Origin: Escherichia phage phiAPCEc03 | Sequence record: NC_047754.1 | Length of the DNA stretch: 64,000 nt | Strand: one strand, 5' to 3' | Part shown: positions 1-64,000 of the stretch, piece after piece | Layout of the letters: every line of letters starts with the position of its first letter | Position numbering within the stretch: position 1 is the first letter of the stretch | Position numbers and translations under genes: made by a program | Notes under the pieces: generated by a model | Told to the model about the DNA's origin: nothing | Seen by the model: the letters and a program-made list of their open reading frames with translations, nothing else | Database searches by the model: none

Positions 1-330
1 TATGAAAGTTCTGACCCGGCTATCTTTTCACTAATTAAAAACGGTGTACTGAAAACTTTTAGTATCGGATTCCGCTGCCTAGATGCAGAGTGGGATGAAG
101 CTACTGATATATTTATTATTAAAGATTTAGAACTATACGAAGTTTCGGTAGTTTCTGTACCTTGTAATCAGGACTCAACGTTCAATCTCGCTAAGAGCAT
201 GAATGGTCATGATTATACTGAATGGCGTAAATCTTTTACTGCAATAAGTTCTAAAGCTGTCCCAGCTCAAGAACGTAATCTTTCTGAACTAGAAAAACTT
301 GCGATAGCTTTAGGCTACGTTAAAGAATAA
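1..330 (+). CDS. Prohead protease, C-terminal part (5' end lies outside window)
   Basis: Open frame from position 1 to TAA at 328-330; sits directly upstream of the major capsid gene as in T5 (pb11 position). Confidence 0.55.
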   Translation, partial: YESSDPAIFSLIKNGVLKTFSIGFRCLDAEWDEATDIFIIKDLELYEVSVVSVPCNQDSTFNLAKSMNGHDYTEWRKSFTAISSKAVPAQERNLSELEKLAIALGYVKE

Positions 331-347
331 CGGAGAATTATTTAAAA

Positions 348-1721
348 ATGACTATTGATATTAATAAGCTGAAAGAAGAACTTGGTCTGGGTGATCTGGC
401 TAAATCTCTGGAAGGTCTGACCGCTGCTCAGAAAGCTCAGGAAGCTGAACGTATGCGTAAAGAGCAGGAAGAAAAAGAACTGGCTCGTATGAATGACCTG
501 GTTTCTAAAGCTGTTGGTGAAGACCGTAAGCGTCTGGAAGAGGCTCTGGATCTGGTTAAGTCTCTGGATGAGAAATCTAAGAAGAGCGCAGAACTGTTTG
601 CACAAACTGTAGAAAAACAACAGGAAACTATTGTTGGTCTTCAGGACGAAATTAAATCTCTGCTAACAGCTCGTGAAGGTCGTTCCTTTGTTGGTGATAG
701 TGTTGCTAAAGCACTGTACGGTACTCAGGAAAACTTTGAAGACGAAGTAGAAAAACTGGTTCTGTTGTCTTATGTAATGGAAAAAGGTGTATTCGAAACC
801 GAACACGGTCAAAAACACCTGAAAGCAGTGAATCAGTCCTATTCTGTAGAAGTTTCTAGTGAAAGCTATGAAACTATTTTCTCCCAGCGTATTATCCGTG
901 ACCTGCAGAAAGAGCTGGTAGTTGGCGCACTGTTCGAAGAACTGCCGATGTCTAGTAAAATTCTTACTATGTTGGTTGAGCCAGACGCTGGTAAAGCTAC
1001 TTGGGTTGCTGCTTCTACTTATGGTACTGATGCAACTACTGGTAATGAAGTTAAAGGTGCTCTTAAAGAAATCCACTTCAGTACTTACAAACTGGCTGCT
1101 AAGTCCTTCATTACTGATGAAACTGAAGAAGATGCAATCTTCTCTCTGCTGCCTCTGCTGCGTAAACGCCTGATTGAAGCACACGCTGTTTCTATCGAAG
1201 AAGCGTTTATGACTGGTGATGGTTCTGGTAAGCCGAAAGGCCTGTTGACTCTTGCTAGAGAAGATGATGCTAAAGTTGCTACTGAAGCTAAAGCTGATGG
1301 TACTGTTCTGGTAACTGCTAAAACTATCTCTAAACTGCGTCGTAAACTGGGTCGTCATGGTCTGAAACTGAGCAAACTGGTACTTATCGTATCTATGGAT
1401 GCTTACTACGATCTTCTGGAAGATGAAGAATGGCAGGATGTTGCACAGGTTGGTAACGATGCTGTTAAACTGCAAGGTCAGGTTGGTCGTATTTACGGTC
1501 TGCCGGTTGTAGTTTCTGAGTACTTCCCAGCTAAAGCTGCTTCCGCAGAGTTCGCAGTTATTGTTTATAAAGATAACTTCGTAATGCCGCGTCAGCGTGC
1601 TGTTACTGTTGAGCGTGAGCGCCAAGCTGGTAAACAGCGTGACGCATACTACGTTACCCAGCGTGTTAACCTGCAACGTTACTTTGCAAATGGCGTTGTA
1701 TCTGGTACTTACGATGCTTAA
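348..1721 (+). CDS. Major capsid protein precursor with N-terminal scaffolding (delta) domain, T5 pb8-like
   Basis: 457 aa, matching T5 pb8 size as recalled; first ~150 aa are charged and coiled-coil-like (EELGLGDLAKSLEGL...KEQEEKELARMNDL); SD GGAG upstream; strongest codon bias in the window. Confidence 0.9.
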   Translation: MTIDINKLKEELGLGDLAKSLEGLTAAQKAQEAERMRKEQEEKELARMNDLVSKAVGEDRKRLEEALDLVKSLDEKSKKSAELFAQTVEKQQETIVGLQDEIKSLLTAREGRSFVGDSVAKALYGTQENFEDEVEKLVLLSYVMEKGVFETEHGQKHLKAVNQSYSVEVSSESYETIFSQRIIRDLQKELVVGALFEELPMSSKILTMLVEPDAGKATWVAASTYGTDATTGNEVKGALKEIHFSTYKLAAKSFITDETEEDAIFSLLPLLRKRLIEAHAVSIEEAFMTGDGSGKPKGLLTLAREDDAKVATEAKADGTVLVTAKTISKLRRKLGRHGLKLSKLVLIVSMDAYYDLLEDEEWQDVAQVGNDAVKLQGQVGRIYGLPVVVSEYFPAKAASAEFAVIVYKDNFVMPRQRAVTVERERQAGKQRDAYYVTQRVNLQRYFANGVVSGTYDA

Positions 1722-1742
1722 TACAGGCTTTTCAGCCGATAA

Positions 1743-1766
1743 GGAGAGCTTCGGCTCTCCTTTTTT
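1743..1766 (+). terminator. Rho-independent terminator after capsid gene
   Basis: Hairpin GGAGAGC-TTCG-GCTCTCC followed by TTTTTT. Confidence 0.8.
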
Positions 1767-1780
1767 ATTGGGAAAAATAA

Positions 1781-2293
1781 ATGCAAATAATCACAGCTGA
1801 AGATTATAGATTATATGGCGGGTTAAAACGACCTGAACTAGAATCTGGAGTAGAGATGATGATTACTGCTGCCAATGCGCTGATTACTAGCCTTTTAGGT
1901 ATGGATGATGCTGATGCGGTAGACCAGTTAATCAATACAAAACCTACTCGTAAAAAATACTTTTTAAGTTCTCCCTCAGCTACTTCAGTAACCAAAATGA
2001 CTATTAATGATAAGGAGATAGATCCCGAACAGTATAAGTTGTACTCTGATGGGGTTATACTTCTTAAATTTAATCCTCCGGAAGGTTATATGGATGTAGA
2101 GTACACACAAGGTGGATTTAATCCAATACCTGAGGATCTCAAACTTGCAGCATGTATGCTAGTAGATCATTGGCATAAACAGGATTACCGTCAAGCTAAA
2201 ACAATTGGTGGAGAAACAGTTACTTTTAATAATACTAAGTCTGGTATTCCAGAGCATATTCGTACTATTATTGAAGTTTACAGGAGAGTATAA
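1781..2293 (+). CDS. Head-tail adaptor / connector protein (gp6-like)
   Basis: 170 aa; N-terminus ITAEDYRLYGGLKRPELESGVEMMITAANALIT resembles gp6-type head-tail connectors; position right after capsid gene. Confidence 0.5.
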   Translation: MQIITAEDYRLYGGLKRPELESGVEMMITAANALITSLLGMDDADAVDQLINTKPTRKKYFLSSPSATSVTKMTINDKEIDPEQYKLYSDGVILLKFNPPEGYMDVEYTQGGFNPIPEDLKLAACMLVDHWHKQDYRQAKTIGGETVTFNNTKSGIPEHIRTIIEVYRRV

Positions 2294-3060
2294 TGTCTCT
2301 TTCTGATTTAGCTACACAAATTATTAAGGAGCAACTAGATACTGTCGGACGTTCCGAGAACAATAAAAATACTGTTGTATACTCTGTTGAAACAGGATTA
2401 AAAGATCCTACTAGGGACGGTACTGTTGCTCAAGTATCTTTTAAGTTTTCAAAACCTGTATCACAAGATCTTCTTAATATTAGAACCGCTTCTATATTAA
2501 AAGCTGTATCCTCTAGTTTAGATCTTTCTGGAGATTTAGGTGCTCTAGAGAACTTAATACAAGCAACCGCTGGTAAAAAATCCTCAGTAGGTAAAAAACG
2601 TTCTACTGGTAGAGTGCAGGTAAATTTTGGGGATCCTAGAGACGTAGAAGATGGATATTCTGGTGCAGTAACAGGTGCTTCAGGACGTTTTGTATCAAAT
2701 AGCAATATGAAGGTTATTCTGGAGTTGGTTGCTAAAGAATACTTAATAAAGGATATGAAAAAAGCAGGAGCGCCATTAAAATTTAGAACTGGTCGCTTTG
2801 CAAACTCTTTAAAAATTAAAGATGTTATGCTTAGAGACGCAGAGACTAGTAAAGGTGCCCCAGAACTAAACGTAACATATAACTATATGACTCGTCCATA
2901 TTCTGTATTCAACCCCGCAGTATCTACATACAGAAGATTATCTCTACGACCTTATCCTGGCGCTAGAAACCCACAAAAACTTATTGGTGAGGCTATAGCA
3001 AAAGCTGCAAGAGACCTGATTCACTCCAGATATAAAATTAAGGTTAATCAAGGAACCTAA
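2293..3060 (+). CDS. Neck / head-completion protein (hypothetical)
   Basis: 255 aa ORF, start overlaps upstream stop (TAATG); function inferred from position only. Confidence 0.4.
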   Translation: MSLSDLATQIIKEQLDTVGRSENNKNTVVYSVETGLKDPTRDGTVAQVSFKFSKPVSQDLLNIRTASILKAVSSSLDLSGDLGALENLIQATAGKKSSVGKKRSTGRVQVNFGDPRDVEDGYSGAVTGASGRFVSNSNMKVILELVAKEYLIKDMKKAGAPLKFRTGRFANSLKIKDVMLRDAETSKGAPELNVTYNYMTRPYSVFNPAVSTYRRLSLRPYPGARNPQKLIGEAIAKAARDLIHSRYKIKVNQGT

Positions 3061-3063
3061 TAA

Positions 3064-3549
3064 ATGGACCATAGAACAAGTATTGCACAAGCTATGGTTG
3101 ACCGAATCTCTAAACAAATGGATGGTTCTCAACCTGACGAATATTTTAATAACCTATACGGAAACGTTTCTCGTCAAACTTATAAATTTGAGGAAATACG
3201 AGAGTTTCCTTATGTGGCAGTTCATATCGGAACTGAAACTGGGCAGTATCTTCCTTCGGGCCAACAGTGGATGTTTTTAGAACTTCCAATCCTGGTGTAC
3301 GATAAAGAGAAAACAGACATTCAAGAGCAACTTGAAAAACTCGTAGCGGATATAAAAACCGTTATTGACACAGGTGGAAATTTAGAATATACTGTTAGTA
3401 AACCTAATGGATCGACCTTCCCATGTGAGGCAACTGATATGATCATTACATCAGTTAGTACAGATGAGGGTCTACTGGCCCCATATGGTTTAGCAGAAAT
3501 AAATGTAACAGTGAGGTATCAGCCTCCACGTAGGTCACTTCGCAGATAA
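3064..3549 (+). CDS. Tail terminator / tail completion protein (T5 p142-like)
   Basis: 161 aa ORF immediately upstream of the tail tube gene; position and size agree with T5 p142 as recalled. Confidence 0.45.
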   Translation: MDHRTSIAQAMVDRISKQMDGSQPDEYFNNLYGNVSRQTYKFEEIREFPYVAVHIGTETGQYLPSGQQWMFLELPILVYDKEKTDIQEQLEKLVADIKTVIDTGGNLEYTVSKPNGSTFPCEATDMIITSVSTDEGLLAPYGLAEINVTVRYQPPRRSLRR

Positions 3550-3575
3550 GTTACAGATTAGGAGAAAATAATTAA

Positions 3576-4970
3576 ATGTCTTTACAACTATTACGTAATA
3601 CTCGAATCTTCGTGTCTACGGTTAAGACCGGTCACAATAAGACCAACACGCAAGAGATTCTAGTTCAGGATGATATTTCTTGGGGTCAGGACAGTAACTC
3701 AACAGATATTACTGTTAATGAAGCTGGTCCGCGTCCAACTCGTGGTTCTAAACGTTTTAATGACTCTTTAAACGCAGCTGAGTGGAGTTTCTCTACTTAT
3801 ATCCTGCCGTATAAAGATAAAAATACTAACAAACAAATTGTTCCTGACTATATGTTATGGCATGCACTTTCTAGTGGTAAAGCCCTTAACCTGGAAGGTG
3901 ATACAGGGGCACACAATAACGAAGCTAACTTTATGGTTAACTTCAAAGATAACTCCTATCATGAGTTAGCAATGTTACATATTTATATTCTGACTGATAA
4001 AGCATGGAGTTATATCGATTCCTGTCAGATTAATCAGGCAGAAGTTAACGTTGATATCGAAGATATTGGCCGTGTAACTTGGTCTGGTAATGGTAATCAG
4101 CTTATTCCTCTGGATAAGCAACCATTTGACCCAGATAAATTAGGTATTGATGATGAAACTTATATGACTATCCAGAGTTCTTATATTAAGAACAAACTTA
4201 CTATCCTGAAAATTAAGGATATGGATTCTGGTAAAGCATATGATATTCCTATTACTGGTGGTACTTTCACTATTAATAACAACATCACGTACCTAACCCC
4301 GAATATTATGTCCCGTGTAAATATTCCGATCGGTTCATTTACTGGTGCATTTGAACTAACTGGTTCATTAACTGCTTATCTGAATGATAAATTTCTTGGT
4401 TCTATGGAGCTGTACAAAGATCTTATCAAAACTCTGAAGGTAGTTAACCGCTTCGAAATTGCTCTAGTACTTGGTGGTGAATACAAGGAAGAACGTCCTG
4501 CGGCTATTCTGGTAGCTAAACAAGCACACGTTAATATTCCTACTATTGAAACTGATGATGTACTTGGTACTTCAGTAGAGTTTAAAGCTATTCCATCTGA
4601 TCTGGATGCTGGTGATGAAGGTTACTTAGGCTTCTCTAGTAAATATACCAAAACAACTATTAATAACTTGATTGTTAATGGTGATGGTGCTACTAATGCT
4701 GTAACCGCAATTACTGTTAAATCTGCTGGTGATGCTACTACAGTAAACAACTCGGCTACTCTTCAAATGAGTGTTGAAGTTACTCCTTCTCCCGCAAAGA
4801 ATAAGGAAGTTACTTGGGCTATCACTGCCGGTGATGCAGCTACTATCAGTGCAACCGGACTGTTGACAGCAGATGCTAGTAAAACTGGTGCAGTTACTGT
4901 GAAAGCTACTGCTAAAGATGGTTCTGGAGTTAAAGGTACTAAACAGATTACTGTAACAGCAGGTGGCTAA
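3576..4970 (+). CDS. Tail tube protein with C-terminal Ig-like domain (T5 pb6-like)
   Basis: 464 aa, matching pb6 size as recalled; C-terminus (VTAITVKSAGDATTVNNSATLQMSVEVTPSPA...VTVKATAKDGSG) is Ig/BIG2-like; SD AGGAGA upstream. Confidence 0.85.
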   Translation: MSLQLLRNTRIFVSTVKTGHNKTNTQEILVQDDISWGQDSNSTDITVNEAGPRPTRGSKRFNDSLNAAEWSFSTYILPYKDKNTNKQIVPDYMLWHALSSGKALNLEGDTGAHNNEANFMVNFKDNSYHELAMLHIYILTDKAWSYIDSCQINQAEVNVDIEDIGRVTWSGNGNQLIPLDKQPFDPDKLGIDDETYMTIQSSYIKNKLTILKIKDMDSGKAYDIPITGGTFTINNNITYLTPNIMSRVNIPIGSFTGAFELTGSLTAYLNDKFLGSMELYKDLIKTLKVVNRFEIALVLGGEYKEERPAAILVAKQAHVNIPTIETDDVLGTSVEFKAIPSDLDAGDEGYLGFSSKYTKTTINNLIVNGDGATNAVTAITVKSAGDATTVNNSATLQMSVEVTPSPAKNKEVTWAITAGDAATISATGLLTADASKTGAVTVKATAKDGSGVKGTKQITVTAGG

Positions 4971-4974
4971 TTAA

Positions 4975-5874
4975 ATGTACTACTCTCTAATGAGAGAGTC
5001 AAAAGTTATAGTTGAGTATGATGGTAGGGCATTTCATTTTGATGCCCTATCAAACTATGATATACAGACTTCCTACGAGGAATTCAAGACTCTTCGTAGG
5101 ACTGTTCATCGTAGAACTAACTATGCAGACTCTATTATAAATGCTCAAACTCCCTCTTCTATCTCTCTAGCAGTAAATTTCAGCAATACTCTTACTGAGG
5201 CTAACTTCTTTGAATGGTTAGGTTTTGATAGAAAAGGTAATACTTTCTTACTCCCACTATATAGTAATAATATTGAACCTATTATGTTCAATATCTATAT
5301 AGTAAACAAAGATAATAACTGTGTATATTTTGAAAACTGCTATGTATCTACAGTAGATTTTTCTTTAGATAAGAATATACCAATTCTTAATGTTGGTATT
5401 GAGTCTGGGAAATTCTCAGAAGTATCTACCTATAGAGAAGCCGCTTCTATTATACAGGGTGAAGTAATGTCTTACAGCCCAGTAATAGCTTCTACTAATG
5501 GCAGCATCTTACCCGGTCTTATTTCTGCCTCTTTATCTTTCCAACAGCAGTGCTCCTGGAGAGAGGATAAGAGTGTTTTTGATATAAATAAAATTTATAA
5601 TAATAAAAGAGCCTATGTAACTGAAATGAATGCTTCGGCAACCCTTTCTCTGTATTACTTAAAACGTTTTGCAGGAGATATGGTTTATAATATAGAACCG
5701 GAGATAGATGTACCTTTAACGATAAGAAATAATAATATTTCTATAGATTTTCCTTCAGCACGTATTACAAAACGCCTAGATTTCTCAGATGTGTATAGAG
5801 TTGAGTGGGATATTATACCTACTGCCTCCTCAGACCCAGTGAGAATAGATTTCTTTGGAGAAATTAAAAAATGA
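4975..5874 (+). CDS. Hypothetical tail-associated protein
   Basis: 299 aa ORF between tail tube and chaperone genes; AT-rich relative to neighbours. Confidence 0.4.
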   Translation: MYYSLMRESKVIVEYDGRAFHFDALSNYDIQTSYEEFKTLRRTVHRRTNYADSIINAQTPSSISLAVNFSNTLTEANFFEWLGFDRKGNTFLLPLYSNNIEPIMFNIYIVNKDNNCVYFENCYVSTVDFSLDKNIPILNVGIESGKFSEVSTYREAASIIQGEVMSYSPVIASTNGSILPGLISASLSFQQQCSWREDKSVFDINKIYNNKRAYVTEMNASATLSLYYLKRFAGDMVYNIEPEIDVPLTIRNNNISIDFPSARITKRLDFSDVYRVEWDIIPTASSDPVRIDFFGEIKK

Positions 5875-6275
5875 TTAATTTAAAAGATATTACTCTTGAT
5901 ACTCGTACTATTACTCTTTCCTACCCAGGTATGCCGAACTTTAAACTAGAACTTAACTATATGTCTCGTGCTACCTCTAAACGTGTTATTTCTTCTGCTA
6001 AACGCGATGAATGGGTTAACGGTACTTTGGTTCAGGTACAGGATGATGATAAGTTCATTGAAGCCTTCGTTGATGCTGCGATTAAAGGTTGGACTGGTTT
6101 GACTGTTGGTGACGTTGAAAAACTGATGCTGATTGAAACAGATGCTGATCCTGAGACTGAAGTTCCTTTTAGTCGCGATAATGCTGTAATGCTTATGCAG
6201 AACTCTTCTGCGTTTGATTCCTGGATCAACCAGACAGTGTTCCACTTAGACACTTTTCGTAGCTCAAAAGCGTAA
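5871..6275 (+). CDS. Tail assembly chaperone (G-like)
   Basis: 134 aa ORF upstream of the tape measure gene; start overlaps upstream stop (ATGA). Confidence 0.45.
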   Translation: MINLKDITLDTRTITLSYPGMPNFKLELNYMSRATSKRVISSAKRDEWVNGTLVQVQDDDKFIEAFVDAAIKGWTGLTVGDVEKLMLIETDADPETEVPFSRDNAVMLMQNSSAFDSWINQTVFHLDTFRSSKA

Positions 6276-6336
6276 AGAGTTACTAGATGCTGTTGCTGAT
6301 TTTGCAGACAAATGTATTAAAAGCTCAGCATCTAAA

Positions 6337-6705
6337 ATGACTAAACAACAATATTTAATACTTTGCGAGTCAATGGGTATAGAGCCTGATCCTAAGGCTA
6401 TGCCCGTTGAACTTGAGGATTTTCCACCTATTGTAGCTATTAGTATGAATATTTATAATAGTCTAGTTGACTGTTTCATACCTGGTGACTTCCCTATCTT
6501 TATAGGTAAAGACAAAGCTGCTTTAGGTGTTTTATTTGATATTTATGGGATTACTGATCCTATAGAAAAAGAATTTGTTCTACACATTATCAATATATTT
6601 GATGCTAAAGCTGTAGACGCTGCACGTAAACGTGCTGAGAAGCATAAGCCGCAAAACGGTAGAATACCTAACGTTAAGCCGCACGCCAGATCTCGAGCAC
6701 GGTAA
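6337..6705 (+). CDS. Tail assembly chaperone, second ORF (possible frameshift extension, frame open from 6250)
   Basis: 122 aa ORF with no SD; its frame is open back to 6250 and overlaps the end of 5871..6275 by 26 nt. Confidence 0.4.
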   Translation: MTKQQYLILCESMGIEPDPKAMPVELEDFPPIVAISMNIYNSLVDCFIPGDFPIFIGKDKAALGVLFDIYGITDPIEKEFVLHIINIFDAKAVDAARKRAEKHKPQNGRIPNVKPHARSRAR

Positions 6706-6740
6706 AAGTTTCCTCCAATGGGCGTTCCACGATGAGGCTT

Positions 6741-6771
6741 GGCTCTGGGTGATTTGCCCAGAGCCTTTTTT
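6741..6771 (+). terminator. Rho-independent terminator
   Basis: Hairpin GGCTCTGGG-TGATTTG-CCCAGAGCC followed by TTTTTT. Confidence 0.8.
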
Positions 6772-6788
6772 ATTGGGAAAAATAAAAT

Positions 6789-9700
6789 ATGACTGATAAG
6801 CTAATACGAGAATTACTAATAGACGTTAAACAGAAGGGGGCAACCCGTACTGCAAAGTCTATTGAAAACGTATCTGATGCATTAGAAAATGCTGCTGCTG
6901 CTTCCGAACTGACAAATGAACAGTTAGGTAAAATGCCCAAAACTCTATATTCCATTGAGAGGGCAGCAGATAGAGCAGCGAAAAGTCTTACTAAAATGCA
7001 AGCTAGCAGAGGTATGCTTAGTATTACTAAATCTATTAATGATATAGGAGCTAAGTTAGATGATCTCGCTATTACAATGATTGAAGTAGCAGATAAATTA
7101 GAAGTCGGATTTGATGGAGTTTCTAGATCTGTTAAAACAATGGGCAATGATGTTGCAGCTGCAACAGAGAAGGTTCAAGATAGGTTATATGATACTAATA
7201 GGGCTTTAGGAGGTACGGCTAAAGGCTTTAATGATACTACTGGTGCTGCTGGTAGAGCTTCTAGAGCTATTGGTAATACTTCTGGTTCAGCACGTGGTGC
7301 AACTCGTGATTTTGCAGCAATGGCTAAAATTGGTGGTAGTTTACCTATTATGTACGCAGCTCTTGCTTCCAATATCTTCGTTCTGCAATCCGCGTTCGAA
7401 CAACTTAAACTAGGTGATCAGTTAAATCGTCTAGAAAAATTTGGTGTTATAGTAGGTACTCAGACTGGTACTCCTGTTCAGTCTCTTGCTAGATCACTAC
7501 AAGAAGCTGCCGGGTATGCTATCTCCTTTGAAGAAGCAATGAGACAAGCATCCTCAGCGTCCGCTTATGGCTTTGATGCCGAACAACTTAATAAATTTGG
7601 TTTAGTAGCTCGTCGTGCTGCTGCTGTTCTTGGTGTTGATATGACTGATGCACTTAACCGTGTAATTAGGGGCGTATCTAAACAAGAAATCGAACTTCTG
7701 GATGAACTTGGTGTCACCATCCGTCTTAATGACGCATACGCTGATTATGTTAAACAGTTAAATGCTGCAAACACAGGTATAACATATAATGTTAATAGTC
7801 TTACCACTTTCCAGAAACAACAAGCATACGCTAACGCGGTAATTGCTGAATCTACTAAGCGGTTTGGCTACCTAGATGAAGTACTACGTGCAACTCCATG
7901 GGAGCAATTTGCTGCTAATGCAGATGCTGCACTAAGAAAAATACAACAAGCTGCTGCTAAGTATTTAGGGCCAGTAATTGATGCTATCAACACAGTATTT
8001 TATACATCTCAGGCTTCTATATCTGCTGAGGCAGCTAGAGCTCAAGAAAAAACTAATAGACAGATAGACCCTACCAACGTTGGTGCTGTTGCTTTAAGTT
8101 TAGCTGCTTCTGAAGAAGGCTATAATAAAGCTCTAGATATGTATAAGGAATCTCTTGATAAGCGTAATAAGCTAAAATCTGAGTTCGATAAACGAATGGA
8201 ACAAGCAGATTTCTATACAAAACTAGCTATACGTCAAGTTGGTGAAGGTATTCCTGTTGGTCTTGCAGCAGCAGGTGCTTCGGAGGCCAATAAGCAATTT
8301 GTAGCAGAAACTGCAGCTATGGGTTTACAAGTAACTAGACTTGGTAAAGAAGTAGAGGATTCTACTGAAAACCTCAATGCTTGGAAATCAGCGTATCAAG
8401 CTGCTGGAGCTGCTGCTGCAAAAGCTAACCCCGAGTTTCAGAAGCAAATTAATCTACAGAGAGATACTACTGATCCTGATGCTGTATACGATTTTAACTC
8501 TACTGTATTAAAAGGACTAACTGAGCAGCAGAAAGCGTACAATCAGACTAAGAAAACTGCTAGTGACTTAGCTAATGATATACAGAACGTTGCTCAGAAT
8601 ACAGATACTGCTGCTAAAACTAGTACTACGTTAGCAGATGCTATAAAAAACATAGAATCTCTATCTCTAGGTACGGGTAAAAGTGCAGATGAGTATGTTA
8701 AAAATCTTAATTTAGGCTATAATACGTTATCTGAGATGAAAACTGCTTCTCAGGCCTTGTCCGAGTATGTTAAACTAACTGGTAATGAAACTAAAAATCA
8801 GTTAGCAGTTCAACAGAAAATAGCCGATGTGTATAATCAAACTAAGGATAAGGAAAAGGCTCAGGAAGCTGGTAGACGTTTAGAGTTGCAACAGTTAGAA
8901 GAGCAAGAAGCTGCTTTACGCCGTGTTCTTCAAACAAACCAGGGAAATAAAGCTGTTGAGAAAGAAATTGAAAAAATTCAGCTGGAGAAACTTAAACTTA
9001 CCAATCAGGGTATGGAGGCCCAGAAGAAGATTAAGGATTATACAGATAAAATCCTGGGTGTAGATCGTGAGATAGCTCTTCTGAATGACCGCACTATGAC
9101 TACTACTCAATATAGATTAGCTCAGCTAAAACTAGAACTAACTATAGAGAAAGAGAAGTACGAATGGTATACAAAACAAGCGGACAAACAGAAAGAGGCA
9201 GAACAGTCTAGACGTGCTCAAGCACAAATAAGCAGAGAAATATGGGAAGCGGAGAAACAGGCAACTGCCTCACATGTATCAGCTCTCATGGATGCGCTAG
9301 AGGTCAGCCAAACGCAGAGGAATGTTACTGGTCAATCTCAAATTCTTACTGAAAGATTATCCATTCTGCAGCAACAGCTGGAGCTGTCTAAGGGCAATAC
9401 TGAGGAAGAAATTAAATATCGTAATGAGATTTATAAAACTTCGGCGGCCTTAGAGCAGCTTAGAAAACAGAGAGATATCCAGATGCAGCAACAGGTGGGA
9501 TCTTCTGTAGGTGCTGTATATACTCCTACAACTGGACTATCTGGGGAGGATAAAGATTTTGCTGATATGCAAAATAGAATGGCTTCTTATGATCAGGCAA
9601 TCTCTAAACTATCTGAATTAAATTCTGAAGCAACCGCTGTGGCTCAAAGTATGGGTAACTTAACTAACGCTATGATTCAGTTCTCTCAGGGATCCCTAGA

Positions 9701-10469
9701 TACTACCTCCTTGATTGCTTCTGGCATGCAAACTGTATCTTCTATGATTCAGTATAGTACTAGTCAACAGGTTAGTGCAATTGATCAGGCTATTGCAGCA
9801 GAACAGAAACGTGATGGTAAATCAGAAGCATCTAAAGCTAAGTTGAAGAAGTTGGAAGCTGAAAAGCTGAAGATTCAACAAGACGCAGCTAAGAAGCAGA
9901 TTATCATCCAAACTGCAGTAGCTGTAATGCAAGCGGCAACAGCTGTACCATACCCGTTCTCTATTCCTTTAATGGTTGCGGCAGGTTTAGCGGGTGCATT
10001 GGCGTTAGCACAAGCATCTTCTGCATCTGGTATGTCAAGTATTGCTGATTCTGGGGCGGATACAACTAGTTACTTAACCTTAGGAGAGCGTCAGAAGAAT
10101 ATAGATGTGTCCATGTCTGCTAATGCAGGTGAACTATCTTATATTCGTGGCGATCAAGGTATAGGTAGTGCCAACTCTTTCGTTCCTCGTGCTGAGGGTG
10201 GTAATATGTATCCAGGGGTTAGCTATCAAATGGGTGAGCATGGTACAGAAGTAGTTACCCCTATGGTTCCTATGAAAGCTACACCTAATGATGAGCTAAA
10301 AACCTCGTCTAACTCAACTTCAGGAAGACCTATCATCCTGAATATTAGTGCTATGGATGCTGCAAGTTTTAGAGAGTTTGCTTCTAGTAATAGTGGTGCT
10401 CTAAGAGACGCGGTAGAATTAGCTCTGAATGAGAACGGTGCTAGTCTGAAAACATTAGGAAATTCTTAA
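6789..10469 (+). CDS. Tail tape measure protein (T5 pb2-like)
   Basis: 1226 aa, long Ala/Gln/Glu-rich coiled-coil stretches, hydrophobic segment near residue 1050 (AVPYPFSIPLMVAAGLAGALALA); position before Dit and hub. Confidence 0.9.
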   Translation: MTDKLIRELLIDVKQKGATRTAKSIENVSDALENAAAASELTNEQLGKMPKTLYSIERAADRAAKSLTKMQASRGMLSITKSINDIGAKLDDLAITMIEVADKLEVGFDGVSRSVKTMGNDVAAATEKVQDRLYDTNRALGGTAKGFNDTTGAAGRASRAIGNTSGSARGATRDFAAMAKIGGSLPIMYAALASNIFVLQSAFEQLKLGDQLNRLEKFGVIVGTQTGTPVQSLARSLQEAAGYAISFEEAMRQASSASAYGFDAEQLNKFGLVARRAAAVLGVDMTDALNRVIRGVSKQEIELLDELGVTIRLNDAYADYVKQLNAANTGITYNVNSLTTFQKQQAYANAVIAESTKRFGYLDEVLRATPWEQFAANADAALRKIQQAAAKYLGPVIDAINTVFYTSQASISAEAARAQEKTNRQIDPTNVGAVALSLAASEEGYNKALDMYKESLDKRNKLKSEFDKRMEQADFYTKLAIRQVGEGIPVGLAAAGASEANKQFVAETAAMGLQVTRLGKEVEDSTENLNAWKSAYQAAGAAAAKANPEFQKQINLQRDTTDPDAVYDFNSTVLKGLTEQQKAYNQTKKTASDLANDIQNVAQNTDTAAKTSTTLADAIKNIESLSLGTGKSADEYVKNLNLGYNTLSEMKTASQALSEYVKLTGNETKNQLAVQQKIADVYNQTKDKEKAQEAGRRLELQQLEEQEAALRRVLQTNQGNKAVEKEIEKIQLEKLKLTNQGMEAQKKIKDYTDKILGVDREIALLNDRTMTTTQYRLAQLKLELTIEKEKYEWYTKQADKQKEAEQSRRAQAQISREIWEAEKQATASHVSALMDALEVSQTQRNVTGQSQILTERLSILQQQLELSKGNTEEEIKYRNEIYKTSAALEQLRKQRDIQMQQQVGSSVGAVYTPTTGLSGEDKDFADMQNRMASYDQAISKLSELNSEATAVAQSMGNLTNAMIQFSQGSLDTTSLIASGMQTVSSMIQYSTSQQVSAIDQAIAAEQKRDGKSEASKAKLKKLEAEKLKIQQDAAKKQIIIQTAVAVMQAATAVPYPFSIPLMVAAGLAGALALAQASSASGMSSIADSGADTTSYLTLGERQKNIDVSMSANAGELSYIRGDQGIGSANSFVPRAEGGNMYPGVSYQMGEHGTEVVTPMVPMKATPNDELKTSSNSTSGRPIILNISAMDAASFREFASSNSGALRDAVELALNENGASLKTLGNS

Positions 10470-10473
10470 AACT

Positions 10474-10503
10474 GGAGGAGGACTTTGAGTCCTCCTTTTC
10501 TTT
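10474..10503 (+). terminator. Rho-independent terminator
   Basis: Hairpin GGAGGACT-TTG-AGTCCTCC followed by TTTTCTTT. Confidence 0.75.
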
Positions 10504-10522
10504 ATGGAAAAATAAAAATTTC

Positions 10523-10551
10523 TTGATAAAATTTTCTAATACTATTATAAT
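10523..10551 (+). promoter_or_regulatory. Sigma70-like promoter upstream of Dit gene
   Basis: TTGATA at 10523-10528, 17-bp spacer, TATAAT at 10546-10551; followed by SD AAGAGGAGAAATTAACTATG. Confidence 0.55.
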
Positions 10552-10578
10552 AATTGTATCTAAGAGGAGAAATTAACT

Positions 10579-11193
10579 ATGAGATTACCAGACCCATACA
10601 CGAATCCAGAACTTTCAGGATTAGGATTCGAAAGTGTTAACCTGATTGATAATGACCCAGTAATTCGTGATGAGTTACCAAATGGTAAAGTTAACGAAGT
10701 TAAGGTATCTGCTCAATACTGGGGTATAAATATTTCTTATCCAGAATTATTTCCAGATGAATATAATGTTCTAGATGCTTTTATTCTAGAATACAAAAGG
10801 ACTGGTAGTTATATAGATGTTATATTACCCCAATACGAAGCTTTTAGAGTTAGAGGTAATACTAACTTAGTAAATATACCAGCAGGACAAAAAGGTTCCA
10901 ATATTACTATGGATACAAAAGGTGTTCTTACCGGTATCCCTAAACCAGGTGATTTATTTAAATTATCCAATCACCCAAAAGTTTATAAAATAACATCATT
11001 TAATAGATCTGGTAATTCATGGTCTATTAACGTATACCCTGATTTATTTGTAACGACTACTGGAGCTGAAAAACCAGTATTTAATGGGATACTGTTTAGA
11101 ACAAAACTCATGAATGGTGATGCTTTCGGATCTACATTAAATAATAACGGAACGTATTCCGGCATCTCATTAAATTTACGGGAAAGTTTATGA
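10579..11193 (+). CDS. Distal tail protein Dit (T5 pb9-like)
   Basis: 204 aa, matching pb9 size as recalled; strong SD; position between tape measure and hub. Confidence 0.8.
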   Translation: MRLPDPYTNPELSGLGFESVNLIDNDPVIRDELPNGKVNEVKVSAQYWGINISYPELFPDEYNVLDAFILEYKRTGSYIDVILPQYEAFRVRGNTNLVNIPAGQKGSNITMDTKGVLTGIPKPGDLFKLSNHPKVYKITSFNRSGNSWSINVYPDLFVTTTGAEKPVFNGILFRTKLMNGDAFGSTLNNNGTYSGISLNLRESL

Positions 11194-14039
11194 AAAAAAT
11201 ACTAGATAGTGCTAGAAACTACTTAAAAAATAATAGCAGAATAAAAACTGCTAGTCTAATTTCCCTAGAATTACCTGGCTCTACTGGTACTAGTACTGCT
11301 TTTATTTATTTAACTGATTATTTTAGAGATGTACTATATAATGGTATTTTGTACCAGGCCGGTAAGGTTAAGTCCATTAGCACACATAAACAAAATAGAG
11401 ATTTATCTATTGGCAGTCTATCTTTTACTATTACAGGTACAGCGCAGGATGAAGTACTAAAACTAGTGCAAAATGGTGTATCCTTCTTAGATAGAACCGT
11501 ATCAATTCATCAAGCAATTATTACTGAAGATGGTTCTATTCTACCAGTAGACCCCGATACAAATGGTCCTTTACTATATTTTAGAGGGAGGATTACTGGA
11601 GGGGGTATTAAAGATAACATTAGTACCTCTGGAGTAGGAACCTCTACAATTACCTGGAATTGTTCTAACCAATTCTATGACTTTGATAGAGTTAATGGTA
11701 GATATACTGATGACGCTTCCCATAGGGGGCTTGAAGTTGTAGCTGGACAGTTAGTACCATCTAATGGTGCTAAAAGACCAGAGTATCAAGAAGACTACGG
11801 CTTCTTCCACTCTAATAAAAGTATCTCTATCCTAGCAAAATATCAGGTTCAAGAAGAAAGATACAAGCTAAAATCAAAGAAAAAATTATTTGGTTTATCT
11901 AGAAGCTACAGCCTTAAAAAATACTATGAAACTGTCACTAAGGAAGTGGATATAGATTTTAACCTTGCTGCTAAATACATACCGGTGGTTTATGGAGTTC
12001 AAAAAATTCCTGGAATACCCATTTTTGCTGATACAGAACTACACAATCCCAACATAGTTTATGTCGTATACGCCTTTGCTGAGGGGGAGATTGATGGTTT
12101 TCTTGATTTCTCCTTTGGTGATAACCCTATGATCTGCGTAGATGCTAATGACAGCTCCGCTAGAACCTGCTTTGGTACTAAAAAAATAGCAGGAGATACA
12201 ATGCAGAGGATAGCATCTGGAACCTCTTCTAGTAGTCCATCCGTCCATGGTCAAGAGTATAAGTATAATGATGGAAATGGTGACATAAGGATTTGGACTT
12301 ATCACGGAAAATCTGATCAAACAGCCTCTGAAGTACTAGTAGATATAGCTAAAGAACGTGGATTCTACCTTCAGAATATGAATGGCAATGGGCCGGAGTA
12401 CTGGGATGCTAGATATAAGCTACTAGATACTGCATACGCAGTGGTGCGCTTCACTATTAATGAAAATAGGACTGAGATTCCAGAAGTTAGTGCTGAAATT
12501 CAAGGTAAAAAAGTAAAAGTCTATCATTCTGATGGTAGAGTAACTGCTAATAGTACTAGTTTAAATGGTATTTGGCAAACACTTGATTACTTAACCTCTG
12601 ATAGATATGGCGCTAATATTACCATTGATCAGTTCCCCCTTCAGCAATTAATACAGGAAGCATCTATTTTAGATATTATAGATGAATCCTATCAGGTATC
12701 TTGGCAGCCATATTGGAGATACGTTGGGTGGACTGATCCACTAGCAGAAAATAGACAAATAGTACAAATGAATACTATTCTGGATACATCTGAATCAGTA
12801 TTTAAAAATGTGCAAGGTTTGTTAGAGTCCTATGGTGGGGCTATTAACAATTTATCTGGCCAGTATAGGGTTACTGTAGAAAAATACTCTAATACTCCCT
12901 TAGAGATTAATTTTCTAGATACTTACGGTGATTTGGAGCTATCAGATACTACTGGTAGAAATAAATTCAACTCAGTTCAAGCATCTATCGTAGATCCCGC
13001 CCTTAGCTGGAAAACTAATTCTATTACATTCTATAATTCCAAGTATAAGGAACAGGACAAGAACCTAGATAAAAAATTACAACTATCTTTTGCTAATATT
13101 ACTAACTACTATACTGCAAGAAGTTTTGCGGATAGAGAACTTAAGAAATCCAGATACTCAAGAACACTTTCTTTCTCATTACCATACCAGTTCATAGGGA
13201 TTGAACCCAATGATGCTATTGCATTCACGTATGACCGTTACGGGTGGAACAGAAAGTATTTCCTAGTTGATGAGGTTGAAAACTCTAGAGAGGGTAAGAT
13301 AAATGTTACCTTACAGGAGTATGGAGAGGATGTATTCATCAACTCTGAGCAGGTTGATAATAGCGGTAATGATATTCCTGATATTAGTAACAATGTCCTT
13401 CCTCCTAGAGACTTTAAATATACTCCTACTCCTGGCGGTTTAGTAGGCTCTATAGGTAAAAATGGTGAGTTATCCTGGCTTCCGAGTCTAACCAATAATG
13501 TAGTTTACTACTCTATTGTGCACTCAGGCCATGCCGAACCTTACATAATACAACAGTTAGAGACCAATCCTAACGAACGTATGATCCAAGAAATAATTGG
13601 GGAACCAGCAGGTCTGGCTATATTTGAGATAAGGGCAGTAGATATTAATGGTAGAAGAAGTTCCCCGGTGACTCTGTCTATAGAACTTAACTCTGCTAAA
13701 AACCTTAGTGTAGTATCTAATTTTAGGGTAACTAATACGGCCTCTGGGGATGTAACTGAGTTTGTCGGCCCAGATGTAAAACTAGCTTGGGATAGGATAC
13801 CGGAAGAAGATATAATAGAGAGTATATTTTATACCCTTGAAATACACGATTCACAAAATAGGATGTTAAGAAGTGTACGTATTGAAAATCAGTATACTTA
13901 TGACTATTTATTAACGTATAATAAGGCAGATTTTGCTCTCCAGAACAGCGGTGCTCTAGGTATAAATAGAAAATTGTATTTTCGTATTAGGGCTGAGGGG
14001 AATGATGGAGAACAGTCTGTGGAGTGGGCATCCATTTAA
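11190..14039 (+). CDS. Baseplate hub / tail-associated protein (T5 pb3-like)
   Basis: 949 aa, matching pb3 size as recalled; start overlaps Dit stop (ATGA). Confidence 0.8.
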   Translation: MKKILDSARNYLKNNSRIKTASLISLELPGSTGTSTAFIYLTDYFRDVLYNGILYQAGKVKSISTHKQNRDLSIGSLSFTITGTAQDEVLKLVQNGVSFLDRTVSIHQAIITEDGSILPVDPDTNGPLLYFRGRITGGGIKDNISTSGVGTSTITWNCSNQFYDFDRVNGRYTDDASHRGLEVVAGQLVPSNGAKRPEYQEDYGFFHSNKSISILAKYQVQEERYKLKSKKKLFGLSRSYSLKKYYETVTKEVDIDFNLAAKYIPVVYGVQKIPGIPIFADTELHNPNIVYVVYAFAEGEIDGFLDFSFGDNPMICVDANDSSARTCFGTKKIAGDTMQRIASGTSSSSPSVHGQEYKYNDGNGDIRIWTYHGKSDQTASEVLVDIAKERGFYLQNMNGNGPEYWDARYKLLDTAYAVVRFTINENRTEIPEVSAEIQGKKVKVYHSDGRVTANSTSLNGIWQTLDYLTSDRYGANITIDQFPLQQLIQEASILDIIDESYQVSWQPYWRYVGWTDPLAENRQIVQMNTILDTSESVFKNVQGLLESYGGAINNLSGQYRVTVEKYSNTPLEINFLDTYGDLELSDTTGRNKFNSVQASIVDPALSWKTNSITFYNSKYKEQDKNLDKKLQLSFANITNYYTARSFADRELKKSRYSRTLSFSLPYQFIGIEPNDAIAFTYDRYGWNRKYFLVDEVENSREGKINVTLQEYGEDVFINSEQVDNSGNDIPDISNNVLPPRDFKYTPTPGGLVGSIGKNGELSWLPSLTNNVVYYSIVHSGHAEPYIIQQLETNPNERMIQEIIGEPAGLAIFEIRAVDINGRRSSPVTLSIELNSAKNLSVVSNFRVTNTASGDVTEFVGPDVKLAWDRIPEEDIIESIFYTLEIHDSQNRMLRSVRIENQYTYDYLLTYNKADFALQNSGALGINRKLYFRIRAEGNDGEQSVEWASI

Positions 14040-16096
14040 TGATTTCAAATAATGCACCAGCCAAAATGGTCTTAAATAGTATAATGACTGGATATACTTT
14101 GGCTTATGTCCAGCACTCCATTTATACTGATTATGATGTTATTGGTAGATCTTTTTGGTTAAAAATAGGAGAAAGTATAGATAGACGTGATTACACCGGT
14201 ATAGATACTTTCTTCGTAATGATTAATAATCTAACCCCCTCTACCTCCTATGAGATTCAGGGGGCTTTCTATGACTCAATTATTGACTCAGAGTTACTGG
14301 AAGCTAAGATTGGTATCAACCTCTCTAATGAAACTAATTTTAGAACAAAGGAAAAGCCAATAATTGTTGCAGCAAGATCTGAATCAGAACCCGTCGACGT
14401 TGGTGTTGGTGCTCCAATAGTTGTTGTAGAGACTGCTGGTGAAGCTAGTTACTGCACTATTGAATTAAAAAGTACTGCATCAGAAGACAGTGAATGGGTT
14501 AAGTATTATATAGGTGCGCTGGGACCTACTATCAAATTTGGTGGTGTTCCTGTTGGAGACTATAAGATCAGAATATCTGGTCAAGTTACGATGCCAGATG
14601 GTGTTACAGTTGACTCATCTGGCTATTATGAATATCCTAGCGTTTTCACTGTAGCTTATAATTTCGTACCACCTACTGCACCTACTAACATTGCCTTTAA
14701 AACTGCACGAATCGCAGACGGTAAGGAACGATATGATGTTAGAATAGAATGGGACTGGGAACGTGGTGCTGGTGCTAATGTCCGTGAATTTCTGGTTACT
14801 TATATAAACTCTGAAGAATACGCTAAGACTGGTTGGGCTAAAGCTCAAAAGATAAACGTTGGGGCTGCTAGAGCTGCAACAATTATATCATTCCCATGGA
14901 AAGTTGAGCATACTTTTAAGGTATCATCAATTGCCTGGGGACCAAATAAGCAAGATATAACAGAATCAGCTCCTGTAACATTTATATTGAATGAAGATAC
15001 TCCTCTAGACAACAGCTTTGTCAATGAGACGGGTATTGATGTTAATTATGCCTTTATTAAGGGCAGCATGAAAGATGGAGAAATCTGGAGACAGACATTC
15101 TTAATCGATGCAGCTACTGGTGCTATTAACATTGGTCTGCTAGATGAAGAAGGAAAAGCACCTATTTCTTTTGACCCTATAAACCGTGTTGTTAACGTTG
15201 ATGGTAAAGTAATTACTAGAGATATTAATGCTGCGAACTTTATCATGACTAACTTATCTGGTAAGGATAACCCAGCAATTTACACTCAAGGTAAATCTTG
15301 GGGGGATAATAACTCCGGTATTTGGATGGGTATGGATAATACCTCTGCCAAAGCTAAGTTAGACATTGGTAATGCCACACAGTGGATTCGTTATGATGGT
15401 GATGTGCTACGTATTTCTAGTGGAGTAGTTATTGGAACTCCTAATGGCGATGTAGATCTTGGTACTGGTATGCAAGGTAAGCAAACAGTATTTGTTTATA
15501 AGTTAGCAACATCTCTACCTGCTAAACCACTAGAACAAGATTATCCGCCTCCTGGTTGGTCAAAAACTCCACCTAACCGTACAGATATGACACAAAATAT
15601 CTATGCCACTACAGGTACACTTGATCCCGTTACTAACAAACTTCTTGAAGGTACTAGCTGGTCTGATGTAGTTCAGTGGAGTGGTACTGAGGGTACTATA
15701 GGACATGATGGACAACGTGGTCCTGGGATGTACTCCTTAGGTATTCCTGGTCTTGGAGGCTGGGATGATGGACAAGCTAATGCCTTCTTCCAGAATAACT
15801 TTGGTAGTCCTCCTGTTAGATATGATGTATTAACCGAATTTAATAGTAATGCTCCACAATCAGCATTTACCAGACAATGGAATGGATCTGGGTGGGTGAA
15901 CCCTGCAATGGTTCTTCATGGGAACATGATTGTTAATGGAACAGTGACGGCAGATAAAATTGTAGCAGGAAATGCTTTCTTGTCTCAAATTGGTGTTAAT
16001 ATCATTTATGATAGAAATGCTGCGTTATCCTGGAATCCTGAGGCATACTACAAGATGAAGATAGACCTAAATAGTGGGTATATCCATATAAGGTAA
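14024..16096 (+). CDS. Central tail fibre / baseplate protein (T5 pb4-like)
   Basis: 690 aa ORF directly after hub gene; size close to pb4 as recalled. Confidence 0.7.
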   Translation: MGIHLMISNNAPAKMVLNSIMTGYTLAYVQHSIYTDYDVIGRSFWLKIGESIDRRDYTGIDTFFVMINNLTPSTSYEIQGAFYDSIIDSELLEAKIGINLSNETNFRTKEKPIIVAARSESEPVDVGVGAPIVVVETAGEASYCTIELKSTASEDSEWVKYYIGALGPTIKFGGVPVGDYKIRISGQVTMPDGVTVDSSGYYEYPSVFTVAYNFVPPTAPTNIAFKTARIADGKERYDVRIEWDWERGAGANVREFLVTYINSEEYAKTGWAKAQKINVGAARAATIISFPWKVEHTFKVSSIAWGPNKQDITESAPVTFILNEDTPLDNSFVNETGIDVNYAFIKGSMKDGEIWRQTFLIDAATGAINIGLLDEEGKAPISFDPINRVVNVDGKVITRDINAANFIMTNLSGKDNPAIYTQGKSWGDNNSGIWMGMDNTSAKAKLDIGNATQWIRYDGDVLRISSGVVIGTPNGDVDLGTGMQGKQTVFVYKLATSLPAKPLEQDYPPPGWSKTPPNRTDMTQNIYATTGTLDPVTNKLLEGTSWSDVVQWSGTEGTIGHDGQRGPGMYSLGIPGLGGWDDGQANAFFQNNFGSPPVRYDVLTEFNSNAPQSAFTRQWNGSGWVNPAMVLHGNMIVNGTVTADKIVAGNAFLSQIGVNIIYDRNAALSWNPEAYYKMKIDLNSGYIHIR

Positions 16097-16102
16097 TAAA
16101 TA

Positions 16103-16525
16103 ATGAGTACTGAAAATAGAGTTATAGACTTAGTAATAGATGAGAAAGTACCTTATGGTCTAATGATGCAATTCTTAGATGTTGATGATAGTACTTATCC
16201 CCCTACAAACACCCCTGTTAACTTAACAGGGTATTCTCTAAAGGGTACTATAAAGAATAGCCTTGATGAGAATGCGGAAACTTTGGCATCTTTTACTACT
16301 AAAATTATTGATGCTGCTCAAGGTGCTATAGCTATAAGTTTACCTGTAGAGGCGGTAGATAATATTGGTGAAAAAGCCACCAAAGAGAGAGATAAGTATA
16401 ACCCTCGCCAACGTTTTGCAGGATACTATGATATAATTATGACACGAGATGTCATAGGATCAGCTATTAGCTCTTTTCGTATAATGGAGGGTAAAGTATT
16501 TATCAGTGATGGGGTAACTAGATAA
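16103..16525 (+). CDS. Collar protein (T5 p132-like)
   Basis: 140 aa ORF between pb4-like gene and fibre gene; size and position match p132 as recalled. Confidence 0.55.
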
Positions 16526-18972
16526 TGGCAATAACTACTAAGATTATTGTACAACAAATATTAAATATTGATGATACTAAAGCTACTGCTAGTAAATTTC
16601 CTAGATACACAGTAACTCTTGGAAACTCTATTAGCTCTATTACTGCTATAGAGTTAGTATCCTCTATAGAGGCCGCTGCTAAATCTGCTGCGGCTGCAAA
16701 AGATTCTGAAATAGCTGCTAAAACCTCAGAACTTAATGCTAAGAACTCTGAACAGGAAGCTGCTATTTCTGCTGGAGCTTCAGAAGCTTCTGCTAATCAG
16801 TCTGCTACCTCTGCTACTCAGTCCGCAGCGTCAGCCAATAAGTCTGCAGAATCCGCTGCCGCAGCTAAAATATCCGAGACTAATGCGAAGACTAGTGAAA
16901 CTAATGCGAAGACTAGTGAAACTAACGCGAAGACTAGTGAAACTAATGCTGACGCATCAGCTGCTGCTGCAAAAATTAGTGAGACTAATGCAAAGGCAAG
17001 TGAGACTAATGCAGCTCAATCAGCTGCTGATGCAAAACTTAGCGAGGGTAACGCAAAGGTCAGTGAGACTAATGCAGCTCAATCAGCAGCTGATTCTAGC
17101 GGTTTTAGGAATGAGGCGGAAATATTTTCTGGGCAAGCTGCTGCATCGGCATCTGCGGCAAAAATCTCTGAAACCAATGCAAAAACCTCGGAAACAAAAG
17201 CTAAGGCTAGTGAAACTAATGCTGCGGGATCTGCAACTTCTGCTAGCCAATCTGTAGCTACTATTCAAGGACTTAAATCAGATGTCGAACAGTTAAAATC
17301 TGATACCCAGGACATTAAAAATAGTGCTATAACAGAGACAACAGCTTTAAAAGCGGATGTCGAACAGTTAAAATCTGATACCCAGGCCATTAAAAATAGC
17401 GCTATAACAGAGACAACAGCTTTAAAAGCGGATGTTGAGCAACTAAAAACAGATACACAAGGTATTAAGGATAGCGCGGTATCTGAGACAACAACTTTAA
17501 AAGATCAAGCTGCTGCTTCTGCTGCACAAGCAGGTAATAGTGCTGTTGAGGCCGGGCAACAAGCTAGCAATGCTGCTGGTAGTGCAAATAGCTCTAAAGT
17601 AGAAGCAGACCGTGCAAAGGCAGAAGCAGACCGTGCGGAAGTTGCAGCTAATAGGGATCCTGATCTTCAACCATTCCCTGACGTATGGATTCCATTTAAT
17701 GACTCGCTTGATATGCTCGCAGGTTATTCACCCGGCTATAAGAAAATAACAGTTGGTGAAGATGTTATTACAATGCCTTCTGATAAGGTTGTTAGTTTCA
17801 CGCGTGCGTCAAATGCAACATACATAAATAAGCATGGTGAATTTTGTATTGCTAATATCGATGAACCCAGATTTGAAAAGCAAGGACTCTTGATTGAAGG
17901 CCAGAGGACAAATCACATTACTTTCAGTAATGACCCCGCTTCACTAAATACAGATAAGCACCGTAGTGATGTTACTTATAATGTTGATAAGTATGGTTTT
18001 GCATATGCAACGGCTACAGCTAACGAAAATTCACATGGTGAGTACCCTTCATTATTTTATTGTAAAACCGTGAATGCAATCAACTGTCAGCAAAATGAAT
18101 ATGTTTCTTTATCTATACGAGTAAAGGCAAACTCGGATATCTATATCACCCCACAATTTTATTTAGTAGGTAAGGATGGAGGTCTTATTCTCGGTGCTAG
18201 ATCTTTCATAAGTTGCGAAACCGGCGAAGTTTCTTCTGTAGTAGAAGGGAGGGGGACTATAGCACATAGAATATATAGAGAAGACAACGGATGGTTGAAA
18301 GTTGAAGCTATGTGTAAATTTGTAGAACGTGGAGGTAGTTCTATTGGATCTGTAAATTATTGTCGGAATAATGATCAACCTTCGCAAGTTGGGGATACAA
18401 TATCATTTTGTACTCCGCAATTTGAAAAGGGTTTTTGTGCATCCTCCTTCATTATTACGGGAAGCACTCCTGCAACAAGGGCTCTGGATTATGTTACTAT
18501 ACCTGCAAGAAATAATTTCTCAGGGACGAATATTTCATTCCTTGCTGAGGTAAGTATCAACTGGAATAGCTTTCAATTAGATAATATATACCCAATGATA
18601 GTGGATAACAACCACTACTTCGTAAGAGGAAAAGCATTTGTTGCGGAATTTGACAGAACCTCCGTTACACCTTACACGTATGTGGTAACTGAGGATGGAT
18701 CAACTATTCTGTCCAGAGGTTATTCATTTGAAAAACAATTTTCTCCACATGTATTTGGTTTTATTCTCAGTGGCGATGTAGAGGTCACCTCGTTTGTTAA
18801 TGGTAATAGTGGTGAGACCTCACACGGTTCTACCTGGAAAGGAACGGACTCGGACGCACTAGTAGAAATAGGCGGTAGACTTTCAGATTCAACTAAATTG
18901 TATGGTCATATTCGTAACCTTAGAATATGGAATAGAGTATTAACAGATAGTCAAATGCGGGAGAAAGTTTAA
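16525..18972 (+). CDS. Tail fibre protein A (side fibre shaft; repeat-rich N-terminal half, jelly-roll-like C-terminal domain)
   Basis: 815 aa; heptad repeats SETNAKT x4 and 25-aa repeats DVEQLKSDTQxIKNSAITETTALKA x3; C-terminal ~350 aa Cys/Trp-containing domain ending ...LYGHIRNLRIWNRVLTDSQM (lectin/LamG-like by impression); start overlaps upstream stop. Confidence 0.7.
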   Translation: MAITTKIIVQQILNIDDTKATASKFPRYTVTLGNSISSITAIELVSSIEAAAKSAAAAKDSEIAAKTSELNAKNSEQEAAISAGASEASANQSATSATQSAASANKSAESAAAAKISETNAKTSETNAKTSETNAKTSETNADASAAAAKISETNAKASETNAAQSAADAKLSEGNAKVSETNAAQSAADSSGFRNEAEIFSGQAAASASAAKISETNAKTSETKAKASETNAAGSATSASQSVATIQGLKSDVEQLKSDTQDIKNSAITETTALKADVEQLKSDTQAIKNSAITETTALKADVEQLKTDTQGIKDSAVSETTTLKDQAAASAAQAGNSAVEAGQQASNAAGSANSSKVEADRAKAEADRAEVAANRDPDLQPFPDVWIPFNDSLDMLAGYSPGYKKITVGEDVITMPSDKVVSFTRASNATYINKHGEFCIANIDEPRFEKQGLLIEGQRTNHITFSNDPASLNTDKHRSDVTYNVDKYGFAYATATANENSHGEYPSLFYCKTVNAINCQQNEYVSLSIRVKANSDIYITPQFYLVGKDGGLILGARSFISCETGEVSSVVEGRGTIAHRIYREDNGWLKVEAMCKFVERGGSSIGSVNYCRNNDQPSQVGDTISFCTPQFEKGFCASSFIITGSTPATRALDYVTIPARNNFSGTNISFLAEVSINWNSFQLDNIYPMIVDNNHYFVRGKAFVAEFDRTSVTPYTYVVTEDGSTILSRGYSFEKQFSPHVFGFILSGDVEVTSFVNGNSGETSHGSTWKGTDSDALVEIGGRLSDSTKLYGHIRNLRIWNRVLTDSQMREKV
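16873..16950 (+). repeat. 21-nt tandem repeat (about 3.7 units) inside fibre gene
   Basis: Unit ACTAGTGAAACTAATGCGAAG repeated head-to-tail, encoding SETNAKT. Confidence 0.85.
17281..17505 (+). repeat. 75-nt tandem repeat x3 inside fibre gene
   Basis: Units at 17281-17355 and 17356-17430 differ at 2 positions; third unit (17431-17505) is diverged. Confidence 0.85.
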
Positions 18973-19236
18973 GTGAAAGATATTAATTTACAATTCAAGG
19001 ATGAAAAACATTATCTGGATGTTGTCGTTGATAGTGGGTGGCTTAAGACAAACTACGGTAACGTGTTTATAGATGAAATTGGTTTTATCCCTGTGGTAGA
19101 CGACCCTAAAAGTAAAACCCCTGCTATTATTGGTAAAGAAGGTTATTACATAAATATAAGGGTAGGAGATAATATAGACTTGTCAGACATCGAACAATTC
19201 ATTATTAAGAATCCCGATGTACGCAAATGGGCATAA
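18973..19236 (+). CDS. Hypothetical small protein between fibre genes (GTG start)
   Basis: 87 aa ORF filling the gap between the two fibre genes exactly; GTG start directly after upstream stop. Confidence 0.35.
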   Translation: MKDINLQFKDEKHYLDVVVDSGWLKTNYGNVFIDEIGFIPVVDDPKSKTPAIIGKEGYYINIRVGDNIDLSDIEQFIIKNPDVRKWA

Positions 19237-19246
19237 GAGGTGATCA

Positions 19247-20989
19247 ATGACTACTTATACTAATATCCCCCAGGATATTACAAAACTTAAAGACGAAAAG
19301 ATGGATAAAAACAACAATTTATCCGATCTTGCAGACCGTGCAGCAGCATGGTTAAATGTGCGTCCTATTGGGTCCACCCCTCTTGCGGGGGATCCTGTTG
19401 GGGACTATGATGCCGCAACTAAACGTTGGGTAGAGAATAAGATTAACACCGGTACAGTCGGTCCCACTATGAATGGTGTTATGAATTACGGTGTTGGTGA
19501 TTTCCACCTTCGAGATAGTCGTGCGTATATCCAGCCGTACGAGGTGGTTTCTGATGGTCAGCTTCTTAACAGGGCTGACTGGCCGGAGCTTTGGGCATAC
19601 GCTCAAAGGGTTGGTGTTATAGAGGATTCGGTATGGTTAGCTTATAAATTCCAGCGTGGAAAATACTCTAATGGTGACGGAGCAACAACTTTTCGTGTTC
19701 CAGATAAGAATGGGGTGCAGGAGGGATCAATACGTGCTCTTTATGGCCGTGGAGATGGCGGGAATAGTGGTGCAAATGGGCAACTGTTCGAATCCGCTGC
19801 GCCTAATATTACAGGCTTTTTCACCACATATTCCGCTCAAACTTACGGCCAGGTATTAGGTATGACAGGTGGTTCTTTTACCACAAGTAATAAAATATTT
19901 CCGGAAGGAAAAGGAGACGGTATACCCCCAGGCACAGCGCCGCTCGCTGGGCGTTATAATACCTGCGACTTCAATGCCTCAATGTCAAGTCCGATTTACG
20001 GGGCATCAACTGATGAGATTCTTACACGAAACTTTGTCGGCGTGTGGGTAATACGGGCGTCCGGTGGTTTCGTTGCGGCAAATACATCATGGAGTGTAAT
20101 AAACGCTGATGCTGCCAAACCTCCTACTGGTACAGTTGTAAGGGGTGGTAGTGTGAAGTCAGAATACAAGATTGGCACAACTACTACGCATCAAGCATAT
20201 CTGCAATCTTACGGAAAGATTGATGGATTGACGTCTGAACAAGGTGCAGTTATATCAAACGGGGTTCAAGAGTGGTCATTTAATCAAGCTGGGACTTTGT
20301 ACTTCCCAAGCGCAGAAACTCAAATTGGCACGCTAAGGTCTGATGGCGCGCTACAGGTTAACGCATACGTACGAGCAAAAGACTTCGTTGCACAGCCATT
20401 AAACTCTGTTGGAGTTGCCGCTATAGAAAGAAACGCCATCAGAATGATTAACTACGCGAATGTGTCAGAAGGGTATTATGTAAACACTATAAGCGGCGAT
20501 TGGTACGATGGAAGCTGGATATTTGGTGGTATTCGCTCCGGTAATAGGTTGTTAGATAGGGTACAGCTTAATGTCTATAACGGAATCGGAGGAGCTGCAT
20601 CTTATATTTTTGGGACGGATGGTATAGCAAAAGGTCAAGAATGGAGAAACTTATCCGACAAACGCATTAAAAGTAATATTGAGCGTATAAACGATCCACT
20701 ATCTAAGATGCGAAACATTAAAGGGGTTAAATGGGTACTAGAAACAAACGGCTCAGTTGGGTATGGATTTATTGCTCAGGATGTAGAGAAAGACTTTCCT
20801 GAAGCAGTATCTGAAACTCAGTCATCACCTGTTACTCTGCGCGACGGTTCGACGTTGGATAACATAAAATCTGTTAATATGCCAGGTGTAGCAGCTGCAC
20901 TGCACCACGAGGCGATACTTGCTTTGATGGAAAAGGTGGAGAACCTAGAAGCAGAATTAGCTGCATTAAAAGAAGCGAATGGTTCCTAA
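19247..20989 (+). CDS. Tail fibre protein B with C-terminal intramolecular chaperone (peptidase S74-like) domain
   Basis: 580 aa; C-terminus NLSDKRIKSNIERINDPLSKMRNIKGVKWVLETNGSVGYGFIAQDVEKDFPEAV...LEAELAALKEA is typical of self-cleaving fibre chaperone domains; SD GAGGTGA. Confidence 0.75.
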   Translation: MTTYTNIPQDITKLKDEKMDKNNNLSDLADRAAAWLNVRPIGSTPLAGDPVGDYDAATKRWVENKINTGTVGPTMNGVMNYGVGDFHLRDSRAYIQPYEVVSDGQLLNRADWPELWAYAQRVGVIEDSVWLAYKFQRGKYSNGDGATTFRVPDKNGVQEGSIRALYGRGDGGNSGANGQLFESAAPNITGFFTTYSAQTYGQVLGMTGGSFTTSNKIFPEGKGDGIPPGTAPLAGRYNTCDFNASMSSPIYGASTDEILTRNFVGVWVIRASGGFVAANTSWSVINADAAKPPTGTVVRGGSVKSEYKIGTTTTHQAYLQSYGKIDGLTSEQGAVISNGVQEWSFNQAGTLYFPSAETQIGTLRSDGALQVNAYVRAKDFVAQPLNSVGVAAIERNAIRMINYANVSEGYYVNTISGDWYDGSWIFGGIRSGNRLLDRVQLNVYNGIGGAASYIFGTDGIAKGQEWRNLSDKRIKSNIERINDPLSKMRNIKGVKWVLETNGSVGYGFIAQDVEKDFPEAVSETQSSPVTLRDGSTLDNIKSVNMPGVAAALHHEAILALMEKVENLEAELAALKEANGS

Positions 20990-21070
20990 CAAATTTGAGC
21001 AAGAATTAATCGAACTGAAAAACTTGTGAACCAGCTCAATAATCCAGATAGATAATTATATACGCATAGT

Positions 21071-21110
21071 AAAAAGAAACCCCAGTGGACAAAATCCGCT
21101 GGGGTTTTTA
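21071..21110. terminator. Bidirectional terminator between convergent late (+) and early (-) modules
   Basis: Hairpin CCCCAG-N13-CTGGGG flanked by an A-run (21071-21079) and a T-run (21105-21109). Confidence 0.75.
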
Positions 21111-21112
21111 TA

Positions 21113-21376
21113 TTACTTGCTTCTACAACCTTCTATAATACCAAGATTATAGATAGTTAATAGTATTTTTAAATGCTCATTATCAGTATTAGTACAAAAT
21201 TCTACAAAACCTTCAGGATCCCAGAAAGTAACATTACCTTCTTTATCTGTTTTTAGCACAAACGTTTCTGGTTTAGTAGTTTTAATCTGATAAGCTGACA
21301 TACTAGTATCAATACCTACCATATTAGGATCACTAAAATTATTTGCTTCCTGAGCTTCCAAACCCGCCTTCCCCAC
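21113..21376 (-). CDS. Hypothetical protein (true start probably internal, near 21322)
   Basis: 87 aa ORF; 5' end overlaps dUTPase 3' end by 38 nt. Confidence 0.4.
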   Translation of the reverse strand: MGKAGLEAQEANNFSDPNMVGIDTSMSAYQIKTTKPETFVLKTDKEGNVTFWDPEGFVEFCTNTDNEHLKILLTIYNLGIIEGCRSK

Positions 21377-21785
21377 GATCAGTTTCCCCTAGTTCATCAA
21401 CAATTTCAAAATTATGTGTTGAGTAGTGTGGTACTACTACCAACTGGCAAAGTCTTTCAAAATTTTCCAGAGTTTGAATTTCAGAACCGTAGTTATAAAG
21501 GTTCATCTTAATAGTTCCACGATAGTCTGAGTCGATCACTCCTGCGGTATTTGCGATCATCAGATGACGCTTACCTAAAGAGCTGCGAGGAACTACCAAA
21601 CCGAACCAACCTCGCGGAATTTCCACCGCGACACCGGTGTCAATCATTAGGGATTTGCCTGGTGCAATAGCGCGTAAATCTGCAGCAGGGTTAGTACCAA
21701 AGAATGCTCGCAGGTCCATACCTGCGGCATCTTTGGAACCAATCTTAGGCATACAATCTGGATGAGTTAATTTAATTTTAATCAT
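21339..21785 (-). CDS. dut: dUTP diphosphatase
   Basis: 148 aa; motifs AGMDLRA, RSSLG, GVIDSDYRG, RGEGGFGSSG. Confidence 0.9.
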   Translation of the reverse strand: MIKIKLTHPDCMPKIGSKDAAGMDLRAFFGTNPAADLRAIAPGKSLMIDTGVAVEIPRGWFGLVVPRSSLGKRHLMIANTAGVIDSDYRGTIKMNLYNYGSEIQTLENFERLCQLVVVPHYSTHNFEIVDELGETDRGEGGFGSSGSK

Positions 21786-22657
21786 TGTTCTGCAATCTCC
21801 AAAATATCTTTTGTAAACTTATCTAATACATCTTGACCTACAGCAGCAATAGCATCCACACAGTAGGTAGGTAAATCAACCAGAATTAGGTTTCGATAAA
21901 GCAATTCTTCCGAAGCGTTTAAATTCTGTATATATTTCTGTTTTCCAGGTAGTGGAAGCTGATCAATAATATCCAGAACATTACCAAATTCACGAATAAT
22001 GTTATATCCTCGTTTCGCTCCAATACCTTCAACGCCACGGATATTATCCCCTAAATCACCCATAATTGCTTTCAGAGAGATAAACTGCTCTACATCGTCA
22101 ACATTATGGTGCTCATACATATCACGAAGATGATATTCACGACGTGTTGTGAAAGAGAAGCGAGAAACTTTATCAGTTAATAAAGTATCCCAGTCACCGT
22201 CAGTAGAAATCAACCAAACGTGGTCATATAGATGCCCGATGAGCTTAACAATATAAGCTGCCATATCATCTGCTTCTACACCACGAATAGTGAAAGTTGG
22301 AAATGTAGTTTCGCATAACTCGAAAGCATCTCTCAGATATTCGAAGAATTGTTCATCTAATGCTTTCTCCTCTTCCGTACGCTGTGAGTATTTCTCATCT
22401 CGATTCCCTTTATACTCGGGGAGATGCTCTAAGCGGAATGCAGACTTCCCTTTATCTCCTAAAACTATTGTAGTTCTAGCGGAATAAGATTTTGCTAGAG
22501 ACTGAATAGTGGAAACATAACTTGAGGCAAAGGGTTTTTTACTGTTATTATGTTTGAAGCGAAAGCCTAAGTTAGTTCCATCGACAATCATTAGGTTACG
22601 ACGGGAAGCCATTTCAGCTTCCTCTTCTTCAATAAATTTTCCCCAGGATTTACTCAT
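21782..22657 (-). CDS. Flap endonuclease / 5'-3' exonuclease (T5 D15-like)
   Basis: 291 aa, matching T5 D15 size as recalled; N-terminus LMIVDGTNLGFRFKH and acidic clusters typical of FEN family; start overlaps next stop (ATGA). Confidence 0.85.
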   Translation of the reverse strand: MSKSWGKFIEEEEAEMASRRNLMIVDGTNLGFRFKHNNSKKPFASSYVSTIQSLAKSYSARTTIVLGDKGKSAFRLEHLPEYKGNRDEKYSQRTEEEKALDEQFFEYLRDAFELCETTFPTFTIRGVEADDMAAYIVKLIGHLYDHVWLISTDGDWDTLLTDKVSRFSFTTRREYHLRDMYEHHNVDDVEQFISLKAIMGDLGDNIRGVEGIGAKRGYNIIREFGNVLDIIDQLPLPGKQKYIQNLNASEELLYRNLILVDLPTYCVDAIAAVGQDVLDKFTKDILEIAEQ

Positions 22658-23139
22658 TATTTAATTAAGTCCTCAACAGATGCATGATGTAGCCACGGCT
22701 CAAATAAACCAATTACGATTTCCATGTCTTTCTTATTTAACACCATATGGGTACGACTCATTAAGTTGTCAACCATCGGGTCTGAGCTATCCAAAGCTAT
22801 TAACCACTGTCCTCTGTCTTTTTTGAATATTAATGCAGGTTTGGAGTTCATCTGCTCACCTTCACGTGAGCACTGCTGCCACCACTTCTCTAGAGTGGAT
22901 TCACCAACATTAAATAAATTACTTGATATATTATCATCTTTATACCACTTAACTTCGAAGCAGTATTTACTAATGTGTCCGCTTTGTGGTGGAAGGTAGA
23001 TGTCACCTTTCAGTCCGTGGCTCTGGCCAAAAGCACCAGAGCCAGGAACACGTTCCCACTCAAGACCTGTACGCTCACGTAGAATATCTCTTACCTGATA
23101 TTCACCACGTTTACCTTTCTCTCTACTATCTACAGCCAT
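22657..23139 (-). CDS. Putative nuclease (T5 D14 position), function uncertain
   Basis: 160 aa; N-terminus REKGKRGEYQVRDILRERTGLEWERVPGSG; placement between FEN and SbcC-like genes. Confidence 0.4.
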   Translation of the reverse strand: MAVDSREKGKRGEYQVRDILRERTGLEWERVPGSGAFGQSHGLKGDIYLPPQSGHISKYCFEVKWYKDDNISSNLFNVGESTLEKWWQQCSREGEQMNSKPALIFKKDRGQWLIALDSSDPMVDNLMSRTHMVLNKKDMEIVIGLFEPWLHHASVEDLIK

Positions 23140-23142
23140 GTT

Positions 23143-24981
23143 TTATTCTAAGTAGGAAAATCCTTCTGCATCTTTTTTGACAGTAATCTTATGAGCTAAT
23201 GGATGCGTATGCCCATGAGAAACAATGATAGAATTTAGACTTTCTTCCCCATTTAATAGTTCAACGAGAGTATCAAGTCCTTTCGTATCAATAAAGCTAA
23301 TTACTTCATCAAGGAATAGAAGATTAATATTAACTTTACTAATAGATGTTAACAGCATCCGAATAGCTAACAGGGTTGCTAGATTAATTCGACTTTGCTG
23401 ACCAGTAGAGCAGTTCTCCATACTGGTACGATTTCCATCATTGAAGATTACTACTTGTAATTTTGTTTCATCAAGTTCAAATCCAAGTGCGAATTTACCT
23501 CCAGTCATAATAGAAAGGTATTTATTAATTAATTCTTCGAATACTTTCACACTATGCTCTAGTTTATATCCTACTAGATTCTTCAATGCAGCAATCAGAA
23601 TATCGAGATCAGCAACAGCTTCAGATACTCCATCCAGTTTGGAAGTAATCTCAGTCATTTCTGCTTCTGCTTTCTCAATCTGTTCTAACTTTGCTTTATA
23701 TTTTGCATTGGCTAATTCGACATTTGCATTATGCTCTTTGGCAATTGCAACCTTAGAGCGGCCATCAGCGATTTCCTGTTCTAATTGTCGGATTTGCACC
23801 TGTAGGATTTGCACATTGAGTTCTTCAAAAGAAGCATCACTCATTGAATTTTTGAACTCGTCTCTAGCTACCACTGCTTTATCCAAAGCATCCTTTGCTT
23901 TAGTATACGCAACGTACTCAAGTTGTTCTTTCTTCAACTGTTCTAGCTTAGCTTCAAGAGATTGCTTCTCTTTGAACAGAGGATCATATTCTATTCTAGC
24001 CATATCCATTGCTTTTTGAGCAGCAGTTGTATCCAGATGAGTACCACAAGTAGGGCATTCAGTATTTGAAGCCTCTTGCTTAAACTTCTGATAACGTTTC
24101 TTAACTTCGCTCGCACGTGAGGTCACAATCGTTAGGTCACGCGTAACACTCGAGATCTCTTCATTTTGGTCGGTGGGCGCGGGCAGATTTTTGAAAGGTT
24201 CGAAAGATTGTTCGGCAACTTGTACAGCTTTGTCCAAATTACGCAACTTAGTAATATTAGCCTCTTGAGACTTGGCTAATGCCGCCTTAATTTTCGATTC
24301 AGTAAGTTCTTGTGCTAATGGCTCTTCATCAAACTCCGGTACTTCTACAGGTTCCTGTAAACTCCCGAGATTATCTTTACTATTTAGAATCTTCGTAATT
24401 ACAGCCATTTGGCCCTGCAGATTACTTAATGTAGCTGCCACTTCTTTACGATCAGCTTTGATAGTCTCAGACATTTCTTTGTATTGTTCTTGATTGAATA
24501 AGTTAACAAGAAAAGCCTTACGTGTTGCATCTGTTGCTTTTAGAAAATCTAGGTTGGAACCCACTGATTGATAAATCAGTTTGGTGAATGTTTGAAAGTC
24601 ACCACCCATAATCTCTTCAATCATCTTGTATGTTTGGGTTGCCGTGTGTCCACTAATATCTTCCCCGTTCTTAATCAACGTTACTTTAGCAGTTGACTTG
24701 ACAACTTTATGCAGCTCATACTCATCATCGTCTTTTGAAAAGTAAGCGTGCATATCATATTCTTTCTTGGGGGCATTCCAAGAGAACAATGCATCCTTCT
24801 TGATACCTCGAGAGTTCTTGTTATAAAACAATTCCTCGATAACCGTAGCGATGGTGGATTTCCCTAGCCCATTGCCACCAATTAGTTGAGTAACTGGATT
24901 CTTATCGAAATGAATTACGATGTCCTTACCGTAAGACATAACGTTACTAAATTTTAGTGTCTTAATTGTAATCTTTGACAT
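23143..24981 (-). CDS. SbcC/Rad50-like recombination ATPase (T5 D13-like)
   Basis: Walker A GGNGLGKST near N-terminus, long central coiled coil with CPTC hook-like motif, C-terminal LLFLDEV; start set at internal ATG (MSKITIK) to avoid 100-nt overlap with upstream gene. Confidence 0.8.
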   Translation of the reverse strand: MSKITIKTLKFSNVMSYGKDIVIHFDKNPVTQLIGGNGLGKSTIATVIEELFYNKNSRGIKKDALFSWNAPKKEYDMHAYFSKDDDEYELHKVVKSTAKVTLIKNGEDISGHTATQTYKMIEEIMGGDFQTFTKLIYQSVGSNLDFLKATDATRKAFLVNLFNQEQYKEMSETIKADRKEVAATLSNLQGQMAVITKILNSKDNLGSLQEPVEVPEFDEEPLAQELTESKIKAALAKSQEANITKLRNLDKAVQVAEQSFEPFKNLPAPTDQNEEISSVTRDLTIVTSRASEVKKRYQKFKQEASNTECPTCGTHLDTTAAQKAMDMARIEYDPLFKEKQSLEAKLEQLKKEQLEYVAYTKAKDALDKAVVARDEFKNSMSDASFEELNVQILQVQIRQLEQEIADGRSKVAIAKEHNANVELANAKYKAKLEQIEKAEAEMTEITSKLDGVSEAVADLDILIAALKNLVGYKLEHSVKVFEELINKYLSIMTGGKFALGFELDETKLQVVIFNDGNRTSMENCSTGQQSRINLATLLAIRMLLTSISKVNINLLFLDEVISFIDTKGLDTLVELLNGEESLNSIIVSHGHTHPLAHKITVKKDAEGFSYLE

Positions 24982-25939
24982 ATTTCGCAGCTCTAGCCAA
25001 GATTCTATCAATGTCGCCTTGAGATAGCTTCTCGACTTCACGGAAGTAAAGTTCAAGTTCACCTAACATATCAAGATCGACAAGATTTAACTTAGCATCT
25101 TTAGTAACTCGATGGTTAATCTTCTTATCTAATAAATCAGAGTCTTTGATAGACTTTAATTGAACAACGTCACCAGTAACTTCGTAGACTACACGATCAT
25201 AATCACTAGGTTCCATCTCTTCACCAGCTCCGATTGTTTTACGAATCAGTTGTGGTAAATCACCTAGTTCAATCCATTCTACTTTTAATGTGTCGGTATC
25301 AATGATAAAGCAACCATTTGTACCTTTTGTGCGTTCTCTATGGAACGATGTGGTTAATGGAGACCCTGGGTAGAGAAGTCTAGTAGATCCAATAGTCTGG
25401 CTATTAGTATAAGAATGTAAATCGCCAGCAATTACAGTATCATAACAGTTGTACTTAGTTAGATCAATTTCTGGTTTTACATGTGGAGGGATTTCACCAC
25501 GAACATGCGTGAAACATAGTTTTGATTCAGCAGGTTTCCACTTGGGTTTATGAATCTCATCATAGGGGACAATATCAAATTCTGGGGAACGATATGGTTT
25601 GGTAATTACTTCCCACTTCCCACTAGTTACTTTATTAATAACTCCCGCATAATGGTATAGACATGAAATGGTTTTAGTTAACATTTCATGATTTCCAGTA
25701 AAGATTTTGCCTGGATGGTCAAGTCTTGACATAAACTGTTCAAGCAGTTCTATTTCTTCTGATGACGGGTCGGCAACATCAAGTATATCACCGCCAGCAA
25801 TATGAAGATCACAGTTATGATTATGGAATATATCATTTAACCGTTCTCCTAGCATCAGGAAGCGACGCTTCTGCCATTCCTTTGGAACTTTATCCTGTCC
25901 TAGTTTGATATGATGATCAGCACTAAATAATATTCTCAT
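24962..25939 (-). CDS. SbcD/Mre11-like nuclease (T5 D12-like)
   Basis: 325 aa; phosphoesterase motifs ILFSADHH, GGDILD, GNHE. Confidence 0.85.
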   Translation of the reverse strand: MRILFSADHHIKLGQDKVPKEWQKRRFLMLGERLNDIFHNHNCDLHIAGGDILDVADPSSEEIELLEQFMSRLDHPGKIFTGNHEMLTKTISCLYHYAGVINKVTSGKWEVITKPYRSPEFDIVPYDEIHKPKWKPAESKLCFTHVRGEIPPHVKPEIDLTKYNCYDTVIAGDLHSYTNSQTIGSTRLLYPGSPLTTSFHRERTKGTNGCFIIDTDTLKVEWIELGDLPQLIRKTIGAGEEMEPSDYDRVVYEVTGDVVQLKSIKDSDLLDKKINHRVTKDAKLNLVDLDMLGELELYFREVEKLSQGDIDRILARAAKYVKDYN

Positions 25940-25975
25940 TGGTTAAAAAGAAAGGGGCCGAAGCCCCTCTATTTA
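25940..25975 (-). terminator. Rho-independent terminator (- strand)
   Basis: Hairpin AGGGGC-TTCG-GCCCCT with T-run on - strand, downstream of 25976..26749. Confidence 0.7.
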
Positions 25976-26749
25976 TTAGTCATCCAGATCGCTTGCAGCT
26001 TCGTGGTCAATACCTTTCTGGGAACCAGCATTGCTGTTACCAGATTTGGCATCATCATCTTTATTCTCACGACCTTCCATGAAGGCTTGAATTGCTTCTT
26101 TCTGCTCTTCATAGGTAGGAACCGGATAGGTTTGTTCCAGAGAAGGAACTTTTTCGAACTTAATGATGTCGCCATCTTCGTCACACATAGCTTCACCAAT
26201 CAGATCTACATCCGCAGCATATTGCTTAGATTCTGCACTGTTAGGATCTTGCAGCTTAATCTGGAACTGCATAGCAGCAATCTGCTGTACATCATACTCA
26301 GTATCGAAACCTTTGCCTTTTTTCTCGATAGAAATATCAATATCAAACGGAGTTGCCAGATTCAACTGCTTCATGATAGACTGGATGCCTTTCAGAATAG
26401 TAGCTTTGACTTCCATTACTTTCAGTTTGTTATCGGAACGGTCGATAACAAAAGCGATATAGTTTTTCTTCGGTTTCAGCGGAACACGATTGCCATCTTT
26501 ATCCAGCTCTTTCTCAAAGAAGCCCATCTCATGAACCGGGTCAGCTTTACCACGAACAAAGCTCTCTTTGTCGCGGTTAAAACGGAGACATTCGAAAGGA
26601 GCTACGCTACCCTCTTTATTAGTCAGCCAATAGACATAACGTGGAAGAACACCAGAAACGATACGAACACGGGTGATACCGTTGTTGAACTTCAGGAATT
26701 CGATTTTATCGTTAGAACCGCCAGTAGTTTCGCCCCAAGACTTAGCCAT
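25976..26749 (-). CDS. Hypothetical replication-associated protein, possible ssDNA-binding protein (T5 D11 position)
   Basis: 257 aa with acidic C-terminal tail (...HEAASDLDD); SSB function is inferred only from the tail and gene context. Confidence 0.35.
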   Translation of the reverse strand: MAKSWGETTGGSNDKIEFLKFNNGITRVRIVSGVLPRYVYWLTNKEGSVAPFECLRFNRDKESFVRGKADPVHEMGFFEKELDKDGNRVPLKPKKNYIAFVIDRSDNKLKVMEVKATILKGIQSIMKQLNLATPFDIDISIEKKGKGFDTEYDVQQIAAMQFQIKLQDPNSAESKQYAADVDLIGEAMCDEDGDIIKFEKVPSLEQTYPVPTYEEQKEAIQAFMEGRENKDDDAKSGNSNAGSQKGIDHEAASDLDD

Positions 26750-27026
26750 ATTTTATTTCCTCTTTAAAGATTAATTTCGATTTGTTAATTGCGATTAGTG
26801 GGTTAGTGTCGATTACTAAACGTGGTATCCATACTGGAACATATTGTATGTCCAAACTAGGATCGTTTGTAAACTTGTATTCGGCATAATTTCGTAGACT
26901 TAAAATTCCTAGATATTCTGCCAGTTGTCTATTAGACAATTTATTTGGATTATCAACTATTGTTGATTCGTTCAAAATGAATGAGGAACCGACCAATAAT
27001 TGGTGAGCATCAGGCTCTGTAAGCAT
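26742..27026 (-). CDS. Hypothetical protein (weak; no SD)
   Basis: 94 aa ORF downstream of tandem promoters; no recognisable SD. Confidence 0.25.
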   Translation of the reverse strand: MLTEPDAHQLLVGSSFILNESTIVDNPNKLSNRQLAEYLGILSLRNYAEYKFTNDPSLDIQYVPVWIPRLVIDTNPLIAINKSKLIFKEEIKYG

Positions 27027-27134
27027 TCTTTTGAATAGCTTAATAATTAGGTCGGAATTTCCTCTAGCTAGTAAGTATAGCTTTTCATAATCGAAGAATT
27101 TAATTTTTGTTTTCTCCTCGAATTTATGTATATA

Positions 27135-27163
27135 TTATACTAGATTTCGAGAGAATTTAGCAA
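27135..27163 (-). promoter_or_regulatory. T5-type early promoter (- strand)
   Basis: Complement of TATAAT at 27135-27140, 17-bp spacer, complement of TTGCTA at 27158-27163. Confidence 0.65.
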
Positions 27164-27234
27164 CTAAAAGTTTTATTTTTCTGCTTCGGACTTTCTTATC
27201 AACCCGAAACTTTCTCTCTCAAATTTATGTATAT

Positions 27235-27263
27235 ATTATACATCATTTATGAGCTGTTGCCAA
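27235..27263 (-). promoter_or_regulatory. T5-type early promoter (- strand), tandem copy 100 bp upstream
   Basis: Complement of TATAAT at 27235-27240, 17-bp spacer, complement of TTGGCA at 27258-27263; shares the CTCTCAAATTTATGTATATATTATAC block. Confidence 0.55.
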
Positions 27264-28599
27264 ATGCAATTTTAGCTAATTGAACTGCTTTCTCCGGAGT
27301 CATAGTAATAGTTTTCCACCCGTTGTTACGATATACTGTCATACGTCCAGAAGCCTGTCTTAGCCCAGTGCCACCTTTCATAATTAGATCTACAACGATT
27401 GGGTCGAGTTTACCCTCGACAATACGTTGAACACGGCCTGCAAGCTGTTCAATTAGAGATTCATTATTAATGAGGCTTCCCATTATTAAACAAGACAGCT
27501 CGTTAAGTGAAATACCTTCAGAGAAGATGCTTTGAGCTGCTGCAAGCACACACGGCCCGCCTTTTGCTATATCTTCCTGAATTTTTAATCGGTCATCTAA
27601 GTGGGTTGCTCCTATAATTTCATAGGTTGTAACACCACGCTGTGTAAGAGCTTCTAGTATTGTTTGTATTAACTCTGTTCTATCACTTACAATGAGTACT
27701 TTATGTCCCATATTCGCATATAAATGTGCTAGGTTTATAATAGTCTCTCGGTATTCAGGATGGTTATACACATCGTTAGCACGTAATGCCCACGGTACGT
27801 TTTGGTTTCCTGATAGCTCAACAGGCACGGAATACCTATGTATTGTAGGAGCAACAGTATTATTAACCGGCGGGCTAAATATCTTATATCCAAAGAAATC
27901 TTTGAACATAAATTGTAAACCATCTTTTCGTTTTAATGTACCGGATAGTCCAATTTTATAGCGAGCACATGATATTTCTAGGAAATTAGTGAAAGTTGTA
28001 GCTACACAATGGTGAACTTCATCAACTATAACAGTACCGAATACTTTAGAAAGATTATTCGCATGTTTATTCACTGTTTGAATATTACTGACTACAATTG
28101 GTGGATCAATATTGTATTTCCCAGAACCTATAATGCCCGGTTCAAACCCAAACCATTTACGAACTTCTGCCGCCCACATTTCACGAATGGATGTATTCGT
28201 ACAGATTACCAAAGTTTTCTGGCCAAATTTATATGCAAGTGCAAGGGCTAGGATAGTTTTACCAAACCCAGGCTTACCATTAATAATACAGGTATCATCG
28301 CACTCTTCATATATTGGAAGCTGATCTTCTTCACGCAGTTTAAACGACGGTTTTGGTATATCTACCGGAGCTAATGTGCGTTTATCAACTAATTCGTATT
28401 TTATTCCTTTAGCATCTAGTAAGTCCAGACGCGTAATAGGAATCCACTTAATCTCTTTGGCAACAACACCACTATTCTTATACATAATAGGGTATTTACT
28501 AGTCATTGTCTCTATGTGATAAGTGGTTTGCTTACTACAATAGTCCCAAAGTTCATCATCGGGCTTGAAATAGGCTTTATTAGATATAACAACCTTCAT
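27247..28599 (-). CDS. SF2 DNA helicase (T5 D10-like)
   Basis: 450 aa; Walker A GKPGFGKT, motif II DEVHH, SGT motif. Confidence 0.8.
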   Translation of the reverse strand: MKVVISNKAYFKPDDELWDYCSKQTTYHIETMTSKYPIMYKNSGVVAKEIKWIPITRLDLLDAKGIKYELVDKRTLAPVDIPKPSFKLREEDQLPIYEECDDTCIINGKPGFGKTILALALAYKFGQKTLVICTNTSIREMWAAEVRKWFGFEPGIIGSGKYNIDPPIVVSNIQTVNKHANNLSKVFGTVIVDEVHHCVATTFTNFLEISCARYKIGLSGTLKRKDGLQFMFKDFFGYKIFSPPVNNTVAPTIHRYSVPVELSGNQNVPWALRANDVYNHPEYRETIINLAHLYANMGHKVLIVSDRTELIQTILEALTQRGVTTYEIIGATHLDDRLKIQEDIAKGGPCVLAAAQSIFSEGISLNELSCLIMGSLINNESLIEQLAGRVQRIVEGKLDPIVVDLIMKGGTGLRQASGRMTVYRNNGWKTITMTPEKAVQLAKIAFGNSS

Positions 28600-29093
28600 A
28601 ATTTTATTCTAAGTCTAGGAATTTCAGGCTCCTCTTGATGGACTTGATAAATAACAGGGCTATTATTTACCAGAATATAGCTTATATAAGCTGGAACGTA
28701 GGATAATACAAATGGATAAGGGACTTTAGCCACATAGCATTGGTATTTTCCATTATAAATTCTAGCTGAATGCAAAACTTTAGAGGTGACAACATCATAG
28801 AACGTAGTTTTCTTCCAATTAATAAGATTTCCATCAGAATCTATAAATTGGTTACGCTTTGACCCAACTAATTGAGACAACATTGATATTCTACCCCTAA
28901 TAGGATAGAGCTTGTATGGTAATTCTTTCCGTTTCTCAAATAGAATAAGCCTACGTTGAGAAAACGTGCCAGGCAACTTCCTGTTATCTAGCACATATTT
29001 ATTATATCTTGTTGTAATTACGGAATAATCACCTTCTTGCTCAATTGATACAAACGCCCGTAATGCATAGACGGGCAATTTGAAATTAAGCAC
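28596..29093 (-). CDS. Hypothetical protein between polymerase and helicase genes
   Basis: 165 aa ORF, no recognisable motifs. Confidence 0.4.
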   Translation of the reverse strand: MLNFKLPVYALRAFVSIEQEGDYSVITTRYNKYVLDNRKLPGTFSQRRLILFEKRKELPYKLYPIRGRISMLSQLVGSKRNQFIDSDGNLINWKKTTFYDVVTSKVLHSARIYNGKYQCYVAKVPYPFVLSYVPAYISYILVNNSPVIYQVHQEEPEIPRLRIKL

Positions 29094-31653
29094 CGAGAAT
29101 CCTTTTCACGTTATCCAGATCTTTACATACAGCAATAAACTTATCATCCTTGTACTTGCTGTGGTCTGGATGCTCTTTATCCATTGCTGCTAATTTCTTA
29201 TACTCGAAATCTGCATCAAGTAATACACCCTTGACATAACGAGTATATTCATCATCATCAATACAAGCGATTGATGGGTGCTGTTTCTTCATCTTACCAC
29301 AAGAATAGTCACGAGAACCTCCAGCTTCAGAATCTGAATCAATACCAATCGGACAGCCAGGAATACTGATACCACGGTCTTTCTGAATATTACGAATCAG
29401 GATTTCATTGTATTGGTCGATCAAATCCTCACGAACAATAGCAACTACGGAATCGTGAACCAGCATAACAATCTTCATCTCTTGTTCTAGGCCAAGAGAA
29501 ATGATCTCATTATCTGCATCTACAGCACCTAAAAGGAGACTATCAGAAGAAGCAGACTGAATGATTGCATTAAATCCAGAACGAATTTCTTCACCCTGAA
29601 CGCCACGGTCTTCGGAATGGATATTATGCAGACGACGTTTACGACCAAAGTGACTATAGATAAATCCATGATTCTTGATCTGATCGTGGCACTTATCAAT
29701 CCAACGCTTAAGCTGTGGGAACTGACTGAAGTAAGTTTCGATATAGTCCTTCGCATCTGCAACAGTACATTCAACAAACGGTTCGCCTGTTTTAGCAGAT
29801 TGTTCCAGAAGAGCTTCGTTAACAGAATGCGCTACTTTAGCCGGGCCAGAGCCGTATAGAATACCGAAGGTAATTGCCTTAGCGGCCTGACGCAGCGCTG
29901 GGAATAGCTTTTTAACATCACGGGGTTCGCATTGCAGCTTAAACACCATGTGTGCGATGTTAGAGTGGAAGTCAGGGTATTTATCAGGTTCATTTCTCAT
30001 GTTGATAAATACTTGTTGCATATTTCTATCACCAGATAGAACAGCAGCATAATAAACTTCCGCAGTTGTTAAGTCCCATGCGATTACACGGTATCCCGGC
30101 GGTGCAACTACACAACCCTTAATGATAGATTCATCACGAGGTAACTGTTGCAGGTTCAGTTTACCAGAAGAACTCAGACGACCAGAAGTAGTCATATGTT
30201 CGTGGAAACCTGTACGAATGCAACCATCTGCATCAATACTCAGAAGAATCTTCTCAACATAAGTAGAGATCAGCTTAGTCAGCTTACGAATCTCTAGAAG
30301 AGTTTTAGCAATCGGATGTTGGGTTGCCAACTCATTCAGAGCTTCTGCATCCGTAGAATCTGCACCAGTATCTGTTAATTTACCAGTTGGAGTCAAACCA
30401 ACATAATCGAACAGAAGAACACGAAGTTGCTTAACAGAGTTCGGGTTAAATGCTTCATTCTGATCTTGTTCTAGCTGTTTAACTTCTGGATAAGTATACA
30501 GTTTCTCACGGGCTTTATTCAGGTTATGAGTTAACTGATACTGAGCTTCTTTCAAACGATCAATAGAGATAGGTACTCCACGATCCTCAACACGTTGCAA
30601 GAATACGCAACCAGGCATCAAAACATCATAGTACAGACTGCAAAGTTTTTCATTCTTCTCAATTTTTGGTAAGAAGAAGTTGTGCAAACGTATGGTGGCA
30701 TCTGTATCTTTCGCAGCATATGGCCACATAATATCAAACGGAATTAAATCATAGGTGAAATCTTCTTTCTTGATTTTATGTGCTTTGCAGTAATCATCTT
30801 TGAACTTATCTAGTTCGAAGTCATAGTCACCCATATCGGTATACTTCATTGCTAGAGATTTCAAGCCATGAGTACCACGACGTTCATCTAGAACATAGTG
30901 CTGCAACATGGTATCATGGAGCCTGCGTTCTTTATGTGCTTTATCAAAAGTAAGTCCCAGATGGTACTTATAAAAGTGCATATCAAACTTCAAGTTGTGA
31001 AAAACAATAGTGTGGTTTTCACTATCCAGAATTTTCTGGAGATAATATACTGCAACTTCTGTGAGACAATCAGAATCGATATATACACCCTGATATTCTT
31101 GGTGAGATATAGAAACACCAAGCAGATAACCATCTCTACAGTATAGTGCTGAGGTTTCGGAGTCGAATGCGACAGGTCCGATAACCATATTATACACCAT
31201 CTTGATATATTCTTCTGCCTCATCAGGGTCAGTAATAGGACGGTAATCACCAGCTTTTGCAATCTTCTCACGACCATTGATAATATCGTGGATATTCTCT
31301 ACTGTTGCATCAAAAACTGGTTTCATCTCAGGTTTAAAGTGTAACTGGGCTGGGCTGATACTCGCAATCCAGTTAGCATATCCATTATACTCTACACGTT
31401 TACCGGTATAATCACCAATACCTTTCTTACCTGCAAAGTACAGAAAAGGTTCGGCACCTACCAGTATAACAAAATCATAATCATTCGGGTCAAATGGGTT
31501 TTCCGGAGTCCCGATAGTAATATGCTTTTTGAGCAAACGACCGGATAACTTCTCGTTACACATATGGAATACATCAACTTCCTCGCCGTATAGCTGGAAA
31601 TGTTTATCATAACGAGTGTTATTTAGGGCTTTATCAACTACTGCGATTTTCAA
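29086..31653 (-). CDS. DNA polymerase, family A, with 3'-5' exonuclease domain (TTG start)
   Basis: 855 aa, matching T5 polymerase size as recalled; exo motif VAFDSET; Pol A motifs RRLAKAITFGILYGSG and HDSVV; SD GAGGAG 7 nt before TTG at 31653. Confidence 0.9.
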   Translation of the reverse strand: MKIAVVDKALNNTRYDKHFQLYGEEVDVFHMCNEKLSGRLLKKHITIGTPENPFDPNDYDFVILVGAEPFLYFAGKKGIGDYTGKRVEYNGYANWIASISPAQLHFKPEMKPVFDATVENIHDIINGREKIAKAGDYRPITDPDEAEEYIKMVYNMVIGPVAFDSETSALYCRDGYLLGVSISHQEYQGVYIDSDCLTEVAVYYLQKILDSENHTIVFHNLKFDMHFYKYHLGLTFDKAHKERRLHDTMLQHYVLDERRGTHGLKSLAMKYTDMGDYDFELDKFKDDYCKAHKIKKEDFTYDLIPFDIMWPYAAKDTDATIRLHNFFLPKIEKNEKLCSLYYDVLMPGCVFLQRVEDRGVPISIDRLKEAQYQLTHNLNKAREKLYTYPEVKQLEQDQNEAFNPNSVKQLRVLLFDYVGLTPTGKLTDTGADSTDAEALNELATQHPIAKTLLEIRKLTKLISTYVEKILLSIDADGCIRTGFHEHMTTSGRLSSSGKLNLQQLPRDESIIKGCVVAPPGYRVIAWDLTTAEVYYAAVLSGDRNMQQVFINMRNEPDKYPDFHSNIAHMVFKLQCEPRDVKKLFPALRQAAKAITFGILYGSGPAKVAHSVNEALLEQSAKTGEPFVECTVADAKDYIETYFSQFPQLKRWIDKCHDQIKNHGFIYSHFGRKRRLHNIHSEDRGVQGEEIRSGFNAIIQSASSDSLLLGAVDADNEIISLGLEQEMKIVMLVHDSVVAIVREDLIDQYNEILIRNIQKDRGISIPGCPIGIDSDSEAGGSRDYSCGKMKKQHPSIACIDDDEYTRYVKGVLLDADFEYKKLAAMDKEHPDHSKYKDDKFIAVCKDLDNVKRILGA

Positions 31654-31714
31654 ATTTAATCTCCTCTTGGTAAGTAAGTATAACTTCAGTGTTTCTTCTC
31701 TAACTTACCAATAT

Positions 31715-31744
31715 ATTATACCAAATCTTTAAGCGATTCAGCAA
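31715..31744 (-). promoter_or_regulatory. T5-type early promoter (- strand) for polymerase gene, inside primase 3' end
   Basis: Complement of TATAAT at 31715-31720 and TTGCTG-like -35 near 31738-31744. Confidence 0.5.
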
Positions 31745-32606
31745 CTAAAATTTCAATACGTTTTGCTAACATATCAATCTCTTCTTTATTTAAGTCACCA
31801 GGGTCTTTACCTTCAGGCAGAAGAAAGTTAGCAACTACAGGTGTTAAACGCGTTTTTGTACGAATTAGCTTGGCCAATGCTTGTGCAGCTTTATTACCAG
31901 AAGCATCATTATCTAGTAAGATAACAACAACTTTTACACCGGCAATAATATAAGGACTGAACTTATCTGCAATGTTATCTGAAGTAAACTGATGTGTACC
32001 AAAGCAGCAGGAAGCATAGTCTATACCATTATCCTCTAGATTCAGCATATCAAAGATACCTTCAACTAGAATAAGAACTGGAGTATTATATCGTACAGGA
32101 AAAATTGGTGGTGAAACTTGTTTTGGTTTTACTAAGTATTTAGGAGGGGCAGAACTGTTTATAGAACGACCCAAAAATAGGATATTGCGTCCAACAGCAT
32201 CTGTGATTGGGAATACAATTCTGCCTTCCCAGTCTGCTTGGTGTTGGAAAGCAAAATATTTCTTCAAGGTCTTAGAACTTATGCCTCGGAAATCACCTTC
32301 GAAAAGGTAAGCAGATTCAGGAATTGCAAGATTCGTTGATCCATTCCTAATCTCTGAAATCTTTTTACGTACTTGCGATAGCCTTGGGGACTGTCGGTAC
32401 TGAGTCTCATTAAAATAATGGTAAATGCTCGGTATACCTTTACCGAATCCACAACTCAAGCAGTGCATAATACCTGTTTCAGGGTCAATACGCAAACTTG
32501 GGTGTTTATCGTCATGATCTGGATTGAGACAACATATAAGAATATCCCCGCCTGTATCCTTGTACTCAATTCCTTTTAGATCAAGTAACTCTGTTATTCT
32601 ACTCAT
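31716..32606 (-). CDS. DNA primase (DnaG-like: zinc finger plus TOPRIM)
   Basis: N-terminal CCLNPDHDDKHPS...CLSCGFGKG zinc-binding motif; TOPRIM-like VLILVEGIFD and VVILLDNDASG. Confidence 0.8.
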   Translation of the reverse strand: MSRITELLDLKGIEYKDTGGDILICCLNPDHDDKHPSLRIDPETGIMHCLSCGFGKGIPSIYHYFNETQYRQSPRLSQVRKKISEIRNGSTNLAIPESAYLFEGDFRGISSKTLKKYFAFQHQADWEGRIVFPITDAVGRNILFLGRSINSSAPPKYLVKPKQVSPPIFPVRYNTPVLILVEGIFDMLNLEDNGIDYASCCFGTHQFTSDNIADKFSPYIIAGVKVVVILLDNDASGNKAAQALAKLIRTKTRLTPVVANFLLPEGKDPGDLNKEEIDMLAKRIEILVAESLKDLV

Positions 32607-33136
32607 GAATTTAACTCCTCCAGTGAAGGATAATTAGATGTATCAAAAATTTCTATAACAGCACGTTCTCCATGTAACTTAGTCCTTAATATATTTGCTG
32701 AATTTACAGCTAGCTCTAGCTCTTCATACTTAAATCTGCCACCATTTTTAAGAGTGCTATTAGAGTCTCTTACTTGAACTCTCCATCTTTGTTTTTCTAT
32801 ATCCCAAGCAACTCCCAAATATCCAGACTTACTACATGCGGTTTTATTTCTACTATTTTCCTGGGCTGTGGCGTCTCTTAGATTACACCATCGGTTATCA
32901 AAGGGTATTCTATTTACATGGTCTACTTTTTCAGGTAACGTGTTTTCCATAAATAGGAAGGCCATACGATGGGCTTTATAATCACTACCATCTATACCGA
33001 TAATTATATAACCGTTTGAATCCTTTCTAGTTACTATACTCCCGGCTTTCTGGTTGCCTCTAGATACTTTTCTAATAAACTCCCCAGTCTCTGGGGAGTA
33101 GTCAAACAGTTCTTTTAGTCGTTCCTGTGTTATCAT
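32603..33136 (-). CDS. HNH homing endonuclease with AP2-like DNA-binding domain
   Basis: HNH motif VDHVNRIPFDNRWCNLRDATAQEN; AP2-like GYLGVAWDIEKQRWRVQV; sits between helicase and primase genes. Confidence 0.8.
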   Translation of the reverse strand: MITQERLKELFDYSPETGEFIRKVSRGNQKAGSIVTRKDSNGYIIIGIDGSDYKAHRMAFLFMENTLPEKVDHVNRIPFDNRWCNLRDATAQENSRNKTACSKSGYLGVAWDIEKQRWRVQVRDSNSTLKNGGRFKYEELELAVNSANILRTKLHGERAVIEIFDTSNYPSLEELNS

Positions 33137-34605
33137 ATATCGCTGGCCTGTTCACCTGTTGAATTTTCAGCTTTGTCTTTCTTAGCACGTTTAGATTGAG
33201 CTGGCTTATCCTTCTCAATAGGGATAACGAACTCAGCTTCCATTTGAGATATATCTTCCATTGCTAGGTTGGTAGTGTTATCCATCCGCAGGGTTTCCCA
33301 GTTCATTTTAGGCATAAACTTCACGCTATCAGAAGAACGAGTCTTAACGAAGTCAAACATAATAGCACCTTGACCATTATCAGCTTTTGCAGCATTAAGA
33401 TTAGCAGCCATGTCTGCGGAATCAAGAATCCCCTTTGACATACGTGTTCTACCATCTTGATCAATCTGGTAAGGAGCTACACCAGCCACGTTATGTTTCT
33501 GGCAGATAGATTTGAAAGACGAGCTAACAACCATCTGTTCTTTCCAGTCATACATATCAATGGTTTTAGAGTCTGGAAGTCGGGTTTGGTTAATATAGTC
33601 CAGTAAAGCTACTGTAACTTTATCCCCATATCTAGCAACTAATTTATTTAATTCTACGTCAACTGTTGTAATAGACAGCTCAGGATCATAAACAATAATC
33701 ATAGGAGTATGTAGCTCATATCCTTCTATTAGCTTACTTTCCATATCGTAGAAATCACTCATCTTAGCCATTGTGTACTGTTTAACGAAATTGTCGAAAA
33801 GCTCTTCACCACCGTTAAACATCCTAGCTCTAGTTCTGGCTAATCTCAACAGAGCTGCACCTTCTAGAGTATTATTACGCATTGCTAGTGCTGATACACC
33901 AGCTAGCATAGCTAGATTACGTCTAAATACTTCATGTTCTTTCATCTCAATTGAGAAGTATGGAGCAATATCTCCATTCAAATATTGCTGAACCTGTATG
34001 TTTGAACAGATAATGGATTTACCAGTACCACGCCAACCACCAAGCAGTAACGTTTCTGTGCGAGCTAAACCAATTTGAGCGTCGAACTCATTACAAATAC
34101 CAAGAGCGATTAAGTTCAGTTTGGTATCTTCTTCTCTCTGGAAAATACGCATGTTATCTGCGTTGAATACTTTTCCAGTATTCGTTACTTTCTCTTCTAA
34201 TTTTAAGTGAAGGGAGGCAACTCGGTTAAGAATTTCTCCCTGATCCAGCATTGTTAAATCTTGAAGCACGTCTGTTTCTAGAAGCTTCAGGAATAAATCC
34301 TGTGTATACTCGGCCTCTAGGACTTCAAGTGCCTGTTCCATGCTAACTTCTGGAATTTGAGTGTTAGCTAAGACGACTAGAGCTTGAGAAAGGCGGGCGT
34401 TCCTATTAGCTTCAAGCATAAGTGCGTCAATGGACGGCATTGTGTTATATTTTTTATAATAATTCTGGACGGCTTGGTAAATTGAGGAGAAAGCGTCATT
34501 AAAATGATCTTTATGCAGTTTTGAGAATGTTTCCAATGCTATTTGCTTCTGTTCGGAAGCTAGAAGCATCTTCAACACTACAGCTTGCACGTTAAACAAG
34601 GTCAT
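33133..34605 (-). CDS. DnaB-like replicative DNA helicase
   Basis: Walker A GGWRGTGKS in a RecA-like C-terminal half; start set at ATG 34605 with SD AGGAGA (the ORF-track start at 34656 lies upstream of it). Confidence 0.75.
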   Translation of the reverse strand: MTLFNVQAVVLKMLLASEQKQIALETFSKLHKDHFNDAFSSIYQAVQNYYKKYNTMPSIDALMLEANRNARLSQALVVLANTQIPEVSMEQALEVLEAEYTQDLFLKLLETDVLQDLTMLDQGEILNRVASLHLKLEEKVTNTGKVFNADNMRIFQREEDTKLNLIALGICNEFDAQIGLARTETLLLGGWRGTGKSIICSNIQVQQYLNGDIAPYFSIEMKEHEVFRRNLAMLAGVSALAMRNNTLEGAALLRLARTRARMFNGGEELFDNFVKQYTMAKMSDFYDMESKLIEGYELHTPMIIVYDPELSITTVDVELNKLVARYGDKVTVALLDYINQTRLPDSKTIDMYDWKEQMVVSSSFKSICQKHNVAGVAPYQIDQDGRTRMSKGILDSADMAANLNAAKADNGQGAIMFDFVKTRSSDSVKFMPKMNWETLRMDNTTNLAMEDISQMEAEFVIPIEKDKPAQSKRAKKDKAENSTGEQASDI

Positions 34606-34635
34606 TCTCCTTTGCACGCTTTCGTGCCTTCTAAA

Positions 34636-34680
34636 TGCAAAAAGGGGAAGGAGCATAGCCCCCTCCCCTTAGGTTTAATT
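34636..34680 (-). terminator. Rho-independent terminator (- strand)
   Basis: GC-rich hairpin GGGGAGGGGGCTATGCTCCTTCCCC followed by T-run on - strand. Confidence 0.6.
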
Positions 34681-34687
34681 TACCAGA

Positions 34688-35455
34688 TTATTCAGCAGCC
34701 GCAGCTTTTGCATCCAGTTTAGCACGCTTAGCGGCACCATCATAGTCCTTAGCAACCAGACCACGACGAGACAGCATAGATTTAACACCGCGCTCAGATT
34801 TACCAGTTTTCTCAGCGATCTCAGCAACAGTCATGTTAACCAGATCCAGACCTTCTAACAGATCTTCACGAGTTTTAGCACTTGAGGTTTCCTGTACCGG
34901 CATAGCAGCGATACGACCTTCACGAAGCAGGCTCAGAGCTTTACCACGGATCTGCTTAATATTGCGACCGAAGTGAGCAGCGATAGCTTCAATAGTAGCA
35001 CCAGCAACAACCTGATTAACAAAATCAGTTTCTTCATCCGGAGTGAAGGAACGAACAGCAGCAGCTTTTTCGGTTGGCTTAACAGAAGCGGTCATTTCCA
35101 GACTCAGGATCTTACCCTGTACCTGTTTAGCACCGAACTGACCACCAGCTACAGCAGCAGCGATTTCAGCATAGGTATACTGACCAGCATGAGCGTTCAG
35201 GAAATCAACCAGTTCAGCTTCCTGCTCAGGAGTCCATGGGGATTTCTGTACTTCGTTGGCTTTCTGTACTTCAAAACCTTCTTTACGCAGTTTAGAACCA
35301 ACAGAGCGGGCAGTAACATCTTTGCCAGTTTCAGCAGCCAGTTCAGCAGCGATAGCAGCTACTTGTTCTTGAGAGATTACAGAAACACCCAGAGCAGTGG
35401 CTTTTGCTTTCAGAGACTCGGTTACACCTTCTACGTTCCAGTTCAGTTTAGACAT
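34688..35455 (-). CDS. Ala-rich DNA-binding protein (possibly T5 D5-like)
   Basis: 255 aa with internally repeated segments (AEIAAAVAG / VAEIAEKTGKSERGVKSMLSRRG); most GC-rich, codon-biased gene of the early block. Confidence 0.45.
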   Translation of the reverse strand: MSKLNWNVEGVTESLKAKATALGVSVISQEQVAAIAAELAAETGKDVTARSVGSKLRKEGFEVQKANEVQKSPWTPEQEAELVDFLNAHAGQYTYAEIAAAVAGGQFGAKQVQGKILSLEMTASVKPTEKAAAVRSFTPDEETDFVNQVVAGATIEAIAAHFGRNIKQIRGKALSLLREGRIAAMPVQETSSAKTREDLLEGLDLVNMTVAEIAEKTGKSERGVKSMLSRRGLVAKDYDGAAKRAKLDAKAAAAE

Positions 35456-36218
35456 TATTATTTTTCTCCAATAGTTCTTTAATCGACAGGATTTCTATCC
35501 CATTCGTTTCGGCTTTCTTATAAGATGAGGAAGAACGTTTTGATTCATCCTCACAGATCAGGTATTTGACATCTTTGGTAACGGATTTCTTAACCGTATA
35601 TCCTAGACCTTCTAAATAGTTTGTTGCATCCGTTCTATTTGCAAAGTCTTGCAAAGATCCGGTAATACATACCGCGATTCCATTTGGCTGGGCAACTAAA
35701 TCATCAGTAACGACGGTTTTAGCTTTAGCACCAGTTGAGAATTTCCACGGTAATTCGATAACATCCTTGCCTTGTGGGGAATTTAGCCAGGCTTTATAGT
35801 TTTCTCCAGCCTTGCCGTCAGCCTTCACATCGTGGAAGCTAGTGCAATTTTGGGATAATTTCTTTGCTGCAACCTCTCCGATTAGAGGGATTCCTAAAGA
35901 ACCGAGAACTGAACCAAAGTCAATGTCTCCGCGAACTTTAGTATTTAATTCGCTAATTAACTTAGCGGCAACCTTGCTACCCACGGCTCTAACCAAATCT
36001 TCTTCGGTTAGGTAAAATAGTTCTGAAATCTTCGTCAGCTCCAGCTTCTCAATAGTTTTTGGACCAAAGCCCTTTAACTTAATTTTTGTACAGAAGTTCT
36101 CAATTAACTTACTTGATTGCGCTGGACAGTTGGACTTATTCCGACAGAATAATTGTCCGTTGACAAGATCTAGCTTAGAACCACAAGAGGGACATTGTGT
36201 TGGAATTTCGATTTTCAT
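35448..36218 (-). CDS. ligB: NAD-dependent DNA ligase, subunit B (Zn finger, HhH, BRCT)
   Basis: Cys4 motif CPSCGSKL...CRNKSNCPAQ, HhH-like GFGPKTIEKL, C-terminal BRCT-like VCITGSL...YLICED; ATG at 36218 with SD AAGGAAG. Confidence 0.8.
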   Translation of the reverse strand: MKIEIPTQCPSCGSKLDLVNGQLFCRNKSNCPAQSSKLIENFCTKIKLKGFGPKTIEKLELTKISELFYLTEEDLVRAVGSKVAAKLISELNTKVRGDIDFGSVLGSLGIPLIGEVAAKKLSQNCTSFHDVKADGKAGENYKAWLNSPQGKDVIELPWKFSTGAKAKTVVTDDLVAQPNGIAVCITGSLQDFANRTDATNYLEGLGYTVKKSVTKDVKYLICEDESKRSSSSYKKAETNGIEILSIKELLEKNNNV

Positions 36219-36248
36219 CAAAGTTCTTCCTTATCAATTTATATAAAT

Positions 36249-36277
36249 ATTATAGCAAGTATTTAAGCATTTAGCAA
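36249..36277 (-). promoter_or_regulatory. T5-type early promoter (- strand) for ligB
   Basis: Complement of TATAAT at 36249-36254, 17-bp spacer, complement of TTGCTA at 36272-36277. Confidence 0.65.
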
Positions 36278-36420
36278 CTACAATTTTAACTAACTTTGCT
36301 TACCCTCGCCATAACTTTCTATCCCTCAACTGAATGATAATAGTATATACCTAAGCGGCGAAAATGTCAATAACCACTTTATAATTCCGATATGGTAGAT
36401 GGGTAGCAAAGGGTTATGTA

Positions 36421-37392
36421 TTAATCGTATACTCGCTCTACTATACACGGGATTACACCACCAGCACGAATTACTCGAATCTGGCAACCGATCTCTAGAT
36501 CAAGAGAGTTAATATAATCAACGTTATTAAGAGTCGCCTTAACAATTGTAGCATCATCAATAATTACCGGTTCGAAATAACCAACTGGAGTTACTTTACC
36601 AGAGGCCCCTACCTGCCATTCAACTTTAGTAAGAGTTGTAATCTCGCCTTCTTCATCCTCTTTAATAGCGAAGGCTCCACGAGGGAATTTATTAGTCCAG
36701 CCCTCTCGGAAGAATTTGTTGTTATCATTAATACGAACAACTTTACCGTCCGTCGGAATCCATTTAAAGAAGGAACGCACATTAACAACTGTTAAGAAGT
36801 TCTCATTCTCTAGCCAAAGCATATCTTTTAAATATGCTTCTGTAATACCTACAGATTCAGCAGAACACTGGATACCGTATGCGACGAAGATTAAACCACC
36901 TTCCCCTATACGTTGTACGAAATCATCGCTATCTTTGAGGTTAATAGCACCAGAGGCAAAGTTACGTTTATTTTCTACTTCTTTTGTAATTAGAACTTCA
37001 CCAGTGATTTGAGTAGGTACTTTTTGGGAAATCTTTTGAGGGATGTTCAGCAATCTTACGTTGCTTGTGACATCATTCCCTAGAATACCATTACCACGAG
37101 TTAGTGCTTGAACAAATTCGCCATTAATATATAACAGAGAAATCGCACAACCATCTAACTTATCAGTTTCTACCTGACCTAACGGGTTGAACGGAGGTTT
37201 ATCTCCACGATTATAATAAACTTTCTGTAAAGAATACATACGATACAGATGTGGAATATCACCCTTAGGCCCGATCTCTTCTTCTAATGGAAATCTTTTA
37301 ATCAGACGATCATATTCTTCGTCAGAGATTAAAGACATACCTTGATAATATGCTTCTTGACAGCGTTTAATAAAGTCTTTTACATTAGTCAT
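36421..37392 (-). CDS. ligA: NAD-dependent DNA ligase, subunit A (adenylation and OB domains)
   Basis: N-terminal Ia-like region; adenylation motif KLDGCAIS (KxDG). Confidence 0.8.
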   Translation of the reverse strand: MTNVKDFIKRCQEAYYQGMSLISDEEYDRLIKRFPLEEEIGPKGDIPHLYRMYSLQKVYYNRGDKPPFNPLGQVETDKLDGCAISLLYINGEFVQALTRGNGILGNDVTSNVRLLNIPQKISQKVPTQITGEVLITKEVENKRNFASGAINLKDSDDFVQRIGEGGLIFVAYGIQCSAESVGITEAYLKDMLWLENENFLTVVNVRSFFKWIPTDGKVVRINDNNKFFREGWTNKFPRGAFAIKEDEEGEITTLTKVEWQVGASGKVTPVGYFEPVIIDDATIVKATLNNVDYINSLDLEIGCQIRVIRAGGVIPCIVERVYD

Positions 37393-37423
37393 TTATTTAT
37401 ATCTCTCATCAATTTATATAAAT

Positions 37424-37452
37424 ATTATATAATAAAACTGAGTTGAAAGCAA
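37424..37452 (-). promoter_or_regulatory. T5-type early promoter (- strand) for ligA
   Basis: Complement of TATAAT at 37424-37429, 17-bp spacer, complement of TTGCTT at 37447-37452. Confidence 0.65.
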
Positions 37453-37479
37453 ATACATTTATAAAGAAAAAGCCAAGAA

Positions 37480-37788
37480 CTAGGCATTCTTGGCTTTGAG
37501 TTCTTCAGCTCGTTTCTGTACTTCATGTAAAACCTCAGATTCGCTAAGAATCTGTGTAAACGCATAGAAAAGCTGTGATGTTGTTTCTAGGGTGTAAGGA
37601 AAAGAGAAGCCAGATTTCGTTGGAAACCATTCATCATTAATATCAAGAAGCCAGTAACGAATACCCATGTATAGATTCCCACGAAATTCAGATACTGTTA
37701 ATCTTACTTGTTCTCCCTCCTTCTCCCAAAGTATGATGGACTGGTCATCAACGTGTCCTTCATAGTTTTGATTTACCTGTTCGCTCAT
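37480..37788 (-). CDS. PC4/YdbC-like putative ssDNA-binding protein
   Basis: 102 aa; motif RLTVSEFRGNLYMGIRYWL...WFPTKSGFSF resembles PC4-type domains. Confidence 0.45.
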   Translation of the reverse strand: MSEQVNQNYEGHVDDQSIILWEKEGEQVRLTVSEFRGNLYMGIRYWLLDINDEWFPTKSGFSFPYTLETTSQLFYAFTQILSESEVLHEVQKRAEELKAKNA

Positions 37789-37814
37789 TTACATATTCCA
37801 AATACACAAAAAGC

Positions 37815-37840
37815 CCCATATAGGGGCTAATTGGTTTCTT
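37815..37840 (-). terminator. Rho-independent terminator (- strand)
   Basis: Hairpin AGCCCC-ATATA-GGGGCT with T-run on - strand. Confidence 0.65.
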
Positions 37841-38135
37841 ATCGGCCTACTGGAGAAGCACGATCTAACTCTGATTGGAGGCTAGTCACACGACGGACTT
37901 TCTCGACAGGAATAAAACGGAAGCTATCATTAGTACGAGAGAAGACAAGGATCTCATCATCTTTCGCTTTACGAATACGTTCACGTTTAATACGCTCAGC
38001 TAGATATTTATCTTGGGCTGGATCAAATTCCATTGTACCCTGAAGGTACGTGGTTCCTTTCTGACGAAGTTTCTCGTAATGAAGATAAAACTCACCAAAT
38101 TTTTCACATTGTGCGATAATTTCAGCTTTGGTCAT
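37839..38135 (-). CDS. Hypothetical protein
   Basis: 98 aa ORF in early operon. Confidence 0.45.
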   Translation of the reverse strand: MTKAEIIAQCEKFGEFYLHYEKLRQKGTTYLQGTMEFDPAQDKYLAERIKRERIRKAKDDEILVFSRTNDSFRFIPVEKVRRVTSLQSELDRASPVGR

Positions 38136-38171
38136 AACTGTGTTCCTTTTGTTGGTGGATTTATCTAAAAA

Positions 38172-38582
38172 TTACTTAGTGATAGCTCGGATTGCTTCTG
38201 CCAGATGAGCAGCCGCTTTACCGGTCAGTTTGTCGATAATTGCATCATCCAGAAAATCTGGTGCTAGGCCAGCATCAGAGAATGCTGAACGAAGGTCGGC
38301 GTGAGCTTGGGCTTTGGAGGTACGAGAACCACCGGAAGCTTTTTCTCCAGTAGATGCGCTAGATTTAGAAGCAGAGCCAGCAGCTTTCTTGATATACAAA
38401 CCTGCTTTAGTCAGCTTCATACGAAAACCGTTCGGAGTTACACCATTTTCCTGGGCAATTTCGCTAACAATTTCCATGCTAACACCCGGACGTTCATCCT
38501 CTGGGAATTGCTCCATACGAGCAACGTATTCGGAAGACATTTTTTCGAACAGTTCATCAGTCCACTGAGTTGGAGTAGTCAT
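38172..38582 (-). CDS. Hypothetical protein
   Basis: 136 aa ORF downstream of promoter at 38640-38668. Confidence 0.5.
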   Translation of the reverse strand: MTTPTQWTDELFEKMSSEYVARMEQFPEDERPGVSMEIVSEIAQENGVTPNGFRMKLTKAGLYIKKAAGSASKSSASTGEKASGGSRTSKAQAHADLRSAFSDAGLAPDFLDDAIIDKLTGKAAAHLAEAIRAITK

Positions 38583-38639
38583 ATTTTATATTTCCTTAAT
38601 TAAGAATTAAACAGAATAGTTCTTTCAAACTATGAGAAT

Positions 38640-38668
38640 ATTATATCAAGAATTATAAGATTAAGCAA
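38640..38668 (-). promoter_or_regulatory. T5-type early promoter (- strand)
   Basis: Complement of TATAAT at 38640-38645, 17-bp spacer, complement of TTGCTT at 38663-38668. Confidence 0.65.
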
Positions 38669-38688
38669 CTGAAATTTTTCTGTAATTG

Positions 38689-38976
38689 CTACACATCTAG
38701 CTCAACGATCTCCCAATCATCCGCCAGAGCTTCTTCTAGGGTTAGGGAGGTGGTTTTCCATGTTGCGTCTTTTATATCGAACTTGGTATACCCATCTTCA
38801 TTGGGCCACCAGGTAAACTCGACAATATCATTATTATCAACATCTACTTTTATAATAGTAGAGTAATAAGTACGAGCATCCCAGTTACCCCAGCTATCTC
38901 GCTGGAGATATTTTACATCTCCATCTTTGAGCAAATCTGTTAGTTTACTCACGGCGTTTTCCTTTTTCTTTATCAA
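38689..38976 (-). CDS. Hypothetical protein
   Basis: 95 aa ORF. Confidence 0.45.
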   Translation of the reverse strand: MIKKKENAVSKLTDLLKDGDVKYLQRDSWGNWDARTYYSTIIKVDVDNNDIVEFTWWPNEDGYTKFDIKDATWKTTSLTLEEALADDWEIVELDV

Positions 38977-39649
38977 GTTTCAGGGCAGCCTTAACAGCTT
39001 CGTTAATCAACGTAATAATTTCTTCACGAGTCCATTTATACCCCAGAGACTTTACGTCTACCCCTAACTTTTCCAGATGTTTAACAGAAGCCAGCTCGTA
39101 ATTCATATAATGAACGTTCTGTTGTTTGCCTTCTGATAGAAGCCATACACGGTAGCAACCAACAGGATTATCCATTGCTTTTTTGATTTCACCGATACAC
39201 TGGTATCCAGGAACCCAAACAAGCTCACCAACTGCAAATTCTTCTGCTACAGCATCATCAGGAATAATCGGAGGATTCAATGGATCTACAATATCATTCA
39301 AACGAAGTAGAGCACCGTAGCGTTCCAGAACAGATTTAACCATTGCTACAGAGCGATAATTACGATCGGCAATTTCTTCAAAAGAATCACCAGATAAATA
39401 CTGCTCAATAACGTTGGCTAACTCGATGCCTTCAATAAGTGTGCCACGTTTCTTTTTCTTCATTTCGGCAACTTGAATCTGGCGGTCTTGCCATTCTTCA
39501 ATCATCCTTTCCATAGTTGGGTTGGATGATACGCCGAGCATTTCACATGCTGCTTTCTTAGTACCACCGTTCTCCAGATGCTCTATAACTTTTTTAAAGA
39601 CTTCATCCGGGATTTCATGGATATGTTTCTTTCTGCGAGAACCAGCCAT
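38945..39649 (-). CDS. HTH DNA-binding protein, first gene downstream of PN25-like promoter
   Basis: 234 aa; HTH-like TKKAACEMLGVSSNPTMERMI; SD GAGAGGAG upstream. Confidence 0.6.
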   Translation of the reverse strand: MAGSRRKKHIHEIPDEVFKKVIEHLENGGTKKAACEMLGVSSNPTMERMIEEWQDRQIQVAEMKKKKRGTLIEGIELANVIEQYLSGDSFEEIADRNYRSVAMVKSVLERYGALLRLNDIVDPLNPPIIPDDAVAEEFAVGELVWVPGYQCIGEIKKAMDNPVGCYRVWLLSEGKQQNVHYMNYELASVKHLEKLGVDVKSLGYKWTREEIITLINEAVKAALKLDKEKGKRRE

Positions 39650-39680
39650 ATTTAAACTCCTCTCTCAAATTTATGAATCT

Positions 39681-39709
39681 ATTATACAGAAAAATTTTCC
39701 TGAAAGCAA
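39681..39709 (-). promoter_or_regulatory. Strong early promoter matching T5 PN25
   Basis: - strand reads TTTATTTGCTTTCAGGAAAATTTTTCTGTATAATAGATTCATAAATTTGAGAGAGGAG, which matches the PN25 sequence as I recall it. Confidence 0.8.
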
Positions 39710-39717
39710 ATAAATTT

Positions 39718-39951
39718 TTACGATTCCTTGAGCAAAGAAGAAAGTTCAGCATATACTTTATCTAACTCAAACCCTATGCGAAGAGATACGTTAGTCCTCC
39801 GTTGTTTAAGTAACCACTCGGATATGTTAGGGATGCCAGCTAATCTATGTGGTACCACCCTACATAGCTTTTCCGAAGTATCATAAACAGGAACTTTACG
39901 TTCTTTTACTGGAAACTTCCTTGTTTCCCATTTTTTATTCTTCACTGTCAT
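39718..39951 (-). CDS. Hypothetical protein (start uncertain)
   Basis: ORF 39718..40059 overlaps HNH gene 3' end; shortened to internal ATG. Confidence 0.3.
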   Translation of the reverse strand: MTVKNKKWETRKFPVKERKVPVYDTSEKLCRVVPHRLAGIPNISEWLLKQRRTNVSLRIGFELDKVYAELSSLLKES

Positions 39952-40465
39952 ATCTCTCCGAGGGATTAAATTCACCAAACAGCTCTTTAACTCCCCTAAG
40001 GTATAGCTGATGGGCTTCTTCCGGGGTATCTCGTCTACCAAAAATATGTTGCTTTCCATCGCAGTAAGCGTAGGCCATATACCTATTACCTCGTTTTACA
40101 ACTCCAGTGAATCCGGTAGAATTAGTAGAACACTTCTTATTCTTTCCATTTTCGGAATAGGTAGCCTTACGTAAATTATCCCACAAGTTGTTTAAACTAT
40201 CACCGTCTTTATGGTCAATAGTTTTATCTCCAGGATCTTCACCTGTCTTTATAAACCAGATTATTCTATGGGCTAAGTAAGCTGTCCGCTCCCCATTTAT
40301 CATAAACTCTAGCTGTCTCCCAGTTTTCATTTTGGAGCCCGCTACTTTTCCCTTCCTTGGGCCAGATAACCAAATTAAGTCCCCAGTACTTTCGTCATAT
40401 CTAAGCTTTTCTAGGATAAATGCCATAGGAGGCATTGGTTTATGCATCTTCATTAGTTGCTCCAA
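39935..40465 (-). CDS. HNH homing endonuclease with AP2-like domain
   Basis: HNH motif IDHKDGDSLNNLWDNLRKATYSEN; AP2-like TGFTGVVKRGNRYMAYAYCDG. Confidence 0.75.
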   Translation of the reverse strand: MEQLMKMHKPMPPMAFILEKLRYDESTGDLIWLSGPRKGKVAGSKMKTGRQLEFMINGERTAYLAHRIIWFIKTGEDPGDKTIDHKDGDSLNNLWDNLRKATYSENGKNKKCSTNSTGFTGVVKRGNRYMAYAYCDGKQHIFGRRDTPEEAHQLYLRGVKELFGEFNPSERYDSEE

Positions 40466-43304
40466 GTTCGGACAGTACTTCTTCTGCCATAGCCTTCTCT
40501 TCCTCTGTCATGAATTTGAAAGGAATTGGCATACACTCGATTTTACAATAGGTTCTGTACCAGTCTACGATATTTTCAGTGTTCATATCCTTACCAATAC
40601 CCATCATACCAAGATACATTCTAGCATATTTTGGGTTAGCACTCTGACCTGTTTTAAGGAAGAAATCTTTCTTCTTACCTTTCAGAGCTTCTATGAATGG
40701 TTTGATAGTAACATTTGAACACTTCTTAATATCTTCCCAGAACATCTCGTGCATCTTATGGAAGAATGCAGCTCGATCATTAGGTTTATCTTTGATATAT
40801 TGTTCAACATGCTCAACTGTTACATCTTTAATAGACTCAAGATGATAGTAGCGAACAAGAAGTAGTTTAGCTTCGTACGCATCTGCATGGCGTGGAGCAC
40901 AATAATCAGGAGTTGAATATAAAATAGCTTTGATTCGCTCTTCCGTATACTCTTTTCCTGCACCTTCGATAGTTCCCCAGCTTTCACTGAAAATATCAAT
41001 AGTTGCACCCTGATCAAGCAAGTAATAACGTAAAGTACTAGTATAGTTCCTAGACTCCAGCTCCCTACGACGTGCGTATAATTGCTGTGCTAACTCCAGC
41101 CAACCTTCATCAATGTTATATTGTTCAGAACCTGCGGAGAATCCACTCGTAGATTTATCAATGAAATAATAAATGTTCTGAGCGCCACGGTCGCGCCTGA
41201 TTGCTTGGAAACGCATGTTTGGCGCTTGGTTACTAGTTCTAGTAATAACGAATACGTTATCAAAGTAGTTAAAGTCAACTCCACTCGTTACGGATGGACT
41301 ACATAATAAGCAATCAATTTGTTGATCAATTAGCTCATTAGTTGTGTAATCCAGAATACGTCTAATATCCACATCAGACGTAGAGTTTGAGTGGATTTCC
41401 TTAACTAACGCACCCGTATTACGACGCAACGCCATGCCCTTCTCATTCAGTTCATCTGGTCCACAGTCAGATACTAGGATAGATTTCTCACCCATCTCTA
41501 GAGATGTCTGAAGTGCAACCCAAATACTGGATTCATCAGGAAACTCATAAGCATGAGCTTTTGACAGCATTCTACGGTGATGATTATAAAATGCAACCGG
41601 TTTATCAAACTCAATCAAGGAACCATATGCTTCAATTGTTTCTGCACTAATATCACCATCAGATAATATAATGATTTTTGCAGTTGCAAGAATGTCCCGA
41701 AGAACCTGAATACATTCACGACGTTGTTTAACAACCGGGGCGAATAATAGGTCATTCATTACAGCGTCACATTCATCGATAAAGATTGCATCAATTTGAC
41801 CAATAAAACTCTTGAACTTATGCAAAGAGTGAATAGTTGTGGACATACGGTCAATAGCACCACGCTTAAAATTGAGCATATCTACAGACTTATCATATTG
41901 TCCTGCACTAAATTTCTTGGCATTTGAAGATACCAGTGCTCTAGTATTGGTAATTGCTAAGAAATTACCTTTAATAACTCCTGAGTCTAACCAACGCACA
42001 ACCGCCGTGGTTTTACCTGTACCTAGACTTGCTTTTACAAAAGTCATATAACCTTCTGGTGGCACAGTATTTAATTTCAAGAAGTTATCAGTTTCTAGAG
42101 AATTAGTTTCTAGCTTTTTAAGTGGAATACCTTTTAAAACATCTGGTATATCACGTTTAGAATTATTAACAAACGCTTTCAGAGCCTGCTTACGACCGTT
42201 GTTAAAATAATCTTGAATATTACGACTATTATCTTTAGTTGCAATATACTCAGATAAAGCTGGGCGGATCTCCTTCTCTAGCCAACCAAAATCTACACCA
42301 TCCTCTAGTGCTCGGTGATAGAGTTTAGGAATAATACGTAGATATACACCATCCTCAGCTTCTTCTAACTCGCTGATGGTTTCTTCTACTTTATCAGAGG
42401 CAGCCTTTTTACCTTTAATTTGATCGAGTAAGGAGTAGAACTCCTCTTTAAACTCTCCTCTAGTTGTTTCATAGTCAACTAGATTATTGGGTAAATTTAC
42501 TTTTGAGCCTTTAACAAATACCAGACGTGAAGCACCCTCCGCTTTAAACGGATCTACTATACCATCAGTAAATAAAGGATCTGCAAAGTAATGGAGCTGT
42601 ACGGAAGAGTAATAAGCTAAGTCGGCAATATCAAAGCCATACTTTTGTCTACTACTTTCGTTGATAGATGTAAATAAGAACTTGATTTGACCCTGAGTTA
42701 CTTTAACATTAGATTCTAGTATTAAGTGCATTCGGATACCTGGTTTTAGCCCAGCCGAAGACGATGCATGAGCAATAAACCCTGCATCAAGAGGAAACAT
42801 GTCCTCACTAATACTATTTAACATTCTAATAATATGTCGAGCCATGCCAACAAGATCAAACTTGTTACAACCACCTGTATCTACAATACCATCCACGTCC
42901 ATTGCAATTATATGACTTGGGTTAGATACATTAAAGTTGCCCTTCTTACGTCGCACATTATTTTTAGGTGCAAGACATCGACCTCGTACCGCAACGATAT
43001 GAGGGTCAGACGTTAAACGTCTCATAAGAGGAAGCATTTCTACTAGGGTTTGAGGATCAACTTCATCAATTACATCAAACTTGAAGGGCATTGAAGCTGG
43101 TTTACCTTCAGGATGCTTTGAGGAAAATCTTTTAGCAAAAAGATAGTCTTCTGCTTTAACTTCTCGCCAATTGCCTGTGGCTAAATCGCGATGAAATCCT
43201 GCATGACCTTGTAGGATTGAGAACACAACAATACTCCTGTGTTGGAAATGAAATAAGTTTTCTTTAGGACTATTCAGAAAGAATAGAACAACTGTTACTG
43301 TCAA
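40440..43304 (-). CDS. Large replication protein with P-loop NTPase/helicase domain (start uncertain: TTG at 43304 or ATG at 43091)
   Basis: Walker A SLGTGKTT and Walker B IFIDECD in central region; 954 aa as listed. Confidence 0.55.
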   Translation of the reverse strand: MTVTVVLFFLNSPKENLFHFQHRSIVVFSILQGHAGFHRDLATGNWREVKAEDYLFAKRFSSKHPEGKPASMPFKFDVIDEVDPQTLVEMLPLMRRLTSDPHIVAVRGRCLAPKNNVRRKKGNFNVSNPSHIIAMDVDGIVDTGGCNKFDLVGMARHIIRMLNSISEDMFPLDAGFIAHASSSAGLKPGIRMHLILESNVKVTQGQIKFLFTSINESSRQKYGFDIADLAYYSSVQLHYFADPLFTDGIVDPFKAEGASRLVFVKGSKVNLPNNLVDYETTRGEFKEEFYSLLDQIKGKKAASDKVEETISELEEAEDGVYLRIIPKLYHRALEDGVDFGWLEKEIRPALSEYIATKDNSRNIQDYFNNGRKQALKAFVNNSKRDIPDVLKGIPLKKLETNSLETDNFLKLNTVPPEGYMTFVKASLGTGKTTAVVRWLDSGVIKGNFLAITNTRALVSSNAKKFSAGQYDKSVDMLNFKRGAIDRMSTTIHSLHKFKSFIGQIDAIFIDECDAVMNDLLFAPVVKQRRECIQVLRDILATAKIIILSDGDISAETIEAYGSLIEFDKPVAFYNHHRRMLSKAHAYEFPDESSIWVALQTSLEMGEKSILVSDCGPDELNEKGMALRRNTGALVKEIHSNSTSDVDIRRILDYTTNELIDQQIDCLLCSPSVTSGVDFNYFDNVFVITRTSNQAPNMRFQAIRRDRGAQNIYYFIDKSTSGFSAGSEQYNIDEGWLELAQQLYARRRELESRNYTSTLRYYLLDQGATIDIFSESWGTIEGAGKEYTEERIKAILYSTPDYCAPRHADAYEAKLLLVRYYHLESIKDVTVEHVEQYIKDKPNDRAAFFHKMHEMFWEDIKKCSNVTIKPFIEALKGKKKDFFLKTGQSANPKYARMYLGMMGIGKDMNTENIVDWYRTYCKIECMPIPFKFMTEEEKAMAEEVLSELGATNEDA

Positions 43305-43725
43305 TTTCTCAACAAATTAATTGCAAATACTGAAGTGGGGTGGCAACTTCCACTTTCACGCTGCGCTGCTGCTTTGCTATACCGCACAAATCCTTGAGGA
43401 TGGCCGCTAAGCCAGATTTGCTCACCTAATGCTTCATATACTAGCTCATACTAGATGCAATATAACTTACAGAATCACGTCTCGGAGTTTTTCACTCCTC
43501 CCGTCTCACTTCACAACCACCTCTGTCTAGGTTGCTTCGAGGCCTTACCAGGGTTCCTACGGGACGCAGATCGCTAAGTATTCTATTAACTATTTGTTTA
43601 AAAACTAACACGTAACAGTTAAAACAACCCTTAATGGGGCAGCCTAACTGTTCCGTATCGCGGATTGTAAACAAGAAAAATTAGCAAAATCAATTTTTAC
43701 TAATGTCTCTCAATTCAATATAAAT

Positions 43726-43754
43726 ATTATATCAAGATTTTGGGCATCCTGCAA
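43726..43754 (-). promoter_or_regulatory. T5-type early promoter (- strand)
   Basis: Complement of TATAAT at 43726-43731, 17-bp spacer, complement of TTGCAG at 43749-43754. Confidence 0.6.
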
Positions 43755-43845
43755 GTAAAATTTTCCGGATGGTGCTATCATTGGTCTTGAGTACGGATAA
43801 AACCGAGCCAAAATGACTCGGTAATCAGAGTTCAGCTAATAAAAA

Positions 43846-44238
43846 TCATTCATCATTTAGGCCTGGAACATAAATCCCAACACGATTTAATTGTTCTTTA
43901 GCTTCTGCGAGAATATCTGGAGTGTACTCCCAAATATCATCTTCCACCTGTAAAAGATGGGGCGAACAACCATCATCCGGCACACGACATATGGCCAAAC
44001 CACGTGGATGGAATATAGAGAAGTTTAGGGCAACAATTAAACCCATAGCGGATAATTCATTCCAGTCCAATTCCCATTCCCCCGCGTAGCCGGATAGGAA
44101 AACACCAACACAGGGATCATCTATTTGCTGCTCCGGAAAAGTGAAGGAGGCTTGTCTTACCCCCAACCAACGTTGTAGCAGCTTCTCCGCACGTTTCACC
44201 AAACTAGGATCAATCTGACGCCAATATACTTGTTCCAT
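43846..44238 (-). CDS. Hypothetical protein, paralog of 44248..44676
   Basis: 130 aa; shares PC[VI]G, W.EL..MGL..ALN and Y.P....PGL blocks with the adjacent gene. Confidence 0.55.
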   Translation of the reverse strand: MEQVYWRQIDPSLVKRAEKLLQRWLGVRQASFTFPEQQIDDPCVGVFLSGYAGEWELDWNELSAMGLIVALNFSIFHPRGLAICRVPDDGCSPHLLQVEDDIWEYTPDILAEAKEQLNRVGIYVPGLNDE

Positions 44239-44247
44239 TATGCCCTC

Positions 44248-44676
44248 TTAAGCAGTTAAACCTGGGATCATATACCCGAAACGTCGAAGTTTCTGAATCC
44301 CCTCATCTACTTCTTCCGGTGAGTAAGACCAACCATAACGTTCATTAACCTGAAAACCAGGAGATTCACTAGTTTTATAGTTAACAACGAGGCGATGCTT
44401 AGCAGGCATAAACAGCTTATAGTTTAACGCAAAAACTAAGCCCATTTCATCTAACTCTTTCCAGCCGACAATCTCTTCAAGACCCTCCTCTACCTGAACA
44501 ATTAAACCAATACAGGGGGCCTCATCAATATCATCTTTAAAAGCAAAGGAGATTTCGTTATTCTCACACCATATTTTCAAAGAGTTAATAGCCTCATTAT
44601 ACAGGCTAGCTGGGAGAGTACGCCAAAAGTTAACCAAAATTGGGTTAGCTTCTTTAGAGAATACATTATTGAACAT
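44248..44676 (-). CDS. Hypothetical protein, paralog of 43846..44238
   Basis: 142 aa; same conserved blocks as neighbour. Confidence 0.55.
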   Translation of the reverse strand: MFNNVFSKEANPILVNFWRTLPASLYNEAINSLKIWCENNEISFAFKDDIDEAPCIGLIVQVEEGLEEIVGWKELDEMGLVFALNYKLFMPAKHRLVVNYKTSESPGFQVNERYGWSYSPEEVDEGIQKLRRFGYMIPGLTA

Positions 44677-44678
44677 AT

Positions 44679-45194
44679 TTACACCTTAAATTGTTGCAAG
44701 GATTTACACATTTCAAGATCTGGGCTAAATTCTAGCATATAGCTAACAGCTTTTAAATCTTGAAGATTTATCCCAGTCCTACCGTTGACTATAACCGTTG
44801 GATACTGATACATCATAGCACCCGCATCATCAAGCACACACCAATGTTTGAGCTTATGCTTTTCAACGAAGCGAAGAACAGAATTACCCCTAGATAATCC
44901 ACCACCAGTAAAATCCGTTGTACCAAGAAAACGATCGATAAGACCTAATCCGGTCATAATCTGAACGTTCTCCATCTCATTTCTGACAGAAAACCAAGAT
45001 GATACTCCGACAATCATTATCGGAGAAGGACGAATAAAGTCCTGAAAAGCCTTGAGAAGCGGTTTGAAAACCCAGTCACTTCCAAAGAAAATCTTTTCAT
45101 CATCAGGTGCATGATGGTGGGAGATGCTCGAATTGAGCACCCCATCAATGTCTAGAAAAATAATTGGAGTATTACTTATTTCCACCAGTAGCAT
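44679..45194 (-). CDS. HAD-superfamily phosphatase-like protein
   Basis: Motif I IIFLDIDGVLN (DxDG) near N-terminus; start trimmed to internal ATG to limit overlap. Confidence 0.55.
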   Translation of the reverse strand: MLLVEISNTPIIFLDIDGVLNSSISHHHAPDDEKIFFGSDWVFKPLLKAFQDFIRPSPIMIVGVSSWFSVRNEMENVQIMTGLGLIDRFLGTTDFTGGGLSRGNSVLRFVEKHKLKHWCVLDDAGAMMYQYPTVIVNGRTGINLQDLKAVSYMLEFSPDLEMCKSLQQFKV

Positions 45195-45357
45195 CCCACG
45201 TCCAGACTTTAACTTCATCAGTAAAAGGAACCGGAACCTTCAATTCACCCTTACCCCACATAACAGACAGGAACAGAGAATAAATGGTAATCATACCAAT
45301 TAGGTTGACAAACCATACTAGACCTTTCCAGATACCCTTAAAAATCTTCTTTATCAT
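45172..45357 (-). CDS. Small membrane protein
   Basis: 61 aa with one hydrophobic helix (GLVWFVNLIGMITIYSLFLSVMW); ATG overlaps upstream TGA. Confidence 0.45.
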   Translation of the reverse strand: MIKKIFKGIWKGLVWFVNLIGMITIYSLFLSVMWGKGELKVPVPFTDEVKVWTWDATGGNK

Positions 45358-45524
45358 TCGTTCTCCTCTAGGAACGTATCATACTCAACCGTATCAACAT
45401 ATATGACACCATAGTCATCGGATTTATAGTCCATTTCCCACAGCTCACAGCGATAGCACCAACTACCATCCGCCCATACAAATATATCATCGGGATGTGT
45501 ATACACAGATTTAACTATGGACAT
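45358..45524 (-). CDS. Small Cys-containing protein (not in ORF track), paralog of 45515..45700
   Basis: 55 aa: MSIVKSVYTHPDDIFVWADGSWCYRCELWEMDYKSDDYGVIYVDTVEYDTFLEENE; stop overlaps next start (ATGA). Confidence 0.4.
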
Positions 45525-45700
45525 ATCTGTTTCCCCTCATCTCCAGAGGATAACCATATGTTCTCTGTAGTATAGATAATTTTATATGTGTTGCCCAACC
45601 TTTCTTTAACATTAGGAAATCTATAGGCAAACCTATAACACCACGTGCCAGACTCAGTTATAAAAATATCCCATTCATTATTTCTTGCTTCCCGACACAT
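45515..45700 (-). CDS. Small Cys-containing protein, paralog of 45358..45524
   Basis: 61 aa; shares DIF..(S/T)G(S/T)WCYR and Y.(V/I)IY.T blocks. Confidence 0.4.
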   Translation of the reverse strand: MCREARNNEWDIFITESGTWCYRFAYRFPNVKERLGNTYKIIYTTENIWLSSGDEGKQICP

Positions 45701-46496
45701 AAGGTCTACCCTCTAAATGAGCTTCTACACGAGCAATAAAATCAGGATCACTGAAAGCATCTACCGCACCTTTACTCCAGTAAGGGATACCGCGTTCTTC
45801 CAGCTGGTACATCTCACTACGAGTCATACCTTGATAGCCCGGTTCCGCCGCTAGGGCACTATCATAGTAGTTAACAACCATTAGCTTGGCAGCAGTCAAA
45901 TTAAGAACAGGAAATAATTCCCAGTAGAAGTTAATTACTTGGTTAGAGCAACCAATCACAACGATCATATCTTGACTGGTAATACCATCAAAAACATTGT
46001 ACATTTCTGCGTATGCAGGAGCATGCTCTCCAAAGAAGATTACATTAGGTTTAACCCATTTATAATCATCTGGATCAATAGAATTATATCCTACATCAAT
46101 AATCCGTTTATTACTACTACTGTAGCTATCCGCTACAACAACCTCTTTTAAGTATCCATGAATGTGCAGAATGTCACTATGTGGAACTCCAGCACGCTCA
46201 ATAAGGTCATCAACGTTGGTAGTCAAGTTTACTATTTGACCGGGATATTGTTTATACCATTCGCCAATACGCAAATGCGCAAGATTGGGTTCAACAGTTT
46301 TTAGCTCTTCACGACGCTTGTTGTAAAACATATGGGTTTTATGATAAAAATTACCACGAAAGGCATGAATATTACATACTTCTTCTAGATCATAATCATC
46401 CCACAGTGCTTTACCACTAGCAGTATCAGTACGGAAGGCTCGTACACCACTTTCAACACTCAAACCTGCACCGCTAATAATAATTAATCTACGCAT
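45678..46496 (-). CDS. Sir2-family (sirtuin/CobB-like) NAD-dependent protein lacking the zinc-ribbon module
   Basis: 272 aa; GAGLSVESGVRAFR, FYNKRREEL...EPNLAHL, NLTTNVDDLIERAGV and HIHG align block-for-block with CobB from memory; no Cys pairs where the Zn ribbon normally sits. Confidence 0.75.
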   Translation of the reverse strand: MRRLIIISGAGLSVESGVRAFRTDTASGKALWDDYDLEEVCNIHAFRGNFYHKTHMFYNKRREELKTVEPNLAHLRIGEWYKQYPGQIVNLTTNVDDLIERAGVPHSDILHIHGYLKEVVVADSYSSSNKRIIDVGYNSIDPDDYKWVKPNVIFFGEHAPAYAEMYNVFDGITSQDMIVVIGCSNQVINFYWELFPVLNLTAAKLMVVNYYDSALAAEPGYQGMTRSEMYQLEERGIPYWSKGAVDAFSDPDFIARVEAHLEGRPYVSGSKK

Positions 46497-46710
46497 TTTT
46501 CACCTGTTCTCTGAAGTTTTGCCCAATACTGCCTAATAGCTCAGCTAATTCTTTATTGCCTTTCTCCATTAAGGTATTAGCAATAACTTCTAGCATAGTA
46601 GCGCAGGATTCAACACCATCCTTATAGCCAGTTTCCCAGTGCTGCATTAATGCATTTTCCAAAGCGGCGTTTAACCCCTTATCTGGTAGCATCGGCTTCG
46701 AGAATGCCAT
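46489..46710 (-). CDS. Hypothetical protein
   Basis: 73 aa ORF in same operon. Confidence 0.4.
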   Translation of the reverse strand: MAFSKPMLPDKGLNAALENALMQHWETGYKDGVESCATMLEVIANTLMEKGNKELAELLGSIGQNFREQVKNA

Positions 46711-46882
46711 ACAGTTTCTCCTCTAGTTCCATAACACGATTTTCATAAGAGGCACGCAACTTTTCAATTGCCAGCGCACGCACTGTAACCTCATTAGAAT
46801 TAATAGCTAATTGGGCCAGATCTTCTGTTTCCATACGTCCGTTGTAAATTAAGCGATATTTAAGATGTTTTACGTTTTTCAT
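46679..46882 (-). CDS. Hypothetical protein
   Basis: 67 aa ORF in same operon. Confidence 0.4.
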   Translation of the reverse strand: MKNVKHLKYRLIYNGRMETEDLAQLAINSNEVTVRALAIEKLRASYENRVMELEEKLYGILEADATR

Positions 46883-47238
46883 ACTTTTAGCTCCGCTCCA
46901 ATATCCTCATAGAAGTAATCGTAGTAAACCTGCTTAATATGATGTTTAATAACAGAAGAGAAATCCTCTGTGCCGTTAGAGGTAACATTAAATACTTGTA
47001 AGTGGTTCCAATATACAAATTCTAGAGTCTCTTTTAAGTCTTCAGGTTCTTCATATATAGGATTATAGACAGTAATATCTAATTCTTGCTCTACGAAGTC
47101 ACCTAGTAATGTAGGATATCCAATACCTCCTAGCAATGAGTAATCACCTGTAGCAGCAAAAATAGCTTCCTGAATAGTATCTACTCCTAAGTGATAATGT
47201 CCTAACTTAGATACAACAATAAATGGTTTTAGGTCCAT
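46879..47238 (-). CDS. Hypothetical protein (first gene of operon)
   Basis: ATG at 47238 preceded by SD GAGGAGGG; ORF-track start at 47253 lies upstream of the SD. Confidence 0.5.
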   Translation of the reverse strand: MDLKPFIVVSKLGHYHLGVDTIQEAIFAATGDYSLLGGIGYPTLLGDFVEQELDITVYNPIYEEPEDLKETLEFVYWNHLQVFNVTSNGTEDFSSVIKHHIKQVYYDYFYEDIGAELKV

Positions 47239-47265
47239 ATACCCTCCTCTCAAATTTATAAATCA

Positions 47266-47294
47266 ATTATACATAAGTTTTAGCTCGAAAGCAA
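47266..47294 (-). promoter_or_regulatory. T5-type early promoter (- strand)
   Basis: Complement of TATAAT at 47266-47271, 17-bp spacer, complement of TTGCTT at 47289-47294. Confidence 0.65.
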
Positions 47295-47299
47295 ATAAA

Positions 47300-47336
47300 A
47301 TAAAAGCCAGGTCGACTAGCAACCCGGCTGATTAGC
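47300..47336 (-). terminator. Probable terminator downstream of nrdD (- strand)
   Basis: Hairpin GCCGGG-N13-CCTGGC with T-run on - strand. Confidence 0.5.
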
Positions 47337-49211
47337 TTATTTAGCTCGAATATCCTGATGCTTCACTCTGCCCATCACCTCGTGCTGTTTGCCGGGGTTA
47401 AATGGACGAGCACCCGGATTTCCAAGATACCCACAAACTCTACGAGTTACTTCAAGAGTTTCGGGGTCATGATTACCACAGATAGGGCACTTAAATCCAT
47501 CTTCGGATGCTATTGTTTCACCTAAGAATCCACATTTACCACAAGAATCCACTGGAGTATTAATACCGAAGTAATGAACCTTACTAGCAGCATAATTAAT
47601 AACCCATTCCAGTGCATCTGGGAATCGTTTCATATCCGGTAGTTCTACATAGGAAATGCACCCACCAGAAGCAATCGGAGTAAAGTTAGATTCATAATCA
47701 AATTTTACGTTAGGAGCAACTTTACGTTCCACATCAAGGTGATGAGAGTTAGTGTAGTATCCTTTGGACAGAATATCTTCATGCTCCGAGAAATATTCAC
47801 GGTCTAGACGACAAAAACGGTCACATAGGGATTCTGATGGTGTAGCATACAGGCTATAACCTAACTTAGTTTCTTCCTTCTTCTGATCGACTCTATCCCG
47901 CATGTACTGCAATACACGCTGAACAAACTTGATGCAGGTCTCGGACATTGTGTCTACATCTTTGCCAAACATGAACTGTAGCATTTCATGGCAACCAATA
48001 TACCCTAGAGATACAGAAGCACGGTTATAGAAGTGATCGAATACATATTCATCAGGCTCCAAGCGCAGTCCAAAGGCTCCTGACATATAGAGGATGGGCG
48101 CAGCTTTAGCTTGAATGTATTTTAAGCGATCAACTCTCCACTCCAATGCTTTTAACGCTGTATCCACACGTAGCTCAAGCAAATCAAAGAATAGATCAAT
48201 ATTTCCTTCAGCTTCGATAGCAATTCTAGGCAAGTTTACAGAAACAACACCTAAGTTATTACGACCGGCAGTTTCACCATCTTCTGTAGCAGCTAGGAAT
48301 GAACGGCAGCCCATAGAAACTTTATAGTCGCCAGTAACTTCCACAACCTTGTCATAGCTGATATAATCTGGATACATACGTTCAGACGTACATTTCATAG
48401 CTAACTTCTTGATGTCATAATTAACATCTCCTGGTTTCATGTTAACGCCATCACGAAGCACAAATACTAGTTTCGGGAAGATAGCTGTACGTTTATTGAT
48501 ACCTAAACCATCCATACGTACTTTTAGTATTGCTTTCTGTACTAGACGTGCCTCCCAAGAAGTTCCTAGACCAAAACCAAAGGTAATAAATGGACTCTGA
48601 CCATTAGAGTTGAACATGGTATTGATTTCATATTCTAAACCCTGACAAGCGTCATAGACTTCTTTCTCAGTCATCTCCGTAGCCATTACGGATGCTTTGG
48701 CTTCATCCTTAGTCCAACGTTTTGCAAACGCATGATTTTTGTCATAGGATTTACGAACATAAGGGGCTAATACTTCATCAAGGCGGTCTACAGAAGTACC
48801 ACCATACTGATGGGAGCTAACTTGAGTGATAATCTGAGCAGTAATAGCCGCCGCAGTAGTGATAGAGTTTGGAGTGCTAATTTCAGCATTACCAACCTTC
48901 ATACCATTCTTCAACATATCTTCCAGAGCTACCAGACAACAGTTAGTCATGCCTAATGCAGCATAATCAGCATCATGGAAATGAATATCCCCAATCATAT
49001 GAGCATTTCGAATCTGAATTGGCATTTCTTCTAGAATCAGATACTTACTCAATTCACCTGCAAGCATATCCCTTTGTGTAGGGAAACGTTCTGAGGGTTT
49101 ATTGGCATTATTAAACAGCAGCTCTTCATCTGCTGACCCTTCGATAATCTCTTTGCAGTTTCTAATTAACGCCTGCATTTCTTTATACTTTAGTTCTTCA
49201 TTGCGATTCAT
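47337..49211 (-). CDS. nrdD: Anaerobic ribonucleoside-triphosphate reductase (class III)
   Basis: 624 aa; C-terminal Zn site CGKCGF...CPICGNHD and glycyl-radical motif RVCGYLG. Confidence 0.9.
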   Translation of the reverse strand: MNRNEELKYKEMQALIRNCKEIIEGSADEELLFNNANKPSERFPTQRDMLAGELSKYLILEEMPIQIRNAHMIGDIHFHDADYAALGMTNCCLVALEDMLKNGMKVGNAEISTPNSITTAAAITAQIITQVSSHQYGGTSVDRLDEVLAPYVRKSYDKNHAFAKRWTKDEAKASVMATEMTEKEVYDACQGLEYEINTMFNSNGQSPFITFGFGLGTSWEARLVQKAILKVRMDGLGINKRTAIFPKLVFVLRDGVNMKPGDVNYDIKKLAMKCTSERMYPDYISYDKVVEVTGDYKVSMGCRSFLAATEDGETAGRNNLGVVSVNLPRIAIEAEGNIDLFFDLLELRVDTALKALEWRVDRLKYIQAKAAPILYMSGAFGLRLEPDEYVFDHFYNRASVSLGYIGCHEMLQFMFGKDVDTMSETCIKFVQRVLQYMRDRVDQKKEETKLGYSLYATPSESLCDRFCRLDREYFSEHEDILSKGYYTNSHHLDVERKVAPNVKFDYESNFTPIASGGCISYVELPDMKRFPDALEWVINYAASKVHYFGINTPVDSCGKCGFLGETIASEDGFKCPICGNHDPETLEVTRRVCGYLGNPGARPFNPGKQHEVMGRVKHQDIRAK

Positions 49212-49240
49212 TATACTCTCCTTCTCTAACTAAGACTACT

Positions 49241-49269
49241 ATTATAACTCATTCGAGGGCGGATGTCAA
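49241..49269 (-). promoter_or_regulatory. Promoter for nrdD (- strand)
   Basis: Complement of TATAAT at 49241-49246, 17-bp spacer, complement of consensus TTGACA at 49264-49269. Confidence 0.65.
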
Positions 49270-49320
49270 CAATATTTTACTATAAAGTTCTGTAACATGA
49301 TCTGAGTCAAAAAATTTTAT

Positions 49321-49349
49321 TTGCCAATCTCTATTAAAAATTGTATAAT
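49321..49349 (+). promoter_or_regulatory. T5-type early promoter (+ strand), distal
   Basis: TTGCCA at 49321-49326, 17-bp spacer, TATAAT at 49344-49349. Confidence 0.6.
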
Positions 49350-49461
49350 CACGCACTCGTGTACGCGATATAAAATGATTATCTAGTATCACACATCTCA
49401 CGTTAAAAGCAAGCAAATTTTTTATTTAAATGCAATATCATAGGCTTATTTAAAATTGTAG

Positions 49462-49490
49462 TTGCTTTTTACTGTATATATTGGTATAAT
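49462..49490 (+). promoter_or_regulatory. T5-type early promoter (+ strand) for phoH
   Basis: TTGCTT at 49462-49467, 17-bp spacer, TATAAT at 49485-49490. Confidence 0.65.
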
Positions 49491-49554
49491 ATATTTGTAA
49501 GTTGATAAACAAGATCTTTTTGTTGATCCTCTGTTAGCGAAGTACACTATAGGA

Positions 49555-50316
49555 GTGTTATTTATGGGAAAAGCACGTCAAAAAAGAGAGAACCGCAATG
49601 GTTCAAGAAAGCGTGGCAACAAATATGAGAACAACGTAATTCAGGCTGATTTTTCTAATGATTACGCTAATCCAGTTGCTAAATCCCTAGTAGGTAAAAA
49701 CCGCGAGCAAAAATCATATATCAATATGATCAAGAACAACACAGTGACCGTGGGTATCGGTGAGCCGGGTACTGGTAAAACCTTTATTCCGTCCGTTCTT
49801 GCAGCTCAGGAACTCGTAGACATTCACTCAGATATTGAGCAAGTGATTCTCGTACGTCCTAATGAACCTCTAGGTAAGTCTCTTGGTATGCTTCCTGGTG
49901 ATCTAGCGGAAAAGCTAGAGCCTTGGTTGGAGCCAATAGCTGATGGTATGAAATGGGCCATCGGCGATCATGCATATAAAGGATATGTCGAACGTCAGAA
50001 AATTAAATTTTTGGCTGTCGAACATGCTCGTGGCAGAACTTTCAACAACTCCTATGTAATTGTCGATGAAGCTCAGAATATTTCCGTTGAGGCAATGATT
50101 TGTCTCCTAACTCGTGTAGGACAAGACTGCCGTTTAATTATCTGCGGAGATATAGCTCAGAAAGACATTAAAGGTGACTCAGGTCTAGCACTCCTTATGG
50201 AAGTCTATGAAAAATACGAAAATGCCCCATTCTCAATGATCGAATTGGTTGATAACGTTCGTTCTGTTGAGTCTAAAGCATTCTATGATATTTTTAAAGA
50301 CATGGGGAAGGTGTAA
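49555..50316 (+). CDS. phoH: PhoH-like ATPase
   Basis: 253 aa; Walker A GEPGTGKT, Walker B-like VIVDEAQN. Confidence 0.85.
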   Translation: MLFMGKARQKRENRNGSRKRGNKYENNVIQADFSNDYANPVAKSLVGKNREQKSYINMIKNNTVTVGIGEPGTGKTFIPSVLAAQELVDIHSDIEQVILVRPNEPLGKSLGMLPGDLAEKLEPWLEPIADGMKWAIGDHAYKGYVERQKIKFLAVEHARGRTFNNSYVIVDEAQNISVEAMICLLTRVGQDCRLIICGDIAQKDIKGDSGLALLMEVYEKYENAPFSMIELVDNVRSVESKAFYDIFKDMGKV

Positions 50317-50317
50317 T

Positions 50318-50539
50318 ATGGGAAACGTCGTTCATCTGAGCCGTAAAACTAAAATACATCGTACCTCACTGAGTGCTGCTAATATGATTACACGTAAAGA
50401 AGGGGAAGAAAGTCCTAAGACAACCCTAGCGTGGAAAATTGTAACCTCAAATCCAAATAAACCATTCAATTATAACGAGCTGAGCACCTCTATAGATATT
50501 CTATTAAAAGAAGTAGCTAGAGCTAAAGTAATTGAATAA
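50318..50539 (+). CDS. Hypothetical small protein
   Basis: ATG at 50318 overlaps phoH stop (TAATATG); 73 aa. Confidence 0.45.
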   Translation: MGNVVHLSRKTKIHRTSLSAANMITRKEGEESPKTTLAWKIVTSNPNKPFNYNELSTSIDILLKEVARAKVIE

Positions 50540-50614
50540 GCTAAAAAGCTAGACTGGTAGTATACAGGGCCTGGGTATGAAAATACTCGGGCCTTTTCTA
50601 TCAGAAAATTTTAT

Positions 50615-50643
50615 TTGCCTAATGACCAATAATAATGTAGAAT
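50615..50643 (+). promoter_or_regulatory. Promoter for nrdA
   Basis: TTGCCT at 50615-50620, 17-bp spacer, TAGAAT at 50638-50643. Confidence 0.55.
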
Positions 50644-50681
50644 ATTCCTTAAATCCTGATAACTATAAAAAGGAAAGCCAA

Positions 50682-53012
50682 ATGAGCCATCGCATTGAAA
50701 AAGTAATTAAACGTGACGGTACTGTAGAAGACTTTGCTCCTGAAAAACTCAATGGTTGGGCAGAGTATGGTTGCAAAACAGTTGATGTAAGTTGGTCAGC
50801 CATTACTATGGCTGCTCAAAAAACTCTGCCTAAAGGGGTTGTAGATTCCGACACTCTGATGGATGCATTAATTAAAGCTGCTGAAAGTCTTATTAAAGAT
50901 AATCCAGCATACGATGTGCCAGCAAAGGAATTACGTCTTGCGCAAATGCGTAAGCGCCTTTATGACTCTTTCGAACCACCTTCTCTACGCTTCTTCCATG
51001 ATCATATGGTTAGTGTAGGTGCATGGGAAGACATGAGTGCATGGATTACCGATGAGCAGTTTGAGGCTTTGAATCAGGTTATTGACCATGATCGTGACCG
51101 TCTTTTCACTAGTGGAGGACTGAAACAATTCTTTGATAAGTATTCTCGCCGTAATATAGCAACTGGAGAAATTTACGAAACTCCGCAATTCGCCTATATG
51201 GGTATGGCAATGGCGATGTTATCTCAACCTAACTGGACAATTCTAGATGCAATCGACCTCTACAATGCAATGTCGCTCCACAAAATCAACGTTCCTACGC
51301 CGCCATTGGTTGGCTTGCGCTCTAGTGATCGTGGATTTGCTAGTTGTTGCCTCGTTGATTCCACTGACACATTGGATTCAATCGACACGGCCGAACACAT
51401 CGTCTTCAAAATGGTTGCAGCCAGAGCGGGAATCGGGTATCATCTTGAAAGCCGATCAATTGCTGATCCGGTGCGAAATGGGGCATTCCCGCATTCCGGA
51501 AAACTGCCATATTATCGACACATTGACCGCTCAGTAAAGGCCAATACTCAGCAAACTCGTGGTGGTTCTGCTACAGTGTCTTATCCATACTTTGATCCTG
51601 AGATCATTCAATTGATGCAGGTTAAGCAACAACGTGCTACAGATGAGAATAAAATCGATAAGATGGATTATTCTCTGAGCTTCAACAATCTTTTACTAAA
51701 ACGTTATCTGAAAAATGAAGATATTACGCTAATGTCATACTTCTATGCTCCAGAAGTTCATGAAGCGTTTTATAGTGATGACGAGGCTAAATTTGAAGAA
51801 ATCTATGTGGCAGCGGAGAAACGTGTGGCATCTCTTACAAAGATCGACCACGAAGGAAAAACAGTTCCAGCAGCTCCTAAAGTCTCTGCAAAAGAAATCC
51901 TAGATACTTGGCTACGTATCCGCATGGAAACAGGACGTATGTATGCACACCACATTGCAGAATCTAATCGTCATGGTAACTTCCTTGACCAGATTCGTAT
52001 GACTAACCTTTGTGTTGAAATTACTCAACCTACACGTCCATTCCATCACATTACAGAACTGTATAAGACAAAAGAGCAGCTTGATCAAATGAAGCCGGAG
52101 GATATTGGTGAAGTATCTCTGTGTAACTTAGGGGGTGTTGTACTTGGACGCATGGAATCTCTGGCTGAGTGGGAAAAAACTTGCTACATCCTTCTGAAAT
52201 TCGTTGATACAATTATCGAAATTCAGGATTATCCGTTCCCAACTATGGAATATACGGCTAAGAAACGTCGTAATGTTGGTATTGGCCTAATGAACGCAGC
52301 AGGTGCAATGGCCGCAGAAGGTCTGGCTTATGAAGGTATTGAAGCCCGTAACTGGATTCACCGTGAGGCTGAAAAACTGTCCTACTTCCTGCATAAAGCC
52401 TCTGTACGCCTAGCTAAAGAACAGGGTGCATGTGAGTGGTTCGATCGTACTAAACCATCTAAAGGAATTCTGGTAATCGACACGTACAAGAAAACTGTTG
52501 ATGAACTGGTATCCGTAGGTCTAGAAATGGATTGGGAGTCTCTACGTGCAGATATTTTGAAATATGGTATGCGTAACTCTGTTCTGACTGCTCAGATGCC
52601 GGGAGAAAGTTCTTCTGTTCTGTTAGGTGTTACTAACTCTATCGAACCACCACGTAAGATTGTATCTATCAAGGGTAGTGCAGTGAATAAAGTAATTGCA
52701 ATTGCTCCAGGTGCAACCGATTGGGAAACGTTAATGAGCTATAAACTGGCTTATGATGTAGATCGTATCGAGTGGATCAAATGGGTAGCAACTATGCAGA
52801 AATTCTTCAGTCAGTCTATCAGTACGAATATGTACTATGACTACACCAAGTTTGAGAATGAAATCATTCCTGGCCCAGTAGTAGTTCGTGATTTCATGAC
52901 TGCTGTTAAGTATGGGTGGAAAACTTGGTATTATGCTAACTTCAACACTGCAAATGGTGGAGGTGCTGGAGAAGAAGCAGCCGGTTGTGCATCCGGTGGT
53001 TGTACTATTTAA
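50682..53012 (+). CDS. nrdA: Ribonucleotide reductase class Ia, large subunit
   Basis: ATP-cone N-terminus (HRIEKVIKRDGTVEDF), catalytic core with NLCVEI and C-terminal Cys pair CASGGC; start set at ATG 50682 with SD AAGGAAAG. Confidence 0.9.
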   Translation: MSHRIEKVIKRDGTVEDFAPEKLNGWAEYGCKTVDVSWSAITMAAQKTLPKGVVDSDTLMDALIKAAESLIKDNPAYDVPAKELRLAQMRKRLYDSFEPPSLRFFHDHMVSVGAWEDMSAWITDEQFEALNQVIDHDRDRLFTSGGLKQFFDKYSRRNIATGEIYETPQFAYMGMAMAMLSQPNWTILDAIDLYNAMSLHKINVPTPPLVGLRSSDRGFASCCLVDSTDTLDSIDTAEHIVFKMVAARAGIGYHLESRSIADPVRNGAFPHSGKLPYYRHIDRSVKANTQQTRGGSATVSYPYFDPEIIQLMQVKQQRATDENKIDKMDYSLSFNNLLLKRYLKNEDITLMSYFYAPEVHEAFYSDDEAKFEEIYVAAEKRVASLTKIDHEGKTVPAAPKVSAKEILDTWLRIRMETGRMYAHHIAESNRHGNFLDQIRMTNLCVEITQPTRPFHHITELYKTKEQLDQMKPEDIGEVSLCNLGGVVLGRMESLAEWEKTCYILLKFVDTIIEIQDYPFPTMEYTAKKRRNVGIGLMNAAGAMAAEGLAYEGIEARNWIHREAEKLSYFLHKASVRLAKEQGACEWFDRTKPSKGILVIDTYKKTVDELVSVGLEMDWESLRADILKYGMRNSVLTAQMPGESSSVLLGVTNSIEPPRKIVSIKGSAVNKVIAIAPGATDWETLMSYKLAYDVDRIEWIKWVATMQKFFSQSISTNMYYDYTKFENEIIPGPVVVRDFMTAVKYGWKTWYYANFNTANGGGAGEEAAGCASGGCTI

Positions 53013-53020
53013 TAAAAACA

Positions 53021-53047
53021 AGGAGATCTTCGGGTCTCCTTTTTCTT
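53021..53047 (+). terminator. Rho-independent terminator after nrdA
   Basis: Hairpin GGAGA-TCTTCGGG-TCTCC followed by TTTTTCTTT. Confidence 0.75.
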
Positions 53048-53058
53048 TGAAATTTTAC

Positions 53059-53087
53059 TTGCTAATCGCTATCAGATTTGCTATAAT
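53059..53087 (+). promoter_or_regulatory. T5-type early promoter
   Basis: TTGCTA at 53059-53064, 17-bp spacer, TATAAT at 53082-53087. Confidence 0.7.
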
Positions 53088-53113
53088 ATCTCCATTAGTT
53101 AAGGAGATTAGTT

Positions 53114-53629
53114 TTGATAACACAAGATGAATTAAAAAGGATTCTGGAGTATAATCCAGATGAAGGAACATTTACTTGGTTAAATAACCAAGAAGTACAC
53201 AATAAAGTAAGAGGACTACCTGCTGGTTGTTTAAAACCACACTCAGTAGACCCTAACCGAAAAGACTTAGTGATACAAATCAAGGGTAAGAAGTACCCTG
53301 CACAAAATATTGCTTTCCTGTACATGACAGGAAACTTACCTAAAGTTATGGTTGACCATATAGATGGAGATTCACTAAACTATAAGTGGACTAACCTAAG
53401 AGAAGCAGACTGGCAGTTAAATAGTCAAAATAGAAAAACCAGTAAAAACAATATATTGGGTACTAAGAATATTCGGAAGAAAGGGTCTGGATTTCAAGTT
53501 AGAAAATCTATTAACGGAAAAGAATACGTGAAAACTCTTCCAACTCTAGAAGAGGCAATAGAGTATCGAGATTCTTTAATCCTCTCTATAACCAAAGATC
53601 CAACACTACTTAGAAACACAGATAAATAG
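53114..53629 (+). CDS. HNH homing endonuclease with AP2-like domain, inserted between nrdA and nrdB
   Basis: HNH motif VDHIDGDSLNYKWTNLREADWQLN; AP2-like GSGFQVRKSINGKEYV. Confidence 0.8.
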   Translation: MITQDELKRILEYNPDEGTFTWLNNQEVHNKVRGLPAGCLKPHSVDPNRKDLVIQIKGKKYPAQNIAFLYMTGNLPKVMVDHIDGDSLNYKWTNLREADWQLNSQNRKTSKNNILGTKNIRKKGSGFQVRKSINGKEYVKTLPTLEEAIEYRDSLILSITKDPTLLRNTDK

Positions 53630-53637
53630 GAGAACTA

Positions 53638-54783
53638 ATGACAACTTTACTTAACTTAAACTGGGATCATACCAATAAAGATCTATTTCTCGGTGATTCT
53701 CTTGGTATTGCAGATTATGTACGAGTAGCCCATCCAGAGCTGGAAAGGCTGGCGTTATTAGCTCGCTCTCAATTTTGGACTGAAACTGAAATCAGTCTGG
53801 AAGCAGATAAGAAACAATGGCCCAACCTCCCACGTGAAATTCAGGAAATTACACTCCTGAACTTAGCATGGCAGACCCAAACAGATTCTTTCATTAGTCG
53901 CGCACCTGAAGCAGCTATTATGCCGCTTGTAAGCCGCCCTGAACTGGAAGGAATGCTAAAACAGTGGAGCTACTTCGAAGACCTGCATAGCCGTGCGTAT
54001 AGCAACATTATCCGTAATGTGCTGACTGATCCGGCAGAATTTATTGATTCTGTAACTAAAAACCAAGAAGCATTTGCACGTATCGCAGATTCTGTTGAAC
54101 TGTTTGATGAACTGTACCAGTTAGGTCAGTATTTCATTGCAGTACGTGATCATCGTGGTGACAATACATATCCAGAAACTGAGTTCCCTGAAGTTAAGCG
54201 TGAAACTCAGGCTAAACTGTTAGATGCTTATTTTGCAATCTACGGTCTGGAAGCAATGCAGTTCTACGCATCCTTTGCATGTACCTTTGCGTTAGCAGAG
54301 AACGATATTCTGCAAGGTATTGCTAAAAATCTGCAATTGATTGCTAAAGATGAAGCCCTACATACTCAGATGTCTAAAACAATCATCCAGATTATGTTCC
54401 AGCAGTTTGACAAAGATCTGGTAGATGAAGCAGTGGCTAAAGCACCAGCACAGCTCCTGAAAACTCTGAAAACTGAAATTGAATGGGGTCATTTCATTTT
54501 CAAAGGTCGTAGTCTGATTGGCTTGAATGCAGAACTTCTAGAAGAATATCTGTACTTTGTGGGGCGCAATGCATTTATGCACATCGGTGTAGAATGGCCA
54601 AGTAATCTGCCGGTAATCACCAAAAACCCTATTCCGTGGATCATGAACTGGTTGGATACTACTTCTCTACAGCCTGCTCCGCAAGAAATCCAGATTGGTG
54701 CAGCTTACCGTGTAGGTCAGGTAACTGAGACCTCTACTGATACTCTGAAAGATCTGGGTAATGAATTTGGAGATTTCTTATGA
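53638..54783 (+). CDS. nrdB: Ribonucleotide reductase class Ia, small subunit
   Basis: 381 aa; di-iron/tyrosyl radical motifs (EDLHSRAYS, FYASF, KDEALH). Confidence 0.9.
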   Translation: MTTLLNLNWDHTNKDLFLGDSLGIADYVRVAHPELERLALLARSQFWTETEISLEADKKQWPNLPREIQEITLLNLAWQTQTDSFISRAPEAAIMPLVSRPELEGMLKQWSYFEDLHSRAYSNIIRNVLTDPAEFIDSVTKNQEAFARIADSVELFDELYQLGQYFIAVRDHRGDNTYPETEFPEVKRETQAKLLDAYFAIYGLEAMQFYASFACTFALAENDILQGIAKNLQLIAKDEALHTQMSKTIIQIMFQQFDKDLVDEAVAKAPAQLLKTLKTEIEWGHFIFKGRSLIGLNAELLEEYLYFVGRNAFMHIGVEWPSNLPVITKNPIPWIMNWLDTTSLQPAPQEIQIGAAYRVGQVTETSTDTLKDLGNEFGDFL

Positions 54784-55313
54784 TTACAGCAATATATGCA
54801 GTTGGGCCGAATGGGGAGTTCGGCCTCCGCGGTAAACTTCCATGGGGTTCCTTCAAAGAAGAACTAGATGCTTTCTATTCTCAACTGGACGTGTTGAATC
54901 CAGATAACATCATCATTGGTGCTGGTACTTATTTAGCTCTTCCATACGCCGTTAGGGAACGTATGATTGGAGCTTCTGATCTATTTATTCGTGCTGATCG
55001 TCCACTGCCAGACGATATTACACATGATATTTACACCCCAATTTCTAAGATTGGGGATACATTGCCCACGTTCTTAAAAGATCAACAGACAGTGGTTTTA
55101 GGTGGCGCAACATTACTGTACGAAATGTATATTCATGGTCATATTGAAAGTGCTTTCGTATCCACAATCTTTAGTAATCAAAAACTAGAGGCAGATGTAC
55201 ATCTGGATAATACGATTCTAGATTACAACTATGAATCTACTCGTTTAGTTTACGCAACTGGCGCAAACAGTGATAACAGCCTGCGATTTGTACAGGAATT
55301 GGTTACTTATTAA
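54780..55313 (+). CDS. frd: Dihydrofolate reductase
   Basis: 177 aa; N-terminus ITAIYAVGPNGEFGLRGKLPW; start overlaps nrdB stop (ATGA). Confidence 0.85.
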   Translation: MITAIYAVGPNGEFGLRGKLPWGSFKEELDAFYSQLDVLNPDNIIIGAGTYLALPYAVRERMIGASDLFIRADRPLPDDITHDIYTPISKIGDTLPTFLKDQQTVVLGGATLLYEMYIHGHIESAFVSTIFSNQKLEADVHLDNTILDYNYESTRLVYATGANSDNSLRFVQELVTY

Positions 55314-56152
55314 TGCAACAATACTTAAAAATTTTGACAGATGTAATTTTACTAGGTGAACCCCGTAATGACCGTACAGGAACAGGCACAGTTTCAATTT
55401 TTGATTCCTATGCTAAGTTCGATCTACGTGAGGGATTCCCTGCCGTAACCACTAAACGTCTAGCTTGGAAATCGGTAGTTGGAGAACTCTTATGGTTCCT
55501 ATCTGGGTCTACAAATCTCCATGATCTGCGTATATTCACATTTGGGCGTGACGAAGGACAGTGGACTATCTGGACCCCAAATTATGAAGACCAAGCTATA
55601 AGCATGGGTTATGCCAATGGTAATCTAGGACCAGTATATGGTAAACAATGGCGCAACTTTGGCGGACGAGATCAGATTTTAGAACTCATTGAGGGACTCA
55701 AGAATAATCCACATGGTCGTAGACACCTAGTATCTGCATGGAACGTTGCTGAACTGGATAAGATGGCACTACCACCATGTCATTATGGTTTTCAGTGTTA
55801 CGTAAGTAATGATGGATACTTAGATCTTAAATGGACACAACGTTCTGTAGACTGTTTTCTAGGCCTACCTTTCAATATTGCTAGTTATGCTTTATTAACG
55901 CACATATTAGCAAAACTGACAGGATTAAAACCTCGTTATCTTATCTTTAGTGGCGGTGATACTCATATCTATAATGACCACATGGAACAGGTAGAAGAAC
56001 AGGTAAAACGTAAACCTCGTCCTCTACCGACTCTAGTAATGCCAGAATTTGTAGATTTTTACGACTTACTAGAAAATAATACGGCAGCTTGGTCATTCCA
56101 TTTAGAGGGGTACGATCCTCATCCAGCTCTTAAAGCTAAAATGTCCTCTTAA
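55313..56152 (+). CDS. thyA: Thymidylate synthase
   Basis: 279 aa; signature DRTGTGTVSIFD, active-site region LPPCHYGFQCYV. Confidence 0.9.
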   Translation: MQQYLKILTDVILLGEPRNDRTGTGTVSIFDSYAKFDLREGFPAVTTKRLAWKSVVGELLWFLSGSTNLHDLRIFTFGRDEGQWTIWTPNYEDQAISMGYANGNLGPVYGKQWRNFGGRDQILELIEGLKNNPHGRRHLVSAWNVAELDKMALPPCHYGFQCYVSNDGYLDLKWTQRSVDCFLGLPFNIASYALLTHILAKLTGLKPRYLIFSGGDTHIYNDHMEQVEEQVKRKPRPLPTLVMPEFVDFYDLLENNTAAWSFHLEGYDPHPALKAKMSS

Positions 56153-56157
56153 CTTAA

Positions 56158-56175
56158 ATAGCCCTTCGGGGCTAT
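56158..56175 (+). terminator. Rho-independent terminator after thyA
   Basis: Hairpin AGCCC-TTCG-GGGCT followed by AT-rich tract. Confidence 0.6.
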
Positions 56176-56191
56176 TATATTTAAATTTCAT

Positions 56192-56220
56192 TTGCTTATT
56201 TAGTGAAATTTAAATATAAT
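56192..56220 (+). promoter_or_regulatory. T5-type early promoter
   Basis: TTGCTT at 56192-56197, 17-bp spacer, TATAAT at 56215-56220. Confidence 0.7.
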
Positions 56221-56245
56221 ATATTTTATAAATTGGAGGTATACA

Positions 56246-56527
56246 ATGATTTCAGCCAAAGAAGCCCAAGAACTTGCAGGATTAACAGAAGTACCCGCAT
56301 TTCTAAAGTTTATAGAAGAAAAGATTGTAGAAGCTGCTAAGTCTGGAAATACAGAAGTAATTATTCGAGATAATCCTTACGCTAGGTGGTTATATAATCC
56401 TAGAGAAATGCCAGGAGCAGCTAAATCGGTACTAAAAACCTTATCGGATAAGGGGTATCATCTCTCACAATACTACCGAGAAGCCGCCTTTGTAGACATG
56501 GGTCTTAAAATTAGTTGGGAGGTATAA
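56246..56527 (+). CDS. Hypothetical protein
   Basis: 93 aa ORF with SD GGAGGT upstream. Confidence 0.5.
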   Translation: MISAKEAQELAGLTEVPAFLKFIEEKIVEAAKSGNTEVIIRDNPYARWLYNPREMPGAAKSVLKTLSDKGYHLSQYYREAAFVDMGLKISWEV

Positions 56528-57003
56528 TGTCGGTTTTCCACATTTATACAGATGGTGCTTGTAAGTCTAACCCAGGTCCAGGTGCTTGGGGTTTTATTGT
56601 CTATGATGATAACGACGATCGTTTAGGTTCTAAATCTGGTTATAATCCTAAAACTACAAATAATGAGATGGAACTCACAGCTATCGTAGAAGCCCTACGT
56701 TGGTCTGTTAAAAAAGATAATAGACCAATTGCTATCTATACTGACTCTGCTTATTGCAAAAATGGTATGGAAAGTTGGATGTTTTCTTGGCAAAGGAAAG
56801 GCTGGAAGAAAGCAGATGGTGAAGTTCCTCTTAATCTAGAACTTTGGCAGGAAGCATTTAAATTAACACAGCAGTATATCAACTTTCATAATACTAATCC
56901 TACCTTTATTAAGGTTAAAGGGCATTCTGGTATTAGTGGTAATGAAGCTGTAGATGCCTTATGTAATACAGTTATTACTGAAGCTGAAATGGCTGAGATG
57001 TGA
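56527..57003 (+). CDS. rnhA: Ribonuclease H (RNase HI-like)
   Basis: Motifs IYTDGAC, ELTAIVEAL, IYTDS, final VKGHSG...NE.D; start set at ATG 56527 overlapping upstream stop (TAATG). Confidence 0.85.
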   Translation: MSVFHIYTDGACKSNPGPGAWGFIVYDDNDDRLGSKSGYNPKTTNNEMELTAIVEALRWSVKKDNRPIAIYTDSAYCKNGMESWMFSWQRKGWKKADGEVPLNLELWQEAFKLTQQYINFHNTNPTFIKVKGHSGISGNEAVDALCNTVITEAEMAEM

Positions 57004-57024
57004 TAAATAAATTAAAAAATTTTC

Positions 57025-57053
57025 TTGCTTAAAGCCCTCTAATTTAGTATAAT
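57025..57053 (+). promoter_or_regulatory. T5-type early promoter
   Basis: TTGCTT at 57025-57030, 17-bp spacer, TATAAT at 57048-57053. Confidence 0.7.
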
Positions 57054-57080
57054 ATTCGTATTGAAAGTGAGGAGGGCTTT

Positions 57081-57359
57081 ATGCGGATTTATAACCCAAA
57101 TTCACTAGGATTTAAACCATTGAGAAAACGTGCACAATCACCCCGTCAGATAAGAAAGGCTAATATTGGTGAGCCAGAAACACGTCTTCCACCTCCTCCA
57201 GAACAACGTTTAGTTTATCTGGACGAAGAATTAGCTGAACGCGAAAGAAAAGCTCAAGAAGAGATTGAGCGTAAGAAAATGTGTACTGCTCCAGCGTATA
57301 ATAAAGGAGCGTATCAATATGTCTCAGATGCCGAACAAGCTAAGATGGTTGGTAGATAA
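57081..57359 (+). CDS. Hypothetical protein
   Basis: 92 aa ORF, SD GAGGAGGG upstream. Confidence 0.5.
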   Translation: MRIYNPNSLGFKPLRKRAQSPRQIRKANIGEPETRLPPPPEQRLVYLDEELAERERKAQEEIERKKMCTAPAYNKGAYQYVSDAEQAKMVGR

Positions 57360-57375
57360 TTTTTAAAAAATTCAT

Positions 57376-57404
57376 TTGCTAAACGCTTCAAATTCTCGTA
57401 TAAT
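57376..57404 (+). promoter_or_regulatory. T5-type early promoter
   Basis: TTGCTA at 57376-57381, 17-bp spacer, TATAAT at 57399-57404. Confidence 0.7.
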
Positions 57405-57442
57405 ATACTTCATAAATTGATAAACAAAAAGGAAAATAAATA

Positions 57443-57958
57443 ATGGCTAAGCAGAAAAACGCAAAAACTCAAGCAGCTCCGGCAGTTAAAACTTTCCCGA
57501 AGACTGAGGCTAATCGCAAAGCTCGCCTGGAACGTCACCTGCGTAAGCATCCTACCGATGCTCAGGCTGCACAAGCACTGAATAATCCGGCTCCGATTCG
57601 TCAAAAGCCGAAGGCTAAGAACGCAACTCGTTCTGTAGCCCGCCTTGTGACCTATGTACAGGGTTACGGTCACAAATCTGTTCCAGTAGTACTGAGTTTC
57701 AATGCTGGAGCAGAATTGTTCCCTCGTAATGGCATGGCCATGAAAGATTACGAGAAAGCAGTTAACCAGAAGCGTAAACCAACAGCAGATGTATTGCGTG
57801 ATACTCGTGGACAGTTTGGTTCTGTTAAGCCAAATATCTTTGGCGTAGAGTATAGTAAAGATAATGTTCGTGCTCTGTGTTACGGTATAGGCATTAAGTT
57901 CACTGGTGATTCTGCTTGTAAATCTGCTAAACCAGCTCGCAAGCGTAAAGCGAAGTAA
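57443..57958 (+). CDS. Basic, Lys/Arg-rich putative nucleic-acid-binding protein
   Basis: 171 aa, basic N- and C-termini (KQKNAKTQ..., ...KPARKRKAK); SD AAGGAAA. Confidence 0.5.
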   Translation: MAKQKNAKTQAAPAVKTFPKTEANRKARLERHLRKHPTDAQAAQALNNPAPIRQKPKAKNATRSVARLVTYVQGYGHKSVPVVLSFNAGAELFPRNGMAMKDYEKAVNQKRKPTADVLRDTRGQFGSVKPNIFGVEYSKDNVRALCYGIGIKFTGDSACKSAKPARKRKAK

Positions 57959-58021
57959 TAGATAAATAGGGGCTTCTGCCCCTACAATCTACTAATTCTC
58001 TAACTAATCAAGGATATTTTT

Positions 58022-58237
58022 ATGTTCTCTAAGAAACCACGTTCTGTTACTGAAATCGTTGCTTCCTTTACCACTATCACTGATGAGCTTCAAGCTCGTA
58101 TTGAGGCTGATCAAAAAATCGCTGCTGATATTCAGAAACAGCAGGAAGAACTCGCTTTAAAGTTGGCTGAAACCAACAAGAGTGAAAAATCTGCCCAAAC
58201 TATTATGGAAAATATCCTTAAACTGCTGGGCAAGTGA
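58022..58237 (+). CDS. Hypothetical small protein
   Basis: 71 aa ORF followed by hairpin GGGGGCGAAAGCCCC. Confidence 0.45.
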   Translation: MFSKKPRSVTEIVASFTTITDELQARIEADQKIAADIQKQQEELALKLAETNKSEKSAQTIMENILKLLGK

Positions 58238-58278
58238 TTTAAATCAGGGGGCGAAAGCCCCTCTTATTTGGAGAAACT

Positions 58279-58515
58279 ATGCGTAATTTTGTAGCAAAGA
58301 ATGATTTTAACCGTGCTAGCACCCATAAGTCAGCTAGGGATTATACACGACTTTCTAGTCATGAGGTAATGGATACCTGTTATGAAGAGCTGGAAGGTAG
58401 CTGGAATGAATGGCCCGACTTCTCTATGGAAGAGAACTGGGATATCAGTGAGGATATGCTTCCTGGTTTTAAAGACCCCAAGAAGTGGGAGTCTATTAAA
58501 GAGACAGCTCTTTAA
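58279..58515 (+). CDS. Hypothetical small acidic protein
   Basis: 78 aa ORF with SD GGAG upstream. Confidence 0.45.
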   Translation: MRNFVAKNDFNRASTHKSARDYTRLSSHEVMDTCYEELEGSWNEWPDFSMEENWDISEDMLPGFKDPKKWESIKETAL

Positions 58516-58543
58516 TAGTTTTCTACACAATAAAGGATAAGTT

Positions 58544-59245
58544 ATGAAAGTAAAACCATTTGGTATGCTAGATATTGAATCTCTAGGAACTCCAGGAGAT
58601 TGTGGTACTACTCATATCGTAATGCCTTCTTTCGCTTTTGTGGCTATGCATGGGGTTGATAAAGACCCTGACTTAGTATTTGTTACTTTGGATGTGCAGG
58701 ATCAGCTTAATTCTGGTGCCAAAGTTACAGCATCTACTCTAGCATTCTGGATGGATCAAGCTAAAAATAGCCCGTCTGCTATTCACATTATGGAAGCTAT
58801 GAACGAGCGTAATCCAAAACTGATTGCCTTCCAAAATGGTAAACATCATTGTACTAATAAACTTGGCTCTAACTATGCTGCCTTCTCTATGGCTCAAAAT
58901 ATTATGAAGTTGGCTCTAGGCGAAAATGCTTTGTATTATGGCAATGGCCCAGAGTTTGATATGACTATCTACTCTGCAAACACGTTCCATGCTGGAACCA
59001 ATGAAGAGGTAATTCCGTGGAAATTCTGGAATTTGGGTAATGTTCGATCTCTTCGTAATCTCTGGATGCAAGCTGGATACAGTTATAAGGCTCTAGAGAC
59101 CGAAGGTATTAGCTGGGCAATAGCTAAAATGGAGAAGATGGACACCATTCGTTATGGGATATATCCGGTTAAGCACGACCCAGCATTCGATGCCTTAGTT
59201 GAGAGCTATTGTGTTGCGGCTATGATCGAAAAAATGAAAATTTGA
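58544..59245 (+). CDS. DEDDh-type 3'-5' exonuclease-like protein
   Basis: 233 aa; candidate Exo I MLDIESLG, Exo II FDMTIY, Exo III H-x4-D (HDPAFDALV); SD AAGGATAAG. Confidence 0.55.
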   Translation: MKVKPFGMLDIESLGTPGDCGTTHIVMPSFAFVAMHGVDKDPDLVFVTLDVQDQLNSGAKVTASTLAFWMDQAKNSPSAIHIMEAMNERNPKLIAFQNGKHHCTNKLGSNYAAFSMAQNIMKLALGENALYYGNGPEFDMTIYSANTFHAGTNEEVIPWKFWNLGNVRSLRNLWMQAGYSYKALETEGISWAIAKMEKMDTIRYGIYPVKHDPAFDALVESYCVAAMIEKMKI

Positions 59246-59246
59246 T

Positions 59247-59275
59247 TTGCTTCCGGCCCCAAAATTCTGTATAAT
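59247..59275 (+). promoter_or_regulatory. T5-type early promoter
   Basis: TTGCTT at 59247-59252, 17-bp spacer, TATAAT at 59270-59275. Confidence 0.7.
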
Positions 59276-59315
59276 ATATTCATAAATTTGAGAAAACAAT
59301 AAAAGGAAAACAAAT

Positions 59316-59498
59316 ATGCCAGTATCTAAAAATGTTCGTAAAAATGGTAAGAAAGCTACTCGTAATCTGGGTATCCGTCGTATGGCTGAACGTCAATCAG
59401 GTGTCCAGAAAATCTTTGATCTGCTAAATCGTGCTAATCCTAAAATTGATAACAGTAACGATACTGTTCTGCGCACTCTGCTGGCAATTGGTCTGTAA
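59316..59498 (+). CDS. Hypothetical small basic protein
   Basis: 60 aa ORF with SD AAGGAAA. Confidence 0.45.
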   Translation: MPVSKNVRKNGKKATRNLGIRRMAERQSGVQKIFDLLNRANPKIDNSNDTVLRTLLAIGL

Positions 59499-59551
59499 TA
59501 GATCAAATTTAAACAAATTCAAATCTCAAACTTCATATAAGGAAGCAAATA

Positions 59552-60190
59552 ATGACTACTCGTATTTCTAAAACTCGCGCTCTGGCAACTATCAAATCTC
59601 TGGAAGCTAAAATCCGTAAAGCTACTGAACAACAGCTTCTGATCGCTGTTGGTGAAGGTAAGGATAAAAATAAGGTTGTAGTTGGCGCTGCAATCGAAGT
59701 AGACGATCTATCTGCTCGTATTAAGGCAGATTTCCAATCTCTCCTAGATATGATGTCCCAGCGTGATCGTATCAAAGCTGCTCTGATTAAGAGCAATGCG
59801 GAAACAATCGTTGAGATTGGCTCTCGTAAGATGACTGTTGCGGAAGCAATTGAAGCTAAGCGTTCTATGGAGCTTAAAGCTCAGCTGCTGGCTAACATGC
59901 GTAAGCAGTTCCATGCCGCTACGGTTAAGTTTAATACGCAGAAAGCACAGTTTGATGCTAAATATGAGCGTTTGCAGGATAGCATGGCTACCCGCGATAA
60001 GAAAACTTCCGAAGATGAAGTTAAAATGCAGCTCAACCTGCTGGAACTCAAGAATACTCCATTCTTGATTGATCCGCTGGAACTGGAGAAGCTGATTAAG
60101 CAGCATGACGAGGAATACCAGGACTTTGCAACAAATGTTGACTTTGTTCTGTCCGAGTCTAACGCCTCTACCTTCATTGAAGTAGAGTAA
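59552..60190 (+). CDS. Hypothetical protein
   Basis: 212 aa ORF with SD AAGGAAG; preferred over the antisense ORF 59744..60331. Confidence 0.55.
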   Translation: MTTRISKTRALATIKSLEAKIRKATEQQLLIAVGEGKDKNKVVVGAAIEVDDLSARIKADFQSLLDMMSQRDRIKAALIKSNAETIVEIGSRKMTVAEAIEAKRSMELKAQLLANMRKQFHAATVKFNTQKAQFDAKYERLQDSMATRDKKTSEDEVKMQLNLLELKNTPFLIDPLELEKLIKQHDEEYQDFATNVDFVLSESNASTFIEVE

Positions 60191-60573
60191 TAATTTAAAA
60201 GCTAGTAAATCGGTAGACGAAAGCCCAAGCATCTTACCTCGCACCAGCGGTTGAAATACGAGGTTAAATAAGACCGCTGACCATACTATAAAGTATAATC
60301 TATTGGAGATTATGTTTATTACATCAGACATTTAATCTGACACGTAAAAACAAAGCGTCGTTGATATTACCGACACAACTTCAAAGATCAACATTTAAGT
60401 ATGAAAGCTGAAAAGTTTAAAGAACTCAAACTTCTAAACTTCTAAAGCTAAAAGATGCAAAGTATTCGTTGATGATTCAAACCCTAGATCAAAGGTACAT
60501 GGCTCATAAGATATGGCCTGTGGCGCCTCTAGGCTGTTTATCGGTTTACTAGTTTCACAATTTAAAAATGTAT

Positions 60574-60602
60574 TTGCTAATTTATTAAGTTATCTGTATA
60601 AT
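60574..60602 (+). promoter_or_regulatory. T5-type early promoter
   Basis: TTGCTA at 60574-60579, 17-bp spacer, TATAAT at 60597-60602. Confidence 0.7.
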
Positions 60603-60632
60603 ATATTTTTAAATTGATGAAACGAGGCTATT

Positions 60633-60950
60633 ATGACTTTTCATATTTTGATTGATGATGTGCGTAATCTTCACGGAATGGACATTATCATTCGAACCCC
60701 AGAAGCCGCTGTAGAGTTTCTGAATAAAACTGATACCACAGGCCACTTCGTTTATATGGATAATGACTTGGCTGTAGATGGTATGGAAGGTTATCAAATT
60801 CTTCGTTTACTCTTAGAATTTGGGCAGAGACCAAAGAAAGTGGTACTAGTAACCTCGAACCCAGTAGCTAAGCAACATATGCGTAATGATTTGCTTGACT
60901 TAGGGTACAAAGAAAACCCCAATCGTGTTGAATATGATTGGCAGGAGTAA
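60633..60950 (+). CDS. Small protein with receiver-like (CheY-like) fold signature, function unknown
   Basis: 105 aa; beta-alpha pattern HILIDDVRN...DIIIRTPEAAVEFL...FVYMDNDL...KVVLVTSNP. Confidence 0.45.
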   Translation: MTFHILIDDVRNLHGMDIIIRTPEAAVEFLNKTDTTGHFVYMDNDLAVDGMEGYQILRLLLEFGQRPKKVVLVTSNPVAKQHMRNDLLDLGYKENPNRVEYDWQE

Positions 60951-60955
60951 AAAGA

Positions 60956-61405
60956 ATGAAGGCAGCTTTGCTTTTAGTAGCTGCCCTTACCTTCAGCTTT
61001 AGTAGTCAGGCATCGCACGATGCAAAAGAAATAGATTGCATTGCTAAAAATATCTATTTCGAAAGTCGTGGTGAGGGCATAAAGGGAATGACGGCGATTG
61101 CACACGTTACTAAAAACCGTGTAAACTCCGGTAAATTCCCAGATTCCTACTGTAAAGTAGTATATCAGTCTAACCAGTTCTCTTGGGTATCTAAGAGACC
61201 AAAAGTTGATAAAACTGATGAGGCTTGGCAAACCGCTAAGAATTTAGCTAGAGTGATATACTACGTTGATTTACCACAAGATCCTACATATGGAGCACTA
61301 TACTTCCATAGTGGTAAAGATAAACCTTACTGGACAAAGAAGTTTAAGAAAACAACTAAGATTAAGGGACATACGTTTTATAAACCTGTTGTCACTAAAA
61401 CTTAA
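60956..61405 (+). CDS. Secreted SleB-like cell-wall hydrolase
   Basis: Signal peptide MKAALLLVAALTFSFSSQA, then CIAKNIYFESRGEGIKGMTAIAHVTKNRVNSGKFP...QFSW resembling SleB/CwlJ-type domains; ATG at 60956 with SD GGAG. Confidence 0.6.
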   Translation: MKAALLLVAALTFSFSSQASHDAKEIDCIAKNIYFESRGEGIKGMTAIAHVTKNRVNSGKFPDSYCKVVYQSNQFSWVSKRPKVDKTDEAWQTAKNLARVIYYVDLPQDPTYGALYFHSGKDKPYWTKKFKKTTKIKGHTFYKPVVTKT

Positions 61406-61413
61406 AAATTTAC

Positions 61414-61442
61414 TTGCTTAAATACTTAAATTTCCGTATAAT
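61414..61442 (+). promoter_or_regulatory. T5-type early promoter
   Basis: TTGCTT at 61414-61419, 17-bp spacer, TATAAT at 61437-61442. Confidence 0.7.
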
Positions 61443-61473
61443 ACTTCCATGAATTAATGAGAGGAAGCGAAAT

Positions 61474-61644
61474 ATGAAATCAGTTGTAATTATTGGTGTT
61501 AACACTCGCGGTATTCGTACTACGAAAACTGTTAAAACTTCTAACGTTGCTGAAATCACTACGAACCCTAAAAAGTTTGATTTCGCCAAAGTCTCAGCAG
61601 TTATGACAGAACAATCTTTTAACCAAGCGTTAGGAATGAAATAA
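61474..61644 (+). CDS. Hypothetical small protein (below ORF-track cutoff)
   Basis: 56 aa ORF (MKSVVIIGVNTRGIRTTKTVK...) with SD GAGAGGAAG; stop overlaps next start (TAATGG). Confidence 0.4.
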   Translation: MKSVVIIGVNTRGIRTTKTVKTSNVAEITTNPKKFDFAKVSAVMTEQSFNQALGMK

Positions 61645-62087
61645 TGGAAGAGAATATTTTAGATGTTTTGCGTAGAGCTTTGCAGGATTCTAAGTTTAAT
61701 GGTTCTGATAAAGAAGTCGCTAAAAGCTATCAGACCATAATCGGGGATCTTCAGCGTATTAATAAAGATTTCATCACTTCTGAACAATTTGTGTCTTATC
61801 TCAAAGCTCAACTAAAAAGCATTAACCAGATGAAAGCTAAACTTCATGGTCAAGATCTTGATAGTTATAGCTTGCAGTCCGCTCAGTATGAATACATTCT
61901 AAATAAGTGGTTGCAGGAGTATCTGCCTCCTCAGTTATCTGATACTGAAATTCGTGAGTATTTTGCAGAACTGGTTAAGTTAAACCCAGGTATTACCAAA
62001 GCTCTATTAATGAAAACTATTAAGGCAGAATTTCCTGGACGTTATGATGGTAAAACAACTGCTTTGATTGCTAGTGAATTTTTCTAA
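61644..62087 (+). CDS. GatB/YqeY-domain protein
   Basis: 147 aa; C-terminus EIREYFAELVKLNPGITKALLMKTIKAEFPGRYDGKTTALIASEFF resembles YqeY/GatB C-terminal domains. Confidence 0.55.
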   Translation: MEENILDVLRRALQDSKFNGSDKEVAKSYQTIIGDLQRINKDFITSEQFVSYLKAQLKSINQMKAKLHGQDLDSYSLQSAQYEYILNKWLQEYLPPQLSDTEIREYFAELVKLNPGITKALLMKTIKAEFPGRYDGKTTALIASEFF

Positions 62088-62095
62088 AAATTCAT

Positions 62096-62124
62096 TTGCT
62101 AAATGCTTATAAATTCTGTATAAT
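62096..62124 (+). promoter_or_regulatory. T5-type early promoter driving the tRNA/ncRNA region
   Basis: TTGCTA at 62096-62101, 17-bp spacer, TATAAT at 62119-62124; no protein-coding ORF follows for ~900 nt. Confidence 0.7.
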
Positions 62125-62339
62125 ATATTCATAAATTAGGGAACAGCGAGCCGATTACGCTGAGTGCATAATCCCAACCGGAGCGCATTGAATAGAGTCG
62201 GTGGGTTAGTTGTAAAACTAGTACACAGGGGGCGGCAATCCCGGTTAGTGGCTAGAACGTGTAAAATGAGGCGTCTGAAACCTCTCCCCTAAACTCTTCT
62301 CTAATTTATAAATAGTGGGGTGTGGAAATCACTTATGTA

Positions 62340-62420
62340 GTAACACTGCCGTCCTAGTATAATTGGTATTATTAAGCCGTAACTGGTGGAAGATGTAGGT
62401 TCGAATCCTACGGTCGGTAA
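62340..62420 (+). ncRNA. tRNA-like element with canonical T-arm (possible degenerate tRNA)
   Basis: Canonical T-arm GTAGG-TTCGAAT-CCTAC at 62395-62411 and D-loop-like TAGTATAATTGGTA; I could not fold a full cloverleaf by hand. Confidence 0.3.
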
Positions 62421-62498
62421 GAACTGGATAACTGGTGCTTTTAACGTAAAAGCTTCCGAGGTTAGTTGCGCACTGCCTAAACCACGCGGTAGTTGGTT

Positions 62499-62520
62499 CC
62501 AGACTAACCAACCAGTCTGC
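62499..62520 (+). other. Stable hairpin in ncRNA region (processing site or terminator)
   Basis: CAGACT-AACCAACC-AGTCTG inverted repeat. Confidence 0.35.
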
Positions 62521-62921
62521 TGAATAGTTTTATTACGATTTAACTATGTCCAGGCTAAAGAAGAACTTTAGAAGGTATTCTAGGATAGTGAAGTTCTTTC
62601 TCCATATCGGAGTAGTTTTTCAAGCTATCCACAAAGTGGGAAATGCTGACATGAGAGATGTCACTAATGGTGCACAATAGCACAGGTAATTCGCGATAAC
62701 TCCTGTTGAGTAGCAGCAAAAGGCGGGAAGTCATGACCCCAAGCCTAACCGAGTCCTCAATATACCGCAGGACATAACCACTAAGTCACCCTGACTTAAA
62801 CTGGAAAATAATAGACGTTACTGTATTTTGTCTTGAAATACTTAATGAGTGAGACTTAGGACTCTCCCGGTATCGTCTGTATTTTTAAGAGTTTTTACGA
62901 GAGTTCTTAAAAATACTTAAA

Positions 62922-62996
62922 CGGGGTGTAGTCTAAGGGAGAGGCAGGAGTCTTCTAAATTCCTTTATGCAGGTTCGAATCCTGTCACCTCGGCCA
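62922..62996 (+). tRNA. tRNA-Arg (anticodon UCU), CCA encoded
   Basis: Hand-folded cloverleaf: acceptor CGGGGTG/CACCTCG (one G-U), U8, D-stem GTCT/AGGC, anticodon stem GGAGT/ATTCC with loop CT-TCT-AA, T-arm GCAGG-TTCGAAT-CCTGT, discriminator G then CCA. Confidence 0.7.
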
Positions 62997-63030
62997 ATTT
63001 TATTAACTGTAACTAAAACAAAGGAAATAT

Positions 63031-63978
63031 ATGTTTAATACTAAAAATATGAAAGAACTGACTTCTGAGCAGAAAGTAATTCGTACTATTAAACGTTGGG
63101 GTATTGGTGCTGTAGTTGGTTTAGCAGGCTTGATTCTAGCCTTTAATTCATATACTATTGTTTCTGATGGTACGGTTAAAACCCAAACATTCCTGGGTAA
63201 AGTAGATCCTAATCCAGTATTGCCTGGTTTCCATCTTGTAAACCCGTTTGCATCTTTCGATACTTTTAGTACAAAAGATATTGCTGTAAAATTAGATAAA
63301 CTTCAGGTTCCTAGCCAGGATAAGTTTAAATCCACTGTTGACCTGACTGTTATGTTGCAGTTTGATGGTTCTAAGGCACCGATTAACCGTATTAATGCAG
63401 GTACTCAGGATCAAGCGTTAGACAAATATGTAACTGAAAAATTACTGTCTACTATTCGTGAGTTTGGTAAGTCTGTGCCTAAAGCACAAGATTTATTTGA
63501 TGCTAAAATCCAGGCTCAATTGCAAACTGCAATTCAACAAGAAGTTGAAGAGTATGCACGCCCATATGGTTACACAGTTAAGCAGGTATTCCTTCAGGAT
63601 ATTACTCTGCCACCAGTAATCATGGAACAGGTACAGAATACCAAAGTTCGTGAAGAACAAGTTAATGCTGCGAAAGCTGAATTGGCTCGCGTTGAACAGG
63701 AAGCACAGCAAAAAGTTAAACAAGCAGAAGCAGACCGTGAAGCTCGCAACAACCAAGCTATTGCCAATGAACGTGACGCAGATGCTAAACTGTATGCAGC
63801 TAAGAAAGAAGCTGAAGCTAACGCCGCGCTGCAACGTACCATTACTCCTGAGATGATTCGCTGGAAGCAACTAGAAGTTGAAATGATTCGTGCTCAGAAG
63901 TATCAAGGTGGTGTACCGCAGACTGTGGTTGGCACTGGTTACGATGGCCAGATGATTATGGATATGCGTAATAAGTAA
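63031..63978 (+). CDS. SPFH/band-7 (prohibitin/HflK-like) membrane protein
   Basis: 315 aa; N-terminal TM helix (GIGAVVGLAGLILAF), SPFH-like core, C-terminal Ala/Glu/Gln-rich coiled coil; SD AAGGAAA. Confidence 0.6.
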   Translation: MFNTKNMKELTSEQKVIRTIKRWGIGAVVGLAGLILAFNSYTIVSDGTVKTQTFLGKVDPNPVLPGFHLVNPFASFDTFSTKDIAVKLDKLQVPSQDKFKSTVDLTVMLQFDGSKAPINRINAGTQDQALDKYVTEKLLSTIREFGKSVPKAQDLFDAKIQAQLQTAIQQEVEEYARPYGYTVKQVFLQDITLPPVIMEQVQNTKVREEQVNAAKAELARVEQEAQQKVKQAEADREARNNQAIANERDADAKLYAAKKEAEANAALQRTITPEMIRWKQLEVEMIRAQKYQGGVPQTVVGTGYDGQMIMDMRNK

Positions 63979-64000
63979 TACCCACGCGTAATATTCAAAG

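Follow-up and report, generated by a model that had tools for sequence, protein, structure and literature searches.

Layout of the three junctions

The DNA analysed, hereafter the window, is a stretch of 64,000 nucleotides from Escherichia phage phiAPCEc03 (NC_047754.1), a T5-like phage (Tequintavirus). Three of its late-gene junctions carry a similar arrangement of sequence elements. Site 1 lies between the major capsid gene and the head-completion gene, site 2 between the gene of a T5.142-like chaperone and the tape-measure (pb2) gene, and site 3 downstream of the tape-measure gene. The features of this region are the following.

1726..1737, + strand: small hairpin GGCT-TTTC-AGCC, between the stop codon of the major capsid gene (1719-1721) and terminator 1
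1743..1769, + strand: terminator 1 (predicted), stem-loop GGAGAGC-TTCG-GCTCTCC (1743-1760) and U-tail TTTTTTATT (1761-1769), directly 3' of the major capsid gene
1770..1783, + strand: ribosome-binding site (predicted) of the head-completion gene, GGGAAAAATAA between U-tail and ATG, with GGGA 1770-1773, spacer AAAATAA 1774-1780 and ATG 1781-1783
3365..3393, + strand: late promoter P-J5, TTGACA-17-TATACT, the nearest promoter 3' of terminator 1
6709..6737, + strand: CU-rich non-coding block TTTCCTCCAA-TGGGCGTTCCACGA-TGAGG, between the chaperone stop codon (6703-6705) and terminator 2
6741..6774, + strand: terminator 2 (predicted), stem-loop GGCTCTGGG-TGATTTG-CCCAGAGCC (6741-6765) and U-tail TTTTTTATT (6766-6774)
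6775..6791, + strand: ribosome-binding site (predicted) of the tape-measure gene, GGGAAAAATAAAAT between U-tail and ATG, with GGGA 6775-6778, A-rich spacer 6779-6788 and ATG 6789-6791
10474..10502, + strand: terminator 3 (predicted), GGAGGAC-TTTGA-GTCCTCC (within 10474-10498) and TTTTCTTT, 3' of the tape-measure gene; the site continues from the hairpin as TTTTCTTTATGGAAAAATAAAAA
10503..10577, + strand: late promoter P-G25, -35 TTGATA 10523-10528, 17 nt, -10 TATAAT 10546-10551

The original prediction described a single cassette, present three times, in which a hairpin with a T-run is followed by an A-rich motif and a start codon. GC-rich hairpins with T-runs are indeed found at 1743-1769, 6741-6774 and 10474-10502, and each is followed by an A-rich block. 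The direct run into an ATG is restricted to sites 1 and 2. At site 3 the block leads into TTGATA-17-TATAAT, and the start codon does not come until 59 nt later. Sites 1 and 2 have the exact 23-mer CCTTTTTTATTGGGAAAAATAAA in common and were the sole matches in a 19-mer search with up to 3 mismatches (chance expectation 0.10). The site-3 motif differs from the other two at 4 of 21 positions. A repeat finder groups all three sites in one family (D11).

Predicted intrinsic terminators

The three hairpins are the highest-scoring terminator-like sites in the window from position 1 to 20000. Their stems comprise 7–11 base pairs (5–7 of them G-C) and are followed by TTTTTT or TTTTCTTT. The distances from the stop codon to the hairpin are 22, 36 and 5 nt for terminators 1, 2 and 3, respectively. 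All three hairpins are annotated as rho-independent terminators in the T5 record AY543070. The record of HdH2 likewise annotates three terminators, and terminator 1 is annotated in the record of Sepoy.

Inspection of relatives showed that a GC-rich hairpin followed by a U-run is present at the terminator 1 junction in 20 of 20 diverged lineages, with many different stem sequences. This comparison is based on folds of the individual sequences; the MAFFT/alifold consensus was poor, as the stems are too different to be aligned. Terminator 2, on the other hand, was recovered as the consensus structure by RNAalifold in 13 lineages, and six of its nine base pairs display compensatory double changes. 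The small hairpin at 1726..1737 retains its GGC/GCC stem in IME260, KKP_3711, L029 and L063, with loops that differ.

No RNA family was matched by Rfam at E ≤ 1 in the window from 1 to 12000, and no mapping of T5 transcript ends (Term-seq, 3' ends) was found in the literature searched. A bidirectional terminator at site 1 was considered and rejected: the sequence behind the hairpin on the opposite strand, TTATCGGC, is not a T-run. Judged by their sequence, the hairpins at sites 1–3 are intrinsic (Rho-independent) terminators, at which termination is predicted.

Predicted ribosome-binding sites at sites 1 and 2

The U-tails at sites 1 and 2 are followed by GGGA, which is separated from the start codon by 6 nt at site 1 and by 9 nt at site 2. 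At both sites the duplex of UGGGAA with the anti-Shine-Dalgarno (anti-SD) sequence of 16S rRNA has a predicted energy of -4.2 kcal/mol. The median for 60 genes of the window is -5.6 kcal/mol, and UGGGAA ranks as the 19th weakest of the 60. Both SD sequences are thus weak and require a G-U pair. The same form of ribosome-binding site (RBS) is present at many other genes of the window, e.g. TTGGAGAAAAATAATAATG and AAAGGAAAATAAATAATG. The start of the head-completion gene is confirmed by the Pfam HCP profile, which spans residues 2–170. For each of the two genes, the GenBank record of Sepoy places the RBS at the GGA within the motif.

Relatives were retrieved by means of the capsid alignment. At both junctions, the hairpin, the U-run, a G-block and the start codon are all retained in about 20 diverged lineages of the Demerecviridae. 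The G-block reads GGG, GGAG, GGAGG, AGGAG or GAGG and is located 2–9 nt before the ATG. GGGA is replaced by GGAGG, AGGAG or GAGG in relatives at site 1, and GGA, GAGG, GGAG, AGGAG or GGAGG occupies the same position at site 2. The A-rich part is free to vary in diverged relatives (TAAAAT, TACTAC, TAATAAA, AACAAG).

An alternative local structure was also considered, a small AU hairpin UUUAUU-GGGAAA-AAUAAA presenting the SD in its loop. Its folding energies (-1.5 kcal/mol, z = -0.6 at site 1; -2.4 kcal/mol, z = -1.6 at site 2) are no better than those of shuffled sequence, and this hairpin was rejected.

Translation initiation was one of two readings put forward in the original prediction. For sites 1 and 2 it is borne out by the pairing of the G-block with the anti-SD, by the canonical SDs that relatives have in its place and by the Sepoy annotation. 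The motif at these sites is, on the grounds of its sequence, a terminator U-tail followed by a weak SD and an A-rich spacer, with a predicted RBS function. Therefore, the 23-mer is very probably the tail of a terminator joined to an RBS and no separate element.

Conservation beyond the basic signals

Among 26 close relatives, 1.5% of the positions differ in the 20 nt upstream of the site-1 ATG; in the flanking gene, about 20% of third codon positions do so. Such a pattern indicates strong purifying selection on the sequence upstream of this start codon. In Tequintavirus and Epseptimavirus, conservation of the spacer exceeds by far the level that an A/T-rich spacer alone would call for, and the identity of 23 nt between sites 1 and 2 goes beyond the demand of a shared function. 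Therefore, there is room for an additional sequence-specific reader, which may be a protein or an RNA.

The CU-rich block between the chaperone gene and terminator 2 (6709-6737) starts 0–13 nt after the chaperone stop codon in every case. It is deeply conserved, from T5-like coliphages to Vibrio phages. A coding function of the block was rejected, since its sub-blocks are separated by indels of 1–2 nt that disrupt all reading frames. It has no Rfam match.

One reading that would make use of this conservation is that the cassette additionally acts as a regulated translational operator. A factor of the phage or the host would bind to the invariant U-tail/GGGAAAAATAAA or, at site 2, the CU-rich block would pair with the U-tail and the SD. 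The candidate pairing segments are UUUCCUCC and UUCCAC with the SD region. Pairing would hide the tape-measure RBS until the chaperone ORF is finished, or it would create a processing helix similar to lambda sib. The fixed position of the block is in line with this reading, as is the much stronger conservation of the spacer, and of the intergenic region as a whole, compared with synonymous sites. Furthermore, the minimum-energy fold of the window extends terminator 2 by CGAUGAGG/UUUUAUUG and UUCC/GGAA pairs, and pairing of the SD with the upstream CU-rich block is predicted in 9 of 15 lineages. In the other six, however, no upstream partner is predicted. Cognate pairs of upstream block and SD are no more stable than non-cognate ones (mean -5.78 versus -6.22 kcal/mol, permutation p = 0.83), and thus there is no support from covariation. 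The terminator hairpin is the sole structure recovered by RNAalifold, the UUUAUU/AAUAAA hairpin does no better than shuffled sequence at either site, and a comparable upstream block is missing at site 1. An operator of this kind is therefore improbable.

A related but narrower idea is slightly less doubtful, although we still regard it as unlikely. Terminator 2 and the anti-SD-like block UUUCCUCCAA...GUUCCACGA...GAGG (6709-6737) might together constitute a larger conserved RNA device at the chaperone/tape-measure junction. If so, the block could reach over the terminator in read-through transcripts and form pairs with the U-tail and GGGA. The tape-measure gene would then be translated only once a ribosome has completed the chaperone ORF, or a sib-like helix would be the target of processing. 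Alternatively, termination may yield a small RNA derived from the 3'UTR, with an anti-SD sequence as its seed. As targets of such a seed, matches to TTGGAGGAAA are present in the window at chance level. Of the whole arrangement, only the deeply conserved CU-rich block 5' of terminator 2 may merit an experiment.

A different explanation treats the identity of 23 nt as a historical trace only, left by duplication, gene conversion or the insertion of mobile genes, with no function as a unit. CapR/zinc-finger ORFs are inserted exactly at these junctions in some relatives, and exact identity of the RBS half is confined to the T5/Epseptimavirus clade, both of which speak for this explanation. Against it, each half has a clear function that is kept across the family, the sequence is under the purifying selection described above, and the two sites vary independently (L011, L017 and L020 change one site each). 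A historical trace alone is thus a very improbable account of the shared sequence.

Site 3 and the late promoters

The site-3 motif TATGGAAAAATAAAAA (10503-10518) corresponds to the first 16 nt of the 75-nt P-G25 feature in AY543070 and spans about -56 to -41, counted from the P-G25 start. GGAAAAATAAAAATTTC lies directly upstream of TTGATA, inside the annotated promoter. The gene following site 3 starts at 10579 and has a strong SD of its own (GAGGAG). From its sequence and position, the A-rich block at site 3 is the upstream A-tract of P-G25, which would be UP-like; it is no new core determinant. In the legend to Fig. S5 of Klimuk et al. (2020, PMC7472727), UP elements are marked in T5 promoters.

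Of the sigma70-type sites in this region, only P-G25 (10523-10551) and P-J5, the latter identical to the annotated P-J5 of T5, correspond to known late promoters of T5. In T5 both are sigma70-type promoters for which late kinetics were determined by primer extension (PMC7472727). The absence of sigma70 -35 and -10 elements, which the original prediction had reported for the cassette as a whole, therefore applies to sites 1 and 2 and not to the surroundings of site 3, with their TTGATA and TATAAT. A promoter scan of 1763-1800 and 6766-6810 revealed no -35/-10 hexamers, and no usable ones emerged when the two sites were set in the register of P-G25. At these two sites the motif holds the SD and ends at the ATG. 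A transcript that begins within or after the motif would thus be devoid of an RBS, so the geometry is wrong for a promoter. Additionally, two independent annotations of T5 are both free of promoters at these sites.

The late-promoter reading of sites 1 and 2 has to be abandoned on these grounds. That the motif is a non-sigma70 or activator-dependent determinant which starts the downstream late gene is scarcely credible: a copy of it does lie inside P-G25, the oad late promoter has AAAAATAA at a similar upstream position, and the T5 switch from early to late transcription is still poorly understood (PMC7472727), but known T5 late promoters are of the sigma70 type with normal hexamers, and it is the SD-like G-block, not the A-rich part, that relatives keep.

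Discussion

The cassette is real but, in all likelihood, ordinary: a terminator that directly adjoins the RBS of the late gene behind it. For the overall explanation, a terminator with an abutting RBS at sites 1 and 2 and a terminator followed by P-G25 at site 3, we estimate a probability of about 0.85. At sites 1 and 2, the late mRNA would carry two ordinary signals in direct succession, an intrinsic terminator with the U-tail TTTTTTATT and, immediately after it, the RBS of the next gene, consisting of (U)GGGA(A), an A-rich spacer of 7–10 nt and the ATG. Since there is no promoter between the terminator and the following gene, transcription of the genes that start at 1781 (head completion) and 6789 (tape measure) would rely entirely on read-through of the terminators. 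We infer both the termination efficiency and the read-through at these junctions. Leaky terminators would act as attenuators, by which expression is stepped down from high-copy upstream products (the major capsid protein at site 1, the tail tube protein and chaperones at site 2) to low-copy downstream products. The head-completion and tape-measure genes, whose products are low-copy, would probably be expressed at a lower level as a result. At site 3, the terminator would end the tape-measure transcript, and the known sigma70-type promoter P-G25 comes next.

With leaky terminators and modest ribosome-binding sites, very different amounts of neighbouring late proteins could be obtained from few sigma70 promoters. 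The cassette is already known in kind: the terminators and P-G25 are present in the T5 annotation and the RBS in the Sepoy record. Because the design is that of a standard phage operon and is already annotated in T5, it has no bearing on the question of the late-transcription switch. The motif is also unsuitable as a late-promoter signature in motif searches.

Several known systems resemble parts of the arrangement. The speculative reading of site 2 shares with lambda sib and with coupling by SD occlusion a helix that would form only in read-through RNA and would join sequences flanking a terminator; it differs from them in that covariation lends no support and the prediction is inconsistent across lineages. 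The likeness to the UP element of P-G25 is limited to site 3, as there is no core promoter downstream of the A-rich block at sites 1 and 2.

Ribosome-binding sites can be enhanced by an A/U-rich context, in which a U-rich leader is bound by ribosomal protein S1 and the spacer is A-rich. Sites 1 and 2 correspond to this type in having a partial SD (GGGA) at a distance of 6–9 nt from the ATG, with an A-rich spacer behind it and a U-rich tract just upstream. Unlike in the usual case, the U-rich leader is the U-tail of the terminator itself, and one sequence would serve both signals.

The terminator T-phi of phage T7 is an internal intrinsic terminator located directly after the major capsid gene 10. 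Here, too, a GC-rich hairpin with a U-run directly follows the most abundant structural gene. Without promoters of their own, the genes behind it would depend on read-through, which would set the stoichiometry of the products. In contrast to T7, transcription is carried out by the host RNA polymerase, the terminator adjoins the next RBS within 20–23 nt, and there are two such junctions, one behind the capsid gene and one in front of the tape-measure gene.

Organization of the late genes and the three cassettes

The first 12 kb of the window are 90–94% identical, over their full length, to several hundred T5-like phages, and the gene content here is that of the T5 late (structural) module. Three cassettes, each with a hairpin, a T-run and an A-rich motif, had been claimed in this module, and all of them are present.

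Late genes and cassettes
348–1721, major capsid protein
1743–1783, site 1 (terminator 1, 1743–1769)
1781–2293, head-completion protein (Pfam HCP)
3576–4970, tail-tube protein pb6
5871–6275 and 6337–6705, tape-measure chaperone ORFs
6741–6791, site 2 (terminator 2, 6741–6774)
6789–10469, tape-measure/pore-forming protein pb2
10474–10520, site 3 (terminator 3, 10474–10502)
10579–11193, distal tail protein pb9

The frame of the second chaperone ORF is open from 6250, is +1 relative to the first ORF and overlaps its final 26 nt. A +1 slip (AAA to AAG) on AAA-AGC at 6267 could give a G-T-type fusion of both ORFs. Further downstream, an ORF of 815 aa (16525–18972) has 21-nt and 75-nt tandem repeats, in frame, at 16676–17499 and is probably a tail-fibre gene.

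Sites 1–3 are the three top matches in a terminator-like scan of positions 1–20000, and the repeat finder groups them in one family (D11). Sites 1 and 2 share the exact 23-mer CCTTTTTTATTGGGAAAAATAAA. A search of the window with a 19-mer motif, allowing up to three mismatches, matched these two sites (0.10 expected) and nothing else. At site 3, 4 of 21 motif positions differ. The proposed order of hairpin, motif and ATG is found at sites 1 and 2, but no ATG directly follows the motif at site 3; the next gene begins at 10579 with a strong Shine-Dalgarno sequence (SD) of its own. The U-tail and A-rich block could form a 6-bp AU hairpin, which is no better than in shuffled sequence, and an Rfam search gave no match.

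A fourth terminator running straight into a weak ribosome-binding site (RBS) lies on the minus strand of the early region at 37828–37812, upstream of ORF 37480–37788 (AGCCCC-TATAT-GGGGCT TTTTGTGTATTTGGAATATGTAAATG, stretch 37828–37786). A small GGC...GCC hairpin at 1726–1737, upstream of terminator 1, is kept in several genera with differing loops (GGCA/TGCC in KKP_3711) and may be a second hairpin stabilizing the 3' end.

Comparison across Demerecviridae

About 20 diverged Demerecviridae lineages, whose capsid identities go down to about 30–45%, supplied the capsid/head-completion and chaperone/tape-measure junctions. In every lineage, the former shows a strong GC-rich hairpin and then a U-run, with many different stem sequences. 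For the latter, the RNAalifold consensus structure is the terminator hairpin, with compensatory double changes in 6 of 9 pairs. On the 3' side of the U-run, every lineage has a recognizable SD variant as G-block (GGG, GGGA, GGAG, GAGG, AGGAG or GGAGG), 2–9 nt from the homologous start codon; anti-SD pairing energies range from −3 to −12.9 kcal/mol. At site 1 of Vibrio phage phi3, TTTTTTATTGGAGGTAATAAAATG places a canonical SD exactly at the GGG position of T5. The sequence of the A-rich part is not kept at the relatives' junctions (TAAAAT, TACTAC, TAATAAA, AACAAG and TTTTT are seen). As judged from these sequences, conservation applies to the arrangement (terminator, then SD, then ATG) and not to the motif itself.

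The original prediction allowed for a translation-initiation element, and this reading holds up for sites 1 and 2: SD variants replace the G-block in relatives, and the Sepoy record annotates the GGA within the motif as RBS for the head-completion and tape-measure genes alike. GGA(G) with an A-rich spacer is a common RBS style in the window (e.g. TTGGAGAAAAATAATAATG, AAAGGAAAATAAATAATG and AGAGGAAATAAAATATG). Anti-SD pairing at sites 1 and 2 (−4.2 kcal/mol) is weaker than the median of 60 genes (−5.6 kcal/mol). For the weak SD, the U-tail may provide a leader that binds S1.

Selection and insertions at the junctions

Among 26 close relatives, 1.5% of positions differ in the 20 nt upstream of the site-1 ATG; at third codon positions of the adjoining genes it is about 20%. 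The site variants found keep or improve the SD (e.g. TTGGG to TTAGG, GGG to GG). Variants alter one site without the other, therefore there is no concerted evolution. The full intergenic regions 1722–1780 and 6706–6788 are near-invariant over Tequintavirus and Epseptimavirus, with flanking synonymous sites ~20% different. Their changes are mostly in the terminator-2 loop, the lengths of homopolymer runs and the two bases preceding the ATG.

Some relatives carry, exactly at these junctions, inserted ORFs that encode a CapR domain and a treble-clef zinc finger.

CapR/zinc-finger inserts in sequences of relatives
L030, 16020–16772 (T5.141)
L017, 9376–9948
L019 and L024, also present

The inserts of L017, L019 and L024 come after the capsid stop codon and before terminator 1. 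The T5 insert follows the terminator-2 U-tail, and the site-2 motif is therefore absent from T5 itself. The inserted ORFs are probably mobile and similar to homing endonucleases.

The CU-rich block upstream of terminator 2

The block TTTCCTCCAATGGGCGTTCCACGATGAGG (6709–6737; layout TTTCCTCCAA-TGGGCGTTCCACGA-TGAGG) sits after the chaperone stop codon and before terminator 2, and it occurs once in the window. It is non-coding, because tolerated indels of 1–2 nt break every reading frame. Neighboring proteins are only 26–55% identical, yet the block is kept in Klebsiella, Enterobacter and Vibrio phages as well as in T5-like coliphages. Rfam gave no match for it. Block A (UUUCCUCC) is similar to the anti-SD of 16S rRNA. 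In single-sequence folds it often pairs with the downstream GAGG, or UUCC reaches across the terminator to pair with the SD beyond it. Such SD pairing is predicted in only 9 of 15 lineages, and a covariation swap test of block against SD gave no signal (p = 0.83). Speculative roles for the block are occluding the SD, with coupling, forming a sib-like helix or yielding a 3'UTR-derived small RNA.

Promoters and the proposed expression scheme

Strong sigma70 promoters precede T5 late genes, and primer extension showed P-J5 and P-G25 transcripts at 30 min (Klimuk et al. 2020, PMC7472727). The alternative that the motif is a late promoter is rejected for sites 1 and 2, where there are no hexamers and the SD-containing motif stops at the ATG; site 1 also carries no promoter in AY692264, another annotation of T5. 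The stated lack of sigma70 −35/−10 elements holds for these two sites but not for site 3, with TTGATA-17-TATAAT directly downstream (10523–10551). In the T5 reference AY543070, P-J5 lies inside T5.146 (window 3365–3393) and P-G25 directly 3' of the third terminator. Since the P-G25 feature, 75 nt as annotated, opens with TATGGAAAAATAAAAATTTCTTGATA, the third motif is its first 16 nt. The A-rich block of site 3 belongs to a known sigma70 late promoter as its upstream A-tract. A similar position in the oad late promoter holds AAAAATAA, and UP elements in T5 promoters are mentioned in the legend of Fig. S5 of PMC7472727. In P-G25 and oad, the A-rich block is of ordinary UP-like composition and not a late-specific determinant.

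A second promoter-like match at 10505–10532 (TGGAAA, 16 nt, TAAAAT, with a TG extended −10; a consensus match only) overlaps the site-3 motif and the −35 hexamer of P-G25. Repeats of about 58–62 nt with TTGCT...TATAATATATT (49452–62143, plus strand, and 27117–47299, minus strand; families D2, D4–D6 and D8) are the T5 early promoter family with its ATATT discriminator (PMC7472727).

Neither a hexamer scan nor the T5 annotations place a promoter between terminator 1 or 2 and the next gene. The head-completion gene and those up to P-J5 would be transcribed only by terminator read-through, as would the tape-measure gene. Because of this presumed dependence, terminators 1 and 2 may act as attenuators, giving a step-down from high-copy (capsid, tail tube) to low-copy products (head completion, tape measure). 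The tape-measure unit would end at terminator 3, and P-G25 restarts transcription for the tail-tip genes.

Comparison with annotated T5-like phages

All three hairpins are putative rho-independent terminators in AY543070, and the HdH2 record annotates the same three terminators. The elements at these sites are ordinary, and public T5-like records already annotate them.

Follow-up and report, generated by a model that had tools for sequence, protein, structure and literature searches.

A probable +1 ribosomal frameshift at UUU_CGU joins the tail assembly chaperone genes of phage phiAPCEc03 and its T5-like relatives

In Escherichia phage phiAPCEc03 a programmed +1 frameshift at 6255-6258 very probably links the two tail assembly chaperone genes, and a predicted fusion protein of 277 aa would result. 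The window analysed is a stretch of 64,000 nucleotides of this phage (NC_047754.1), and all positions given below refer to it. The first gene, ORF1 (5871..6275, + strand), encodes a G-like tail assembly chaperone of 134 aa as the product of standard decoding and is the homologue of T5.143. The second gene, ORF2, encodes a T-like domain of 122 aa when read as annotated from the ATG at 6337 (6337..6705, + strand) and is the homologue of T5.142. The predicted fusion, join(5871..6257, 6259..6705) on the + strand, spans 5871..6705 and would comprise 129 aa from the ORF1 frame followed by 148 aa from the +1 frame. Comparison of sequences strongly supports the assignment of ORF1 and ORF2 as the G and T parts of a chaperone pair of the lambda G/GT type. 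The initial annotation had likened the pair to lambda G/GT with a +1 shift, and the comparative evidence strongly supports it on this point.

The locus is that of a T5-like phage. A megablast search with positions 5600-6900 matched 444 phage records, T5-like without exception, with Tequintavirus as the top matches at 96-97% identity. The genes in the window are arranged in the order major capsid, head-tail connector genes, tail tube, baseplate-tube, ORF1, ORF2 and tape measure, and the order around the chaperone pair of T5 is the same. The gene for the major tail tube protein (3576..4970, + strand; pb6 homologue, 464 aa) was identified from the ORF list and by synteny with T5.145, and that for the baseplate-tube protein (4975-5874) by a match to Pfam Baseplate_Tube_p140. 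The tape measure gene (6789..10469, + strand; pb2 homologue, 1226 aa) matches phrog_3779 and Pfam TMP_N and TMP_C. The chaperone pair thus has the tail tube gene on one side and the tape measure gene on the other. Between the pair and the tape measure gene lies a terminator-like hairpin followed by a T-run (6741..6775, + strand), the equivalent of which is also annotated in T5 and in phage Lindwurm. This hairpin is context and lies outside the recoding signal. In the T5 reference, T5.143 (134 aa) and T5.142 (122 aa) are separate CDSs, both named 'tail assembly chaperone', with a 61-nt gap between them.

The reading frames at the junction are as the initial annotation had described them. ORF1 stops at TAA (6273-6275). 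The +1 frame is closed by TAG at 6247-6249; from 6250 it stays open as far as 6705, which makes it overlap the end of ORF1 by 26 nt (6250..6275, + strand). The distance between the two start codons (6337-5871 = 466, or 1 mod 3) confirms that a shift of +1 (or -2) would be needed to join the frames. The -1 frame shuts after 7 codons in the window. The first ATG, GTG or TTG of the +1 frame is the ATG at 6337, and none is present in 6250-6336. The anti-SD pairing energy was computed for the 17 nt ending 3 nt before each start codon against the 16S rRNA tail. It was only -0.1 kcal/mol before ATG 6337 and -1.8 kcal/mol before ATG 6373, compared to -6.4 kcal/mol for ORF1 and -4.2 to -9.1 kcal/mol for ten neighbouring late genes. 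By this comparison with the ten late genes there is no SD sequence before either ATG, as had been noted earlier for the one at 6337. ORF2 therefore overlaps the 3' end of ORF1 in another frame and lacks initiation signals of its own.

The methionine itself is not a fixed feature of the gene. Other genera have Ile, Val, Leu or Phe in place of Met 6337, and the earliest ATG of Klebsiella phage Shiner and of Vibrio phages PG07 and D51 falls within the conserved YxxxCE motif. The start of ORF2 is inconsistent among public records, some of which use the ATG equivalent to 6373. ORF2 is probably not started on its own; given that a Met at the 6337-equivalent position is present in many relatives, additional independent initiation there is conceivable.

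Profile searches point to a single polypeptide. ORF1 matched phrog_313, 'Tail assembly chaperone' (E=6e-34), from position 12 to 141 of the 258-position profile. For the open +1 frame (6250-6702), matches were to phrog_3914 (E=1e-56) and again to phrog_313, in this case over positions 170-258. Both halves thus belong by sequence to the tail assembly chaperone family. When the predicted fusion was compared with phrog_313, one continuous match was obtained, in which residues 1-262 were aligned to positions 12-258 of 258 (E=1e-53), and the score of 183.5 bits equalled the sum of both halves. The predicted fusion fills the profile in one stretch; the profile therefore describes one polypeptide, which the window encodes in two frames. 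No Pfam or NCBIfam matches were found to the chaperone proteins of the window, a search of a large protein database with the predicted fusion as query returned no match at E<=0.001, and the 146 T-domain cluster representatives that were examined included no in-frame fusion. A PDB profile search gave a weak match to a designed protein only, which was treated as noise. The AlphaFold model of ORF1, made from the single sequence without an alignment, had a pLDDT of 37 and was too poor to use for a comparison with the G-like chaperone fold, the spiral structure attributed to Pell et al. 2013.

The segment that would connect the two domains behaves as coding sequence. In the predicted fusion the linker VAQKRKELLDAVADFADKCIKSSASK is encoded in the +1 frame by 6259..6336 (+ strand) and has no start codon of its own; 61 nt of it, 6276-6336, are 'intergenic' in public records. 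For comparison, 31 distinct Tequintavirus and Epseptimavirus sequences were aligned without gaps. Of the 21 variable columns in 6276-6336, 15 fall on position 3 of the +1-frame codons, five on position 1 and one on position 2, and the excess at position 3 is significant (binomial P=4e-4). The pattern is like that of ORF1 (26/4/88 for positions 1/2/3) and ORF2 (18/12/74). Counted over the 31 sequences and Yersinia phage phiR2-01, the single-base differences from the window amount to 19 synonymous and 12 non-synonymous changes in the +1 frame, as against 3 synonymous and 28 non-synonymous in each other frame; the synonymous share expected at random is 22% (P=2.5e-6). Of the 31 sequences, 26 encode the peptide VAQKRKELLDAVADFADKCIKSSASK unchanged, a serine codon switches from AGC to TCA at 6322-6324, and no stop codon interrupts the +1 frame of the linker in any compared sequence. 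Across genera the linker is kept as protein, with an amphipathic stretch followed by the YxxxCE motif. Judged by these substitution patterns, the 61-nt 'intergenic' gap is under protein-coding selection in the +1 frame. Because the linker contains no start codon, it would be translatable solely by ribosomes arriving from ORF1. Within it lies the tryptic peptide ELLDAVADFADK (6277-6312), upstream of any start codon.

The arrangement is conserved throughout the T5 clade. A total of 46 T5-clade loci were compared, comprising 13 annotated loci, 27 close IMG/VR relatives, 5 further IMG/VR loci near Cetovirus and Novosibvirus, and the window. Scans in which single Vibrio or Proteus proteins served as queries yielded few extra loci. 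The annotated loci include Tequintavirus, Epseptimavirus, Enterobacter phage KKP_3711, Pantoea phage AAS21, Sugarlandvirus, Pogseptimavirus, Cetovirus, Novosibvirus and two further Vibrio phage groups, with ORF1 identity down to about 28-30%. In all 46 loci ORF2 is in the +1 frame and is open back past the ORF1 stop, by 14-122 nt. This agrees with the expectation, raised when the overlap was first noticed, that it should be kept in relatives. Conservation of the +1 frame and of the overlap extends over at least 11 genus-level lineages and includes four further metagenomic lineages that were reached through the T domain. An overlapping ORF2 in the +1 frame at 46 of 46 loci indicates that the arrangement is more than chance. 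The overlap can be as short as 14 nt, in Vibrio phage D378, where the region reads AAC AAC TTT CGT TAA, or 17 nt, in the metagenomic lineage L078; in both it lies around TTT_CGN. Among the 31 distinct relatives, 6259-6275 has 1 variable column only.

The proposed +1 shift site is TTT_CGT (UUU_CGU) at 6255..6260 (+ strand), which is in phase with ORF1 and conserved within the overlap. An in-phase TTTCG lies within the overlap in 46/46 T5-clade loci and in the four metagenomic lineages L075, L076, L078 and L080, with the extension ORF in the +1 frame. In the 46 loci the context is ACT, AAC, ACC, ACG or TTG, then TTT, then CGT or CGA, while the metagenomic lineages have ACC TTT CGA, AAC TTT CGC TAA, CTT TTT CGA and CGA TTT CGA. 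What is common to every overlap is essentially the codon before TTT, TTT itself and CGN. The two residues encoded there, Phe129 and Arg130, are among only eleven invariant residues of ORF1 and are the last conserved ones. The ORF1 tail after Arg130 has 0-8 residues and varies in length and sequence.

Codon usage elsewhere in the chaperone genes of the 11 lineages shows no such fixation. Phe codons are TTT 66 times versus TTC 71 times, Arg codons are CGN 73 times versus AGR 42 times, and at F115, the second invariant Phe of ORF1, both TTT and TTC are used. If the lineages are independent at silent sites, the chance of always finding TTT is ~3e-4 and that of always finding CGN ~7e-3. As for the G conserved after UUU_C, it may belong to the signal or may be held by both reading frames, since the residue at this G is Arg in the ORF1 frame and Val or Glu in the ORF2 frame. 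In every lineage the only cognate re-pairing possible is that of tRNA-Phe from UUU to UUC, in the +1 direction. The overlap in the window contains no canonical -1 heptamer of the form X_XXY_YYZ.

The same gene pair also occurs in uncultured sister lineages of the T5 clade. In 26 such loci (25 from the IMG/VR scan and 1 found later) the ORF2 homologue is in the -1 frame, as seen from tblastn frames 1 and 3. Their ORF1 is 34-41% identical, the overlap measures 28-58 nt, and some of the loci are on ~100 kb contigs. Each of the 26 carries an in-phase X_XXY_YYZ heptamer in the overlap, G_GGA_AAC in 15 and A_AAU_UUU in 11; in L079 and L082, two further lineages with A_AAU_UUU, ORF2 is in the -1 frame too. 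G_GGA_AAC is one base off lambda's G_GGA_AAG, and it is a reported G-T shift site of the archaeal virus HCTV-1 (PMC5009743). The sister heptamers span Asn-Phe codons homologous to (AAC) TTT of the T5 clade. The presence of -1 heptamers at homologous codons indicates that this is a genuine frameshift pair. When the predicted -1 fusions of the sister lineages were aligned with the predicted +1 fusions made at TTT_C, no gap was needed across the junction, which suggests that the T5 clade changed the direction of the shift while keeping its place and product.

We infer the occurrence of the slip, its forward direction from UUU to UUC, its efficiency and the functions of the proteins, and the course of events would be as follows. 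Most ribosomes would finish ORF1 at 6273-6275 and release the 134-aa G-like chaperone. In a minority, the P-site peptidyl-tRNA-Phe (anticodon GAA) would slip from UUU at 6255-6257 to UUC at 6256-6258. CGU would then be skipped, GUA (GTA, 6259-6261) would be read, and translation would continue in the +1 frame to 6705, giving the 277-aa G-T fusion. The predicted junction for a UUU_C slip is ...HLDTF-VAQK, within the peptide DNAVMLMQNSSAFDSWINQTVFHLDTFVAQK; a slip at AAA_G would give ...DTFRSSK-RK instead. The frequency of the slip would set the G:GT ratio. By analogy with lambda, the G part may bind the tape measure protein (pb2 homologue), the T part may recruit the tail tube protein (pb6 homologue), and neither part would end in the virion.

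No stimulatory element was found around the site. No conserved downstream RNA structure was detected when the 70 nt after the site were folded for 11 lineages (z-scores -2.7 to +1.4), inspection by eye of the 30 nt before the site revealed no SD-like stimulator, and the shift region has no Rfam match. By codon use in the chaperone genes, the A-site CGU is not a rare codon, and no pause at it is obvious in the enterobacterial phages. CGT is the commonest Arg codon there (38/115), and the 'hungry codon' trigger considered earlier was rejected for CGU for this reason. The stop codon lies 0-13 codons after CGN in relatives and is never adjacent to UUU. In the window the only shared element, TTT_CGN, precedes the stop by five codons, and the suggested stimulation by the stop codon is thereby excluded. 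Because no stimulatory element was found and CGU is not rare, the efficiency of the slip is expected to be low. We estimate a few percent, which would be comparable with the G:GT ratio of lambda, reported as 30:1 (PMC5009743).

The likeness to lambda G/GT extends to the position of the two small ORFs between the major tail gene and the tape measure gene, to the overlap of the first ORF by a second one that lacks start signals, and to a longer fusion made at low level, which in the present case is a prediction. The lambda G/GT frameshift and its conservation as a G-T frameshift were reportedly described by Levin, Hendrix and Casjens in 1993 and by Xu, Hendrix and Duda in 2004. Long-tailed dsDNA phages are described as sharing a conserved G-T frameshift (PMC5009743). 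Unlike lambda, the window and the whole T5 clade need a shift of +1 and not -1, and have UUU_CGN in place of X_XXY_YYZ. A second ORF in the +1/-2 frame is likewise found in phage Mu (-2), in the archaeal virus HSTV-2, for which a likely +1 G-T frameshift was reported (PMC5009743), and in the ~350 tail assembly chaperone frameshifts of SEA-PHAGES genomes that are annotated as 'forward'. These belong to other phage groups and hosts; in the searchable literature the T5 group is not listed with them, and no described shift motif matching UUU_CGN was found in the literature for any of them.

The closest parallels to the site itself are from other systems. In Yersinia YopN-TyeA (UUU_Y, PMC5009743), P-site UUU is likewise followed by a pyrimidine, translation is enterobacterial, and a functional hybrid of two adjacent ORFs is made at low level; that pair is a cellular one of type III secretion, whereas the present site belongs to a phage tail gene and is conserved across a whole virus family. 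UCC_UUU_CGU is the +1 cassette of influenza PA-X (PMC5009743) and UUU_CGN the +1 motif of plant amalgaviruses (PMC5052127), so that core and direction are the same as in the T5 clade (see also PMC3498833). Those motifs work on eukaryotic ribosomes, where CGN is rare, whereas here the host is bacterial, CGU is common, and the E-site codon is ACT, AAC, ACC, ACG or TTG and not UCC. In cell-free translation with E. coli components, frameshifting is increased when UUU occupies the P site (bioRxiv 10.1101/2025.10.02.679949). In E. coli prfB (RF2), too, the P-site tRNA slips by +1 onto an overlapping cognate codon, but prfB depends on an A-site stop codon and on an SD-like stimulator upstream, neither of which is seen at the site in the window.

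Other explanations of the arrangement were weighed against these observations. The two genes could be expressed as separate proteins without recoding, with ORF2 started at ATG 6337 or 6373 by leaderless-like, SD-independent or coupled re-initiation, and with an overlap that has no function. This is how the genes are presented in the databases; none of the public records examined, of the ~900 that match, holds a joined ORF1-ORF2 CDS, and two separate genes are annotated each time, gene callers placing the start of ORF2 at the Met equivalent to 6337 where it is present. A genome announcement, with reference to Zivanovic et al. 2014, also says that no frameshift signal is predicted for the T5 tape measure chaperone (PMC6256483). 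Separate synthesis would nevertheless leave the coding constraint in 6276-6336 unaccounted for, as this segment is upstream of both ATGs and has no start codon. The lack of an SD before either ATG, the loss of Met 6337 in other genera with the first ATG of Shiner, PG07 and D51 displaced into YxxxCE, the +1 frame open back into ORF1 at every T5-clade locus, and the canonical -1 heptamers at the same place in sister lineages all speak against it as well, and we regard it as improbable. Slippage of RNA polymerase in the T-run, with 2 nt lost or 1 nt gained, could in principle create the fusion without any action of the ribosome, and the window does have a run of four T at 6254-6257 (ACTTTTCGT). 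Most lineages, however, have just three (AACTTTCG, ACCTTTCG, ACGTTTCG). Known transcriptional slippage sites require much longer homopolymers than 3-4 T. As the sister lineages moreover use classical ribosomal heptamers, an origin of the fusion in transcription appears extremely unlikely.

A frameshift elsewhere in the overlap was considered along with these. The initial annotation had pointed to TCA AAA GCG TAA, where tRNA-Lys could move from AAA (6267-6269) to AAG, or where a shift at GCG_UAA could be stimulated by the stop codon; a shift of -2 within 6250-6275 would restore the same frame. Re-pairing of tRNA-Lys would be cognate, AAA_G is kept in 31/31 Tequintavirus and Epseptimavirus sequences, and the G/T genes of phage Mu are reported to use a -2 shift. 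Conservation does not extend further: the stretch reads CCA AAG TCG TAA in phiR2-01 and ACA AAA TAA in KKP_3711, and in Vibrio phage D378 and lineage L076 it does not exist, since ORF1 ends right after CGN. AAA_G is absent from phiR2-01, D378 and L076, and also from Vibrio phages Ceto, PG07 and D51 and Proteus phage RP7, and the longer stretch is missing from Vibrio, Proteus and Pantoea phages. The other variants fare no better, as movement from GCG to CGU would not be cognate, and a -2 shift would place tRNA-Phe on CUU, ACU or CCU, none of them cognate or conserved. Use of any of these sites is thus very unlikely, and the +1 slip at UUU_CGU is the reading that we favour.

No published +1 frameshift site for T5, T5-like phages, Tequintavirus or Demerecviridae was found in the searchable literature. 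G-T frameshifts in non-canonical directions are already known; what would be new here, going by the sequences, is that a G/GT pair makes use of a UUU_C slip in the +1 direction. A wider interpretation, which we put forward tentatively and hold to be possible rather than likely, is that UUU_CGN as a whole may be a ribosome-intrinsic +1 cassette on bacterial ribosomes too, as in influenza A and the amalgaviruses, and that in one family of tail chaperone genes evolution may have switched the shift, with the Phe codon kept, from -1 on A_AAU_UUU or G_GGA_AAC to +1 on UUU_CGN. Sister lineages paired as -1 and +1 offer a natural experiment on a change of direction in which the product is retained.

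T5 is a classical model phage whose tail structure has been studied in detail. If the slip at UUU_CGU is true, annotation would be corrected across the Demerecviridae, with the 277-aa fusion added, and the apparent exception of T5 to the near-universal G-T frameshift of long-tailed phages would disappear; T5 would then be an ordinary case of the G-T frameshift with an unusual direction. It would also provide an easily manipulated E. coli system for UUU_CGN, so far studied in eukaryotic viruses. Should the bacterial UUU_CGN cassette prove true as well, T5, the textbook 'exception', would become a tractable E. coli model for the motif.

The start assigned to ORF2, which encodes the T-like domain in the +1 frame (annotated at 6337-6705 in the window), differs between the public records examined (L001-L011, L072-L074). 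It is placed at the equivalent of the 6337 ATG, at the equivalent of the 6373 ATG, or at a TTG or GTG within the overlap with ORF1 (6250-6275). A joined annotation of ORF2 with ORF1, the G-like tail assembly chaperone gene (5871-6275), was found in 0 of these records. At the other end of ORF1, the record of Salmonella phage GSW6 (L074, 1-802) carries an in-frame fusion of the baseplate-tube gene (4975-5874 in the window) and ORF1, with a resulting CDS of ~433 aa. The fusion is due to a small deletion directly 5′ of the ORF1 ATG, and an error in sequencing or assembly is its probable origin.

In the metagenomic relative L083 (278-329), ORF2 lies in the -1 frame; the canonical -1 heptamer, X_XXY_YYZ, is absent from its overlap (TCA GTT TTC AAC AAA GAC TCA TAG). 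In L016 and L039, close relatives from IMG/VR, the +1 frame is open for 86 nt upstream of the ORF1 stop because the upstream TAG (6247-6249 in the window) is lost. The extended frame contains a TTG at -59, and the proposed +1 shift motif (TTT_CGN; TTT_CGT at 6255-6260 in the window) is unchanged in both. The ORF1 homologues of two further metagenomic relatives (L079, 836-1252; L080, 834-1238) match the Pfam family PF27119 (Phage_YdaY); in a Pfam search, the window ORF1 gave no match to this family at E<=0.1.

Downstream, a terminator-like hairpin with an 11-bp stem and a T-run (6741-6775) separates the ORF1/ORF2 pair from the tape measure gene (6789-10469). T5 likewise has a terminator-like hairpin and T-run, whereas the HNH endonuclease gene T5.141, inserted immediately 5′ of the tape measure gene in T5, is absent from the window. 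The sole tRNA gene within the window, tRNA-Arg with anticodon TCT (62922-62996), presumably marks the edge of a phage tRNA cluster.

No full-length single polypeptide spanning both ORFs was found among the 146 T-domain cluster representatives. In the representative protein library scanned with the T domain, one 1455-aa protein (P0006) was matched in 8 separate stretches. The phrog_313 profile ('Tail assembly chaperone', 258 positions) covers both ORF1 and ORF2, and therefore some of its members must be full-length single polypeptides. These full-length members must be either annotated joins or natural fusions.

Follow-up and report, generated by a model that had tools for sequence, protein, structure and literature searches.

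Side fibres decide which O-antigen types T5-like phages get past. In T5 the fibre is formed by a single protein, pb1, and DT57C carries the two large fibre proteins LtfA and LtfB. Cryo-EM of DT57C has established that a ring of LtfC holds the N-termini of the side fibres at the tail tip (PMC10713586). For AKFV33, a fibre of two proteins, ORF137 (ltpA) and ORF135 (ltpB), was described in place of T5 Ltf in 2012, and ORF137 was detected in virions by mass spectrometry (PMC3326045). For IrisVonRoten (Bas32), Gp24 was modelled by AlphaFold-Multimer as a T-shaped distal fibre on the proximal Gp22 (Humolli et al. 2025; PMC11990801). The T shape carries two receptor-binding domains, a Gp12-like RBD1 and a T5-like RBD2, and the protruding C-terminal galectin-like domain of Gp22 may be an additional receptor-binding domain; no discussion of the 92-aa gene of this phage was found in the main text of the same paper (PMC11990801). 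The AKFV33 type of module is also of practical concern, as AKFV33, FFH1 and SP15 are candidates for the control of E. coli O157:H7.

We analysed a window of 64,000 nucleotides from Escherichia phage phiAPCEc03 (NC_047754.1), in which the side-fibre module is organised in the order LtfC, p815, p87, p580 and terminator, with the three fibre ORFs co-directional on the plus strand. The LtfC gene (140 aa; 16103-16525, +; Pfam LtfC, E 3.7e-15), which is labelled collar or lateral tail fibre assembly protein in the records of FFH1, Bas32 and Bas34, directly adjoins p815 on its upstream side. The proximal side-fibre protein p815 (815 aa, 86.5 kDa; ATG ORF at 16525-18972, +) belongs to PHROG 1419 'tail protein' (E 8e-227) and ends in ...GHIRNLRIWNRVLTDSQMREKV. 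Directly 3' of it, as in the AKFV33/IrisVonRoten type, lies the PHROG 1361 gene ('unknown function', E 2e-26) for p87, a small acidic protein of 87 aa and 10 kDa (GTG ORF at 18973-19236, +). The third ORF, p580 (580 aa; ATG ORF at 19247-20989, +; PHROG 6921 'tail fiber protein', E 5e-259), would encode the distal side-fibre protein with a C-terminal intramolecular chaperone. The three ORFs are exactly those described in an earlier sequence-only reading of the window. Shine-Dalgarno-like sequences are present 8 nt 5' of p87 (GGGAGA) and 5' of p580 (GAGGTG). The stop codon of p815 and the start codon of p87 abut in the same frame (TAA GTG), a detail absent from that reading. The late structural operon is closed by a strong predicted intrinsic terminator (21075-21109, +), a 15-bp stem including 7 G-C pairs with a T run on its 3' side; a bidirectional terminator is annotated at the equivalent position in T5 and AKFV33. 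The same trio of genes is annotated in FFH1, AKFV33, SP15 and ESCO40, which are Tequintavirus phages of the O157:H7 type, as well as in Bas32/Bas34 of the BASEL collection and Seuratvirus phages.

A pb1-like N-terminus and tandem repeats had been proposed for p815 from the sequence alone, and both were borne out. Residues 1-227 (16525-17205, +) are 52% identical to T5 pb1 1-205 (E 7e-32), the N-terminus is 54% identical to DT57C LtfA 1-205, and a match to PDB 8hqz_d was obtained at E 8e-34. As in the pb1/LtfA family, about 200 residues are predicted to provide the strands that insert into the LtfC ring and, following these, the start of a trimeric alpha-helical shaft. Tandem Repeats Finder detected arrays of 21 nt (3.4 copies, 16879-16949), 63 nt (2.9 copies, 16914-17094) and 75 nt (3.0 copies, 17281-17503), which together mark a repeat shaft at 16879-17503 (+) built of the heptad ETNAKTS, a 21-aa unit and three 25-aa units. 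At the protein level, ETNA heptads extend over aa 118-230 and the three 25-aa DVEQLKxDTQ units over aa 253-327, within a shaft (aa 40-380) rich in Ala (26%), Ser (15%) and Thr (10%). By Pfam search, p815 ends in LamG and the S74 domain is absent from it, being found on p580, in contrast to pb1 and LtfA, in which anchor, receptor-binding tip and S74 chaperone reside on one polypeptide.

The shaft is followed by a junction segment at aa 385-465 (17677-17919, +; ...PDVWIPFNDSLDM...EPRFEKQGLLIEGQRTN), which is the best-conserved stretch among 106 distant homologues (mean identity to p815 of 0.44-0.90 per 10-residue block). In the AF2 monomer model of the p815 C-terminus, pLDDT was below 50 at 375-404 and 421-459, with block means of 28-59 across 375-460. 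Beyond the junction, two beta-rich domains were recognised, a head-spike-fibre-like sandwich and a LamG/galectin-like domain, the same combination as in the AKFV33/IrisVonRoten type. The sandwich (aa ~465-640; 17917-18444, +; pLDDT about 85-94) is homologous to the RcGTA head spike fibre: NCBIfam NF048003 GTA_spike_fiber matched aa 456-653 with 50.4 bits against a cut-off of 36, and the p815-family profile (~426-668) matched PDB 6tb9_F3 (Rcc01080) at E 7e-14. The C-terminal domain (aa 655-815; 18487-18969, +) was assigned to the LamG/ConA-like jelly rolls by Pfam Laminin_G_3 at 655-810, with a score of 28.5 bits that barely exceeds the threshold of 27.6; this agrees with the jelly-roll-like tip suspected in the sequence-only reading, and the fold is of the LamG/pentraxin/CBM40 type. 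The Cys and Trp residues noted there for the C-terminal part are also found, with all eight Cys at 441-638 and all five Trp at 388-802.

The LamG part is the most variable region across p815 family homologues. The module was compared with that of FFH1, of which gp080 is the p815 counterpart (96% DNA identity). The module DNA of the two phages is 96% identical over 94% of its length, and the proteins are 93-100% identical outside LamG. Inside LamG, a patch at 18600-18890 (+) showed only 48-59% DNA identity to FFH1, as opposed to 93-97% to SelmaRatti; outside the patch, identity to FFH1 was at least 88% and mostly at least 94%, except for one 82% window at the 5' edge of the patch. Accordingly, the protein identity over aa 655-815 was 63% for FFH1 and 95% for SelmaRatti. 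The LamG module of p815 is a putative carbohydrate binder, supported indirectly by this hypervariable patch and by the capsule-binding homologue Rcc01080.

The small protein p87 belongs to a family with the invariant residues M1, D3, G37, R63 and W86; its 147 homologues range in length from about 87 to 150 aa, with almost all of them at 87-96 aa. The AF2 model predicts a small alpha/beta fold (pLDDT 91.5), for which structural search gave no informative neighbour. In a PDB sequence search, the matches were four unrelated chains at non-significant E values of 0.27-3.2, and no sequence or fold similarity was detected to the tail-fibre chaperones and adaptors Tfa of lambda and Mu, T4 gp38 and gp57A. 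An HMMER scan with p87 over 1.84 billion representatives yielded five matches only; two long ones (P0132, P0133) were judged spurious, being repetitive, eukaryote-like and devoid of a relevant Pfam domain. The genomic position of the family is constant. In all 71 p87-containing loci that were found, the homologue lies 3' of a LamG-ended fibre gene, this upstream ORF being seen wherever that flank was readable; in 44 of them, belonging to lambdoid prophages, the pair stands without a third fibre gene. p87 is thus a member of an uncharacterised family trailing LamG-ended fibre genes in every surveyed locus, which is a new observation. ORF137 of AKFV33 was reported to migrate at 95.8 kDa, about 13 kDa above the calculated 83.1 kDa. 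Because of this migration and of the in-frame position of p87, programmed read-through of the p815 stop codon into p87 was considered; it was rejected as a general mechanism since the in-frame arrangement is not conserved.

The third protein, p580, opens with the motif MTTYTNIPQDITKLKDE (19247-19297, +), a proposed docking peptide. The pattern M-x-T-x-T-x-IP-x-DI-x-x-LK opens the gene that comes after the p87 homologue at 21 of the 71 loci, and a twenty-second gene, that of VogelGryff, carries the same motif offset by an annotated N-terminal extension. These genes span T5-like, Seuratvirus/Nonagvirus-sized and lambdoid genomes, and the remainder of their proteins differs. A shared N-terminal T-x-T-x-IP-x-DI-x-x-LK motif in distal-fibre genes 3' of p87 homologues (22/71) is the second new observation. 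The N-terminal half that follows (aa ~22-290; 19310-20116, +) is conserved among other T5-like and Seuratvirus homologues, with identities of 82-98% at aa 60-190 and 59-95% at aa 190-300. A Pfam Collar (gp12-like) signal in this half is weak in the p580 family and recurs in nine of ten homologues, with a best E value of 0.002; the corresponding region of IrisVonRoten Gp24 has been named Gp12-like RBD1 (PMC11990801). Past about 19800-20150, the AKFV33, SelmaRatti and SP15 sequences align at roughly random level, while identity to FFH1 stays at 96-100%. This drop marks aa ~300-469 of mature p580 (20144-20653, +) as a variable distal region, likely the receptor-binding tip.

For the C-terminus of p580, the S74-type chaperone proposed earlier was identified. 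Peptidase_S74 (PF13884) matched residues 470-521 with 45.6 bits against a curated cut-off of 22, and was found in all ten homologues; the whole chaperone would occupy aa 470-580 (20654-20986, +). The dyad motif S-D-x-x-x-K is present at the domain start as S470-DKRI-K475 (SDKRIK), with K475 invariant and S470 nearly invariant in the ten homologues, and NLSDKRIKSN aligns with NTSDARLKND of pb1 (1262-1271). The S74-region profile matched the S16 fibre 6f45 and, at E 5e-12, the ICA domain of MYRF (7dc3). Studies of endosialidase and pb1 have established that the Ser-Lys dyad is catalytic, and cleavage is predicted at S470; mature p580 would then comprise aa 1-469 with a mass of 50.5 kDa. The cleavage motif was the only similarity between p580 and pb1 in BLASTP, and neither a virion anchor nor any of the T5 tail-attachment regions is homologous to p580.

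Alignment with DT57C-type LtfA/LtfB, which the sequence-only reading had put forward as a check, showed that the phiAPCEc03 fibre is not of this type. The fibre of DT57C has its own docking elements, a phiEco32 gp14-like region in LtfA and a gp15-like N-terminus in LtfB. BLASTP detected no similarity between p815 and phiEco32 gp14, whereas LtfA 223-471 matches gp14 at 44% identity, and the gp15-like N-terminal 45 residues are absent from p580, of which the alignment begins at LtfB 206 and gp15 205. With neither these elements nor an S74 domain on p815, a DT57C-type fibre was rejected. p580 and the distal half of LtfA are homologous, so that the module rather resembles a 'split' LtfA into which a lectin module and a small gene have been placed.

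Taken together, we regard it as probable that this locus is a Tequintavirus side-fibre module of the AKFV33/FFH1/IrisVonRoten type, which forms a composite fibre with more than one predicted glycan-binding site and two swapped cassettes. By homology to proteins of known structure or function, the LtfC collar anchors p815 through its pb1/LtfA-type N-terminus, and the N-terminal part of p815 corresponds to the region of DT57C LtfA that builds a trimeric alpha-helical shaft. Past the junction, each p815 chain may end in its own sandwich and LamG module, serving as an auxiliary glycan-binding domain. p87 would be made in step with p815 and may be the partner of the lectin module, either by assisting assembly or as a small subunit of the structure. 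Trimers of p580 would dock onto the p815/p87 end via the T-x-T-x-IP-x-DI-x-x-LK peptide and bear the main O-antigen-binding tip; p580 terminates in the S74 chaperone with its Ser-Lys motif, which is predicted to be cleaved off. Specificity would be reshuffled via exchange of the LamG patch and of the distal half of p580. We take p580 as an attached distal fibre because it lacks virion-anchor homology and travels together with the C-terminal half of p815 and p87, even into Seuratvirus genomes with tails unrelated to T5; because its N-terminal motif is common to otherwise unrelated third-gene products; and because one of the two swapped cassettes makes up its distal half. Independent support from modelling is provided by the published T-shaped Gp24 on Gp22 (PMC11990801), the IrisVonRoten proteins being 56% and 66% identical to p815 and p580, respectively. 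We infer that the fibre may be branched, may engage two receptors and may differ in host range from T5, as proposed in the sequence-only reading; the multi-receptor reading is plausible and already in print (PMC3326045, PMC4728585, PMC11990801).

Three other explanations were weighed against the composite fibre. That p815, p87 and p580 are fragments of one pb1-like gene, separated by frameshifts or a false stop through sequencing or assembly error, had been named at the outset as the finding that would overturn the split module. The in-frame position of p87 right after the p815 stop, the homology of p580 to half of the single-polypeptide LtfA and the high apparent mass of AKFV33 ORF137 all accord with it, but the trio occurs in independently sequenced T5-like, Seuratvirus and lambdoid phages with frame relations that vary between in frame, +1 and a 4-nt overlap. 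Besides, each ORF has its own Shine-Dalgarno-like site, p87 represents a whole family with invariant residues and a confident fold, and p815 closes with a complete LamG domain, at which more than 200 proteins likewise terminate. An artefact is therefore extremely improbable. It is also rather improbable that the module makes two independent fibres, with p580 seated on the tail tip apart from p815 and p87 acting as an adaptor of p580 or as a chaperone unrelated to p815. In its favour, weak densities in DT57C, interpreted as LtfB, touch the tail tip (PMC10713586); against such an arrangement stand the movement of the three parts as a unit into Seuratvirus, the lack of tail-attachment homology in p580, the occurrence of p87 homologues in loci without a p580-like gene, and the published seating of Gp24 on Gp22 (PMC11990801).

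A linear jointed fibre is less readily dismissed, though we hold it unlikely. Here p580 alone would set specificity, and the globular C-terminal module of p815, together with p87, would bind no receptor and act only as a mechanical joint or as a platform on which p580 docks. Such a fibre has precedents in the long tail fibre of T4, with its knee, and in the fibre-anchoring wedge subunit of myophage baseplates, and a weak Pfam match to T4 gp6 domain II (E 0.016) and the conservation of the junction and of the p580 N-terminal motif in both deep module classes are in line with it. A joint touching the 100%-conserved p580 N-terminus would, however, not be expected to be the most variable and patch-exchanged part of the protein; its sequence-level homologue Rcc01080 has been shown experimentally to bind polysaccharide; and the LamG-ended fibre with p87 exists without a distal fibre gene in the 44 lambdoid loci. 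Because of this last arrangement, and of the variability of LamG and its exchange as a sharply bounded patch, the lectin module probably has a function of its own.

The phiAPCEc03 module is real but largely ordinary, as related phages share the arrangement and it has been reported for them: annotations of the three-gene architecture go back to 2012-2014, and a model followed in 2025. Besides the p87 family and the p580 motif, what is new is a pair of independently swapped cassettes seen in the identity profiles, one being the LamG patch and the other the distal half of p580. As the LamG patch is different from that of FFH1 and the distal half of p580 is different from that of AKFV33, SP15 and SelmaRatti, phiAPCEc03 carries a new combination of known cassettes. 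No domain stood out at high identity among the O157-infecting FFH1, AKFV33 and SP15 in either variable region. Host range in this module appears to be reshuffled at two sites, a patch of ~300 nt and half of the second fibre, and these cassettes, together with the short, apparently conserved N-terminal attachment peptide, may offer handles for host-range engineering. As a tentative extension, which we put forward as possible but doubtful, the p87 family with the conserved junction might constitute a hitherto unrecognised universal socket, and the p580-type peptide its plug, in T5-like, Seuratvirus/Nonagvirus and lambdoid phages. If so, multi-receptor side fibres would be plug-and-play across unrelated siphovirus tails, with interchangeable distal fibres mounted on a proximal one, itself a lectin.

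Comparison with known systems places the module as follows. T5 pb1 shares with it the N-terminal match to p815, the collar attachment and a terminal S74 domain with SDxxxK on the receptor-binding polypeptide, but is one polypeptide of 1396 aa (about 1400 aa in the sequence-only reading, which correctly described T5 as having a single fibre protein) without other detectable similarity to p815 or p580. DT57C and DT571/2 likewise combine the LtfC collar and two large fibre genes with a pb1-type N-terminus, and their fibres bind O-antigen and have S74 chaperones (Golomidova et al. 2016; Ayala et al. 2023); p580 matches DT57C LtfA 508-1066 (43%) and LtfB 206-533 (56%). In contrast, DT57C has S74 on both LtfA and LtfB, and lacks the small gene as well as the LamG module. 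IrisVonRoten has the same gene order, Gp22/Gp23/Gp24, with Gp22 related to p815 along its entire length and Gp24 1-325, the part with RBD1, related to p580 1-332 at the identities given above, whereas its lectin module (about 28-35%) and small protein (34%) are of the other deep class; the Collar signal of p580 is weak, and past aa ~330 the two distal fibres are unrelated in sequence. The lambdoid prophage Stf proteins with the PF08400 N-terminus end in the same module, at 30-44% identity, and their genes are followed by one for a p87 homologue, but their N-terminus suits a lambda-type tail, and at most of these loci a gene for a 97-aa membrane protein takes the place of a distal fibre gene. 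Finally, RcGTA Rcc01080 (PDB 6tb9), an experimentally shown binder of capsule polysaccharide, shares profile homology and the two-domain, beta-rich lectin-like architecture with p815, but sits as a single chain on the capsid pentamer, while the p815 module would form the end of a trimeric tail fibre, with p87 as its companion.

The window represents a segment of a Tequintavirus (T5-like) genome. Across 99% of its first 25 kb it is 94% identical to phage FFH1, and hundreds of further T5-like phages also match this part. The side-fibre module of three ORFs, proposed from the sequence alone, was found there on the plus strand: p815 for the proximal fibre (815 aa; 16525-18972), p87 for a small protein (87 aa, GTG start; 18973-19236), and p580 for the distal fibre (580 aa; 19247-20989). 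Its upstream neighbours are pb3, pb4, and the gene for the LtfC collar protein (16103-16525, plus strand; Pfam LtfC). The TAA stop of p815 is followed at once by the GTG of p87 in the same reading frame (18970-18975), and one Shine-Dalgarno-like site each was detected before p87 and p580. A strong intrinsic terminator 3' of p580 (21075-21109; 15-bp stem-loop and then a T run) lies between the late structural operon and convergent minus-strand genes. T5 and AKFV33 each have a bidirectional terminator annotated at the corresponding position. The opposite-strand genes beyond the one in the window encode dUTPase and flap endonuclease, as in T5.

The sequence-only reading had also raised a single gene split by a sequencing frameshift. 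All three genes are likewise annotated in FFH1, AKFV33, SP15, ESCO40, SelmaRatti (Bas34), IrisVonRoten (Bas32), and EC100, and Seuratvirus phages SA126VB, phiG7, and BRET carry them from about p815 residue 300 onward. Relative to the upstream gene, the small one is read in the same frame in some genomes; elsewhere it lies in the +1 frame or the two overlap by 4 nt. As this frame relation varies, the trio is not one broken gene, and a sequencing artefact has next to no probability. The module is real, and its features had been read correctly. AKFV33 also carries the small gene in frame right after the stop of its p815 homologue, an arrangement not kept in other lineages. This homologue migrated at 95.8 kDa on gel versus 83.1 kDa calculated, or 93.3 kDa with the small protein added; the excess could be read-through or mere anomalous migration. 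In the SP15 record NC_048627, the p815 homologue is annotated as two overlapping CDS, 1958-2569 and 2544-4499 (L012:1958-4499), probably owing to a frameshift or misassembly within its repeat-rich shaft.

The N-terminus of p815 is pb1-like, residues 1-227 being 52% identical to 1-205 of the T5 L-shaped fibre protein pb1 and residues 1-191 being 54% identical to 1-205 of the DT57C fibre protein LtfA. It also matches LtfA as resolved by cryo-EM of DT57C (8hqz_d, E 8e-34); there, nine LtfA chains insert their N-terminal strands into the dodecameric LtfC ring, and the trimeric helix begins at residue 40 (PMC10713586). The shaft, rich in Ala/Ser/Thr, contains tandem repeats with periods of 21, 63, and 75 nt, which correspond to ETNA heptads and three units of 25 aa. 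The 8 Cys and 5 Trp of the protein are all located in its C-terminal part. The last 440 residues fall into a large family with over 200 members at E <= 0.001, which form the C-termini of side or lateral tail fibres from E. coli prophages, Seuratvirus, Dhillonvirus, and related phages. An NCBIfam 'GTA head spike fiber' domain (456-653) and a Laminin_G_3 match (LamG, 655-810) were detected, and the family profile matches the RcGTA head spike fibre Rcc01080 (PDB 6tb9, E 7e-14), for which binding to capsular polysaccharide was demonstrated with the tagged recombinant protein (PMC10218006; PMC7296036). In an AlphaFold2 monomer model built on 112 sequences, residues ~464-640 form a confident beta-sandwich and 645-815 a jelly-roll of moderate confidence, while 375-460 are poorly modelled (pLDDT <50 at 375-404 and 421-459).

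Among 106 distant homologues, p815 is conserved at 385-465, 625-665, and 795-815, splits into two deep classes at 465-625, and is most variable within LamG at 695-775. The segment at 17647-17904 (residues 375-460) is the best-conserved stretch of the C-terminal family, yet largely unconfident in the model. As it is conserved most and modelled poorly as a monomer, the modelling suggests that its fold may need trimerisation or a partner, either p87 or the p580 N-terminus.

For p580, the whole length is homologous to the distal half of DT57C LtfA (508-1066, 43%), and homology extends to DT57C LtfB (206-533, 56%); residues 1-332 are 66% identical to IrisVonRoten Gp24. The S74-type chaperone was located as a Peptidase_S74 match at 470-521, starting with S470-DKRI-K475, which aligns with NTSDARLK at pb1 1262-1269; K475 is invariant across ten homologues. 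Upon the predicted cleavage, mature p580 would consist of residues 1-469 (50.5 kDa, computed). A weak phage tail Collar signal, recurring in nine of ten p580 homologues, fits the 'Gp12-like RBD1' described for Gp24.

p87 belongs to PHROG 1361 of unknown function. A profile search yielded 147 proteins, nearly all 87-96 aa long and all from enterobacterial phages or prophages, every named one being 'hypothetical'; M1, D3, G37, R63, and W86 do not vary, and RxWA forms the C-terminus. Two other proteins, P0132 and P0133 (~1000 aa, highly repetitive, six weak repeat matches each), were rejected as apparent chance matches added up over the repeats, and a relevant Pfam domain was sought in both and not found. 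In all 71 p87-containing loci examined, as far as the upstream flank was readable, the p87 homologue lies directly behind a 537-816-aa fibre gene with the GLL[IV]E motif of the family. It has diverged in parallel with the lectin module, the C-terminal sandwich plus LamG, into two deep classes with about 30% identity; across both, p580 remains 87-100% identical over its first 60 residues. After the small gene, 44 of the 71 loci, all lambdoid prophages, carry a gene for a 97- or 146-aa membrane protein and no further fibre gene. Another 21, lambdoid, Seuratvirus/Nonagvirus-sized, and T5-like genomes among them, carry a 330-586-aa fibre gene starting M-x-T-x-T-x-IP-x-DI-x-x-LK, whatever follows this motif; in VogelGryff the motif stands behind an annotated N-terminal extension.

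This VogelGryff protein, bas25_0024 (L006:5267-6433; 388 aa), is annotated 'putative lateral tail fiber chaperone'. It shares the NLSDLADR...WLNVRPIG segment with p580 (73% identity over 67 residues) and has an S74-like C-terminal region; it thus resembles a short distal fibre more than a chaperone. In Perceval, the gene after the p87 homologue (L007:5292-5585) encodes a 97-aa (elsewhere 146-aa) hydrophobic protein starting MDISPLLHALCAVAAQ; such a gene occupies the distal-fibre position in some 44 prophage loci of IMG/VR (L022 and L034 among them) and may act in lysogenic conversion or exclusion. In L019, the IMG/VR copy of Salmonella phage VSe12, the distal fibre ORF (277 aa, without the N-terminal motif) starts within the conserved region, MCVLLGPPPLAGDPVGDYDAATKRW, and the gene may be disrupted or mis-started.

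Module DNA and FFH1 share 88% identity or more, mostly 94% or more, apart from a bounded LamG patch (18600-18890; 48-59%) and a window at its 5' edge (82%). AKFV33, SelmaRatti, and SP15 have a similar LamG domain, but their identity to p580 collapses beyond about 19800-20150. Together with the co-divergence classes and the downstream-gene groups, this identity profile indicates that the LamG-ended fibre and p87 homologue suffice as a unit of their own, that the distal fibre is added to it and keeps a conserved N-terminal peptide, and that the module holds two independently exchanged variable cassettes. A swapped hypervariable patch is not what one expects of a purely structural joint in contact with a partner conserved at 100%. 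This is the main argument for a lectin module that is exposed and under selection and hence probably binds a receptor; a role as a joint only is unlikely.

The likely overall picture is a composite fibre that offers several glycan-binding sites. By homology, LtfC holds nine p815 N-termini, which gives three trimeric shafts; each shaft would end in the conserved junction, from where three lectin modules would protrude. p87 would be made in step with p815 and may serve the lectin module as an assembly factor or small subunit. Trimeric p580 would fold with its S74 chaperone, be cut at S470, dock by its N-terminal peptide, and display the main variable tip; its independent attachment to the tail is considered very improbable.

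AKFV33 was described in 2012 as a phage type without T5-type Ltf but with two fibre proteins, ltpA (ORF137, detected in virions) and ltpB (ORF135) (PMC3326045), and was counted among double-ltf phages (Golomidova et al. 2016). The IrisVonRoten homologues were modelled as a T-shaped distal fibre, with Gp12-like RBD1, T5-like RBD2, and the intramolecular chaperone, attached to a proximal fibre whose C-terminal galectin-like domain may serve as a further receptor-binding domain (Humolli et al. 2025; PMC11990801). The earlier interpretation, a branched or two-receptor fibre with a host range different from T5, is therefore reasonable yet already in the literature. Identity with the DT57C type is excluded by the absence of its gp14-like docking region, gp15-like N-terminus, and S74 domain on the proximal protein. 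The module is a new mosaic member of a fibre architecture that has been described before. What may be modestly new is that the PHROG 1361 protein universally accompanies LamG-ended fibres, that distal fibres share a conserved N-terminal motif, and where exactly the two swapped cassettes begin and end in phiAPCEc03.
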